Source: Nitrospiraceae bacterium (lineage in GTDB: Bacteria > Nitrospirota > Nitrospiria > Nitrospirales > Nitrospiraceae). Taken from it: 46,638 nucleotides of DNA. The DNA is taken from positions 62,001-108,638 of the forward strand of contig JBBIQV010000004.1 in assembly GCA_037442105.1 (NCBI GenBank), written 5' to 3'. Under the pieces are notes generated by a model that was given only the letters and a program-made list of their open reading frames with translations, had not been told where the DNA came from and did no database searches. Both the position numbers and the translations under genes were made by a program. Shown here piece after piece: positions 1 to 46,638 of this stretch; positions within the stretch are counted from its first letter, which is position 1, and each line of letters opens with the position of its first letter.

Positions 1-1500
1 CGCGGGGCCGGACAAACCACGTTGCCGGGCACGGATGTCTTCAAGCTGTACGATACGTATGGATTCCCGCTCGATCTCATTGCCGAGGCCTGCCGCGAAC
101 AGGGGATGAGGCTGGATGAAGCCGGATTCGATCATGCCATCGAAGAACAGCGGACGCGTGCCAGGAAGACGGCAGGATTTGAAGTGGAAGCTGCGAGACC
201 GGTGGTGGCTGAGCTGGCCGGGCGAGTGGGCGCCACGAAATTTGTCGGCTACGAGCGGTTGGACGCGGAGAGCATCGTGCAAGCCATCCTCAAAGGCGAG
301 CGGCTGGTAAAGGAAGCGGTCGAAGGTGACGAGATTGAACTGGTGCTGGATGTTACACCGTTCTATGCGGAGGGCGGTGGGCAGGTCGGTGACCAAGGGG
401 TGTTGAGCGGTCCGGAAGGACGGGTCGAGATCGAGGAGACCACGCGTCCGGCGCCGACCGTGATTCTGCATAAAGGAACGGTGCGTGCGGGTCGGATTCA
501 CGAAGGCGAACGTCTTCGGATGAGCGTCAACCCAACGACGCGGCATGACGCGGCGCGCAATCATACGGCAACGCATTTGGTCCATGCCGCGTTACGCGAG
601 TTGCTGGGTCCTCATGTAAAACAGTACGGCTCGCTGGTGGCGCCCAATCGGCTCCGCTTCGATTTCGCTCATTTCCGGCCCCTGTCGTCGCGAGACATCG
701 ATGAAATCGAAACCGTCGTGAACGAGCAGGTTCGACGAAACGAATCCGTCCGTACCGAGGTCATGGGTGTACAGGACGCGGTGGCCGGCGGGGCCTTGGC
801 CTTCTTCGGCGATAAGTACGGCGATCAGGTTCGTGTGGTGAGCATCGAGTCTTTCAGCAAGGAGCTGTGTGGTGGGACGCATTGCCGGCATACCGGCGAG
901 ATCGGAGTGTTTCGCATCGTGTCCGAGACGGGTGTGGCAGCCGGCGTGCGGCGTATCGAGGCGCAGACCGGAAGCGGCGCGTTGGCCCACATGAAACGGC
1001 TCGATGCGGATATCCGCGAGCTGTCCGAGCTTTTGAAGGTGGGTCCGGCCGAACTGCTTCCTAAGACCCGCAAGCTTGTGACACAGCTCAAAGACAAAGA
1101 ACGGGAGCTCGATGAGTTGAAGCTCCGTATGGCGAGCGGGTCTGCTGTCGAGTCGCAAACCAGGACAGTCCAGGGTGTGAAGGTGCATGCGCAGCGTACC
1201 GATGGCCTGGATGTCGCCGGCATGCGGACGTTGGCGGATCAATTGCGGGATAAGATGAAGAGCGGGGTGATTGCTTTGGGCGCCGCCAACGAGGGCAAAG
1301 TCATGTTGCTGGTGGTTGTGACCAAAGACCTGGTACCTCGACTCAAAGCCGGTGAGCTGATCAAGGACATGGCGGCGGAAGTTGGAGGGACGGGCGGAGG
1401 ACGCCCCGAGATGGCGCAGGCGGGAGGCAAGAACCCTGAGCGACTCGGAGCGGCGCTGGAAAAGGTTTTTGGACTGGTCGAATCGGCGTTGCAGCGGTAA
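1..1500 (+). CDS. alaS: Alanine--tRNA ligase, C-terminal part (5' end outside window)
   Basis: Frame open from base 1; motifs FKLYDTYGFP, TPFYAEGGGQVGD, NHTATHL, ELCGGTH (editing domain), C-terminal GGGGRPEMAQAGG-type DHHA1 domain. Confidence 0.97.
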   Translation, partial: RGAGQTTLPGTDVFKLYDTYGFPLDLIAEACREQGMRLDEAGFDHAIEEQRTRARKTAGFEVEAARPVVAELAGRVGATKFVGYERLDAESIVQAILKGERLVKEAVEGDEIELVLDVTPFYAEGGGQVGDQGVLSGPEGRVEIEETTRPAPTVILHKGTVRAGRIHEGERLRMSVNPTTRHDAARNHTATHLVHAALRELLGPHVKQYGSLVAPNRLRFDFAHFRPLSSRDIDEIETVVNEQVRRNESVRTEVMGVQDAVAGGALAFFGDKYGDQVRVVSIESFSKELCGGTHCRHTGEIGVFRIVSETGVAAGVRRIEAQTGSGALAHMKRLDADIRELSELLKVGPAELLPKTRKLVTQLKDKERELDELKLRMASGSAVESQTRTVQGVKVHAQRTDGLDVAGMRTLADQLRDKMKSGVIALGAANEGKVMLLVVVTKDLVPRLKAGELIKDMAAEVGGTGGGRPEMAQAGGKNPERLGAALEKVFGLVESALQR

Positions 1501-1504
1501 ACTG

Positions 1505-2098
1505 ATGTCGAAATCACGCATTCTGGCGCTGGATTATGGAACGAAACGCATCGGTGTGGCCGTCAGCGATGAGTTGGGTTGGACGGCTCAGCCGCTTGAA
1601 ACGTACGAGCGGAGGACGATCGAAAAAGACCTGGCCCATATTCGGGAACTGGTGCGGGTCCATGAAGCGGATCGGGTCGTTCTCGGTCTCCCGTTGCGGC
1701 TCAACGGGGCGATAGGGCCTGCGGCGCAGGCGGCCTGTGAGTTCGCCGATCGATTGGAGCGGGCGTTGTCTGTTCCGGTAGTGACGTGGGATGAGCGAAT
1801 GACGACCAAGGCGGCTGAGGAAATGCTCATCGCCGCCGATGTCAGCCGCAAGAAGCGCAAGGGCATCGTCGATCGAGTCGCGGCGGCGATCCTGCTGCGA
1901 AGCTACCTGGAGAATCTCACGAACGCCGGCGTGCCATCCGATGCAGATGCCCCGCGCGACATAACCGACGCATTCTCGATGGCGCCGCATGAGGGTGCCC
2001 GCGCAGATGACGAAGACCACACGACTGGTACTATGGCTCCTCCCGATTGTGGTGGTGATTGCCACGGCGGCCGCGTATCAGATGATACGCTGGGCTGA
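1505..2098 (+). CDS. ruvX: Holliday junction resolvase-like / pre-16S rRNA nuclease YqgF (RuvX) with C-terminal extension
   Basis: ATG 1505 just after the alaS stop; ILALDYGTKRIGVAVSD, VVLGLP, WDERMTT, VDRVAAAILL; typical alaS-ruvX-mltG synteny. Confidence 0.93.
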   Translation: MSKSRILALDYGTKRIGVAVSDELGWTAQPLETYERRTIEKDLAHIRELVRVHEADRVVLGLPLRLNGAIGPAAQAACEFADRLERALSVPVVTWDERMTTKAAEEMLIAADVSRKKRKGIVDRVAAAILLRSYLENLTNAGVPSDADAPRDITDAFSMAPHEGARADDEDHTTGTMAPPDCGGDCHGGRVSDDTLG

Positions 2099-3062
2099 AA
2101 GCCCGGTTGTTACAGAAGCCGAGAAGCTTCCTTCCAAGGTTGTCATCATCCCCGAAGGCTCGACCTTCCAGCAGGTGGCCTCGCTCCTGGCTCGGGAGCA
2201 GCTCATCAAGAGCCGATCCGCATTTCTGATGCTCGGCAGGGCCAACGAAGCCGACCGCAAGATCCATCCCGGCGAGTACGAGTTCAACGCGGCGATGCTT
2301 CCGATCGATATCCTCAATAAGCTGCTGGGGGGGAAGGTTGTGCTGCACCAAGTGACGGTGCCGGAGGGATTCACTATGGGACAGATGGCGGACGTCCTGG
2401 GCCAGCTCGACATTACGGATCCGGCTGAATTCATGCAGTTGGTGAAGGACCAGGCCTTTGTTCGTTCCCTTGGAGTCCAGGCTGAGACGCTCGAAGGCTA
2501 TTTGTTTCCCGACACGTATCGATTTGCCCGCGCGACCAAGGCAAAAGATGTGATTCAGACGATGGTCGGCAACCTCTGGAAGGTCTTGACACCGGATCTG
2601 CGCGAGCGTGCGAGGCAGCTCAACCTGTCGATCCATGAAGTGCTGACCCTTGCTTCCGTCGTCGAAAAGGAAACCAGCGTCGGAGAGGAGCGGCAGTTGA
2701 TCTCGGCGGTATTTCATAATCGGTTGAAACGGCGCATCCCGCTGCAAAGCGATCCGACGGTGATTTATGGCTTGCCGTCCTTCAACGGCAACCTGCGAAA
2801 AAAGGATCTCGCGAGCCCGAGTCCGTATAATACCTACCGCACTCGCGGATTGCCGCCGGGACCGATTGCGAGTCCCGGCGCCCAATCCATTCGGGCAGCC
2901 CTGTACCCTGCACCGACTCCTTACCTGTATTTCGTCTCGCGGAATGACGGCACCCACCAGTTTTCCGCGACCTTGGTCGAACACAACCTCGCAGTTGAGA
3001 AGTATCAGCGCCGCCCGTTTCGGAAATCCGGATTGAAGAACGTGACGGCGAGCGGCGCCTAA
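2007..3062 (+). CDS. mltG: Endolytic murein transglycosylase MltG (YceG family)
   Basis: N-terminal TM; VTVPEG, LEGYLFPDTY, ASVVEKET, VFHNRL, LQSDPTV, SPYNTY, GLPPGPIASPG, YLYFV. Start 2007 or 1989. Confidence 0.95.
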   Translation: MTKTTRLVLWLLPIVVVIATAAAYQMIRWAESPVVTEAEKLPSKVVIIPEGSTFQQVASLLAREQLIKSRSAFLMLGRANEADRKIHPGEYEFNAAMLPIDILNKLLGGKVVLHQVTVPEGFTMGQMADVLGQLDITDPAEFMQLVKDQAFVRSLGVQAETLEGYLFPDTYRFARATKAKDVIQTMVGNLWKVLTPDLRERARQLNLSIHEVLTLASVVEKETSVGEERQLISAVFHNRLKRRIPLQSDPTVIYGLPSFNGNLRKKDLASPSPYNTYRTRGLPPGPIASPGAQSIRAALYPAPTPYLYFVSRNDGTHQFSATLVEHNLAVEKYQRRPFRKSGLKNVTASGA

Positions 3063-3111
3063 CGCCTAACAGTTGCTCATCAACCCGACAACGACCACGG
3101 AGTTTCCTCCC

Positions 3112-3792
3112 ATGACCATGAGGACCATGCCTTCCACTCTCGCGCCCTTGCTCGACCATACGATTTTGCGTCCCGAAGCCACCAAGGCGGATGTCCTGCG
3201 TCTTTGTCGGGAAGCCGATCAATACGGGTTCACCGTCATTTTTGTGCCGCCCTGTTATGTCAATGAGGCGGTGGCAGCGGTAACCGGCACGGCAATTCAG
3301 GTCGGCATTCCGATCGGATTTCCCCTGGGCGGGCACACGACGAAAAACAAGGTGGCCGAAGCAGTCGAGGCAGTAGCGCGAGGTGCAACGGTCCTCGACA
3401 TGGTCATCAATATCAGCCGACTCAAATCGGGCGATTATGATCTGGTACGCGCGGACATGGCGGAGGTGGTCAACGCCACGCCGGGGGTCGAACACAAAGT
3501 CATCTTGGAGACCTGCTATCTTACGCGGGAGGAAAAGATCACCGCTTGTCGTCTGGCCGTGGAGGCGGGGATGGACTATGTGAAGACCTCTACCGGATTC
3601 GGCGCTGCCGGAGCGGCGGTGGAAGATGTTCGATTAATGAAGGAGGCGGTAGCCGGCCGCGCGAAGGTGAAGGCCTCCGGCGGAATCCGTGACCTGAAGA
3701 CGACGCTGGCGATGTTGGAGGCCGGTGCGGATCGAATCGGCACGAGTGCAAGCGTGAACATTATGGAAGAGTGGCGGAAAACGAAAAGCTAA
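3112..3792 (+). CDS. deoC: Deoxyribose-phosphate aldolase
   Basis: LDHTILRP, IGFPLG, DMVIN, KVILET, YVKTSTGF, VKASGGIR, RIGTS. Start uncertain (3073 TTG, 3112, 3118 or 3127 ATG). Confidence 0.95.
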   Translation: MTMRTMPSTLAPLLDHTILRPEATKADVLRLCREADQYGFTVIFVPPCYVNEAVAAVTGTAIQVGIPIGFPLGGHTTKNKVAEAVEAVARGATVLDMVINISRLKSGDYDLVRADMAEVVNATPGVEHKVILETCYLTREEKITACRLAVEAGMDYVKTSTGFGAAGAAVEDVRLMKEAVAGRAKVKASGGIRDLKTTLAMLEAGADRIGTSASVNIMEEWRKTKS

Positions 3793-3894
3793 CCCTGCGC
3801 TTCTCACCGTATCTTACCTGCCTGAAAGCCGCGACTGCAGCAGAAGCACCCATGAATAGACCGTGCATAGGTGCATGTCGGGTTCTGGTTTTGG

Positions 3895-3923
3895 CTGACA
3901 GTATACTTGACAATATGTATAGT
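3895..3923 (+). promoter_or_regulatory. Candidate sigma70 promoter overlapping a 12-bp direct repeat (possible operator)
   Basis: CTGACA(3895-3900)-N17-TATAGT(3918-3923); second hexamer TTGACA at 3907-3912; repeat TGACAGTATACT/TGACAATATGTA. Confidence 0.55.
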
Positions 3924-3936
3924 AACCTGATAGGTC

Positions 3937-5133
3937 ATGTCGGTCATGAGCGAAAACAACAGGGCCGAACCTTCCGGCAATATCGAGAACCGGCTTCGTT
4001 CCTTGCGGATGGGGAAAGGATTGTCGCAGGGAGCGCTGGCAGGAACGGCGGGAATAACCAGGCAAGCGGTGTGCGCCATCGAGGCTAATCAATATCTTCC
4101 CACGACCGCTGTTGCGCTCCGTCTGGCCGGCGCGCTTGATTGCCGGGTCGAGGATCTCTTCAGTCTCATCGCGAGCGGAGAAGTCATCGAAGGCGATCTT
4201 GTCATGTCGAGGCCGATCAGTCGAACCGACTTGGCGCGGACACGTGTGAAGGTGGTTAAGGTTGGAGAGCGCGTGGTGGTCCGACCGGTGGCCAACTTGG
4301 GTGATGTGCTCAACTATACGGTTCCGGCAGATGGGCTGATCATCGGGCCGGCCGTTGCCTCGGGTCGAATCGGCAAGTCGGCGAATCGTGTTCGCATCCA
4401 GCTTCTGAGAGATCGTCGAGTCATTGAGCAGGAAATTGCTGTGGCCGGCTGCGACCCGGCCATTTTCTTGGCGGGAGAGTACCTTCGGCGGCGGCAGGAT
4501 AAGAGCACGCTGGTCGGATGGACGTTAGGCAGCATGGCGGCGCTTGAGGCGTTGAAACGAAACGAGGTCCATGTTGCGGGCCTCCATGTCGTGGATCCCA
4601 AGTCTGGCGAGTCCAACCTGCCGTATCTCAGAAAGCACCTCCAGCGAGACGGATTCATGGTAGTGACGTTCGCAACGTGGGAAGAAGGTTTTCTGGTCCG
4701 TCCCGGGAATCCCAAGTCCATCCGTACCGCTGCCGATCTGGCTGAGCCCACGGTGACTCTTGTCAATCGGGAAGAAGGGGCGGGAGCCCGGTTGTTGCTC
4801 GATCAGCGATTGCGACTTGCGGGAATCGATCCGATACAGGTGCGGGGATATGACACGATCGTGCCCTCGCACTTCGAAGTGGCGCGGGCCGTTGCGGGAC
4901 ATCAGGCGGATGTGGGGATCGGCATCCGGTCTGCGGCGAAACTTTTTGGTCTTGAGTTCGTGCCTCTCCAGGCCGCTCGCTACGATCTGGTCGTTCCCAA
5001 AGCCTATCTGAAGTCCCATCCCACACTCGCCAATCTCTTCGACACGATTGTCAGCCGCCCGTTTCGGAACGAAATCGAAGCGCTGGGCGGATATGACACA
5101 ACGAACACGGGCACCGTTCACTCCTTAGCATGA
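3937..5133 (+). CDS. XRE-family HTH regulator fused to a molybdate-binding PBP-like domain
   Basis: N-terminal HTH (LSQGALAGTAGITRQAVCAIE..LRLAGALDCRVEDLF); C-terminal AGCDPA, GSMAALEAL, VNREEGAGARLLLD, FRNEIEALGGYD; upstream of mod genes. Confidence 0.85.
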   Translation: MSVMSENNRAEPSGNIENRLRSLRMGKGLSQGALAGTAGITRQAVCAIEANQYLPTTAVALRLAGALDCRVEDLFSLIASGEVIEGDLVMSRPISRTDLARTRVKVVKVGERVVVRPVANLGDVLNYTVPADGLIIGPAVASGRIGKSANRVRIQLLRDRRVIEQEIAVAGCDPAIFLAGEYLRRRQDKSTLVGWTLGSMAALEALKRNEVHVAGLHVVDPKSGESNLPYLRKHLQRDGFMVVTFATWEEGFLVRPGNPKSIRTAADLAEPTVTLVNREEGAGARLLLDQRLRLAGIDPIQVRGYDTIVPSHFEVARAVAGHQADVGIGIRSAAKLFGLEFVPLQAARYDLVVPKAYLKSHPTLANLFDTIVSRPFRNEIEALGGYDTTNTGTVHSLA

Positions 5134-5960
5134 TTATCTTGGCGTTCATGCAGAAGCGGTGCTTTTGGCTTGTTCTCGTCTTGTCCCTGTCCACGACGAA
5201 CCCTTCAGAAGCCTCTGCGGAGTCGTTTGTCATTGCGGCGTCTCCCTCCGTGCGAGTGCCGCTTGAGGCGCTTGCGCGTGCGTTCGAAACGGCGCATGCG
5301 GACGTCCGTGTCTACCTCTCATACGAACGAGGGCTCGATCTGAGACGGACCATTGCTCAATTGGAAAACGAAGGGTTGAAGGTCGCCGAGCATGGCCCTG
5401 TGCATCTCGTTGCGCCCGGCGGTGACGAGTTGCTCACGAGGCTCGCACAGAAACAATATGTGTTGCCCGAAACCAGAACCGTCTATGCCACGATCCCGCT
5501 TGTCATGGTCGTTCCGGAATCGCTCATAGAGGCGCCGGCGTCGTTCGAGTCGATCGCGCAGGATCCTCGTTGGCGCGTGGCGGTGGCCGATCCTGCGATC
5601 ACCCCGTTAGGACAGGAGACGGCGGTATGTCTGGAATCGATGGGGATCGCACGAACCTTGGCCAGCCGGCTTGATGTGGCCGTGGATGCGCGTGGGGTCT
5701 TGGATCATGTTCTGAGAGGTGAGGCCGACGTGGGCATCCTGTTCGGGCCCGATGCAGTGCAGGAACAGGAACGTGTTCGCGTCGTCGCCGTTGCGCCGGC
5801 AGGACACCATCGGCCACGAATCTATGCGATGGCCATGGAGCGCAGTTGCCCGAATCGAACGCTTTGCACCGAATTTCTTTCCTTTGCGCGTACGCCGACG
5901 GCGCAAGATCTGTTGAGACGTTTGGGGTATGGCCTTTTCAGCTTTTCCGAACATGAATAA
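5130..5960 (+). CDS. ModA-like periplasmic anion-binding protein (divergent paralog)
   Basis: Signal peptide; VAVADPAITPLG, VLDHVLRGEADVGILF resemble ModA, but the canonical AASL/GSSG segments are altered. Confidence 0.75.
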   Translation: MIILAFMQKRCFWLVLVLSLSTTNPSEASAESFVIAASPSVRVPLEALARAFETAHADVRVYLSYERGLDLRRTIAQLENEGLKVAEHGPVHLVAPGGDELLTRLAQKQYVLPETRTVYATIPLVMVVPESLIEAPASFESIAQDPRWRVAVADPAITPLGQETAVCLESMGIARTLASRLDVAVDARGVLDHVLRGEADVGILFGPDAVQEQERVRVVAVAPAGHHRPRIYAMAMERSCPNRTLCTEFLSFARTPTAQDLLRRLGYGLFSFSEHE

Positions 5961-6609
5961 TGCCATCCGACGACTAGGCCTGGTGTGGGTGGGACTTGCT
6001 ACGGTTGCTGTCGGCTGCGCACGGCTGCCGTACACCACGACCGTGATCGAGGATAGCGAGCGGGTCTCGGTGGTGTTCCAGCACGAAGTGGAACCGGCAG
6101 GATATTCCCATCCTGTTCATGTGACTACCGCAGAAGTGACGGCCATCCTTCGAGGGTTCTCGCTTCGCCATCAGAAGACGCTGCCGCTCCGCTGGTATGC
6201 CGAGGAAGAGCCACCCCGGCTTCTGTTTCGTGAGGATGAGATTCACCTGTTGGCTCCACATCTCAGTCAGGCCTTTCAACGGGTTGGCCCGGATGAGCGG
6301 ATCAGGTTCGAGGTGCGCGCGCCCGGGTTGAATCCTGCTGCAAGTCGGGATGTGACGGCTGGGTGGGTCGCGATCCGGGAGCCGTTTCTCTATGTGACGA
6401 TCGAGCAGTTCCATGCCCAGATCCCCATTCGGAAGTCCGACCAATATGATTACAACTATCCGACGCCGCCGCCGTTGCCGGGGTCGTATCTCCTCTACTT
6501 CGAGCCAGGACGATTCTGGATGGTCGACCGGTCTGGAACAACCAGGGGGTTGGACTACCGTGGGTTTCTCAAGTCCGCGATCGTGCCCACGCGAGAGCCG
6601 TCACGATGA
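5953..6609 (+). CDS. Hypothetical lipoprotein
   Basis: MNNAIRRLGLVWVGLATVAVG-C lipobox; overlaps both neighbours, suggesting an operon. Confidence 0.7.
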   Translation: MNNAIRRLGLVWVGLATVAVGCARLPYTTTVIEDSERVSVVFQHEVEPAGYSHPVHVTTAEVTAILRGFSLRHQKTLPLRWYAEEEPPRLLFREDEIHLLAPHLSQAFQRVGPDERIRFEVRAPGLNPAASRDVTAGWVAIREPFLYVTIEQFHAQIPIRKSDQYDYNYPTPPPLPGSYLLYFEPGRFWMVDRSGTTRGLDYRGFLKSAIVPTREPSR

Positions 6610-8351
6610 GCGCACGTTCCCGTGTAGATGCCAAGCCACGAGGCAAGCACTGGTGGCTTGCTGGTGTCGTTGCAGCCATCTGCATAAACGGCATCGGCGC
6701 TTCTGTAGTCTGGTCGGCGGAGTCTGGACGCTTGGTCGAGAAAGACGGGAAGTACGTGTTTGTCGAGAGCATGGACCCGGCGACGAAGCTCTTGCTCGAA
6801 CGGGCCGTAAAACAGGGGACGATCACACAGGACGAATATGATCGCGTCGTTCAGGAGTCTGAAGCGAGGACTTATGCGCTGCAACCCAGTTACAGGCTCT
6901 GGTACGACCGCGGGTTCAATATTTCCCTGAACGATAACGCATTCCTGCTCAAAATTCGTGCGCGTTTCATGGGACGCATGACGTCCCGGTGGCGGAACGA
7001 TGCGTGGCGCAATCCAGGCGATGCGAAGAACTTCCCGGAACTGCTCGGTGTGTTCGGTGATTACCGTGCCAACCGGTCGGAAGGGGAGTCCACACAATTC
7101 AATCTACGCCGCGCGCGATTGTATTTCATGGGGCATCTGTTCAATCCTGATTTCAAATATTTCATCCAGCTCAGGGGTGAGACGGCAGAGAACGCGCAGG
7201 CGCCGGGGTCGCTGCAGCTCTTCGACTGGTTTTTCACCAGCACGCACGTACCCTGGGCCAATGTCCAATTTGGCCAATACAAAGTGTACTTCAATCGGGC
7301 GCAGATCAATTCCACCGCCTCGATGCAGTTTGCAGAACGGGCACTGGTGATGGATGCGTTTACGGCCAGCGGGCTCGACCGCCGGGACATCGGGCTCACG
7401 CTGATGAACGACGAAGAACTCTATCCGGTGAATTATTATTTCGGTGTGTTTAACGGGGCCGGACCCAACTTCAATCGGTTGGGGTCCTTCACGAGCGAGG
7501 AGCCGACACAAGATTGTCCGGGGGGGCAAACGGGCGGGAATCCTTTTCCGTCGCCCGCGAGCTGTCCGGCGAATCAGCGGAACATCAATTCCAACGTGCG
7601 CCTCGATATCAATAAGGTCATGTTTGCCGGCCGTCTCATGTGGAACATCATGGGGCGGCCCGGCTATGGAGAAGGCGACGTGGTCTATTCGGAGACTCCG
7701 CAGATGGCGGTCGGCGCCGGCTATTCCTACAACCCGAGCATCAATACCAGCTCCAATAATGCGTTCGTCGGCATCGATCTGGCGAATTTGAACTATCGTC
7801 GCCAGTTGGCGGCCTTCGGGAACGGTCGCCAGCTTGGGTGGGGAGTCGTGGACTACTCCACCTGGGCTGCGGACTACGTGTTCAAGTACCGTGGTTTTTC
7901 GTTCCAGACCGAGTACTATTTCAAGAACGTCACGCGCCATGACAAATCGGCCCCCTGTCTTCAAACCAACGCCGGAGTCTGTACGGCTTTCGCTCCGGGT
8001 CTGTTGGGAAATGCGCAGGGGTGGTACGCCCAATCGGGCTACTTCCTGCTTCCGCGGAGACTGGAACTGGCGGGACGCTATGCCTATTGGGACCCCGACA
8101 CGAATGCCGCAGGCGATCTGGTGAAAGAAGTCAATGTGGCGCTGACGTACTATGTCAACGGTACCTACGATCAGACAATCACATTGCAGTTTACGAATCT
8201 GGCGATGGGGACCGGAGGCTACACCATCGGACGGAGTGAACCGCTGCCTGCCGTCAACGGCACCGTCCCGTCCGGCACCGTCCCGCTCGATGCGGCAGGA
8301 GGCACGCTACGCGAGAATGCGATCCGACTCCAGTATCAGATATTTTTCTGA
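6606..8351 (+). CDS. Outer-membrane porin, OprO/OprP (anion-selective) like
   Basis: Signal peptide; FNLRRARLYFMG, FGQYKV, QFAER, RDIG, GWYAQSGYF, LELAGRY; C-terminal LQYQIFF beta-barrel signature. Confidence 0.8.
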   Translation: MSARSRVDAKPRGKHWWLAGVVAAICINGIGASVVWSAESGRLVEKDGKYVFVESMDPATKLLLERAVKQGTITQDEYDRVVQESEARTYALQPSYRLWYDRGFNISLNDNAFLLKIRARFMGRMTSRWRNDAWRNPGDAKNFPELLGVFGDYRANRSEGESTQFNLRRARLYFMGHLFNPDFKYFIQLRGETAENAQAPGSLQLFDWFFTSTHVPWANVQFGQYKVYFNRAQINSTASMQFAERALVMDAFTASGLDRRDIGLTLMNDEELYPVNYYFGVFNGAGPNFNRLGSFTSEEPTQDCPGGQTGGNPFPSPASCPANQRNINSNVRLDINKVMFAGRLMWNIMGRPGYGEGDVVYSETPQMAVGAGYSYNPSINTSSNNAFVGIDLANLNYRRQLAAFGNGRQLGWGVVDYSTWAADYVFKYRGFSFQTEYYFKNVTRHDKSAPCLQTNAGVCTAFAPGLLGNAQGWYAQSGYFLLPRRLELAGRYAYWDPDTNAAGDLVKEVNVALTYYVNGTYDQTITLQFTNLAMGTGGYTIGRSEPLPAVNGTVPSGTVPLDAAGGTLRENAIRLQYQIFF

Positions 8352-8361
8352 GGTGCTTGCG

Positions 8362-9147
8362 ATGAGATGGCTGGCTCGATGGCTGCCGGCGATGGCGCTC
8401 CTCGTCCTGAGCGTCGCGCCGGTCTCTGCGGGAGAGGTGGTCATTGCGGCGGCTTCCGATCTGAATTTTGCATTTAAGGAGTTGGTCGCGGCGTACGAAC
8501 AGGCGACGGGCCACCATGTCAAACTGTCGCTCGGGTCGTCCGGGAATTTCTTTTCGCAGATTCAGAACGGCGCGCCGTTCGACCTCTACTTCTCAGCGGA
8601 CATCCGATATCCGCAAAAGCTGGTCGAGAGCGGCCACGCCGTTCCGGACTCTCTGTCCTCCTATGCGATCGGGCGCATCGTGTTATGGGTTCCAGGACGG
8701 TCGGCATTGGCCCTTGATCAGCGGGGGATGGAAGTGTTGCGCGATCCGTCAATCAGGAAAATTTCCATCGCAAATCCGAAACACGCGCCGTACGGACGAG
8801 CGGCGGTTGCGGCGCTGGAACATTTCAACATCTACGATCGCGTGAAGGATAAGCTCGTGCTTGGTGAGAACATCTCACAGGCCGCCCAATTTATCGAATC
8901 CGGCGCGGCGGACATCGGAATCATCGCGCTTTCCCTTGCGCTCGCGCCACCTATGAAACAAGCCGGTCAGTATTGGGAGGTGCCGATCGACAGCTATCCG
9001 GTGCTGGAGCAAGGGGCGGTGCTGCTCAAGGCCGGCAAGAATCCTACGGGCGCAAAGGCGTTTCTCCGGTATCTCCAGGGGCCGGAGGGGCAGAGCGTCA
9101 TGCGCCGTTACGGTTTCGTTCTTCCCGGCAGCGATGCAAGGCCATGA
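8362..9147 (+). CDS. modA: Molybdate ABC transporter substrate-binding protein
   Basis: GAGGTG SD then ATG 8362; AAASDL, GSSGNFFSQIQNGAPFDLYFSAD, IANPKHAPYG, GENISQA. Confidence 0.95.
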   Translation: MRWLARWLPAMALLVLSVAPVSAGEVVIAAASDLNFAFKELVAAYEQATGHHVKLSLGSSGNFFSQIQNGAPFDLYFSADIRYPQKLVESGHAVPDSLSSYAIGRIVLWVPGRSALALDQRGMEVLRDPSIRKISIANPKHAPYGRAAVAALEHFNIYDRVKDKLVLGENISQAAQFIESGAADIGIIALSLALAPPMKQAGQYWEVPIDSYPVLEQGAVLLKAGKNPTGAKAFLRYLQGPEGQSVMRRYGFVLPGSDARP

Positions 9148-9210
9148 CCGGCAAATGGCTGCCGCTTCTTCACGAGCGGCCGATGGCGACTGACGAATGA
9201 CGGATATTCT

Positions 9211-9885
9211 ATGAACTGGACGGCCATCTGGGTCACGCTCAAATTGGCGACTCTGACCGCTCTCATCCTCGTGGTCATCGGACTCCTCATCGCCTATTGG
9301 CTCAGTTTCTCCCGGCGGCACTGGAAATTCCTCGTCGAATCGGTCGTCGCGTTGCCGCTCGTGCTTCCGCCGACGGTGCTGGGTTTCTATATTCTGGTGG
9401 CCATCGGTCCGCAAACTCCCATCGGCCGTTTGTATGTCGATATCGTCGGTCATCCGTTACCGTTCACGTTTGAAGGGTTGCTGTTGGCGTCTGTCCTGTA
9501 CAGCCTGCCGTTTGCCGTCCAACCCTTTGCGACCGCCTTCGACCAAGTTGACCGTCGCTTGATTGAAGCAGCCTGGACATTAGGTGTCTCTCGGGCGAAG
9601 ACCTTTTTCAAGCTCATCCTGCCTCTTTCCAAAGCCGGAGTCGTGACGGGATTTGTGCTCAGCTTTGCCCACACGTTGGGGGAGTTCGGCGTTGTGTTGA
9701 TGGTCGGCGGCAATATTGAGGGGGAGACGCGAACCGTCTCCATCGATATTTACGACGAGGTGCAGGCGCTCAATTATGCCGGCGCAGCGAAGACGGCCCT
9801 GTTCCTGTTGGCCGTGTCGTACGGGGTGCTCCTGATCGTCTATGCGGTGAATCGGAAGGTGTGGTCGGTATGGCCGCAGAGATGA
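9211..9885 (+). CDS. modB: Molybdate ABC transporter permease
   Basis: LPLVLPPTVLGF, EAAWTLG (EAA loop), FAHTLGEFGVVLMVGGNI. Confidence 0.96.
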   Translation: MNWTAIWVTLKLATLTALILVVIGLLIAYWLSFSRRHWKFLVESVVALPLVLPPTVLGFYILVAIGPQTPIGRLYVDIVGHPLPFTFEGLLLASVLYSLPFAVQPFATAFDQVDRRLIEAAWTLGVSRAKTFFKLILPLSKAGVVTGFVLSFAHTLGEFGVVLMVGGNIEGETRTVSIDIYDEVQALNYAGAAKTALFLLAVSYGVLLIVYAVNRKVWSVWPQR

Positions 9886-10967
9886 TCGTCGAAATCAGCA
9901 AGACCTTTCCCGGTCGGATGACGATCGAGGTGCAGTTGACCCTGTCGCTGGAGCCGCCCAGCGTCTTGATTGTCTTCGGGCCGTCGGGGTCCGGCAAGAC
10001 GACGCTCCTTCGCTGCTTGGCAGGGTTGGAGTGGCCGGAGCAAGGCAGGATCCGGTTCGGAGCCCAGACGTGGCTTGAGACAGCCGCAGGAACTCGGATG
10101 TCGCCGCAGGAGCGGAGGCTGGGCTATATGTCTCAAGACTACGCGCTGTTTCCGACTCATTCGGTAGCCGGCAATATAGAGTTCGGCTTGAGTGAGTTAT
10201 CGGCCCATGAGCGGCAACGACGTGTTGCAGACGCAATGGAGCTTCTTCAGCTTCGCGGGTTGGAGCGCGCAAGGCCGGCGCAGTTGTCTGGCGGGCAGCA
10301 ACAGCGCGTGGCCCTTGCCAGAGCGATTGCGAGGCGGCCGCGGTTGTTATTGCTGGATGAACCGCTCTCCGCGCTGGATGTGCCGACCAGGTCTCGCTTG
10401 TGCGGGGAACTCAGGCTGTTGCTCAAGCAACTCGCACTTCCTTGTGTTGTGGTCACGCATGACTGGGCTGAAGCCCTGACCCTCGGCGATCAGGTCGCTG
10501 TGATGAACGAGGGGCGAGTTCTGCAGGTGGGAACACCGAAAGATGTCTTTAGCCGTCCCTGTGATGCGCAGGTGGCTCGTATTGTGGGCGTCGAGACTGT
10601 GGTGCAGGGGTTGATCGTGAGCACTCGTGAGGGGCTGGCAACAGTTCAGGTGAACGGTATCAATGTGGTGGCGCTGGGTTCAGAAGACGTGGGACCGGAG
10701 GTATTTGTTTGCATCAGAGCGGAAGATGTGGTCTTAGAGAAAGTCGGCAGCGCCACGACGAGCGCTCGGAACCATCTGGCGGGGAACGTACGAGAGATTA
10801 ATTTGGTAGGCGCGTTGGCGTGGGTCGGAATCGATTGTGGGTTTCCATTGAGAGCCACGGTTACGCGGTCGGCTTTGGAAGAACTTCATCTGGCGCCGGG
10901 AGCGCCTCTGGTAGCTGCGATCAAGGCAGGGGCTGTACACCTCGTCGCGCGGCGTGAGATGGGGTAG
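9882..10967 (+). CDS. modC: Molybdate ABC transporter ATP-binding protein with TOBE domain
   Basis: GPSGSGKT, LSGGQQQR, LLLDEP, VTHD, C-terminal TSARN/TOBE region; overlaps the modB stop. Confidence 0.93.
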   Translation: MIVEISKTFPGRMTIEVQLTLSLEPPSVLIVFGPSGSGKTTLLRCLAGLEWPEQGRIRFGAQTWLETAAGTRMSPQERRLGYMSQDYALFPTHSVAGNIEFGLSELSAHERQRRVADAMELLQLRGLERARPAQLSGGQQQRVALARAIARRPRLLLLDEPLSALDVPTRSRLCGELRLLLKQLALPCVVVTHDWAEALTLGDQVAVMNEGRVLQVGTPKDVFSRPCDAQVARIVGVETVVQGLIVSTREGLATVQVNGINVVALGSEDVGPEVFVCIRAEDVVLEKVGSATTSARNHLAGNVREINLVGALAWVGIDCGFPLRATVTRSALEELHLAPGAPLVAAIKAGAVHLVARREMG

Positions 10968-11033
10968 AGCCTTTGGGTTCAACCGATGGGCAAACCGGCT
11001 TCATTTCAGCGGCATAGTACTCTCCCCAACTTC

Positions 11034-11275
11034 TGTGGATAATCCTGTTTATAAATCGGTTGAACTGCATTTTGGCGAGGCCAGAAAGCAGGACGCTGAC
11101 GACGTTGCCTATTTCTTGAGCATTGACGAAGCGGTGTTCTCATGCCCCAAGATATTGTGGGAGTTTCATGAAATGTATGGGTTTGCATGCAAGGCCAGAT
11201 TAGAGGAGAAAATATTGTTCGCGGGGCACCGGGAAATGAGTTAAAAGCGGCCGATGCCTCGTTAAGTTATTCACA
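11034..11275. promoter_or_regulatory. DnaA-box cluster
   Basis: TGTGGATAA 11034-11042 (perfect), TGTTTATAA 11046-11054 (1 mismatch, 3-bp spacer), TTATTCACA 11267-11275 (perfect, opposite orientation) in a relatively AT-rich intergenic region. Confidence 0.6.
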
Positions 11276-11305
11276 AGTCAAACCACAACCGAGTCATTTT
11301 GGCAC

Positions 11306-11321
11306 TGGCCATCGAGTTGCG
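11306..11321 (+). promoter_or_regulatory. Candidate sigma54 (-24/-12) promoter for the ABC-kinase-regulator genes
   Basis: TGGCCATCGAGTTGCG, GG-N10-GC spacing, ~60 bp before GTG 11381. Confidence 0.45.
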
Positions 11322-11380
11322 ATCCAGGTAATGTATTACAACGGCACACGGCGGATTCGACAACATTTCCGGAGGAGCTT

Positions 11381-13060
11381 GTGCCTGGACTGAGAGAGAC
11401 TGCACGGTCTGCGCGGCGTTCAGCTTGGATTGATCTGTACCGGCTCGTGCTCATTGTCGGTCTCGAAAAACGCGTCCTCACTATTATTGTCTCCTACGCG
11501 GTGGCGATCGGCCTCTTCTCGCTCGTCGTCCCCCTGACCGTGCAGGAGCTCATCAACACCTTCGCCTTTGCGATTCAGCCGGTGATGATTCTGACGCTCG
11601 CCCTGATCATCTTGATCGGGCTCCTGTTCATCGGGTTTTTCCGCGTTTTCCAAACGAGCGCGATGGAAACGCTCTTTCAACGGTTGTACACCCGCATTGC
11701 CATTGCCATGACGGAACATCTTCCTCGGATCCGGGAAGAAGTATTTGTGCCGAGCCATGCCAATTACTTTGTCGAGGCCGAACTCTTACCACGCGCCGTG
11801 GTCGTGGTGTTAGTCGATGTCATCAACGTGACGATTTCCGGGACGACCGGCATGATGATCCTCGTCATGTATCACCCGTATTTTCTTATCTACAACTCCT
11901 TTCTGCTCATAGGATTTGCACTGGTGTTGACCGCATCCGGGCAAGGAGGAGTTCGCGCGACTCAGACCGTGTCCCGCCTCAACTACGATCTTATGACCTG
12001 GATGCAGGACCTCGCGCTGAATCGGTTGCATTTTAAGGCTACGCAGAGTGCGTCGCTCCTGATCAAGAAGACGGATTTTCTCGCACAGGCGTATCTGGCT
12101 GCTCGGAGAGACCGCTCCGGCATTCTGACCTGGCGCCAATACCGAAGCACGGTGATTTGGGAAGCGGTCTGTCACAGCGGGATGATCGGGCTTGGAGGAT
12201 GGTTGCTGTCGATCGGCCAGATCACTCTCGGTCAATTCGTTGCGGCCGAAGTCATCGTCAGCACGTTGCTCCTAAATCTGGACACGGTCACGCGCCGTAT
12301 GTACGCCATTACCTACATTCTCACATCGTTGCATGAGCTGGAAGGCGTGTTTTCTCTTCCCAAAGACGAAGTCGGGGCCGTGGCGTCGACAGCCCGTTTG
12401 CCCGATCCCACGATCCATGGCGTGCGGTTGACGTGCCGAGATGCGGCGTTCGCCTATGGCAACGCCCCGCCCCTCTTCGAGCAGTTCAATTTGGAAGTGG
12501 CGCCCGGCGAGAAGGTGGCGGTCATCTCCTCGACGAGCACCGGCAAGTCGACGCTGGCGCTGATGCTGGCCGGTCTCTATCGACCGACGGCAGGGGTCGT
12601 CCGTTACAATGACGTCGATCTCCGCGATGTGACCATGGACTATATCAACGCTGCGCGCGGATTGGTTCTGGACTCGCATCTTTCGCTGTTTGGAGGCACA
12701 TTGGAAGAGAACATCTCGCTTGGACGGCCGTCCATCAGATTCGAGGATCTCCGCTGGGCCCTAAGATTTGTGGAACTGGAGGAGGAAGTCGACAGGATGC
12801 CCCTCGGCCTGGAAACCCCGGTCACGGCCGGGGGAAAGATGTTTACAAAAGGTCAAATCCTGCGCATTTTAGTGGCGCGCGCGATTGTGACGCGCCCGCC
12901 TCTTCTCATTTTCGACGGGACGTTGCACAACATGGAGCCAAATCTGAGACTGATCCTCTTACGGAGATTGTGCTCGAAGGACGAAGCGTGGTCCACAATC
13001 TTCATTTCGAATGACCCGGCGATCGGAGAATTAGTCGACCGCCGTGTTCTCTTGGGGTGA
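11381..13060 (+). CDS. ABC exporter (TMD+NBD, type I secretion-like) with degenerate NBD
   Basis: GGAGGAG SD before GTG; ABC membrane domain (ITLGQFVAAEVIV); NBD with SSTSTGKS, FTKGQ, LIFDG, ISND. Confidence 0.85.
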   Translation: MPGLRETARSARRSAWIDLYRLVLIVGLEKRVLTIIVSYAVAIGLFSLVVPLTVQELINTFAFAIQPVMILTLALIILIGLLFIGFFRVFQTSAMETLFQRLYTRIAIAMTEHLPRIREEVFVPSHANYFVEAELLPRAVVVVLVDVINVTISGTTGMMILVMYHPYFLIYNSFLLIGFALVLTASGQGGVRATQTVSRLNYDLMTWMQDLALNRLHFKATQSASLLIKKTDFLAQAYLAARRDRSGILTWRQYRSTVIWEAVCHSGMIGLGGWLLSIGQITLGQFVAAEVIVSTLLLNLDTVTRRMYAITYILTSLHELEGVFSLPKDEVGAVASTARLPDPTIHGVRLTCRDAAFAYGNAPPLFEQFNLEVAPGEKVAVISSTSTGKSTLALMLAGLYRPTAGVVRYNDVDLRDVTMDYINAARGLVLDSHLSLFGGTLEENISLGRPSIRFEDLRWALRFVELEEEVDRMPLGLETPVTAGGKMFTKGQILRILVARAIVTRPPLLIFDGTLHNMEPNLRLILLRRLCSKDEAWSTIFISNDPAIGELVDRRVLLG

Positions 13061-13064
13061 CCGG

Positions 13065-14399
13065 ATGTTCAGGCCTGTTCCAGAGGCTACGCTATTCCGC
13101 AAGGTCCCGTTTCGGCTGATTGCATCCGTTTTACTGCTCCTGGCGCTCGTCGTATTGGTGATTCTTCCCGAGGTGTTTCCAGCCTTGTGGCAGTCGCGCC
13201 GCGACCTGATCGTTGTGACCGTCCTCTTGTTCCTGGTCAGCGCGATCGGCATTGCCGCCGTGATTGCGTTCCTGCACTACAACAACGCCAGGCGAACCCT
13301 CGAAGAGGTCAAAGGGTTAGCGCGCAACATTCTGCAAAGTATTCCGACCGGAGTGCTCACGATTAACCGCAGCGGAGTCATCACGGCCGTCAATCCTACG
13401 GCTGAAACGGTTTTAAAACGGTCCTCAGGCGACCTATTGGGCAATCCCTACGAGTCCGTTTTCGCCGAGGGCGAGACGATCCGGGTGGTGCTCGATGGAG
13501 CGTTGCGGACCCACCAACACGTGAGTCAGAAGGACTTACCCTATGAAAGCCGTGATCGCATGACGCGCACCATCCGCGTCAGTACGGCTGAGTTGACCGG
13601 CGATGACGGCGACCGTGCCGGTGTGATTCTTCAGGCCCAAGATGTCACGGAATGGCTTGGGTTGGAGCAGCGAGTCCGCGTCGCCGAGAAACTGGCTGCC
13701 TTGCATACCTTGTCTGCCGGGGTGGCCCATGAGCTCCGAAATCCGCTGAGCGCCATGGACTTGAATCTGCACTTGCTGGAGGAGGAGCTGAAGGAAAAAG
13801 GTGCGGTGGCGCCGCAGGCTGCGCATTACCTGCACGTGCTAAACGCGGAATGCCGGCGGGTGTCCGTCATCCTCGATAATTTCATGAAATTCGCTCGTCC
13901 CGGAGCCGTCAGTCTTCATGAAGTCGACGTGCCTCAACTGATCGCGCACATTCTGGCGCTCATGCAGTTCGAAGCGGAGGAGAGAAAGATTCGGATCGAG
14001 CAGGCGGTGGAGGAGGGATTGCCGCCGGTCTTGGGCGACGAGACGCAAATCAGCCAGGTTCTGGTGAACGTTGTCGTCAATGCGTTTCATGCCATGTCGG
14101 ACGGCGGCGTCTGCCGGATCGCAGCGGTCCAATGCAGGGCCGGCGGGAAACCGTGGGTAGAAATCTCCGTGAGAGATACGGGGATCGGGATCAAGCAAGA
14201 GAACCTTTCCCGGCTGTTTGAGCCCTTCTACACCACGAAACCCACGGGAAGCGGACTTGGTCTGGCCATTGCGTATCGGATCATCCAAGATCATGCCGGA
14301 ACGATCCAAGTATCCAGCCTGCCGGGGAACGGCACCACGGTCGTGATGAAATTCCCGGTGGCGGTTGGCCGGCCTCAAACGGTTGTGGTGGCGCCATGA
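13065..14399 (+). CDS. PAS-domain sensor histidine kinase (NtrB/AtoS-like)
   Basis: Two N-terminal TMs, PAS, H-box VAHELRNPL, N-box NVVVNA, DTGIGI, FEPFYTTK, GSGLGL. Confidence 0.93.
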   Translation: MFRPVPEATLFRKVPFRLIASVLLLLALVVLVILPEVFPALWQSRRDLIVVTVLLFLVSAIGIAAVIAFLHYNNARRTLEEVKGLARNILQSIPTGVLTINRSGVITAVNPTAETVLKRSSGDLLGNPYESVFAEGETIRVVLDGALRTHQHVSQKDLPYESRDRMTRTIRVSTAELTGDDGDRAGVILQAQDVTEWLGLEQRVRVAEKLAALHTLSAGVAHELRNPLSAMDLNLHLLEEELKEKGAVAPQAAHYLHVLNAECRRVSVILDNFMKFARPGAVSLHEVDVPQLIAHILALMQFEAEERKIRIEQAVEEGLPPVLGDETQISQVLVNVVVNAFHAMSDGGVCRIAAVQCRAGGKPWVEISVRDTGIGIKQENLSRLFEPFYTTKPTGSGLGLAIAYRIIQDHAGTIQVSSLPGNGTTVVMKFPVAVGRPQTVVVAP

Positions 14400-15754
14400 C
14401 CCGGATCGCCGACATCCTCGTCGTGGACGACGAGGTCAATATTCGCAACGCCTTGGTGACGATGATCGAGAAGAAGGGCCACCATGTTTGCGGGGTGGGG
14501 AGTGGGGAAGAAGCTCTGGAGCGTCTCGAAGATGCCAAAGCGGACTTGGTGATTACCGATCTCAAGATGCCCGGCATCGGGGGCATGGCATTCCTTCGCC
14601 GTCTCAAGGACAGGTGGCCGGAGACGGAAGTCGTGGTGATGACCGCCTACGGATCCATTGATACGGCGGTCGAAGCGATGCGACTCGGTGCCTACGATTA
14701 TCTCTCTAAGCCTATCGATCGCGAGCGATTCCCTGTCGTGATAGACAAGGCACTCGATCGGCACGCCCTAGCGACCGAAAACCAGCAGCTCCGAGACCGC
14801 CTCGAAACGCGGACGCGCTTCGAGCAGATGGTGGGCGAAAGCGACCCGATGCAGCATGTCTACAACCTGGTGGAGATGGTCGCCGGCAGCGACGTCATGG
14901 TGTTACTGACGGGCGAAAGCGGAACCGGCAAGGAACTTGTGGCGCGGGCGATTCATCACAAGAGCTCTCGCGCGAACGGGCCGTTCGTCACCTTGAATTG
15001 CGGAGCCTTGCCGGAGAATCTGTTTGAAAGCGAGTTGTTCGGTTACGAGAAGGGAGCGTTCACCGGAGCCGTGACGTCCAAGGTGGGCAGATTTGAGTTG
15101 GCCGACGGCGGGACGTTGCTCCTGGATGAAGTGGGCGAACTATCCCTGAAGTCGCAAGTGGATTTTCTGCGCGTGCTGGAGACGATGGAATTTCGGCGGT
15201 TGGGCGGGACAAAGCTGATCAAAATCGACACCCGGATTATCGCCGCTACTAATCGCAATCTCGAAGAAGCCATCCGGCAAGGCGACTTTCGCGAAGACCT
15301 CTATTACCGCCTGAACGTGGTTCCGCTCCATCTCCCTCCGTTGCGCGAACGCGCCGACGACATTCCTCTCTTGGTGGGCAGCTTCCTCTCCGAGTTTTCG
15401 GCGCAGCATCACCGCGAGCCGAAGGATGTCTCGCGGGAGGCCATGCGACTGCTGCGGCTCTATGCGTGGCCCGGGAATATTCGCCAACTCCGGAATCTCA
15501 TGGTGCGGTTGGTCATTACGGTACGAGATCAAATGATTCAGCCGGAACATTTGCCGGAGGAAATCCAGGCCAGCAAGGAGAACACCCGCACCATGCTGGT
15601 TACGTTGGGGACGTCGCTGGAAGAGATCGAGCGGAACGTGATTCGGCGGACGTTGGCCGAAGTGACTAATCATCGGGAGAAGGCGGCCAAACTGTTAGGC
15701 ATTAGTCTGCGGACGCTGCAATACAAGATCAAGGAATACGGTATTCGAGACTAA
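14396..15754 (+). CDS. Sigma54-dependent response regulator (NtrC/AtoC family)
   Basis: REC domain (VVDDE, TDLKMP), GESGTGKE, GAFTGA, FREDLYYRLNV, WPGNIRQL, C-terminal Fis HTH. Confidence 0.96.
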   Translation: MTRIADILVVDDEVNIRNALVTMIEKKGHHVCGVGSGEEALERLEDAKADLVITDLKMPGIGGMAFLRRLKDRWPETEVVVMTAYGSIDTAVEAMRLGAYDYLSKPIDRERFPVVIDKALDRHALATENQQLRDRLETRTRFEQMVGESDPMQHVYNLVEMVAGSDVMVLLTGESGTGKELVARAIHHKSSRANGPFVTLNCGALPENLFESELFGYEKGAFTGAVTSKVGRFELADGGTLLLDEVGELSLKSQVDFLRVLETMEFRRLGGTKLIKIDTRIIAATNRNLEEAIRQGDFREDLYYRLNVVPLHLPPLRERADDIPLLVGSFLSEFSAQHHREPKDVSREAMRLLRLYAWPGNIRQLRNLMVRLVITVRDQMIQPEHLPEEIQASKENTRTMLVTLGTSLEEIERNVIRRTLAEVTNHREKAAKLLGISLRTLQYKIKEYGIRD

Positions 15755-15839
15755 CTTCACCTCCGGCCTTCTACTTTCTGTTTCTTCCTCTTCTTTCCTT
15801 TCGAAATCTCGTGCCTCCTGCCGCCAGAGTCCCTGTTGC

Positions 15840-15941
15840 TGCAAATATTGCGCGACCTTTGTTTTCTCTAACTAGTAGAAGCAGCGATAGAATTCCGCAA
15901 AATGGGCGACGTATCGATGGGTCTTTCACGCAATTCTTGCA
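15840..15941. promoter_or_regulatory. Candidate upstream activator sequences for a sigma54 activator
   Basis: TGCAAATATTGCG (15840-15852) and CGCAATTCTTGCA (15929-15941) are inverted near-copies (11/13); weaker CGCAAAATGGGCG at 15896-15908; ~110-210 bp upstream of the -24. Confidence 0.55.
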
Positions 15942-16047
15942 GGTTCATCCAGGTTCCGCTCAGGTGAGATCTCACCCGAATTTCAGTTAACGACACAAGT
16001 CCTCAATTTTGTTCTACGCAGAGCAAAGCTCCCACGGATTCTGACCA

Positions 16048-16063
16048 CGGCATCCGCTGTGCA
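16048..16063 (+). promoter_or_regulatory. Sigma54 promoter
   Basis: CGGCATCCGCTGTGCA, GG 16049-16050 and GC 16061-16062 (N10). Confidence 0.6.
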
Positions 16064-16090
16064 ATCGCCTGCGCTCTTTTGAGGGGATGG

Positions 16091-16387
16091 GTGAAATCCA
16101 CAGCCGGCAAAAATCGGGTGGGAATCTTAGAAATCGCATGTGCGCTCGCCGCGCTCGTGTTGGTTGTTGGGAGCCTGGTGTGGGAGATGAATCTTAACCC
16201 GGTTATTGCGCTGGTTATGCTCGTAGCCGCCTATGCGGTGCTTCGCGACATGAGAACGCTCCGGCTGCTGAAGAAACGCAATGAAGAATCGCACGCTTCC
16301 GAAAGCATGGTTCAGTCCCCTGGGCCTTCGCCGCAGGCGCGATTTCGACAGCCTTCTTCCGCGCTGCCGGAGCCAGGATCGGAATGA
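16091..16387 (+). CDS. Small hypothetical two-TM membrane protein
   Basis: GAGGGG SD before GTG 16091; two hydrophobic helices; first gene after the sigma54 promoter. Confidence 0.55.
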   Translation: MKSTAGKNRVGILEIACALAALVLVVGSLVWEMNLNPVIALVMLVAAYAVLRDMRTLRLLKKRNEESHASESMVQSPGPSPQARFRQPSSALPEPGSE

Positions 16388-16451
16388 ACGGGTGACACAA
16401 CCGCCACCGTTAGCAAGTGCACACGATGGAGGGCGGTGAAAGGAGAATTTC

Positions 16452-17156
16452 ATGAGTCCAACAGGAGGGAAGGGTTCAGAGCGAGTGATCGATGTTGGCC
16501 CGGCGGGATTCCAGCCGCCATCGGCTACGCAATTGGGTGTGCCTATTCCCGATTCGGGATATGGCTTGCTCTACGGCCGGGAGGCGCCGGAGGACGAGGT
16601 GATTGCCGAATCCGCCCGGCAACTATTCACGCGTCGCAATCCCACGATCTTTCCCGGTCCCTTGTATCTCTGGGCCTGGCACCCGGAATGGATTGCCAAG
16701 GGGCAGGCGTTGCTGAAACTCGCAGCGGAGATTCCTAACGTGATGATCATCCCCATGCCGGACTATCGCCCGAAATATCCGAAAATCGATCCGGAAGAGG
16801 GGATCAATCCCAATCACCCGAATCTCACGATTTGGCACAACAAGATCGAAGTGGCCCTCTTCATCGGCATCCATTGTCACTATGCCAATCTCGCGCTGCG
16901 GATGATCCGAGCGGGAACGAATTGTCTCACGGTCGCGTTCTGTCACGACATCCACGAAGATGCGATGCTCAGCGTGCAGGATCTGGATGTCAAGCAGATG
17001 AACCATATCATCGATATTTTCCGGAGCGTCCGTAAGGAACTTGGAATCCAAATGCCGAAGGATGGGAAAACCGTGCGCCTGACCGGGACGCAGATTCGGG
17101 CGAACCACGGGATCGAGCAGGTTGACCCGCTCGAGTGGCGCAAGATCGAGGCATAG
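16452..17156 (+). CDS. ForD/PorD-like delta subunit of five-subunit 2-oxoacid:ferredoxin oxidoreductases (CO dehydrogenase beta/epsilon-like fold)
   Basis: AAGGAG SD; NPTIFPGPL, PMPDYRPKYPKIDPE, INPNHPNLTIWHNKI, FIGIHCHYAN; paralog at 19582. Confidence 0.8.
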   Translation: MSPTGGKGSERVIDVGPAGFQPPSATQLGVPIPDSGYGLLYGREAPEDEVIAESARQLFTRRNPTIFPGPLYLWAWHPEWIAKGQALLKLAAEIPNVMIIPMPDYRPKYPKIDPEEGINPNHPNLTIWHNKIEVALFIGIHCHYANLALRMIRAGTNCLTVAFCHDIHEDAMLSVQDLDVKQMNHIIDIFRSVRKELGIQMPKDGKTVRLTGTQIRANHGIEQVDPLEWRKIEA

Positions 17157-17199
17157 TAACCCTGCTCCGAAGCGTGGAGCGACAGCGAGGGGAAAAGTT

Positions 17200-17490
17200 A
17201 TGGTCGTGAAAGCCTGGGCCTTACCGAAGGCGAACCGGCCGATGGACTATCTCGCGAGCGGGGAATGGATCGAGCGGATCGCCCGGCTGCAAGAAGTCCT
17301 GGCTGTCTGTCCCACCGATATCTTGACGCGGTGTGAGCTGGCGACCTTGCTGGAAAGGTTAGACCAATCCGAGGAGGCCTTATTCAACTGGAAGGCGGTC
17401 CTGGCCTGCGATCCCAATAATCTGAAGGCGCGAGAAGGCGCGGCTCGGTGCCGGCGGCGTACGGGCCGTCCCCTCCAATCCAGCATGTAA
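17200..17490 (+). CDS. Small TPR-like protein
   Basis: ELATLLERLDQSEEALFNWKAVLACDPNNLKA is TPR-like; start 17200 or 17242. Confidence 0.65.
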   Translation: MVVKAWALPKANRPMDYLASGEWIERIARLQEVLAVCPTDILTRCELATLLERLDQSEEALFNWKAVLACDPNNLKAREGAARCRRRTGRPLQSSM

Positions 17491-17504
17491 ACGAGGAACA
17501 GTCT

Positions 17505-17783
17505 ATGCCCACGATTTGGGGACAGGTCGAATCGGTGGTCAACCACCCACAGTCCACCCCGAATCTTGTGCTGATAACCAGAACACCGGTGGGAACCCGT
17601 CGCACTCAGTGCCTGATTGAAGCGGAGACCGTTATCGAAAAGGGCTTCCAGCGGCTCGCCCCCAGTGAACTTCACGGCGGCGAATTTGTGGTGGTGGCGC
17701 TGGGCGAACATTCCGGCCGGCTACAGACGGAGCGGATCGATGTCATCGTTTTTGCGGATCGGGCCGGAGAGGATGAGGCATAA
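17505..17783 (+). CDS. Small hypothetical protein (beta-rich)
   Basis: GAGGA SD before ATG 17505; in-operon spacing. Confidence 0.6.
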   Translation: MPTIWGQVESVVNHPQSTPNLVLITRTPVGTRRTQCLIEAETVIEKGFQRLAPSELHGGEFVVVALGEHSGRLQTERIDVIVFADRAGEDEA

Positions 17784-17804
17784 AGCGAAAGTGGAAACGA
17801 CAAC

Positions 17805-18095
17805 ATGATCAGACGCAGGGAGAGGTACGCGGAAACTCTCGTCGTGCAGTGTCCCAGAGGATACATGGCTATTTTATGGCTCGACCCGACGGACGAATGG
17901 GTTATGACGAATCATGCCGGCATGCGTGCGATCATTCAGAGGGGCGTGAGGGACTGGGAAGGCCATCTCTTGTTTCCCCGCGATGGCCGCGCATTCCTGT
18001 CCGCCGTATACGATCATCTCTTCTTGAGCGGCTACCGAATCCGCTGGATGAAATCAAAGGGGGGCATGGGTCTGCGGAAAGGCCGTCGCGATTAG
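17805..18095 (+). CDS. Small hypothetical protein
   Basis: 96-aa ORF filling the gap between co-directional genes. Confidence 0.6.
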   Translation: MIRRRERYAETLVVQCPRGYMAILWLDPTDEWVMTNHAGMRAIIQRGVRDWEGHLLFPRDGRAFLSAVYDHLFLSGYRIRWMKSKGGMGLRKGRRD

Positions 18096-18099
18096 GACG

Positions 18100-19554
18100 A
18101 TGCAGATCGAGATGGCTCCGTTCACTGCATGGCTGCCCGTCCGTCCCGACCAGGACATTGATCTAGTCGTCAAGTTCGTGGGCACTGACGTGCCCGGTCT
18201 CCTCGCGGAGTTCCCTGCCTTCGCGCAAGTCCTGGCCGCTCTGGGAAGTGACGTGGTTGCTGAGACCAGGAAATTGAGCGGGGTGTCCGGGGAGTGGGCG
18301 CTCCGAGTTCGCATCGCGTCCCGGCCGATTCATTCGACAGGACATGGGTGTGATGTATTGGTGCACCTGGGCGAGGACATCCCGGACTTCCGACGATTCG
18401 GCCTGCAGCCGGGAAGCGTGCTTCTGTGGGAGCCGCCCGATCAGCATCGACTTCAGCCGATCATGCCCGAGGCAGTGATTGTGTATCCCGTCCCGTTGAA
18501 GGAGATCAGCGCCCAATATGGCGAGGGAGTTTTGGGAAAGGGGCTCGCCTCCTTCGGAGCTCTGGCACAGCTTCTCGGGATCCCCGAAGAGTCGCTGCAA
18601 GTCTACAGCAGGTCGCTGCCAGCCCCCTGTTCGTTCGATGCCGGGTTTCGGTTTGCCCGTCGCACGCTTGTGAAGCGCGACATTTATTCGCTTCCGCTCG
18701 CGTCCGCCGGGAAGAGGCGCATCATCCTGTCTCTGGAGCAGGCTGTGCGGCTGGGGTTCGCCGCCGGTCACTGCGACTGCGGGACGGAGTGCTCCGGGAA
18801 ATTGAAACGGTCGCCGACAGAATGGGTCGAAACGCACGTGGCCGTAGCCGACAGAGTGGTGTCGCGCCTCCACAGTGAGAACCATCCGGATGTGCAAGCC
18901 TATCGGGGGCTGGAAGGCAACGTCATTGCTTTGTTCCGAGGAGACGACGCAGCGCTCTCGTCCTATATCAATGGGCGTCCAAACCTGAGAATTTTCGTGG
19001 CGGCCGATGTGCCGGATGTGATGAATCTCTTGATCACGGGACATCGTCTGATCCGTCACGGCCTCGCCGGTGTTGTGGGTGTGTTGGTCGACGATACCCT
19101 GGCAGGTCGCACTCAGACCGTCTTGGTCGAACAGTTGGCTGCAGTGGCTCAAGCGGCAGAGGCGGATTCAAAGGCCGGGCCCGATCGAGATCAAACAGGC
19201 GGACCATCGATTGTTCAGGTTGAGCGTGAAGGTGAAAGCGGAGCAGAGGTTGGGTACGTCGCCTGGGGCGCAGCTCAGGGGGTGGTTCGTGACGCCGTGG
19301 CCCTCTGCCGGAGTTTCGGCCTAAGAGTTGCGGCCATGTATCCCAAAGAGATACTGCCGCTGCCTATCGAGGCATTGGAGTCGTTTGCCGGAACTGTGAA
19401 GCGAGTGGTGGTCGTGGAGTCCGGTCCTCGGGCCCCTTATGCGGATCGCGTGAGCCGATGGTGTTCGTTTCGGCCGTCTGTTGTGATGCCTGAGCAGGGC
19501 AAGGCGCTGACACCGATGGACATTTTTTTGCGAGAGGGATTGGGGGCACTGTAA
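18100..19554 (+). CDS. Degenerate KorA-like 2-oxoacid:acceptor oxidoreductase gamma-alpha fusion
   Basis: Gamma-like N-terminus (VRIASRPIHSTGHGCDVLVHL); C-terminal PFOR_II domain (AEVGYVAWGAAQGVVRDAV..KRVVVVE); YPITP motif absent, CDCGTEC in its place. Confidence 0.7.
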   Translation: MQIEMAPFTAWLPVRPDQDIDLVVKFVGTDVPGLLAEFPAFAQVLAALGSDVVAETRKLSGVSGEWALRVRIASRPIHSTGHGCDVLVHLGEDIPDFRRFGLQPGSVLLWEPPDQHRLQPIMPEAVIVYPVPLKEISAQYGEGVLGKGLASFGALAQLLGIPEESLQVYSRSLPAPCSFDAGFRFARRTLVKRDIYSLPLASAGKRRIILSLEQAVRLGFAAGHCDCGTECSGKLKRSPTEWVETHVAVADRVVSRLHSENHPDVQAYRGLEGNVIALFRGDDAALSSYINGRPNLRIFVAADVPDVMNLLITGHRLIRHGLAGVVGVLVDDTLAGRTQTVLVEQLAAVAQAAEADSKAGPDRDQTGGPSIVQVEREGESGAEVGYVAWGAAQGVVRDAVALCRSFGLRVAAMYPKEILPLPIEALESFAGTVKRVVVVESGPRAPYADRVSRWCSFRPSVVMPEQGKALTPMDIFLREGLGAL

Positions 19555-19581
19555 TCAGTACGACAGAAAGGAGTCAGGTGA

Positions 19582-20160
19582 ATGAAACCGGACAAAATGG
19601 TGATCGGGCCTGAGGGGTATCTGCCGCCGGCCGCGTCGGCAAAAGGCGTCGTCGGGCCTTCGAAAGGCGAGGGACTGGTGATGGGGGAGATCGTTCCCGA
19701 ACAGAAAGCCATCGAAGAAGCGGCGCGTCGGTTGGTGGAGGCCAAGAACCCGACGATCTTCCCCGGGCCGCTGGTGCTATGGGGCTGGAATGAGCAGGCT
19801 CTTCGGGAATCGAAAGTGGTCAAATCGCTGGCGGACGCCATCCCGGCTAAGATTATTCCGATGGCGGATTACCGCCCCAAGTATCCGAAAATTATTCCCG
19901 AACGCGAGATCAATCCGAACCATCCCAATCTGACGATCTGGAAGAACAAGATCGATGTCTGCCTGTTTGTCGGTGTCCATTGTCACCAGTCCAACATCGC
20001 GCTCAAGATCATCAGGGGCGGCACCGAATGTTTCACGATTGCGCTGTGTACGTTTAATGGTGATGATGAAGCCCACCTGACGATCCGGGACTTGACTGCC
20101 GAGACGATTCAGGGCATCGTGGACGAGGTGAAGCGGCAGAAGCGAACGCGACCCTCGTAG
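19582..20160 (+). CDS. PorD/ForD-like delta subunit, second paralog
   Basis: AAAGGAG SD; NPTIFPGPLVLWGW, ADYRPKYPKI, INPNHPNLTIWKNKID, FVGVHCHQSN. Confidence 0.8.
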   Translation: MKPDKMVIGPEGYLPPAASAKGVVGPSKGEGLVMGEIVPEQKAIEEAARRLVEAKNPTIFPGPLVLWGWNEQALRESKVVKSLADAIPAKIIPMADYRPKYPKIIPEREINPNHPNLTIWKNKIDVCLFVGVHCHQSNIALKIIRGGTECFTIALCTFNGDDEAHLTIRDLTAETIQGIVDEVKRQKRTRPS

Positions 20161-20396
20161 GAGCCTGTCCGACATTACCGTTCGTGATGAGGCGAAGGAG
20201 GTGCGGCTAGATGCGAGACCGCAGGCCCGGAAAAACCGGAGGCGTATTCGCTGGAATACGTTGAGGATTTTTCCGGGCCGAGAACGACGCAGATGGCCGC
20301 AGATCGTTCGCCGCAGTAGAAGGGTCAATGTCGGACAGGCTCCCAGGCGCGGGGGCGCGGAGTCCTGGCAGATTATTCACGGAGAGGGGGCACATC

Positions 20397-21326
20397 ATGC
20401 ATTACCTGTTTGCTGCAATGTTCGCAGCTCTGATTGGAGCAGGCTTGCCTGCTTGGGCCTATGAAGAAATCAACGTGGCGGATGGGGGGACTCTCAGCGG
20501 CACCATCGTGCTGGAAGGCACGGTGCCCAAGCCGAAAGGGTACAACCTCATGACGTTGCCCGACCCATTCTATTGCGGGCGCATCTCCGATGGGCAAGGC
20601 TGGCGGATCCTGCAACCGTTCCAGGTCGGGCCGGCCGGCGAGTTCCGCGAGGTGGTGGTCTATCTGGAGGGGATCGACAAGGGCAAGCCCTTCGGCGAAC
20701 GGGCCGTGCCGCAAATCGAAGCGAAAGACTGCCTTTTTCTTCCGTTCACGACCGTCGTGCGGGACGATCAATCGGTGACGGTGGTCAACATGGACCCCGT
20801 CATGCACGACATTCAGGCCTATGAAACGTCGCATTTGGGGCCGCGCGTGTTGTTCAACGTGCCCTTGCCGATGAATCCGCAGCACCCGCGCAACTTCAAA
20901 GATCGCAGCGATGCCGCGCTGTACCACAAGCACATGGCCGGCGCGCCGATGAAGCAATTGGTCAATCTCAGCAAGGGCCGCCGGATCTTCGTCATGCAAT
21001 GCGGCTTCCACGCGTATATGGAGAGTTGGGGCCTGGCCGTGACCAATCCCTATTTTGCCAAGACGGACGAGCAGGGCCGGTTCACCATGACCGATGTGCC
21101 GCCGGGCACCTATAAGCTTGTCGTCTGGCATCCCTATATCCGGAACACGATCGAGCACACCGTCACCATCGGCCCAAAGAGGACGACGGAGGCCAATATC
21201 ACGGTCCCGGCCCCGACCGGGCGGCTTTACGCCAACGAGGTGCTGGATCATGCGTACATCCGCTACAACGTGACTGAGGAAACGAAAAAAGAAATCGATC
21301 CGATGATCGAAAAACAGGATCACTGA
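20397..21326 (+). CDS. Secreted cupredoxin-like / carboxypeptidase-regulatory-like domain protein
   Basis: Signal peptide; DPVMH...CGFHAYM (His/Cys/His/Met type-1 Cu-like set); TDEQGRFTMTDVPPGTYKLVVWHP. Confidence 0.75.
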   Translation: MHYLFAAMFAALIGAGLPAWAYEEINVADGGTLSGTIVLEGTVPKPKGYNLMTLPDPFYCGRISDGQGWRILQPFQVGPAGEFREVVVYLEGIDKGKPFGERAVPQIEAKDCLFLPFTTVVRDDQSVTVVNMDPVMHDIQAYETSHLGPRVLFNVPLPMNPQHPRNFKDRSDAALYHKHMAGAPMKQLVNLSKGRRIFVMQCGFHAYMESWGLAVTNPYFAKTDEQGRFTMTDVPPGTYKLVVWHPYIRNTIEHTVTIGPKRTTEANITVPAPTGRLYANEVLDHAYIRYNVTEETKKEIDPMIEKQDH

Positions 21327-21340
21327 GGTCGCAGATAAAA

Positions 21341-21417
21341 CAGCAATCAGCCGTCAGCTCATAGCCTTCGGCTTTCAGATCCGGACGTCAGAAACTGATC
21401 GCTGTATGCTGACAGCT
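21341..21417. repeat. Heptamer tandem-repeat hairpin (TCAGC/GCTGA family)
   Basis: CAGCAAT CAGCCGT CAGCTCA ... CTGATCG CTGTATG CTGACAG. Confidence 0.7.
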
Positions 21418-21510
21418 TCGAGAATGGGGAGGCCGACGTATGCCACGCAACGAAACACAGGCATGGCAGCGTTGGAACTTGATACTCAATAATTCTCCAA
21501 AGCCGATCGC

Positions 21511-23538
21511 ATGTTGAATGTGTTGTGGGTTCTCTTCGTCGGTTATGCGGTCGGCATTCTCCTTCCTCTCTGTCTCCCGCGACGGCCGCGGGGGCAAAGT
21601 CTTGCCGCGAACGTCAGCGCCATCGTGGCGAGCTGCTCGGGGATCACCCTGGGACTTCTCGGTCTTGTGGCCCCTGAGCCGCTGACGGTCTCCATCGCTT
21701 CGACGATTCCTCTGCTCACGTGGGCGATTCGGCTTGATCCTCTCGCCTCGTTCTTCGTTCTGACCATTTCCCTCGCGGGCCTCGCTGCATCGATCTATGC
21801 CATCGGCTATGTTCGGCATTTTCATGGCCGCGTGTCTGTGGCCGCGCTGGGTTCTCTCTGTAACGCGTTTCTGCTCTCGATGACGCTGGTGGTTCTCGCC
21901 GACAACGGGTTCTTTTTCCTGATCGTGTGGGAGCTGATGGCGCTCGTCTCCTATTTCCTCGTGGTGACGGAACACGAGAAACCCGATGTCCGCTATGCGG
22001 GCTTCTTCTACCTGATCATGACGCATGTCGGCACCGCGTTCATCATCTTGGCCTTTCTTATTTTCTTTCAGGAGGCAGGGTCGTTTTCGTTCGAAGCCTT
22101 CCGCCATCCCGAGCAACCGTTGCCCGAAGGGATGAGGACCCTGGCCTTTGTGGCCGCTCTCATCGGGTTCGGCACGAAGGCCGGCATTGTGCCGCTCCAT
22201 GTCTGGCTGCCCTACGCCCATCCGGCCGCCCCATCTCATATCTCGGCGTTGATGTCCGGCGTGATGATCAAGACCGCCATTTACGCGCTGGTTCGCGTCT
22301 ACTTCGATTTCTTCGGCGGGCAGTTCCCCTGGTGGTGGGGCTTCACGGTGCTCGTGATCGGAGCGGTGTCGGCGTTGCTGGGCGTGATGTACGCGCTGAT
22401 GGAACATGATCTGAAAAGCCTGCTCGCGTTCCACAGTGTGGAGAATATCGGCATCATCTTGCTGGGCATCGGTGCCGGCATGATTTTTCAGACATACGGG
22501 TTGAAGGAATTCGCTGCGCTCGGACTGTTGGCCGGCCTGTACCACACCATCAACCATGCCATGTTCAAGGCGCTGCTGTTCTTAGGTGCGGGGTCGTTGC
22601 TCTACGCGACCCACACGCGCAACATGGAAGAATACGGTGGGCTCCTTCGCCGCATGCCCTGGACCGGAGTGTTTTTTCTGGTCGGGGCCGTGTCGATTTC
22701 TGCCTTGCCACCCACCAACGGATTCGTCAGCGAGTGGCTCGTCTTCCAAAGCCTGTTTCTCAGCTTTCAAGTTCCTTCCCTATTGATGAAACTGATGCTC
22801 CCACTCGCCGCCGCGATGTTGGCGCTCACCGGGGTCTTAGCCCTGGCCTGTTTTGCCAAAGCGTTCGGGATCTCGTTTCTTGCGTTGCCGCGGAGTTCCC
22901 ATGCCAGGCATGCGGAGGAAGTGCCGGTTTCCATGCGTCTCGGCATGGGTATGCTCGCAGCGACCTGCGTGTTGCTGGGCCTGTTGCCGATGGTCGTCGT
23001 GCCGTTACTGGATCGAGTGACGGCGCCGTTTGCAGGCGTGTCGATCGCAGGCAAAGTCGTGGCTCTTGACGGCTGGGCCCTGGCGCCGGTCAACATGGAA
23101 TTTTCCAGTCTTTCTTCGCCGGCAATTGCGCTGGGGCTGATCGGATTGTCTTCCCTCGGGCTCTTGCTGGCCGCGGTATTCGGCGGCCTGGCGAAGACAC
23201 GCTACTACAAGACATGGGGCTGCGGGATCAATCTGAGCCCTCGGATGGAATATACCGCGACCGGCTTCGTGCAGCCGATCAAGCGGGTGTTCAGCACGAT
23301 CTATCGGCCGACGGTGAAATTGGAGACGGAGTTGCTCGAAGAGTCCCGGTACTTCGCAAGGCGGCGTCGCTTCGAGTTCCGCATTGAGCCGGTGTTCCAG
23401 AAGTATCTCTATGATCCGGTGGTGGCCTTCTTTTTGACGGCGGCCGACCGGCTCCGGGTGATTCAGGCCGGGAGCCTTCACCTGTACCTGGCTTATATTT
23501 TCGTGACGTTGGTCGTGCTGTTGCTTATAGCTGTATAA
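21511..23538 (+). CDS. hyfB: Hyf/Ehr complex antiporter-like membrane subunit B
   Basis: Proton_antipo_M motifs WELM, GFGTKAGIVPLHVWLPYAHPAAPSHISALMSGVM, LLAFHSVENIGI, LPPTNGFVSEW, TWGCG. Confidence 0.92.
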   Translation: MLNVLWVLFVGYAVGILLPLCLPRRPRGQSLAANVSAIVASCSGITLGLLGLVAPEPLTVSIASTIPLLTWAIRLDPLASFFVLTISLAGLAASIYAIGYVRHFHGRVSVAALGSLCNAFLLSMTLVVLADNGFFFLIVWELMALVSYFLVVTEHEKPDVRYAGFFYLIMTHVGTAFIILAFLIFFQEAGSFSFEAFRHPEQPLPEGMRTLAFVAALIGFGTKAGIVPLHVWLPYAHPAAPSHISALMSGVMIKTAIYALVRVYFDFFGGQFPWWWGFTVLVIGAVSALLGVMYALMEHDLKSLLAFHSVENIGIILLGIGAGMIFQTYGLKEFAALGLLAGLYHTINHAMFKALLFLGAGSLLYATHTRNMEEYGGLLRRMPWTGVFFLVGAVSISALPPTNGFVSEWLVFQSLFLSFQVPSLLMKLMLPLAAAMLALTGVLALACFAKAFGISFLALPRSSHARHAEEVPVSMRLGMGMLAATCVLLGLLPMVVVPLLDRVTAPFAGVSIAGKVVALDGWALAPVNMEFSSLSSPAIALGLIGLSSLGLLLAAVFGGLAKTRYYKTWGCGINLSPRMEYTATGFVQPIKRVFSTIYRPTVKLETELLEESRYFARRRRFEFRIEPVFQKYLYDPVVAFFLTAADRLRVIQAGSLHLYLAYIFVTLVVLLLIAV

Positions 23539-23543
23539 CACGC

Positions 23544-23631
23544 AGGCTAAGGTTGAGGCTGAGGCTAAGAATAACCAGGGAATTTGAAACGACCGCTCTT
23601 CTTTACTCAACCTTAACCTAAACCTCAACCT
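23544..23631. repeat. Hexamer tandem-repeat hairpin
   Basis: AGGCTA AGGTTG AGGCTG AGGCTA ... CTCAAC CTTAAC CTAAAC CTCAAC CT (inverted arms) between hyfB and hyfC. Confidence 0.75.
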
Positions 23632-23637
23632 AGGGGT

Positions 23638-24594
23638 TTGAAGATGCTGCAAGCCGTCACGCTCGTGATCGGCCAAACGATCATCTTGCTGGCCGTCTCG
23701 CCGCTCATCGTGGGGCTGATCCGGAAGGTGAAAGCCCGGCTTCAATTGCGATGCGGGGCCAGTGTCTTCCAACCCTATTCGGATCTCGCGAAACTCTTTC
23801 GCAAACAGCCGGTCGTTTCGACCACGACCTCCTGGATCTTCACCGCCACGCCGTATATCCTGTTCGCTTCCACGCTGGCAGCCGGGCTCCTGGTCCCGGT
23901 CTTCACCTCCAAGATCCCGCTGAACTTCGCTGGCAACATTATTGCTCTCGTGTACCTGCTTGCGCTCGGAACTTTCTTCCTTATCCTGGCCGGTCTCGAT
24001 GCCGGGTCCGCCTTCGGCGGCATGGGAAGCAGCCGGGAGGCGATCGTCGCCTCCCTCACGGAGCCGGCCATGATCATGTCCATCTTCGCGATCGCGCTGA
24101 CCGCCGGCTCCACGAACTTGAGTACCATCGTGCACAAGACCGCCCTGCTGGAAGGGATCATGACCGATCCTTCGCCGCATCTGATGGCGCTCGCCGCGCT
24201 CTTTATCGTGGCCATCGCCGAAACCGGCCGTGTGCCGGTGGACAATCCGGCCACACACCTCGAACTCACCATGATCCATGAGGCGATGATCCTGGAATAC
24301 TCCGGGCGATATCTGGCACTGGTTGAATGGGCGGCCGGTCTCAAACTGCTCGTGTTCCTCACGTTGATCGTGAATGTGTTTGCGCCTTGGGGGATCGCGA
24401 CCAGCATGGAGCCGGCCTCGCTCGGCGTTGCGCTTATCGCCTATCTGTTGAAGGTTTCGTTCGTCGCGGTAGTGATCGGCGTGATCGAATCGATGTTTGC
24501 CAAACTCCGCTTGTTCAGGGTAACGGACTTCCTGGGAGTCGCCTTTATTCTGGCGCTCTTGGGGATGATCTTTTTCTACGTCTTGCGAGGCTGA
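23638..24594 (+). CDS. hyfC: Hyf/Ehr complex NuoH-like membrane subunit
   Basis: QPYSDLAKLFRKQ, FGGMGSSRE, AETGRVPVDNPATHLELTMIHEAMILEYSG, AKLRLFRV; TTG 23638 or ATG 23644. Confidence 0.93.
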   Translation: MKMLQAVTLVIGQTIILLAVSPLIVGLIRKVKARLQLRCGASVFQPYSDLAKLFRKQPVVSTTTSWIFTATPYILFASTLAAGLLVPVFTSKIPLNFAGNIIALVYLLALGTFFLILAGLDAGSAFGGMGSSREAIVASLTEPAMIMSIFAIALTAGSTNLSTIVHKTALLEGIMTDPSPHLMALAALFIVAIAETGRVPVDNPATHLELTMIHEAMILEYSGRYLALVEWAAGLKLLVFLTLIVNVFAPWGIATSMEPASLGVALIAYLLKVSFVAVVIGVIESMFAKLRLFRVTDFLGVAFILALLGMIFFYVLRG

Positions 24595-24595
24595 A

Positions 24596-25264
24596 GTGGC
24601 GCTGTTCTCTTCGCAGATCGGCTCTCAAATGGTGGACTTGGGTTCCGCCCTTCTGCTGCTGACCTGCTTTGCCATTGTGGCGCAACGACGTCTCTCCGCC
24701 TGCGTGGATGTGTTCGCCTTGCAATCGGTCTTTCTGGCTCTGACGGCGGCGCTGGTGGCGTTTCTCACCGGCATTCATCATATCTATGCAGCGGCCGCGC
24801 TTACTGTGGTGATCAAGGTCATCGTGATCCCGCGCATCCTCAAACAGGTCATCGAGCGGCTCAACGTGAAGCGCGAGCTGGAAATGAACGTCAACGTTCC
24901 CTCCGGGTTGCTGATCTGCGGGGGACTGGTAATGCTCGCGTTCTTCATTACTCAGCCCATCATTCCCCTGGGGTTTCTGCTGACGCGCGACTCGTTGGCG
25001 ATCGCGCTGGCCATCATGTTGATCGGGTTTTTTACGATGATCGCCCGCAAGAAAGCGGTGACGCAGGTGATCGGCTTTCTGGTGATGGAAAACGGCCTCT
25101 TTCTGGGCGCCACTGCCGCCGCCTACGGCATGCCGCTCATCGTCGAGCTGGGCGTCTTCTTTGACGTGCTTGTCGGCGCGTTGATCATTGGCATCTACAC
25201 CCATCGGTTGCAGGACGCGTTCGACAGCGTGGACACGAGCAAGCTGACGATCCTAAAGGAATAG
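24596..25264 (+). CDS. hyfE: Hyf/Ehr complex membrane subunit E
   Basis: FALQS, KVIVIP, QVIGFLVMENG, MPLIVELGVFFDVLV. Confidence 0.9.
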   Translation: MALFSSQIGSQMVDLGSALLLLTCFAIVAQRRLSACVDVFALQSVFLALTAALVAFLTGIHHIYAAAALTVVIKVIVIPRILKQVIERLNVKRELEMNVNVPSGLLICGGLVMLAFFITQPIIPLGFLLTRDSLAIALAIMLIGFFTMIARKKAVTQVIGFLVMENGLFLGATAAAYGMPLIVELGVFFDVLVGALIIGIYTHRLQDAFDSVDTSKLTILKE

Positions 25265-25268
25265 GGAA

Positions 25269-26750
25269 ATGGTCTGGCCTCTTGCCGTTCTGATTGCAGC
25301 CCCTCTTATCGCAGGAGTAGGCAGCCTGCTGGCCAGAGACCGGCGGATCGTGGAGGTGCTGCAGTGCGCGCAATCAGGGGCGCTGTTCGCTTCGACCGGG
25401 CTCGTGATGGAGCGAGTCGTCGCCGGTGGAGGGATATCGGTCGGTGTTTTCCTGCAGGCCGATGCGCTGAGCGCGTGGCTCGATCTGATTCTCGGCGTGG
25501 TGGGTGGTACCGGGACCCTGTATGCCGTGGGATACGTAGGCGAAGAAATGCGTCGCGGGCATTGGTCATGGCGGCGCTACCGCCAGTTCTTCTGCCTCTT
25601 CGATCTGTATTTGGCCGCCATGCTGACGGCGGTGAATCAGGAGAATATCGCCATTATGTGGATCGCGATCGAAGGCTCCACGCTGGCCGCCGCTCTGTTG
25701 ATCGGGTTTGAGCGTAGCAAGGCGGCGTTGGAGGCCGGCTGGAAATATGTGATCCTGAGTTCCGTGGGCATCGCGCTGGCCCTGTTCGGGACCATTCTCA
25801 TCTACTATTCATCCGAACAGGTGTTGGGCGTCTCGAGTGAAGCGTTGCGTTGGTCTCAGCTCTATCAGGTAGCCGAACGGTTGAACCCGGCGGCCATCAA
25901 AATTGCGTTCATCTTTGCATTGATCGGCTATGGGACGAAGGCCGGTGTCGCGCCGATGCATACCTGGCTGCCGGACGCGCATGCTGAAGCGCCGACTCCG
26001 GTGAGCGCCATGTTGTCCGCGAACATGCTCACTCTGGCGGTCTATGCCATTCTGCGCTTCAAGGCGGTGGCGGACCGGACGGTGGGAGCGGCATTTACCG
26101 GCAAGCTGATGATCGGGCTGGCCATGCTCTCACTCGCCGTGGCGGCGACGTTCTTTCTGGTTCAACGCGACTACAAGCGGCTGTTTGCCTATTCCAGCAT
26201 TGAGCATATCGGCATCGTGTTGCTGGGCTTCGGTATCGGGGGAGCCGGGATTTTTGCGGGAACCTGGCACTTGCTCAATCATGCCTTAGCCAAGTCCACT
26301 GCGTTCTATGGCGCAGGACTCGTGTTTCTTCGGCACGATCACAAGGTGTTGGAACGCGTGACCGGCCTCCTTGCGCAGATGCCGTTGGCCGGGACCGCGA
26401 TCCTCGTCGCCGGTGTCGCGTTGGCAGGCCTGCCGCCGTTCGGCTTGTTTGCCAGCGAGGTGCTGATCGCGGTGGGGGCATTTGCGCAGAGCCAGGAAAT
26501 CGCCTCCGGGTTTCTGCTTCTGCTCGCGCTGGCCTTCGCGACGTTGCTCTATCAGGTGTTTCGTATGGCATTGGGAGCACCGGGAGAAGGTGGAAGGGAG
26601 TTGAGCAGACAGTGCCGCCTCTTTGCCGGTGCCGCCGTGGGAGTCAATGTGGCGGTGTTGGGAACGATCGGGCTTAACGTCCCGCCGGGAATGAGCGTCC
26701 TTCTCGTTTCGATTGTGAAGATCTTCAGCATGGGAGCGGAGGCGCCATGA
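25269..26750 (+). CDS. hyfF: Hyf/Ehr antiporter-like subunit F (copy 1)
   Basis: WIAIEGSTL, LEAGWKY, GYGTKAGVAPMHTWLPDAHAEAP, YKRLFAYSSIEH. Confidence 0.88.
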   Translation: MVWPLAVLIAAPLIAGVGSLLARDRRIVEVLQCAQSGALFASTGLVMERVVAGGGISVGVFLQADALSAWLDLILGVVGGTGTLYAVGYVGEEMRRGHWSWRRYRQFFCLFDLYLAAMLTAVNQENIAIMWIAIEGSTLAAALLIGFERSKAALEAGWKYVILSSVGIALALFGTILIYYSSEQVLGVSSEALRWSQLYQVAERLNPAAIKIAFIFALIGYGTKAGVAPMHTWLPDAHAEAPTPVSAMLSANMLTLAVYAILRFKAVADRTVGAAFTGKLMIGLAMLSLAVAATFFLVQRDYKRLFAYSSIEHIGIVLLGFGIGGAGIFAGTWHLLNHALAKSTAFYGAGLVFLRHDHKVLERVTGLLAQMPLAGTAILVAGVALAGLPPFGLFASEVLIAVGAFAQSQEIASGFLLLLALAFATLLYQVFRMALGAPGEGGRELSRQCRLFAGAAVGVNVAVLGTIGLNVPPGMSVLLVSIVKIFSMGAEAP

Positions 26751-28294
26751 CGGAAATCATGGCGGCCTCGGTCTTGGTTTTCCTGGGAGCGCCGCTGCTG
26801 GCGGCGCTCCTCAGTTTGATGACCCGGCATGCTCCTGTGCTTCACGGGTTGAATCTCGCGACGATGCTGGCGTTGGTGATCTCCGAGATCGCCGCCGTCC
26901 GGCAGGTGTCGGCGCACGGGCCTCTCACTGCGCTCTGGGGCTTGGTGTACCTCGATGGCCTCTCGGTCTTCATCCTGTTCATCATCACGGCTATCGGCCT
27001 CTCATGCTCGCTGTATACGTGGTCCTATCTTGATGACTACGTCGCTCGGGGTGTTGTTTCGACCCGGCGCCTGAGCTGGTTCTTTTGTCTGTTTCACCTG
27101 TTCTTGTTTGCGATGATCGCCGCGACCGCGGCCAACAGTCTCGGAGTGTTGTGGGTCGCCATGGAAGGGACCACATTGGCGACCGCCTTTCTGATCTCCT
27201 TTTTCCGCAAACGAGAAGGGCTCGAGGCGGGGTGGAAGTACCTGATTCTCTGTTCGGTCGGGATTGCGTTGGCCCTGTTCGGAACCGTGCTGACCTATTA
27301 CTCGTCGGTGCGGGTATTGGGAGATGTGAGCGCCGCGTTGAATGTGACCAAGTTGCAAGAGGTCGCCGGACAGTTGGAACCGCATGTGCTCAAGCTGGCG
27401 TTCATGTTCATCCTTGTCGGCTATGGGACCAAGGTAGGTTTAGTGCCGATGCATACGTGGGTGCCGGAAGCCTACAGTGAAGCGCCGGCTCCCGTGACCG
27501 CGATGTTGGCCGGGGTGCTGGAGACCGTGGCGATCTATGCGGTGCTCCGCAGCAAGGCGATCATGGACCCTGCGCTGCCGCCGAACTTTACGGGCAATTT
27601 GCTGATCTTCTTCGGAGTCTTGTCGTTTGTGGTGGCGGCCCTGTTCATCCTGGTCCAGCGTGACTACAAACGTCTCTTCGCCTACTCGAGCATCGAGCAT
27701 ATGGGTGTGGCAATGGCGGGATTCGGGGTCGGTGGGCCGGTCGGCACGTTCGGCGGTCTGTTTCATCTCCTCAACCATGCCTTAGCCAAGTCGCTGGCAT
27801 TTTTTTCCGCCGGTAATGTCCACCGCCGGTTCGTCACGCGAGAGATCGACGGAGTGCGTGGACTGGCGAAAGCTCAGCCGCTGACGGCGATCGCCATGCT
27901 GGTGGCGGGCATGGCCTTGGTGGGGATGCCGCCGTTCTCGATGTTTATCAGCGAATTCATGGTCCTGTCGGCGTTGGCGACCCAGGGTTTCGCATCCGAT
28001 ACGCTGCATCTCGGCAGGTTCCTCACGATCACGATCGTGGATGACGTGCGTAGTCTGGCGATCGTGGCTCTCTTCCTGTTGTTCGCCGTGACGCTGTTCG
28101 CCGGTTTTACCTATCGCCTGGTCGCGATGGTCTGGGGTACTCCGCCGGATGGGGTGGCACGCGGGGAGAGCTGGGATGTGGGACATGTGCCGCTGGTGGT
28201 AACGAGCGCGGTCTTGGTGGGATTCAGCATCATGCTGCCTGAACCCGTGAAAGGGCTCATGGATCGGGCAGTCAACGTGCTGTTGGCGAGGTGA
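26747..28294 (+). CDS. hyfF: Hyf/Ehr antiporter-like subunit F (copy 2)
   Basis: WVAMEGTTL, LEAGWKY, GYGTKVGLVPMHTWVPEAYSEAP, YKRLFAYSSIEH. Confidence 0.88.
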   Translation: MTEIMAASVLVFLGAPLLAALLSLMTRHAPVLHGLNLATMLALVISEIAAVRQVSAHGPLTALWGLVYLDGLSVFILFIITAIGLSCSLYTWSYLDDYVARGVVSTRRLSWFFCLFHLFLFAMIAATAANSLGVLWVAMEGTTLATAFLISFFRKREGLEAGWKYLILCSVGIALALFGTVLTYYSSVRVLGDVSAALNVTKLQEVAGQLEPHVLKLAFMFILVGYGTKVGLVPMHTWVPEAYSEAPAPVTAMLAGVLETVAIYAVLRSKAIMDPALPPNFTGNLLIFFGVLSFVVAALFILVQRDYKRLFAYSSIEHMGVAMAGFGVGGPVGTFGGLFHLLNHALAKSLAFFSAGNVHRRFVTREIDGVRGLAKAQPLTAIAMLVAGMALVGMPPFSMFISEFMVLSALATQGFASDTLHLGRFLTITIVDDVRSLAIVALFLLFAVTLFAGFTYRLVAMVWGTPPDGVARGESWDVGHVPLVVTSAVLVGFSIMLPEPVKGLMDRAVNVLLAR

Positions 28295-28298
28295 CAAG

Positions 28299-29891
28299 AT
28301 GGCGGACGCAGCGGCAGCAGCGGGGTTGCTGAAGCGAGAGTTTCCGAACGCCGTCGTCGGGACTGGCACGGTACAGGGCACGCCGTTGCTCAGAGTGCGG
28401 TCCGATCTGGTGCCGCTCGTCGCGCATTACCTGCACACAAAGCCGGACTTGCGCGGGAGCCTGTCTCTCCTCTGGGCGGTGGACCATCGACCGCGCGAGG
28501 CCCGCTATGAAATTCTTTATCTCTTTACGCTTGCAGAACGACGGGACTGGGTACTTCTTTCGACAGACTTGTCCGGCGATACCCGGTTGTTCAAATCCAT
28601 CACGCCCCACATCCATGCGGCCAAGTGGTACGAGCGCGAGATCCGCGACCTGTTCGGTTTGATCCCGGTCGGACATCCGGACATGCGACGGCTGGTCCGT
28701 CATGAACATTGGCCCAAAGGAACTCACCCGCTGAAGAAAGACTTCAGGTGGGATACGGTGCTGGAACGGACGCAAGGAGAGTATGCCTTTCGCTACATCG
28801 AGGGGGAGGGGGTTTTCGAGGTTCCCGTCGGTCCGATCCACGCCGGCATCATCGAGCCGGGACACTTCCGCTTCTCCGTCGCCGGTGAGCCCATCATGCA
28901 GCTCGAGGTCCGCCATTTCTGGAAGCACCGGGGAGTCGAGAAACTCTTTGAACGGATGAATTTGATGGACGGCGTCCTGCTCGCCGAACGGGTCTCCGGG
29001 GACACGACGGTCGGCCATAGCCTGGGCTACTGTCAGGCGGTTGAAGCGTTACTCGGCCTGGAAGCCCCCCGGCGTGCCCGCTATCTTCGCAGTCTCTTTC
29101 TTGAACTCGAACGGTTGCACAATCACCTCGGCGACATCGGCGCGATCTGCAACGACACGGCCTACGCATTGGCTCATGCTCACTGCGGCAGGATGAAAGA
29201 ACGGATCATGCAACTGAATGACCGGTTGACGGGATCGCGCTTCCTGCGAGGCGTGAATTGCGTGGGCGGCGTCGGCGTCGACCTCACCGAGCAACAACTG
29301 AAGGACATCGTCGGTGAACTCGATTCAGTCGAGCCGGATTTTTCAGAACTGGAGGGGATTCTGTTCGCCAATGCCTCCTTAACCGATCGTGTGGAGACCA
29401 CCGGGGTCCTCACGGACCGCACGGCCTGGGATCATGCCGTGATGGGGGTCGTAGGCCGGGCTTCCGGCGTTGATCGGGACATCAGGCGCGACCATCCCTT
29501 TGCCGCCTATGATGAATTGCGGCCGAAAGTCGCCCTGTATCGATACGGGGACGTGCGGGCGCGGATGCGGGTGCGGCTGGATGAAATTCATGAGTCCATG
29601 CATCTCATGAGAGAAATCCGGCGGCGCATCCCGCCAGGGCCGGTCGTGATGCAGTCGACGGGTACGCCGGCGGTAGGAACTTGGGCGTTGTCGGCGGTCG
29701 AGGGATGGCGTGGCGAGATCCTGTATATGGTGATGGCCGGAGAGGCCGGTCGGATCCATCGGTGCAAAGTCCGCGATCCGTCGTTCGTGCACTGGCCCGC
29801 GATCCAATGGGCGGTATTGGGCAACATCATCCCGGACTTCCCGCTGATCAACAAGAGCTTCAATTTGTCGTATGCGGGGAATGATCTCTAA
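28299..29891 (+). CDS. hyfG: Hyf/Ehr large subunit (NuoC-NuoD-like fusion) lacking NiFe cysteines
   Basis: ERE..DLFG, HPLKKDF, GPIHAGIIEPGHFRF, HRGVEK; L1 site reads RVSGDTTVGH and C-terminus SFNLSYAGNDL (no CxxC). Confidence 0.9.
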   Translation: MADAAAAAGLLKREFPNAVVGTGTVQGTPLLRVRSDLVPLVAHYLHTKPDLRGSLSLLWAVDHRPREARYEILYLFTLAERRDWVLLSTDLSGDTRLFKSITPHIHAAKWYEREIRDLFGLIPVGHPDMRRLVRHEHWPKGTHPLKKDFRWDTVLERTQGEYAFRYIEGEGVFEVPVGPIHAGIIEPGHFRFSVAGEPIMQLEVRHFWKHRGVEKLFERMNLMDGVLLAERVSGDTTVGHSLGYCQAVEALLGLEAPRRARYLRSLFLELERLHNHLGDIGAICNDTAYALAHAHCGRMKERIMQLNDRLTGSRFLRGVNCVGGVGVDLTEQQLKDIVGELDSVEPDFSELEGILFANASLTDRVETTGVLTDRTAWDHAVMGVVGRASGVDRDIRRDHPFAAYDELRPKVALYRYGDVRARMRVRLDEIHESMHLMREIRRRIPPGPVVMQSTGTPAVGTWALSAVEGWRGEILYMVMAGEAGRIHRCKVRDPSFVHWPAIQWAVLGNIIPDFPLINKSFNLSYAGNDL

Positions 29892-29970
29892 GCGAGCAGC
29901 GAATAGCGAACAGCTTTCAGCTGTCAGCCAGAATTCCGGAGCTGAAGGCTGATTGCTGAAGGCTGAAAGC
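29891..29970. repeat. Heptamer tandem-repeat hairpin
   Basis: AGCGAGC AGCGAAT AGCGAAC AGCTTTC AGCTGTC AGC ... GCTGAAG GCTGATT GCTGAAG GCTGAAA GC. Confidence 0.8.
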
Positions 29971-29986
29971 AAGACCTGGAGGACCC

Positions 29987-30490
29987 ATGTTTCGTATTCT
30001 GAAGAAGAGTCTCAAGACGGGAGTCGTGACCGGCGCGCATCCCGCGGCTGAAGCGCTAACCGAGCCGGTTGTCCCAGAAGCGAAAGAGAAAACCAAACCG
30101 TTTCGACGGTCGCTGACGATCCGTGAGGTGGATACCGGTTCCTGCAACGCCTGCGAGATGGAGATGAATGCGCTGGCTAATTCCGTCTATGATATCGAGC
30201 GATTCGGCATTCACATCGCGGCTTCTCCGCGCCACGCCGATGCGCTGGTCGTGACAGGACCGGTGACCGTCAATATGGAACGGGCGTTGAAAGACGTTTA
30301 TAAACAGACGCCTGACCCCAAGCTGGTTATTGCGCTGGGAGATTGCGCGATCAACTGCGGCATGTTCAAAGGCAGCTATGCCGTCACCGGCCCTGTCGAC
30401 CGCCATATTCCCGTCGACGTCCGTGTTCCTGGCTGTCCCCCGCGGCCAAGCGAGATTCTCAAGGCCCTGGAAGAACTCCGGGGTCTCTAA
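29987..30490 (+). CDS. hyfI: Hyf/Ehr small subunit (NuoB-like, [4Fe-4S])
   Basis: GGAGG SD; GSCNACEME, SPRHAD, GDCA, VPGCPPRP. Confidence 0.92.
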   Translation: MFRILKKSLKTGVVTGAHPAAEALTEPVVPEAKEKTKPFRRSLTIREVDTGSCNACEMEMNALANSVYDIERFGIHIAASPRHADALVVTGPVTVNMERALKDVYKQTPDPKLVIALGDCAINCGMFKGSYAVTGPVDRHIPVDVRVPGCPPRPSEILKALEELRGL

Positions 30491-30587
30491 TCTTCATAGA
30501 TTGCGCGCTCGAAGAGTTGTCGATGCGGGCCCTCCGTTGTGAGCGATGACTCAGTTCCATTGCTCATTGCCGCAACCGGGTGTTAAA

Positions 30588-30620
30588 TGAATTGTTCTTG
30601 AATTGTTCTCTCGAACAATT
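30588..30620. promoter_or_regulatory. Candidate operator: perfect 11-bp direct repeat plus inverted repeat
   Basis: TGAATTGTTCT x2 (30588-30609), and AATTGTTC-N4-GAACAATT (30601-30620), upstream of the PAS-LuxR gene. Confidence 0.55.
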
Positions 30621-30660
30621 GTCAGGCTGAGTCTGCGTCAGGCACGGGCGGTAGTCAGCG

Positions 30661-31359
30661 ATGAAACCGATTGTCGATATGCTCAACGGGACCGCCGATG
30701 GTGCGATGCTGGCCGACGAAGGAGGGATCGTCGTGTTGTGGAACAGAGCCGCAGAGCGGTTGTTGGGGTTTCGGGCCGATGAAGTTCTCGGTCGCTCGTG
30801 TCACGACGTCATGCGAGGCGAAACCCTCGGTGGCCAGCCGTTCTGCTCGCCCTTGTGCGCGATCGGGCACCGGCTCGGCTGTGGCAATGCGGTGCGCAAC
30901 TTCGATATCCAGACCCACACCAAGGCCGGCAAAGTGATTTGGTTGAATGTCAGCTCCCTTCCGGTTCCATCCAGAAAAAAAGGCCGGTTCCTGTTTGCAC
31001 ATCTGTTCAGAGACATCACCAAGCAGGCCAAAGTGAGTCGATTGGTGGGGGAGTTGCACGCCGCCCTCTCTCATCAGGCGGATCAGGCCGGTGTTGAAAC
31101 GAAACCGGCTGCTCCTTCAGCAGCTTCCTCAAGTGAAGGACTTCCAGAAATTTCATCCACGCTTCCGCTCAGCGAACGGGAGCGTGAGGTTCTGTATCAG
31201 CTCGCGTCCGGGAAGAACACCAAGCACATCGCCGACGCTCTCTGCATCAGCCCGGCCACCGTGCGCAATCACGTTCAGCACATCCTCGAAAAGCTGGGGG
31301 CGCACAATCGGCTTGAAATGTTGGTGATCGCCTTCCATCATCGCAGCGCCTCCTCCTGA
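30661..31359 (+). CDS. PAS-LuxR (GerE-type HTH) transcriptional regulator with Cys-rich PAS
   Basis: WNRAAERLLGF..EVLGRSC PAS; FCSPLC; LSEREREVL..G..TKHIADALCISPATVRNHVQHILEKLG. Confidence 0.9.
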   Translation: MKPIVDMLNGTADGAMLADEGGIVVLWNRAAERLLGFRADEVLGRSCHDVMRGETLGGQPFCSPLCAIGHRLGCGNAVRNFDIQTHTKAGKVIWLNVSSLPVPSRKKGRFLFAHLFRDITKQAKVSRLVGELHAALSHQADQAGVETKPAAPSAASSSEGLPEISSTLPLSEREREVLYQLASGKNTKHIADALCISPATVRNHVQHILEKLGAHNRLEMLVIAFHHRSASS

Positions 31360-31401
31360 TTCATCCGGCGAACAGACCAAACGAGCCCATTTCCGCTCCT
31401 G

Positions 31402-31469
31402 ATGCATCTGCTTCATCGTGAAAATGATGAAAGCGGCTCATTGTTCCGCCGGTGTTTCAGCCTTAGCTT
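31402..31469 (+). promoter_or_regulatory. Candidate activator sites plus sigma70 promoter for the cupredoxin cluster
   Basis: ATGCATCTGCTTCAT (31402-31416) and ATGAAAGCGGCTCAT (31427-31441) abut TTGTTC-N17-TAGCTT (31441-31469). Confidence 0.45.
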
Positions 31470-31572
31470 TGAAATATCCTCAAAGGACTGAGGATACGGT
31501 TGTCGGGAGTGGACGAAGGGATAGAGGTCTGTAGCGAGAGGCTAGTCCTATAAAGAAGAAAGGAGGAACGTT

Positions 31573-32067
31573 ATGAAGATCAGAGGACATTCAACCACAT
31601 TGCTAGCCGTTCCTATTGCCGTAGCGGCATTGACGCTGCCGGGTGTGGGAACGGACACCGTGTATGCGCAAGCCAAGGGGATGGGCGAGCCGTTGTCGAA
31701 GGTGGAGATCACCATCAAGGACCGGAACCATGGGTATGAGACCGTGGGTTTTACTATGCCGTCACACGACACAACGATTGTGGTCCGGAACGAAGACACT
31801 GTCACTCACGGGTTTGCCTCGAACCTGTTCAAGGGTATCCCGGTCCGCATGGAAGGCGGTGTTGAGGTTCGCGGAAAGAACTTCAAGTCGTTCCACGTCG
31901 AGCCGGGAAAGACCATGACGCTGCAGTTCGCGACTATGCCTACGAGGTTCGATCCTGCAACAGGCAGCGCTGAGAGCCTACGGCATGCGCTATGGTGCGA
32001 TATTCATCCTGAAGTGAAGGGTGAATTGTACGTGATCGAAACCAGGGGCGAGATCGGCGGCGGGTGA
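31573..32067 (+). CDS. Secreted cupredoxin-like protein
   Basis: AGGAGG SD; signal peptide; NEDTVTHGF ... WCDIHPEVKGEL. Confidence 0.75.
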   Translation: MKIRGHSTTLLAVPIAVAALTLPGVGTDTVYAQAKGMGEPLSKVEITIKDRNHGYETVGFTMPSHDTTIVVRNEDTVTHGFASNLFKGIPVRMEGGVEVRGKNFKSFHVEPGKTMTLQFATMPTRFDPATGSAESLRHALWCDIHPEVKGELYVIETRGEIGGG

Positions 32068-32131
32068 GGGTGCCTTGTTGCCGGAACGCGGAGAAGCCAG
32101 CTCCATACGAAGGTCTTCAGGGAGCACCTTG

Positions 32132-32563
32132 GTGAATGGGTTTGCCACCGCGGCTCTGGTTAGCGGTTTGACGCTGTTCAGCCTGGCCGGGGCCGCGGAG
32201 TTTCACTTTGTCGCCGAAGAGCGTGCCGAAAAGCAAGCCGCATGGGTATCCCAGGAGGTGGTGATTCACCGCAGCATGGAGATGCAGGACGGTTTGGTCT
32301 TCGTGTTGGAGAATCCGACGGACCGCACCCACGCGTTCGCGGCGCATGGGTTGTTTGAACAGGTAATGGATGCTCAAGGGGAAATCACGACGAAACCGTT
32401 GCTGGTCAACGTGACTCCTGAAGATACGGTGCTTGTCCAGGTGAGCACCGCGCAATTCGAAGGGCTTTCCCTGAGTTCAGGGCAAGGGGAAGAGTTTCCC
32501 TTCTTCTGTCCCCTTCACAAAGGCGATGCCCACCTGGGTGGCACGATTCATGTGGTCCCATAA
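32132..32563 (+). CDS. Secreted cupredoxin-like protein
   Basis: NPTDRTHAF ... FFCPLHKGDAHLGGTIHV; paralog of the next gene; start 32132 (GGGAG SD) or 32075. Confidence 0.7.
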   Translation: MNGFATAALVSGLTLFSLAGAAEFHFVAEERAEKQAAWVSQEVVIHRSMEMQDGLVFVLENPTDRTHAFAAHGLFEQVMDAQGEITTKPLLVNVTPEDTVLVQVSTAQFEGLSLSSGQGEEFPFFCPLHKGDAHLGGTIHVVP

Positions 32564-32569
32564 GGAGGG

Positions 32570-33028
32570 ATGCGGGCCATGAAGAGACTCTCACTTGCAG
32601 CCACTGTGGCGGCGTTTGTCCTTGCTTTTGTGCTGGGAAGTTCGGTCATGCCGCAAGAGAGTTGGGCAGGAGAGTTCCGCTTTGTTGTTCAGGATATGGC
32701 AGACGACTCCGCAGCCTGGTTTCCCATTGAGGTGATCGTTCACCGGGATACAGATGGGAAGAACGGCATGGTGTTCATCCTGGATAATCCAACCCAGCGG
32801 ACCCATGTCTTTGAGGCGCCCGGTTTGTTGGAATGGATGGTTGATGAACAGGAAATGAAACCGTTACGGATCACAGTGGCTCCGGAGGAGTCGGTGCGGG
32901 TGGAGGTGAGTGTCGCGCAGTCGGAGCGGATGCCTGAACCGTGCTGGGAGGAGATGAATTATCGATTCTTCTGCCCCCTGCACCAGGCCGATAGTGTGCT
33001 GGCCGGTGTCATCCGGGTGGTACCGTGA
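32570..33028 (+). CDS. Secreted cupredoxin-like protein
   Basis: AAGGAGG SD; NPTQRTHVF ... FFCPLHQADSVLAGVIRV. Confidence 0.72.
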   Translation: MRAMKRLSLAATVAAFVLAFVLGSSVMPQESWAGEFRFVVQDMADDSAAWFPIEVIVHRDTDGKNGMVFILDNPTQRTHVFEAPGLLEWMVDEQEMKPLRITVAPEESVRVEVSVAQSERMPEPCWEEMNYRFFCPLHQADSVLAGVIRVVP

Positions 33029-33074
33029 ACAGGCGGTGATCAGGCGGAAGGAGAAACGAGAAGGGGAGTAGACA

Positions 33075-33524
33075 ATGAAGGGAGTGGTCATTCAGCGATC
33101 GCTGGTGGCGGCTCTTCTCATGATTGGGGTGCTGGGAACGTTGTTGGTTCTGCCACCGTTCAGCGCGAAAGCCGGCCATGCGAGCTCATCAGAAGAATGG
33201 ATCAATCAACTCACTGGGTTCGTCGTGGTCCAGCGGGGAATTGCCCAGGCGAACGGCGAAGGGGGATCGTTTGACCCCTATGCAGACCAACTTACATCGG
33301 TGCGACGCTCCTTCGAACAAGGTGACCGGAAGGGAACCTATGTGGCGATGAATCGGCTGATGGATATGTTGGAGGCGCGAGCAGGGGGGATCAGCAACCG
33401 GGCGGCTGATGCGATCTGGGACTACTGCTATCAGGTCACGCCGCCCGCTTTGCACGACGTGAAGCGGCACAAGCAGTGGTGGGACAAGACCGTGGATTGG
33501 CAGAAGTTCTTTTGGGAAGAGTAG
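33075..33524 (+). CDS. Secreted helical hypothetical protein (paralog of 34610-34987)
   Basis: Signal peptide; PYADQL..TYVAMNRLMDML..GIS..AD..WDYCYQVTP..HD..RH. Confidence 0.75.
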   Translation: MKGVVIQRSLVAALLMIGVLGTLLVLPPFSAKAGHASSSEEWINQLTGFVVVQRGIAQANGEGGSFDPYADQLTSVRRSFEQGDRKGTYVAMNRLMDMLEARAGGISNRAADAIWDYCYQVTPPALHDVKRHKQWWDKTVDWQKFFWEE

Positions 33525-33589
33525 CGAGCAGCAAATAGCCGGCGGCATATGGCTGGGAGCTGGTAGCTATCCGCTATACGCTGTTCGCC
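33523..33589. repeat. Heptamer tandem-repeat hairpin (AGCGA/TCGCT-type)
   Basis: AGCGAGC AGCAAAT AGC ... GCTGGTA GCTATCC GCTATAC GCTGTTC GC. Confidence 0.7.
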
Positions 33590-33608
33590 AGGGAAAGGAG
33601 GTGGAGCG

Positions 33609-34541
33609 ATGAAATGCTTAGATCACATAGATCTGGCGATGCTGGCTGGAGCGGTGGCGACCATCGGCAGCGCGGCGTTTTTGTTCGCTTATCTGGGAGT
33701 GGAGCGAGAGCCATTGATGCCGCGCGGGGTCGGTGCTCCAACGACTTTCCTGGAGGAAGAGTTGGAGAAGAGCATTAACGAAGCGGTTGTCACCCCCGCG
33801 TATGTGGTTGAGGGCCAAGAGCGAGCGCAGGTCACGCTGGGCCAGGCTATTCTCGGTCTGATCCAGGCCAAAGCGCGAGAAACGATGTTCGTCCCCGAAG
33901 TGGTGAAGGCTGCGGCCGCCGATGCTCGCATGCGACGGGAGTTTCTTGAAGGGGTTTACAAGCTTCCGGCGGACTGGCGAGGACCGGAATTCGCTATGAG
34001 GGAACGGGAGGCAACGGTTCGGGCCCAGGAATCGCTGGGTCGTACCTTGGTGACCGGTACTCAGTTGTTTGCAAAAGAGGTCGAGGTGGCCGAAGCTCGG
34101 TATGGTCGGGCGGTGCTGAGCGCGACTCTCGCGGACAGGCGTGCCGCAATCGAACCGGCTGCGTCGCAGGCGACGATGATCGCCTCTGCCCTGGTCATGA
34201 CTGAATTGGCCAAACGGACGGAACCGGGGCCGAAACTGGTCATTGTGCGCGACCCACGCTGGGGATTCGGATCGATCGGGGACGGTACGATCATCCCGCT
34301 GGCGATTCTTGGCGCCGGGGTGGTGTGGCTGTTGGTCGCAGGGATCGGGATGATGCGAGAGCATGGCGCATCGATCCGGACCGCAGCGACCCATTGCGAT
34401 GTGCACGACAAAGACGTGATGATCGAGACGCTGGTCAGCGATGACAGTCCCTATGAGGTGATCCACTGTTCGGCCTTCAACGGCGGACCGGTCACCTGCG
34501 ACAAGCACTGTCTGACCTGGCCATTGGCACATGCAGCCTGA
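33609..34541 (+). CDS. Hypothetical two-TM membrane protein with C-terminal Cys/His-rich domain
   Basis: AAGGAGGT SD; TMs near both ends; C-terminal HCDVH..HCSAF..TCDKHC. Confidence 0.75.
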   Translation: MKCLDHIDLAMLAGAVATIGSAAFLFAYLGVEREPLMPRGVGAPTTFLEEELEKSINEAVVTPAYVVEGQERAQVTLGQAILGLIQAKARETMFVPEVVKAAAADARMRREFLEGVYKLPADWRGPEFAMREREATVRAQESLGRTLVTGTQLFAKEVEVAEARYGRAVLSATLADRRAAIEPAASQATMIASALVMTELAKRTEPGPKLVIVRDPRWGFGSIGDGTIIPLAILGAGVVWLLVAGIGMMREHGASIRTAATHCDVHDKDVMIETLVSDDSPYEVIHCSAFNGGPVTCDKHCLTWPLAHAA

Positions 34542-34609
34542 GGCGTTCTGCGCCGAGAAGCACTGTAATGACTTGACGTTTCCTGGTCTACGGGAATAAA
34601 GGGGGAGCC

Positions 34610-34987
34610 ATGCTTGCACGGCCACACATAAGGATCGCCATGATCCTCCTACTGCTCGGCGTGTTGGTGGCGACAACGGGTGCCGGGGGTACGGACAGCG
34701 CATGGGTTGACTCAATGGTGGGCGCGGTCCTGGCGGCGAAAGATCGAGAGCGCGATATCGAGGGGACCAAGTATGCTCCATACCTGGGTCAGTTGGAGAT
34801 CGTGAGGGGTACGGTTCGCCGAAATGACGACTTCGCCACGTACGCAGCCATGAATCGGTTCATGGATATGCTGATACAACATGGGCACGGAATCTCCCCC
34901 GATTTGGCTGACTGGCTCCTTGACTATTGCATCGCGGTGACTCCACCGAAGTTTCACGATCTGTCCCGCCATATGCGCCGGGTGTGA
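34610..34987 (+). CDS. Secreted helical hypothetical protein (paralog of 33075-33524)
   Basis: Signal peptide; PYLGQL..TYAAMNRFMDML..GIS..ADWLLDYCIAVTP..HDLSRH. Confidence 0.75.
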   Translation: MLARPHIRIAMILLLLGVLVATTGAGGTDSAWVDSMVGAVLAAKDRERDIEGTKYAPYLGQLEIVRGTVRRNDDFATYAAMNRFMDMLIQHGHGISPDLADWLLDYCIAVTPPKFHDLSRHMRRV

Positions 34988-35020
34988 TGGGAAGAGCGGG
35001 CTCGTAAGTTTGCTTCTACA

Positions 35021-35075
35021 TCCGTGGCATTTGAGGACAGTCAGCCCAAAGCTGATTGTCCCTTTTTGCCACGGA
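35021..35075. repeat. Long imperfect inverted repeat (terminator or REP-like hairpin)
   Basis: TCCGTGGCA-tttga-GGACAGTCAGC-ccaaa-GCTGATTGTCC-ctttt-TGCCACGGA, 34 nt after the last gene of the cupredoxin cluster. Confidence 0.7.
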
Positions 35076-35166
35076 ATAACCTGTCACTCTTCCTAAGTTC
35101 CCTTCGCTCTAGCTTAAAAGTGGCGCTGAATCCATCACGTCCCCAAGTTTTTGTCATCGTGCGAGA

Positions 35167-35182
35167 TGGCACTTCCCTTGCG
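35167..35182 (+). promoter_or_regulatory. Sigma54 promoter
   Basis: TGGCAC-TTCCC-TTGCG, consensus match. Confidence 0.75.
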
Positions 35183-35255
35183 TGCTGCTAAGAAATAGTG
35201 GACGACTCGTCTGAGTGCAGGAGATACCAAGCAGGAGGCTAGGAAAGGAGCCGTT

Positions 35256-35693
35256 ATGAGAGCCACAGAGTATTTTGCCAGCGCCCGTGATCCAAAGACC
35301 TTGACCATCCGGCAAATGATGGAAGATGCGGTCGTGACCGTGAGTCCTCAGTCAACCGGGATGGCGGTGGCGGAGCTTCTGAGCGAGCGTAATTTCGGCA
35401 GCCTCCCGGTCACAGAAGACGACGGAACCCTTGTGGGGTTAGTGAGTGAATTCGATCTTCTGAAGGTTGTGGAGGAGGGGAAGGATCTCCGACAGGTGAT
35501 CGTCGCAGACATCATGACGCGGGATGTCGTAACCGCCACGGAAGATATGCCGGTCAAGGACCTTATCCATCTGCTTCAGGAACGACACCTGATCCGCGTG
35601 CCGGTCGTCAAAGGAAAGACGCTGGTCGGCGTCGTGGCCCGTCGGGATATTGTCTTCGGATACGTGAAGGCGATGGCGAATTATTGGCCGTAG
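35256..35693 (+). CDS. Stand-alone CBS-pair protein
   Basis: AAAGGAG SD; two CBS repeats (LPVTEDDGTLVGLVSEFDLL; VPVVKGKTLVGVVARRDI). Confidence 0.9.
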   Translation: MRATEYFASARDPKTLTIRQMMEDAVVTVSPQSTGMAVAELLSERNFGSLPVTEDDGTLVGLVSEFDLLKVVEEGKDLRQVIVADIMTRDVVTATEDMPVKDLIHLLQERHLIRVPVVKGKTLVGVVARRDIVFGYVKAMANYWP

Positions 35694-35721
35694 CGAGAAG
35701 TAGCGAAAAACGGAGGTTGCC

Positions 35722-36207
35722 ATGCCGATCCTTAAGAGGCTGCAAGATTATCTCGATCAGCATAACGTGCCGTACCAGGTAGTGGGCCATCAGGAAGCCT
35801 ACACCACGCCTGAGATCGCGCATACGATGCACGTGTCCGGAAAAATGTTGGCGAAAGTGGTGATCGTCAAAGCAGGCGACCGGTTCGTGATGGCGGTGCT
35901 CCCGTCGAATTGGAGAATCGACTTTGATCGGCTCACAGAAGTGTTGGGTGCAGGCCACGTACGGTTGGCCACGGAGGACGAATTCAAAGGTCTTTTCCCC
36001 GATTGTCAAATCGGGACTATGCCGCCGTTCGGGAACCTGTACGGGTTAGAGGTCTACGTCGATCAGTCGCTGACGGAAGACGAGGAAATCATTTTCCAGG
36101 CGGGCACCCACTTTGGGGCTGTGAAGCTCAGGTACAAGGACTTCGCGGACTTGGTTCATCCGATGGTCGCAGAGTTCCATCAAGCGCCGGCGGGGTTGGC
36201 GAGTTAA
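35722..36207 (+). CDS. YbaK/EbsC (aminoacyl-tRNA deacylase) family protein
   Basis: GGAGG SD; LAKVVIVK, LATEDE..LFPDCQIGTMPPFGNLYG, VYVDQSL. Confidence 0.88.
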   Translation: MPILKRLQDYLDQHNVPYQVVGHQEAYTTPEIAHTMHVSGKMLAKVVIVKAGDRFVMAVLPSNWRIDFDRLTEVLGAGHVRLATEDEFKGLFPDCQIGTMPPFGNLYGLEVYVDQSLTEDEEIIFQAGTHFGAVKLRYKDFADLVHPMVAEFHQAPAGLAS

Positions 36208-36273
36208 CTTGGTCCATGCCGATGAATCATATGAGCTTCTGCGATCGTGTGGCTGAGGCTAAGGGAGGCCATT

Positions 36274-36474
36274 ATGGTGCAGACAGAAGATACAACGAAA
36301 GACATCCCGCCCTATGAAAGGCCAAGCCATTGTTTACTCTGCGGGCAGGTGGGACCGGTTTTGTTGTATGGGCACTGGATCTGTGACCACTGCAAGAATG
36401 TGGTGCAAGCGGAAGCCCTGGCAAAGAAACGCAAGATCGAAAAGGAGGGTGGCGGACCAGCGCTCACTCGCTAA
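36274..36474 (+). CDS. Small Zn-ribbon-like protein
   Basis: GGGAGG SD; CLLC-x13-CDHC. Confidence 0.65.
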   Translation: MVQTEDTTKDIPPYERPSHCLLCGQVGPVLLYGHWICDHCKNVVQAEALAKKRKIEKEGGGPALTR

Positions 36475-36740
36475 GCGGGGGAATTCTGCTCGGCACCGCT
36501 CCGATACCTGACTGCCAGGATAGAGGATAAGGGACAAGCATACCGCTCGCCGTCCTGCGGATCATTCCAGGTCGCACCGGTCTCGGAAATTCCGGCGGCT
36601 CCCCCTCCACCGAGCACCAGGCGATTGCCCTCTCGGAATTCATACGATCCAATATCAAACGTTCCCTCTTTTACCGCATACCATTTCCCATCGCCGAGCA
36701 GTACTGCGCCGATCTTGCCGGTGTCGATCGATATCCCCAT
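36471..36740 (-). CDS. Small hypothetical protein (only credible minus-strand gene in the window)
   Basis: AAGGAGG SD upstream of ATG 36740; MGISIDTGKIGAVLLGDGKWY...YACPLSSILAVRY; own sigma54 motif upstream. Confidence 0.7.
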   Translation of the reverse strand: MGISIDTGKIGAVLLGDGKWYAVKEGTFDIGSYEFREGNRLVLGGGGAAGISETGATWNDPQDGERYACPLSSILAVRYRSGAEQNSPA

Positions 36741-36795
36741 GTTTGCCTGCGCCCCTCCTTTTGTCCGGACGACGCTGCTGTCGAATCTCATTCGC

Positions 36796-36811
36796 TGCAA
36801 CCGGCGTACCG
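36796..36811 (-). promoter_or_regulatory. Sigma54 promoter (minus strand)
   Basis: Reverse complement CGGTACGCCGGTTGCA, GG-N10-GC. Confidence 0.65.
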
Positions 36812-36989
36812 CACAAGGGTCTTTGCTCGCTGTGCCAACAGCCATTGCCGGATCGCGGCGTAGCAGTCTGCGCCATTGCTGCTCTAGCGGCCGTCCCAAA
36901 CTTCCACAGTCGCGGGCGAATTGTCCGAAGATCGGTGAGAAAACCTACGCCCCGATAGGGATTTTATATTTCTAGCGCGCCATGCTCGT

Positions 36990-37004
36990 TGGCATGTTCG
37001 TTGC
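36990..37004 (+). promoter_or_regulatory. Sigma54 promoter of the cytochrome c-cyc2-like-bc-V/A-ATPase genes
   Basis: TGGCAT-GTTCG-TTGC, 26 bp before ATG 37031; AT-rich stretch upstream (36961-36972). Confidence 0.75.
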
Positions 37005-37030
37005 CCTTCCTTCTTTCGAGAGCTGCAGGC

Positions 37031-37348
37031 ATGAAGGCAAAAGCATTACTCGTTATGGCCATGGTGAGTGCCGCAAGCGTCAGCTCGGCGCAAGTCGAGC
37101 CGGCGCTGATTGCGAAGGGCGAGAAGGTCTATATGGACAAGCGCTGCGGTGCGTGCCACGCCATCAAGGGGAAAGGCGGGAAGGCCGGCCCGGATCTGGG
37201 TGACATCGGCGCCAAGCCGGAGGTGGAACGGCTGAAGAACTTCATGAAGGACCCCAAGGCCGTCAATCCGCAATCGAAGATGCTGCCGTTCAAGGGAACG
37301 GAGGAGGAACTGGAGGCGCTCGTCAGGTATCTCAGTTCGCTGAAATGA
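37031..37348 (+). CDS. Periplasmic monoheme class I cytochrome c
   Basis: Signal peptide; GEKVY..CGACH..GPDL..P..VNPQSKM (distal Met). Confidence 0.92.
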   Translation: MKAKALLVMAMVSAASVSSAQVEPALIAKGEKVYMDKRCGACHAIKGKGGKAGPDLGDIGAKPEVERLKNFMKDPKAVNPQSKMLPFKGTEEELEALVRYLSSLK

Positions 37349-37381
37349 AACGGCGGGGGAGGCCGGAGAAAGGACCGAGCC

Positions 37382-38626
37382 ATGACACGACGAGGGGGCA
37401 CGCCCAGACTCAGTCACATCGCCATTGTGATGGCTCTCATCATGATCGGGATCGCCGGAACATTGGTCGGCACCGTCCGGGAATCAAAGGCTATTCCTGC
37501 CTGGGCCCGCAAATACAACGCCGATTGCTCCATGTGCCATTACCCCACGGTCCCGCGTCTGAATTCCTTCGGCCAGCAGTTCCGGCGGGCCGGCTATCGG
37601 ACGCCCGACGAGTTCGGCAAGGACCAGGATGTGACCAAGGTGGGCGAGTTCTTCTCCACGAGACTGCGCGCCCGGTTCGGCTACGAAAACAAAGAAGGCC
37701 AGATCGACCGCAGCGAATTCACCTTGAACGATGTGACATTCTTTTATGCCGGGGCGATCACCAAAAACTTCTCGGCCTTAGTCGAACCGGAGTTCAAAAG
37801 CGATGGCAAATTGGAACTGGTCGGCCAGCTTCAAGGAGTCTTCGGAAACTCAGACCGGTACGTGAGCATCCGCGCGGGGCAGATGCATCCCCTCCAACGA
37901 GTGGGGCTCGGCGGATTTGACCGGCCCACAGGCATCAGCACCAATCCGCTGCATTCGACCACCCTGACAACCACCGCGTTCAAAAGCGGGGGCACAAGCT
38001 TTAGTCTCGCGACAGATCAGAAGGGAATCGAAGTCGCCTATGTCCAGGGTCGCAGCCGGCTGTTGGCGCAGGTCCTCAACGGGCTGGATTTAGATGCCAA
38101 AGGCACCGCCACAAGGGGAGATATTGATCCAATGAAAGATTACCTGGTGGCCTACGAGCACATCCTGGATGATATTGCCTCCGGGTTCACTCTTTTCTAT
38201 TACAACGGGAGCCTGCGCGGCACCATCCCAAATGTGCCGGGCCGCCCCCGCTTCGACTACTCGCGGTTCGGCATCAACGTCAATAAGATTTTCCCGGTCG
38301 GGTTCGGATTCTTTGAACTGCAAGGGGGGTTCATCCGAAGCTATGACAACGTCCCGGTCCAGCGCGGGACCGATGTCGAAGGCCACGCCTTTTACATCGA
38401 ATCGCAGCAAGTGCTCAAGGACACTTGGCTCACGTTCTTTGAACGGTATGCCTTCATCGAGCAGGATGCCGCGCGCAAGAACACGAGGCGGCAGGACTAC
38501 ACGCTCGGCGCGGTGATGCCGGTGCAGACCTGGCTTCGGGCGGCGGCGGAGTACACGTACACGGATAACCGGGCGACCGGCTCCTCCGATCATGTGGCGC
38601 TCGCTGAGTTGATGGTGAACTGGTAG
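37382..38626 (+). CDS. Cyc2-like outer-membrane cytochrome c-porin fusion
   Basis: Signal peptide then AIPAWARKYNADCSMCHYPTVPRLNSFGQQFRRAGY (Cyc2-type N-terminal heme motif); amphipathic beta-strand C-terminal region ending in W. Confidence 0.75.
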   Translation: MTRRGGTPRLSHIAIVMALIMIGIAGTLVGTVRESKAIPAWARKYNADCSMCHYPTVPRLNSFGQQFRRAGYRTPDEFGKDQDVTKVGEFFSTRLRARFGYENKEGQIDRSEFTLNDVTFFYAGAITKNFSALVEPEFKSDGKLELVGQLQGVFGNSDRYVSIRAGQMHPLQRVGLGGFDRPTGISTNPLHSTTLTTTAFKSGGTSFSLATDQKGIEVAYVQGRSRLLAQVLNGLDLDAKGTATRGDIDPMKDYLVAYEHILDDIASGFTLFYYNGSLRGTIPNVPGRPRFDYSRFGINVNKIFPVGFGFFELQGGFIRSYDNVPVQRGTDVEGHAFYIESQQVLKDTWLTFFERYAFIEQDAARKNTRRQDYTLGAVMPVQTWLRAAAEYTYTDNRATGSSDHVALAELMVNW

Positions 38627-38638
38627 CCGGGAGAAAAA

Positions 38639-38712
38639 CCGCTGGCCGTTATCAGTCATCCGTTAACCGTTATCCGTAATCGGAAAAACGGCCAACGGAA
38701 AACGGATCATCG
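38639..38712. repeat. Heptamer tandem-repeat hairpin (CCGTTAT/AACGG family)
   Basis: CCGTTAT CAGTCAT CCGTTAA CCGTTAT CCGTAAT ... AACGGCC AACGGAA AACGGAT. Confidence 0.75.
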
Positions 38713-38725
38713 CGCGGAGACCTCG

Positions 38726-39223
38726 ATGCTGGAGAGACGGAGCTTCGTGACGGGCCTGCTCGCTGTCCTCGGTATGGTCATGGCGGCTGTGGTCGGTATT
38801 CCGCTGGTCGGCTACACGGTCCTGCCTGCACTCAAAAAGCGACCGGAGGTCTGGATCGACGGAGGAGCGGAAGCGGAGCTCATCCCCGGCCAGCCGCGTG
38901 AACTCAAGATCTACCAGACCATCACTGAGGGCTGGCACAAGACCACGTTGGCCAAGTCCATCTGGGCCGTCAAACAAGCGACGGGCGAGCTGGCGGTGTA
39001 TTCGGGACTTTGTACACACCTCGGTTGCGGCTTTCGGTGGGATCAACAGAAGCAGGAGTTTCGATGCCCCTGCCATACGGCGGCGTTTGCACTGGACGGT
39101 CGCGTGCTCGGAGGCCCGCCGCCCAGGCCGCTCGACACGCTTCCAGCCAAGGTGGAGGGCGGACGGCTCCTGGTGATTTACAAGGAGTTCAAGGCGGGCG
39201 CGACCGCGAAAATCGAAATATAG
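38726..39223 (+). CDS. qcrA: Rieske [2Fe-2S] subunit of a cytochrome bc complex
   Basis: Tat-like ERRSF plus TM; CTHLGC and CPCH; GPPPRPL. Confidence 0.93.
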   Translation: MLERRSFVTGLLAVLGMVMAAVVGIPLVGYTVLPALKKRPEVWIDGGAEAELIPGQPRELKIYQTITEGWHKTTLAKSIWAVKQATGELAVYSGLCTHLGCGFRWDQQKQEFRCPCHTAAFALDGRVLGGPPPRPLDTLPAKVEGGRLLVIYKEFKAGATAKIEI

Positions 39224-39311
39224 GGCTAGTGGTACGGGGCGAGAGGCAGGAGGCAAGAAAAATGTTCGTCTTTGTCCCAACCTCTAGCCCCTTGCCTCGG
39301 GCCTCGCGCCT
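39223..39311. repeat. Heptamer tandem-repeat hairpin (GAGGC/GCCTC family)
   Basis: GGGGCGA GAGGCAG GAGGCAA ... CCTCTAG CCCCTTG CCTCGGG CCTCGCG CC; related to 45206-45297. Confidence 0.72.
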
Positions 39312-39320
39312 GGAGCAACA

Positions 39321-40637
39321 ATGTTGCGAACCATCTATAACTGGCTCGATGAGCGCCTGAAGTTGACGCCGATCCGCGTTGCATTGCTCGAAGAGCCCAT
39401 CCCCGGCGGTGCAAGCTGGATCTATGTCTTCGGAAGCGTGACGCTCTTTGCGTTCCTCCTCCAGATGGGAACCGGTATGTTCCTGATGCTGTCCTACGCG
39501 CCGACCGCCGACCATGCCTACGAGAGTGTCCGCTACATCCAGGAAGAAGTTCCGTTCGGGACGTTTCTCAGGAGCCTCCATCATTGGGGGGCTTCGTTGA
39601 TGATGGTAGCGGTCGGCCTGCATATGCTCCAAGTCTTTCTGTACGGCGCTTATAAGCGCCCGCGGGAACTGATGTGGCTGGTCGGCGTGGTGCTGTTTCT
39701 CCTTACGCTCGCGTTCGGGTTCAGCGGCTATCTGCTGCCCTGGGACCAGCGGGCCTACTGGGCCACTCAAGTAGGGGTGAACATTGTGGGGACGATTCCG
39801 CTGATCGGCGAGACGCTTGTGAGGATTATTCGGGGAGGTCCGACCCTTGGCACAATGACCCTGAGCCGGTTCTTTGCGCTGCACACCGTGTTTCTCCCCT
39901 GGCTCTTGATGGGTCTGGTGGTCCTGCATCTGATCATTCTCCGCCGGCTCGGACCGGCCGGTCCGTGGGACCCTGCGCGGGCAACCGCTTTCAGTGAACC
40001 GTTTTGGCCGAAGCAAGTGGGGATGGATGCTGTCGCGATGTTTGCGGCCTTTCTCATCCTTGTCAGCGTGGCCCTGTGGCTGCCGCCATCGTTGGCCGAT
40101 CGCGCGAATCCCGCCGATACGACCTTTATGCCGGTCCCTGAATGGTACTTTCTCTTCTATTACGAGATGCTCAAGTACTTCCGCGGGCGGTGGGAGATCG
40201 TCGGCACCGTGATCATCCCGGTGTTGTTCTACGCGCTGTTATTCTTGCTTCCATTCCTTGATCGGCGTCCGGAGCGCCGGCCGTTTTCCCGCCCGATGGC
40301 CATCGGAGCCGGTGGTCTACTGTTGGCCGTCGTCTTCGCTTTTCTGACGATGTCGCTGAAGGCGGTGGCTTCGATCTCTCTGACAGACCCCTCGGTTGCA
40401 CGGGGCAAGCAGCTCTATCAGGCGTTGGGTTGTGCTGCCTGTCACCGCATTCATGGAGAGGGGGAAGCGGTGGGACCCGATCTTTCTAACGTAGGAAGCC
40501 AACGAAATGCCGGCTGGCTGATGCATCGCTTAAGGGAGCCCGAATCCGTACAGCCGGGCTCCATCATGCCCGCGTATGCGAGCCTGAGCGACGAGGAACT
40601 GAGAGACCTGGCGAATTATATGGTGAGTCTGAAGTGA
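39321..40637 (+). CDS. qcrB: Cytochrome b of the bc complex fused to a C-terminal cytochrome c
   Basis: WLDERL, RSLHHWGAS, HMLQVF, GYLLPWDQ, LHTVFLP..LHL, PEWYFLF, C-terminal CAACH..GPDL..PGSIMP. Confidence 0.93.
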   Translation: MLRTIYNWLDERLKLTPIRVALLEEPIPGGASWIYVFGSVTLFAFLLQMGTGMFLMLSYAPTADHAYESVRYIQEEVPFGTFLRSLHHWGASLMMVAVGLHMLQVFLYGAYKRPRELMWLVGVVLFLLTLAFGFSGYLLPWDQRAYWATQVGVNIVGTIPLIGETLVRIIRGGPTLGTMTLSRFFALHTVFLPWLLMGLVVLHLIILRRLGPAGPWDPARATAFSEPFWPKQVGMDAVAMFAAFLILVSVALWLPPSLADRANPADTTFMPVPEWYFLFYYEMLKYFRGRWEIVGTVIIPVLFYALLFLLPFLDRRPERRPFSRPMAIGAGGLLLAVVFAFLTMSLKAVASISLTDPSVARGKQLYQALGCAACHRIHGEGEAVGPDLSNVGSQRNAGWLMHRLREPESVQPGSIMPAYASLSDEELRDLANYMVSLK

Positions 40638-40699
40638 AATTCCGGACAAGCGGCGTGTGGGACGAGGCGAGAGGGTGAGGCCGTTTTCAACATTCTGAT

Positions 40700-41110
40700 A
40701 TGCCTGACGAACGAGACCAACAGTCGCCGGAGATCCTCCTGCAGATTCAGACTGCTGAGCACAAAGTGGAGGCCATGCTTCGCGCGGCTGAACGTGACGC
40801 CGCTGCGCTGATCGAGAGAGCCCGCGCTCAAACCGATGCCCTGGTGAACGAGAAACGCCGCGCGCTGGAGGAGAAGAAAAAGGATGCGCTCGCCCAAGGT
40901 TTCATGGAAGCGGAGCGCGAGGCCGGCCAAGTCATCGAGCAGGCCCGAGCCATGGCCGGTGTTCTGAAGGCACGGTGCGCGACCAAAATGGATGAGGCTG
41001 TCGAATTGGTTCTCAAGCGGATTCTGCCGGTTGCCGAGGAGGGATCAGCTGTCAGCAATCAGCCGTCAGCGATCAGTCCTGTCAGCAAAGAAGACAAACC
41101 TGATGGCTGA
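40700..41110 (+). CDS. V/A-type ATPase peripheral-stalk subunit G (H)
   Basis: Charged coiled coil (IQTAEHKVEAMLRAAERDA...DEAVELVLKRILP) directly before subunit I. Confidence 0.78.
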   Translation: MPDERDQQSPEILLQIQTAEHKVEAMLRAAERDAAALIERARAQTDALVNEKRRALEEKKKDALAQGFMEAEREAGQVIEQARAMAGVLKARCATKMDEAVELVLKRILPVAEEGSAVSNQPSAISPVSKEDKPDG

Positions 41111-41129
41111 ATGCTAATAGCTGACAGCG
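41045..41129. repeat. Heptamer tandem-repeat hairpin overlapping the 3' end of the subunit G gene
   Basis: TCAGCTG TCAGCAA TCAGCCG TCAGCGA TCAG ... CTGATGG CTGAATG CTAATAG CTGACAG. Confidence 0.8.
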
Positions 41130-41134
41130 AGACC

Positions 41135-43036
41135 ATGATTGAGCCAATGGCCAAAGTGCGATTGATCTCTCCTCGCCACCTGGTGGACGGGGTGACGGCG
41201 ACCCTTCAAGAGATCGGCGTCTTGCATATCGAGTCTGCCCCCGGTGAAGCCATCCGGATTCCGTTGCCTCCTCATGTGATGGATGAAGCGGCCCGGCAAC
41301 GGCGGGCTGCACTGGATCGACTGCGCGAAGAATTGCGCCGGCTTCTTGTCCTGCTGCCGGAGATCTCCTCCGGTGAATGGAGAGGGGCTGCACCATCGCG
41401 ACCGGAGCTCACAGGGAAACACCTTGTGCTCCTGACCCAGATGGTGAGAGAGGTCGGCGGCCGCGTCGATGAGGCATCCGCGAGATTGAAAGCGTGCGAA
41501 GAGGAACTGGCGCTTTTGTCTAAATATGAGAAAGCCCTCGTGGCGCTCACCCCATTTCTCAGTTTGATTCAGGAGAGCGAAGAGTTGGACCACCTCGGTG
41601 TCACGCTTGAAGAGAAAGAAAAGGACCGCCATCTCCTGGGGGTTCTCCATGAAATGATGGCTACGATAACCCACAACCGCTATGAGTTGTTCCATGCCCG
41701 TTTGGATGAGCGGTCGCTGGTCGTCCTCATGATCTTTCCGAAAGCCGACAGCTCCAAGATTCGCAGTCTGCTGTGGGAGGAGGGCATCACCGAACTCCAG
41801 CTTCCGGTGTCCGTCGCAGACAAGCCCTTAGGTCAAGCTCTTCGCATTATCCTCCAAAAGAAAACCGAGCTTCCCATCCAGGTCTCGCGGCATCGGCAGG
41901 ACCTGAAAGATTTGGCTCTCCGGTGGCGTCAGGTTCTGGCGCAATCCTATGAGGCTGCCCTCTGTTGTCTGGAACAGATTGATGCGACCGCGTATTTCTA
42001 TCAGACGAAGATGGCCAGCTTTATTTACGGCTGGGCGCCCCATCGTTCCCTTGCCGAGATGAGCGGCAGAATCGGCACAGAGTTTGGAGGGAAAGTGGTG
42101 ATCGATGTGTGCCCGATCAATCCCAAGGAATGGCGGATGATCCCGGTCATTCTGAGGAACCCCGATTTTCTACGCCCGTTTGAAACGCTGACACGGCTGA
42201 TCGCGCTGCCTGTGTACGGCAGCATCGATCCCACACCGTATCTCGCGGTCTTCTTCCCCCTTTTCTACGGCATGATCTTGGGCGATGTCGGGTATGGCCT
42301 GCTGTTGCTCGCCGGCGCAGCGATCGTCAGACAGCGTTACGTTGAAAATCCCATCATGCGGGACCTCGCCGGCATTTTTCTCGTCGCGTCGGCCACGGCG
42401 GTCCTATTCGGTATTCTCTTCGGCGAGTTCTTCGGCGAACTCGGCGGATATGTCGGGCTCAGACCGATCCTCAACCGTATGGAAGCCTTCATTCCTTTTC
42501 TGGCCATTTCGATCGCGATCGGCATGCTCCATGTCGCCCTTGGGATTGTGCTGGGGGCGTGGTCTGCCTGGCGGCGTGGAGAATGGCGGGAATGTTCGGC
42601 CAAACTCGGCGGGCTGCTGCTCGTCGTGACGTTCGTCGCGCTCATTGCGAGCGTCGCGAATCTGTTGCCCGGGACATGGGTGACCGCAGAAACCGCAGCA
42701 CTACTGTTGTCGCTGGTCATCATCTTCGTCTTCGGAGGAGGACGGGGAGCGATGGAATTGCACAATCTGATCAATGTGCTTTCCTACCTCCGGCTCATGG
42801 GCATCGGCGTCGCTTCTGCGGCATTGGCCTTTGCCGCCAATACACTTGGCGGGATGGTGGGGAACCTGTTCTTGGCCGTCGCCGTTGCGGGGACTTTACA
42901 TGCGATCAATCTCGTCTTTGGAATTCTGTCGCCGACGATCCAGTCGCTGCGTCTTCACTATGTGGAGTTCTTCGAGAACTTTTTTGCGCCGGGAGGCAGG
43001 CCTTATAGACCGTTCAGGAGGGAAGCGAGTAGCTAA
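41135..43036 (+). CDS. atpI: V/A-type ATPase subunit I (a)
   Basis: MIEPMAKV start; PVYGSIDPTP, FFPLFYGMILGDVGYG, NVLSYLRLMGIG, LRLHYVEFF. Confidence 0.94.
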   Translation: MIEPMAKVRLISPRHLVDGVTATLQEIGVLHIESAPGEAIRIPLPPHVMDEAARQRRAALDRLREELRRLLVLLPEISSGEWRGAAPSRPELTGKHLVLLTQMVREVGGRVDEASARLKACEEELALLSKYEKALVALTPFLSLIQESEELDHLGVTLEEKEKDRHLLGVLHEMMATITHNRYELFHARLDERSLVVLMIFPKADSSKIRSLLWEEGITELQLPVSVADKPLGQALRIILQKKTELPIQVSRHRQDLKDLALRWRQVLAQSYEAALCCLEQIDATAYFYQTKMASFIYGWAPHRSLAEMSGRIGTEFGGKVVIDVCPINPKEWRMIPVILRNPDFLRPFETLTRLIALPVYGSIDPTPYLAVFFPLFYGMILGDVGYGLLLLAGAAIVRQRYVENPIMRDLAGIFLVASATAVLFGILFGEFFGELGGYVGLRPILNRMEAFIPFLAISIAIGMLHVALGIVLGAWSAWRRGEWRECSAKLGGLLLVVTFVALIASVANLLPGTWVTAETAALLLSLVIIFVFGGGRGAMELHNLINVLSYLRLMGIGVASAALAFAANTLGGMVGNLFLAVAVAGTLHAINLVFGILSPTIQSLRLHYVEFFENFFAPGGRPYRPFRREASS

Positions 43037-43178
43037 CAGCGAATCGCGTCGAAACAAGAGCGAAGAGCTGGTAGCCAATAGGAAATAGCCTGAAACGATG
43101 GAGAGACTGACCGCTGGTGTGGAGCTACTCGCTGCCAGCTACCGGCTGTTAGCTGGTGGAGCTGTTCGCTATTCGTTA
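43024..43178. repeat. Extended heptamer tandem-repeat hairpin between subunits I and K
   Basis: AGCGAGT AGCTAAC AGCGAAT ... GCTACTC GCTGCCA GCTACCG GCTGTTA GCTGG..GCTGTTC GCTATTC. Confidence 0.75.
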
Positions 43179-43195
43179 TCACGGGAGGAGAAAAG

Positions 43196-43417
43196 ATGAC
43201 TGAGATCGGACTCATTGCCATCGGTGCGGGCTTGGCGATCGGACTGGCGGCATTAGCGACAGGCTTGGCGCAAGCCAAGATCGGTGCGGCCGCCATTGGC
43301 GCGATTCTGGAAAAGCCGGAATCATTCGGGACGATGTTGATCGTGCTCGTTATTCCGGAAACGCTGGTGATCTTCGGCTTCACCGTCGCGATTTTGATTT
43401 TGTTCACGCTGAAATGA
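43196..43417 (+). CDS. atpK: V/A-type ATPase proteolipid subunit K (c), single hairpin
   Basis: GGGAGGAG SD; GLAIGLAALATGLAQAKIGAAAIGAI..IPETLVIFG (catalytic Glu). Confidence 0.95.
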   Translation: MTEIGLIAIGAGLAIGLAALATGLAQAKIGAAAIGAILEKPESFGTMLIVLVIPETLVIFGFTVAILILFTLK

Positions 43418-43477
43418 AGCGTACAGCCGTCAGCAAACAGCTCACAGCCCGGAGCTGATCGCTGAGAGCTGATCGCT
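43418..43477. repeat. Heptamer tandem-repeat hairpin between subunits K and E
   Basis: AGCGTAC AGCCGTC AGCAAAC AGCTCAC AGC ... GCTGATC GCTGAGA GCTGATC GCT. Confidence 0.8.
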
Positions 43478-43489
43478 TGTGTGGCCGCC

Positions 43490-44080
43490 ATGCCGTACGA
43501 ATCCCTCATCGCTGCGCTTCTGGAAGAAGGCGAGACGAAATGCGAGGCTATCCTTCGCAAGGCCCAGGCTGAGGCGGATGGCTTGCGCGCGGAAGCGAAA
43601 CGGGCTCTCCGCACACTGGACTGCGAGATGGAAGAGCAGATCCAACGCGATCTCGCGGCGCAGCGGACGGCGATCCTGAGCCGGGCTGTGTTGGCCGCGC
43701 GCCAGGTCTTGTTGCAGGCGAGGCACGAGGTGCTAGACGCGGTGATGAGCGACGCCGGGAAGAGAGCCTTGGCCCTTGCGGGAGACGCTCGAATCAAAGT
43801 GCTGCGGGGATTGCTCAATGAATTGCTGGCCATGGTACCTGCACCGCCTGTCCGGGCGTTCATTGATGACCGAGAATGCTCAGTTCTTGCGAGCCTTTTG
43901 AGCCAGAAGGAAATCCCTTTTAAGGAACAGCGGCGTGATGATCTCCTGCTGGGGATCTCGCTCGAAGTTGACGGGCAGGTGCTGACCAATAGTTTTGCGA
44001 CACGGCTTGCCAAGGTGAAGCCTGAGCTGATCCTGGAACTGAACCGGCTGCTCTTTGATCAGAACACAGCGAGTAGCTAA
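43490..44080 (+). CDS. atpE: V/A-type ATPase subunit E
   Basis: N-terminal coiled coil, C-terminal LLGISLEVDGQVLTNSFATRL; position between K and C. Confidence 0.85.
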   Translation: MPYESLIAALLEEGETKCEAILRKAQAEADGLRAEAKRALRTLDCEMEEQIQRDLAAQRTAILSRAVLAARQVLLQARHEVLDAVMSDAGKRALALAGDARIKVLRGLLNELLAMVPAPPVRAFIDDRECSVLASLLSQKEIPFKEQRRDDLLLGISLEVDGQVLTNSFATRLAKVKPELILELNRLLFDQNTASS

Positions 44081-44128
44081 TAGCGAACAGCGCGGAGCTA
44101 TTCGCTACCGTCAATTGGCTGTCGGCTG
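44068..44128. repeat. Heptamer tandem-repeat hairpin between subunits E and C
   Basis: AGCGAGT AGCTAAT AGCGAAC AGC ... GCTATTC GCTACC; first 20 nt are 19/20 identical to 43024-43043. Confidence 0.75.
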
Positions 44129-44134
44129 AGATAA

Positions 44135-45202
44135 ATGGACGGCTACGCCTATTCCAACGCTCGAATCCGTGCCATGCGGGGCCGGCTGCTGAACCGAGCC
44201 TGGTACGAAACACTGCTTGGGCAGGACACGTTTGGAGGGCTCGTGGAAGCTCTGAAGAATTCGCCCTATGGCCCTATGTTGGCGCACCCTCTTGAAGGGG
44301 TTGACGCCTCACGTCTTACTGCGACAGTTGTGCAAATAGACGAAGCGCTCCGGCTGGATCTGACCAGGAATCTCAGCCGGCTTCGACATTTCCACTCCGA
44401 CCGTCCACTCGAATTGGTGGACCTGCTCTGCTTCCGCTGGGATGTGTACAACGTCAAAACCATCCTGCGGGCTAAGCGCGCGGCTGCGCAAGTCCAAGAG
44501 ATCCTGGCCATGACGTTTCCCATCGGCGTGCTCGATGAGGTAGCCCTGGCCGAGCTCGCCAGAGTTCCCACACTCCACGCTGTCGCGAATCTCCTGGATA
44601 CCTGGCGGCTGCCGCTCGCCCGTCCGGTGAGAATGGGGCTCAAACTACTCGGAGAAACCGAGACCTTGCAACCGCTGGAGTTCGAGCTGGACCGTTTCAT
44701 GTATGTCTATGCGTCCAAACAATTGGCCGATGGGAACGACAATGCGCGAGCCGTAAAGAACTATGTCCGATTCCTTGTCGACAAGGCGAATCTGCTGACC
44801 GCGCTCCGCTACCTCGCTGAACGGAGCGCGCTGTCGCCGATCGAGGCCGTACGGCATTTTCTTGACGCTGACGGGCGGTTCACCCCCGCGCATTTCGAAG
44901 CCATCGCCGGGGCTCGTGATCTGCGTGACGGACTGTCCAAGATTGCTGCGACGCCCTATGGTTGGCTTACGCGAACGTTTGCCGGAGGGGAGCGTATATC
45001 CCTCCCGCTCATCGAAAGGAAGTTGGACCACATGGCTCTTGGCACGGCGTTGAATTTCGCCAGACAAGATCCACTCGGCATCGGGATGGCGATCACCTAT
45101 CTCGAACAGAAGACCAACGAGATTCGCAACCTTCGAATGATTCTGCGCGCCAAAGTTGCGGGGATGGACAACGAACTGACTCGGGAATGGCTGATCATTT
45201 GA
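44135..45202 (+). CDS. atpC: V/A-type ATPase subunit C (d)
   Basis: YAYSNARIRAMRGRLL, WDVYNVKTILR, D..NLLTALR, YL..K.NEIRNLRMI. Confidence 0.92.
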   Translation: MDGYAYSNARIRAMRGRLLNRAWYETLLGQDTFGGLVEALKNSPYGPMLAHPLEGVDASRLTATVVQIDEALRLDLTRNLSRLRHFHSDRPLELVDLLCFRWDVYNVKTILRAKRAAAQVQEILAMTFPIGVLDEVALAELARVPTLHAVANLLDTWRLPLARPVRMGLKLLGETETLQPLEFELDRFMYVYASKQLADGNDNARAVKNYVRFLVDKANLLTALRYLAERSALSPIEAVRHFLDADGRFTPAHFEAIAGARDLRDGLSKIAATPYGWLTRTFAGGERISLPLIERKLDHMALGTALNFARQDPLGIGMAITYLEQKTNEIRNLRMILRAKVAGMDNELTREWLII

Positions 45203-45205
45203 TGC

Positions 45206-45297
45206 GGGCAAGGGGTATGGAGCTAGGGGCGCGAGGCAAGAGGACAACGTTGGGTAACATCATCTTTCCTCTAGCCGCTCGCCTCGTGCCTCGCGCC
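45206..45297. repeat. Heptamer tandem-repeat hairpin (GAGGC/GCCTC family) between subunits C and F
   Basis: GGGGCGC GAGGCAA GAGG ... CCTCTAG CCGCTCG CCTCGTG CCTCGCG CC. Confidence 0.72.
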
Positions 45298-45311
45298 GGC
45301 TGTGGTGTTCT

Positions 45312-45641
45312 ATGGCCCGATTAATTGTCATCACCGATCCCGACACGGCATTGGGGTTTTGTCTAGCCGGTGTCCAAGTTCACGAAGTGAGCGACGAGGA
45401 AGCTGGCGCGACCCAACTTCTCACGCTGCTGCGGAGCAAAGAAGCCGGGATCGTGATCTATAACGAAGAGTTCCAGTCGGCGCTCCCGGCGAAAAGCCGA
45501 GTCGCATTGGAGGAAAGCATCACTCCGGTGTTTTTCGCCATCCCGGTGGCACAGGCTCAGCGGGCGGGAGAACCGCGCGAGCAATACCTGGCACGCCTGC
45601 TCCGTCGAGCGATCGGGTATCAGGTGAAAATTAGGAGGTAG
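45312..45641 (+). CDS. atpF: V/A-type ATPase subunit F
   Basis: VITDPDTALGFCLAGV ... RLLRRAIGY. Confidence 0.92.
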   Translation: MARLIVITDPDTALGFCLAGVQVHEVSDEEAGATQLLTLLRSKEAGIVIYNEEFQSALPAKSRVALEESITPVFFAIPVAQAQRAGEPREQYLARLLRRAIGYQVKIRR

Positions 45642-45693
45642 CTGTCAGCAATCAGCAGTCAGCAAAGAAGCTGAGAGCTGATCGCTGAGAGCT
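45640..45693. repeat. Heptamer tandem-repeat hairpin between subunits F and A
   Basis: AGCTGTC AGCAATC AGCAGTC AGC ... GCTGAGA GCTGATC GCTGAGA GCT. Confidence 0.8.
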
Positions 45694-45705
45694 TCCCAGC
45701 TACTT

Positions 45706-46638
45706 ATGAGCGGCACCATCATCAAAATTTCCGGTCCGACGGTCGTTGCACGAGGCATGGAACAGACGCGCATGTTTAACCGTGTGGCTGTCGGGACCCA
45801 GGGCTTGCTGGGAGAAGTGATCCGCCTTCTGGGCGGCGAAGCCACGATTCAGGTCTATGAGGACACCACTGGGTTGGCGCTTGGCGAGGATGTGGTCGAC
45901 GCAGGCGAGCCGCTTCAAGTCGAACTGGGGCCGGGGCTGCTTGGATCAATTTTTGACGGTGTCCAGCGACCGCTGGATATGATCGCCGCTCAGCAGGGGG
46001 TCTGGATCTCCCGTGGGTTGACCGTACCGGCGCTCTCACGGGAACGACGATGGGAGTTTACGCCGACGGTGCGCGTCGGAGCTTCCGTCACCGGCGGAAT
46101 GTGTATCGGCATCGTGAGGGAGACCGCCAAGGTCGAACATCGCATTTTGGTTCCTCCTGGCACCGCGGGAACGATCCAAGACATTCGTGCGGGCACTGTC
46201 ATGATTGAAGAGCCGATCGCCTGGCTCGACGGAGATCGCCCGATCGCGATGCTCCAGCGTTGGCCGGTGAGGACGCCTCGCCCGGTGACCGATCGCCTGC
46301 CGCCGGTCGTCCCGTTCATCACAGGCCAACGGGTCTTCGACATGTTGTTCCCGATCGCCTCCGGTGGGACCGTGATTGTTCCCGGTGGATTCGGAACGGG
46401 CAAGACGGTGGTAGAGCAGACCCTGGCTAAACACGCGCAGGCGGACATCATCATTTACATCGGGTGTGGAGAACGCGGCAATGAAATGACCGAGGTCCTG
46501 ACCGACTTCCCTCGGTTGAAAGATCCAACCTCCGGCTTGCCGCTGATGGAGCGGACGGTGCTCGTGATCAATACGTCGAACATGCCGGTGGCGGCTCGGG
46601 AGACCTCGATCTACACCGGAATTACCATTTCCGAGTAC
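45706..46638 (+). CDS. atpA: V/A-type ATPase catalytic subunit A (3' end outside window)
   Basis: Hand translation (not in the ORF track, no stop in window): [50 protein letters not shown], Walker [29 protein letters not shown]. Confidence 0.96.

Follow-up and report, generated by a model that had tools for sequence, protein, structure and literature searches.

Proteins of the Cyc2 family, such as Cyc2 of A. ferrooxidans, Cyc2PV-1 of M. ferrooxydans, Cyt572 of Leptospirillum and the cluster 3 proteins of Nitrospira and Ca. Manganitrophus, have a signal region, one CXXCH motif, the motifs AXPX[F/W]AR[K]Y and PXL, and a 16-strand OprP-like barrel, and are encoded beside a periplasmic cytochrome c. 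In the available text of two reports, all characterised members are Fe(II) oxidases, and reduction of an external acceptor is shown for none of them (10.1101/228056; PMC13692758). According to the first of them, all Cyc2 proteins model on OprP, the function of cluster 3 is the least certain, and a single heme in a 16-strand pore cannot contact solid minerals (10.1101/228056). The published Cyc2 of Nitrospira belongs to cluster 3, and metal oxidation through it has been hypothesised in the text seen (10.1101/2024.12.25.630300). The route from Cyc2 over cytochrome c uphill to bc1 is described as established in Acidithiobacillus and Leptospirillum, with only about 5% of the Fe(II) electrons going uphill in A. 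ferrooxidans (PMC13741234, as far as accessible). In the accessible part of PMC10654088, the pet genes of Acidithiobacillus form a separate operon and the Leptospirillum genes are unclustered. Complex III of Nitrospirales (QcrA/QcrBC, including the copies in octaheme-reductase clusters) consists of a Rieske protein and a cytochrome b fused to cytochrome c, and occurs in several copies per genome (PMC12342949, accessible part). The Geobacter cluster extHIJKLMNOPQS joins an outer-membrane protein resembling a phosphate porin with cytochromes c, Rieske and cytochrome b; it affects selenite/tellurite reduction and a reductive role is suggested, its multiheme cytochromes are separate proteins, and the available text describes neither a heme-fused porin nor an ATPase (PMC5877670). 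V/A-ATPases were reported in 4.8% of Nitrospirales genomes, alongside the F-type enzyme, in a published survey. The accessible literature discusses them in terms of homeostasis of pH or sodium and, for a single comammox genome, of linkage to a nuo operon; a connection with Cyc2 or bc genes does not come up in its accessible parts.

The window (the whole stretch of DNA analysed, 46,638 nt) comes from a groundwater-type relative of nitrite-oxidising Nitrospira. At 36990-37004 on the + strand it has a sigma54-type (-24/-12) promoter-like box, TGGCATGTTCGTTGC. Up to position 46638 there follow genes for a cytochrome c, a porin, a Rieske protein, a cytochrome b-c fusion and V/A-ATPase subunits G-I-K-E-C-F-A, the same string that the preliminary description had given. 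All named ORFs are intact and in the same orientation, none is missing, and the intergenic gaps of 0-159 bp agree with the close spacing reported there. Pfam and NCBIfam profile searches assign all but the porin to families. The box is kept in relatives: it is in register in four of five aligned sequences, and the fifth has an 11-base deletion, yet an intact box. It is not the only one; a second box lies at 35167, which makes two in the window against 0.25 expected by chance. The genome has 16 such boxes in total and encodes sigma54 itself. No terminator-like hits were found in the cluster gaps (11 in the whole window, 11.2 expected by chance). Judged from this arrangement, co-transcription from the cytochrome c through the ATPase genes is plausible, and the row is likely to be an accessory energy operon under sigma54 control. 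The region 30661-36899 represents an upstream part of the same island, as its genes are met again around the V/A-ATPase of relatives. It codes (Pfam) for a PAS-LuxR regulator, secreted hypothetical proteins, CBS, YbaK and a small Cys-rich protein, and contains the second sigma54 box and a divergent hypothetical gene. A suspected citrate synthase remnant near 36325 was rejected; it is a separate small Cys-rich ORF.

The ORF at 37382-38626 (+ strand) encodes a protein of 414 aa with a C-terminal Trp. It matched no Pfam or NCBIfam family, a Cyc2 model included, at E 0.01. A sequence search of the PDB gave two matches only, both spurious and to beta-glucosidase, and the matching Atlas clusters are hypothetical proteins, one with 20% Porin_O_P. 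A hydrophobic helix spans residues 9-31 of the model, with the signal cleavage site judged by eye, and the motifs AIPAWARKY, NAD, CSMCH, YPTV and PRL are present, CSMCH (residues 49-53) being the single CXXCH. Cyc2 proteins are recognised in the available text of 10.1101/228056 by AXPXFAR[Q/K][T/Y] before the CXXCH and PXL four residues after it. Here AIPAWARKY and YPTV-PRL occupy these positions, with Trp in place of Phe, a replacement present in 23 of the 60 Cyc2-like rows gathered. The AlphaFold model (pLDDT 83) has 16 long strands, the number of OprP/OprO-like barrels; its top structural match is OprP (2o4v, Z 25.4, rmsd 3.0, 303 aligned), and Foldseek also returned porins. By its motifs and predicted barrel the product is a Cyc2-type cytochrome-porin, and the fold model thus bears out an identity proposed earlier from the N-terminus. 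Apart from the Trp, it differs from the known family in being encoded with its own Rieske protein and cytochrome b and not with an oxidase. Rusticyanin, Cyc1 and aa3 oxidase, which accompany cyc2 in the rus/pet system of Acidithiobacillus, were not recognised by Pfam or NCBIfam among the ORFs of 36990-46638.

The other redox genes are also on the + strand. A predicted periplasmic monoheme cytochrome c (37031-37348; CGACH, likely Met ligand; PF00034, E 4e-12) is 36% identical (tblastn) to the cytochrome c domain fused to cytochrome b. The Rieske Fe-S subunit (38726-39223; PF00355 and motif comparison) has the boxes CTHLGC and CPCH, and the cytochrome b with C-terminal cytochrome c (39321-40637; Pfam) has the pairs of heme His and PEWY, as expected of complex III. 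Box II of the Rieske protein reads CPCHTAAF and is without both Ser and Tyr, which after CPCH mark a high-potential protein, a rule with exceptions (PMC12954380). The pair is absent from all five subclade members; the Rieske paralogue on contig C13 of the same genome retains it (CPCHGSVY). This Rieske sequence would be consistent with a low-potential chain. There are four Rieske/cytochrome b loci in this genome, and in the tree the cytochrome b-c of the cluster is apart from the other copies, in a Cyc2-associated clade of 18 loci (support 99/98). The absent Ser/Tyr pair and this separate position distinguish it from the QcrA/QcrBC paralogues of Nitrospirales. The cluster is not of the ext type either: it has monoheme cytochromes only, cytochrome b reached 224 bits where ExtP requires 290, and ExtS was far below the cut-off.

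A Cyc2-type gene was located at most 2.5 kb away in 16 of the 18 loci of the cytochrome b clade. As a control, Rieske or cytochrome b was within 1.5 kb at none of 13 other Cyc2-like loci. The coupling of porin, cytochrome c and Rieske/cytochrome b therefore extends well beyond this genome, and the conserved core is smaller than proposed: Rieske/cytochrome b-c, a small cytochrome c and a Cyc2-type porin. The Cyc2 partners belong to two deeply separate lineages, alignable only over the N-terminal 45-140 aa; the Cyc2 tree itself is a quick one, with long-branch joins at the base and without characterised reference sequences. Two loci of Gemmatimonadota have Rieske, cytochrome b and cyc2 in a similar order. 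At one of the 18 loci, in genome G213, an octaheme nitrite reductase (PDB match, E 1.6e-172) stands in the Cyc2 slot, flanked by the same bc subclade, sigma54 box, cytochrome c and ATPase. The module decays piecemeal. Rieske remnants lie 3' of cyc2-cytochrome c in G141, L143 and L145, and Cyc2 is therefore often kept without this bc; cyc2-cytochrome c without it occurs at these three loci and in G365.

The V/A-ATPase genes, all on the + strand, encode subunits G/H (40700-41110; a weak match, PF16999 E 5e-4, below the cut-off, and NF006256), I (41111-43036; Pfam, NCBIfam), K (43196-43417; Pfam), E (43481-44080; Pfam), C (44135-45202; Pfam), F (45312-45641; Pfam) and the first 311 aa of A (45706-46638; NCBIfam), which is interrupted by the contig end. 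The beginning of contig C62 of this genome carries the C-terminal half of A together with B and D, so that A, B, C, D, E, F, G, I and K are all represented, with A split by the assembly gap and G weak. Subunit K is a single hairpin with the ion-binding Glu in PETLVIF and is closest to the K of PDB 8yy1/6qum. These structures we take to be from T. thermophilus, H+-coupled and of gene order G-I-K-E-C-F-A-B-D. The linkage of this ATPase to the redox genes is loose. The bc genes lie just upstream in only 4 of 19 genomes with the enzyme; in G141 the cassette from cytochrome c to cytochrome b is cleanly deleted, leaving a scar between the promoter and the ATPase; and in the sister genome G365 (99% complete) promoter, Cyc2 and cytochrome c are present and V/A subunit I was not found. 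An obligate coupling was rejected on these grounds, and the earlier picture, in which the module is self-contained and includes an ATPase of its own, is not supported; the enzyme is likely merely a co-regulated, separable neighbour outside the conduit. No weight is given to the presence of the ATPase in 5/5 subclade genomes (hypergeometric P 1.4e-7), as kinship and inheritance of the island are interdependent. Nor is the island claimed to have been transferred horizontally, since the 87% identity of subunit I to G141 is within the 49-90% range of the other shared genes.

In the explanation that we prefer, at a probability of about 0.4, the core forms a link between the quinone pool and the surface of the cell, perhaps as an outward electron outlet at low oxygen, with the V/A-ATPase co-induced. 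Quinol would be supplied by SQR, ETF-QO and complex I/II, and the bc complex would run in forward mode and translocate protons. Electrons would then pass over the fused and the soluble cytochrome c to the Cyc2-type heme and on to a soluble external acceptor, for which chelated Fe(III)/Mn(III) and quinone-like shuttles are candidates. The proton motive force would be used or maintained by the proton-type V/A-ATPase, likely induced from the same promoter. The opposite direction, in which the porin oxidises dissolved Fe(II)/Mn(II), cytochrome c feeds an existing terminal oxidase and the reversed bc complex reduces quinone more cheaply than from nitrite, is doubtful in our judgement. It agrees with the activity of all tested Cyc2 proteins, the established uphill route and the published proposal for Nitrospira; a bd-like oxidase cluster elsewhere in the genome (contig C9, read by eye) could receive the electrons, and many close relatives are titled groundwater or sand-filter genomes. 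The absence of Ser/Tyr from the Rieske protein is equally consistent with cheap reverse transfer from Fe(II). Outward flow is nevertheless favoured over metal uptake because of the reductase swap, the cluster without an oxidase, and the stress/catabolic neighbourhood. The octaheme nitrite reductase of G213 draws electrons from the chain, which argues against the uphill Acidithiobacillus-style direction assumed in the preliminary description; a terminal oxidase is missing from the cluster, which counts for outward flow since the uphill share in A. ferrooxidans is so small; and the island looks catabolic or stress-like rather than lithotrophic. Citrate synthase is near the ATPase in 11 of the 19 ATPase loci, and other neighbours in relatives include acyl-CoA dehydrogenase/ETF/ETF-QO, phosphoketolase, acetate kinase, SQR-like, USP, CBS and Hsp20 genes. 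In N. marina, USP-flanked clusters increase under low oxygen according to the part of the report available (PMC8115632); the module was not seen among the supplement rows available from the published data. Counted against the outward outlet are the Fe(II) oxidation by every characterised Cyc2, the single locus with the swap, the pore with one heme that cannot reach solid minerals, the frequent retention of Cyc2 without this bc, and the fact that the island genes share a location, from which a shared function does not follow. Uncertain function of cluster 3 weighs against metal uptake.

A sigma54 stress island made up of genes that move separately and form no single electron path, with the porin partnered by cytochrome c only or serving as a redox sensor, seems quite improbable. 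The promoter precedes different first genes (cytochrome c, cyc2, or the scar and then subunit G), the cassette is deleted in G141, and Cyc2 persists without this bc. A sister Cyc2 subfamily (47-56% identity) and the genome's own porin paralogue on contig C3 are both located among histidine kinases. Against such independence stands the adjacency in 16/18 bc-clade loci, which involves two Cyc2 lineages and several families, as does the similar order in Gemmatimonadota. Very improbable is a soluble non-metal substrate, e.g., a sulfur or selenium oxyanion passing an anion-selective OprP-like pore, as proposed for the ext cluster. In its favour are the fold, the many conserved Arg/Lys and, in some relatives, SQR-like, TsdA-like, sulfite-oxidase and DsrE genes that neighbour cyc2 or the ATPase. 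However, the OprP fold is not specific, because all Cyc2 model on it; there are as many conserved acidic as basic residues; and the window's own cluster has no sulfur genes. A bolder form of the outward outlet, unlikely in our estimate, is a dedicated low-potential complex III of Nitrospirales whose terminal partner can be exchanged, with Cyc2 proteins of two unrelated lineages or an octaheme nitrite reductase in that place; a Cyc2-type reductase would respire extracellular acceptors in anoxia, and a V/A ATP synthase would be co-induced.

In Nitrospira, Cyc2 homologues occur widely and serve as markers of iron oxidation. Those that go along with a complex III of their own, and whose place a terminal reductase can take, offer a concrete pathway with a testable direction. 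If electrons flow outward, a Cyc2-type protein would be a reductase, the first in the Cyc2 family, and many 'iron oxidase' calls for cluster 3 in nitrifier genomes would have the direction reversed; if inward, relatives of nitrifiers would be part-time metal oxidisers. Either outcome alters how groundwater and sand-filter nitrifier genomes are read, toward anaerobic extracellular respiration or metal oxidation. The preliminary description knew of no account of the combination in a Nitrospira-like organism. For the operon as a whole no published description was found; Cyc2 of Nitrospira and the V/A-ATPases of Nitrospirales have each been published. NxrA/B and AMO were not found in the source genome (86.7% complete), and the AMO control matched nowhere. 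A non-nitrifier was rejected as an explanation because NxrA is at contig ends in G365 of the same genus, the genes flanking nxr in G141 are at a contig end here, and NXR is often unassembled in genomes according to the literature. The culture Kam-Ns4a encodes the porin family (64% identity) and the bc subclade (80%) under accession numbers three apart, at the locus WP_447974723-726, and has a V/A-ATPase, too.

The Cyc2-cytochrome c-complex III unit is real and recurrent and is made of known parts, while the V/A-ATPase is co-located with it but separable. Relatives were searched with cytochrome b and not with Cyc2, because circularity was to be avoided. At E 1e-190, the window cytochrome b matched 17 places in 16 of 401 sampled genomes of the order. 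Together with locus L123, for which an identical protein stands in, these form one clade of 18 loci (support 99/98), and the C13 copy of the window's own genome, G000, falls outside it. Two long-branch rows and cytochromes b aligned over <300 aa were left out of this tree. A Cyc2-type gene lies within 2.5 kb in 16 of the 18 loci, which bears out the conserved linkage expected in the preliminary description. Four of these loci are in the window's subclade, 11 have another Cyc2 lineage, and one is L123. At the locus in G134 the contig ends and cytochrome c-cyc2 is on another contig; the locus G213:C1 has no Cyc2-type gene beside its bc genes. Cyc2 of the 11 loci aligns with the window porin over the N-terminal 45-140 aa only and was placed far from it in a quick tree. 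As a control, neither Rieske nor cytochrome b was found within 1.5 kb of any of 13 other Cyc2-like loci. The order Rieske-cytochrome b-cyc2 is also present in two Gemmatimonadota loci. Rieske remnants behind cyc2-cytochrome c in G141, L143 and L145 count against a tight coupling.

The G000 genome is 2.81 Mb long and 86.7% complete, and the window is the end of its contig C4. Closest named homologues of the window genes are from Nitrospiraceae. According to ORFs, Pfam and NCBIfam, every gene previously listed in 36990-46638 is present and intact, with V/A subunit A truncated at the end of C4 and its second half, B and D coded on contig C62. F-type-like alpha and beta genes (C11), three further Rieske/cytochrome b loci (C13, C9 and C43) and a second Cyc2-like gene (C3) were also identified in G000. 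The sigma54 box at 36990-37004 was confirmed but is not the sole one, as there are two in the window vs. 0.25 expected, and 16 in the whole genome. It is in register in four of five aligned relatives; in the remaining one it is still there after a short deletion. Intergenic gaps along the operon are 0-159 bp, and no terminator-like sites were found in them. The second box (35167-35181) is upstream of CBS and YbaK genes and is retained in the sister genome G365 too.

The porin (37382-38626) carries the motifs by which 10.1101/228056 defines Cyc2, with Trp replacing Phe. The anticipated barrel was recovered with 16 strands in an AlphaFold model (105-row alignment, pLDDT 83.3), of which OprP is the best structural match (Z 25.4); an OprP-like match is reported for all Cyc2 (10.1101/228056). 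Cyc2-like genes are widespread in the order: matches at E 0.001 were found in 151/401 genomes, mostly in the N-terminal cytochrome region, and at E <1e-50 in 17/401. Cyc2 in Nitrospira is already published (10.1101/2024.12.25.630300; 10.1101/2021.11.15.468770). The Cyc2-like gene of contig C3 stands between two large sensor-like genes, in a group (G000:C3:84223-91826) that also codes for a diheme cytochrome and for a carboxypeptidase-regulatory-like protein. A sensory role is hinted, since a Cyc2 subfamily at 47-56% identity is in a similar setting, surrounded by histidine kinases. A SHOCT-domain putative lipoprotein (L033:13155-13991) is a candidate Cyc2 partner; such genes adjoin Cyc2-like genes of several lineages and are absent from the window's cluster.

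Close subunit I (E <1e-200) is present in 19/401 genomes, in agreement with V/A-ATPase in 4.8% of Nitrospirales genomes (PMC12342949), and in all five genomes of the window's cytochrome b subclade (support 100/99). The bc genes are directly upstream of the ATPase in only four of the 19 carriers (G000, G089, G339 and G213). Among the other 15, 11 have no bc genes in 5-15 kb, three are at contig edges, and G141 has a scar: behind the same promoter, 28 codons from the start of cytochrome c are fused directly to the cytochrome b stop codon and the pre-subunit-G spacer. Thus, the ancestor of G141 had the window's layout, lost the redox cassette and kept the ATPase. Sharply uneven identities of the G141 V/A subunits (L087:15622-19765) to those of the window (I 87%, E 57% and C 63%) suggest that this operon may be a mosaic. 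G365 (99% complete) has promoter-cyc2-cytochrome c, but searches of it recovered no subunit I and no Rieske of this type. The proposal of a self-contained module with its own ATPase is therefore not sustained. Subunit I was found in none of five Cyc2 carriers tested, and Cyc2, bc and this ATPase share a single contig in 3/401 genomes. A looser association is seen at other loci. In the sister cytochrome b subclade, four of 13 loci have a distantly related V/A-ATPase at a distance of 8-10 kb. In G606 (L208:585-12422), a V/A operon is directly followed by a related Rieske and cytochrome b-c, USP and an SQR-like gene, with no Cyc2, and Table S6 of PMC12342949 places QcrBC four genes past V/A subunit A in two genomes. 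Usual ATPase neighbours are citrate synthase (11/19), CBS, PAS-LuxR, YbaK and acyl-CoA dehydrogenase/ETF genes. Subunit K is nearest to single-hairpin PETLVIF K subunits, which we take to be of T. thermophilus origin and H+-coupled.

We tentatively favour, with a probability of about 0.4, outward electron flow from quinol through the bc complex and cytochrome c to the porin heme and an external acceptor. The locus G213:C1 has the order sigma54 box, cytochrome c, eight-heme protein with a CxxCK site, Spy-like gene, Rieske, cytochrome b and ATPase. For this protein, the match to nitrite reductases with eight hemes has E 1.6e-172. With a terminal reductase taking the place of Cyc2, this bc subclade would, to judge from this one locus, be able to run forward, from quinol to periplasm. 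No terminal oxidase is co-located with the operon, whereas in A. ferrooxidans only ~5% of the electrons from Fe(II) take the uphill branch (PMC13741234). Counting against outward flow, Fe(II) oxidation is the activity of every characterised Cyc2, with reported potentials of +208 and -130 mV for two cluster 1 proteins (10.1101/228056; PMC13692758). Inward metal oxidation by the Cyc2-type protein is somewhat less probable than outward flow. A non-metal substrate for the conduit is the least probable of the readings.

The Rieske protein fits either direction. Its Ser and Tyr, worth 130 and 65 mV in yeast (PMC12954380), are both missing in all five members of the window's subclade, and the Ser/Tyr rule is broken by one anammox Rieske (PMC12954380). 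USP-flanked clusters rise in N. marina under low O2, and the Cyc2-bc module was not seen in the supplement rows available for that study (PMC8115632). That the genes form no single pathway is improbable, with a Cyc2-type gene kept near the bc genes in 16 of the 18 loci; on its side, the converse linkage fails, as this bc type is missing from the vicinity of the majority of the 17 close orthologues of Cyc2.

The operon's arrangement may be new, and its component parts are known already. No description of a Cyc2-cytochrome c-bc-V/A-ATPase operon was found in the literature searched, with subscription papers mostly outside reach, and 'cyc2' is absent from the main text of PMC12342949, PMC6852473 and PMC13109103. 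That bc1 may serve Cyc2 is suggested in general terms only (PMC5566968), and the Geobacter ext cluster is the closest published architecture found (PMC5877670). NxrA was found neither in G089 (99% complete, carrying the full string) nor in G000, probably due to assembly loss. The cultured Kam-Ns4a has the porin at 64% (WP_447974726) and the window's cytochrome b subclade at 80% (WP_447974723), and the close accession numbers suggest that the two genes are adjacent. For this culture, Table S6 of PMC12342949 gives V/A genes at 1041-1046 and QcrBC copies at 532, 991 and 1061. The porin family is present in Ca. N. bockiana too.

Several other features were observed in G000. Window positions 3937-10967 code for an HTH-PBP regulator, an OprP-type porin and an apparent molybdate ABC transporter cluster. 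A putative hyf-like membrane complex operon (21511-30490; antiporter-like, NADHdh, 30/49-kDa and 20-kDa subunits) is directly upstream of the island that precedes and includes the redox operon. Six proteins with N-terminal hydrophobic stretches, in two paralogous sets (31573-34987), have no family match in Pfam or NCBIfam and recur round the V/A-ATPase in several relatives. A small Cys-rich ORF with two CxxC (36271-36474) has no Pfam match and is kept in ATPase islands of relatives. On contig C43, a Rieske-cytochrome b-octaheme cytochrome cluster (G000:C43:3186-6261) adjoins ammonium-transporter-like and cyanase-like genes, as read by eye.
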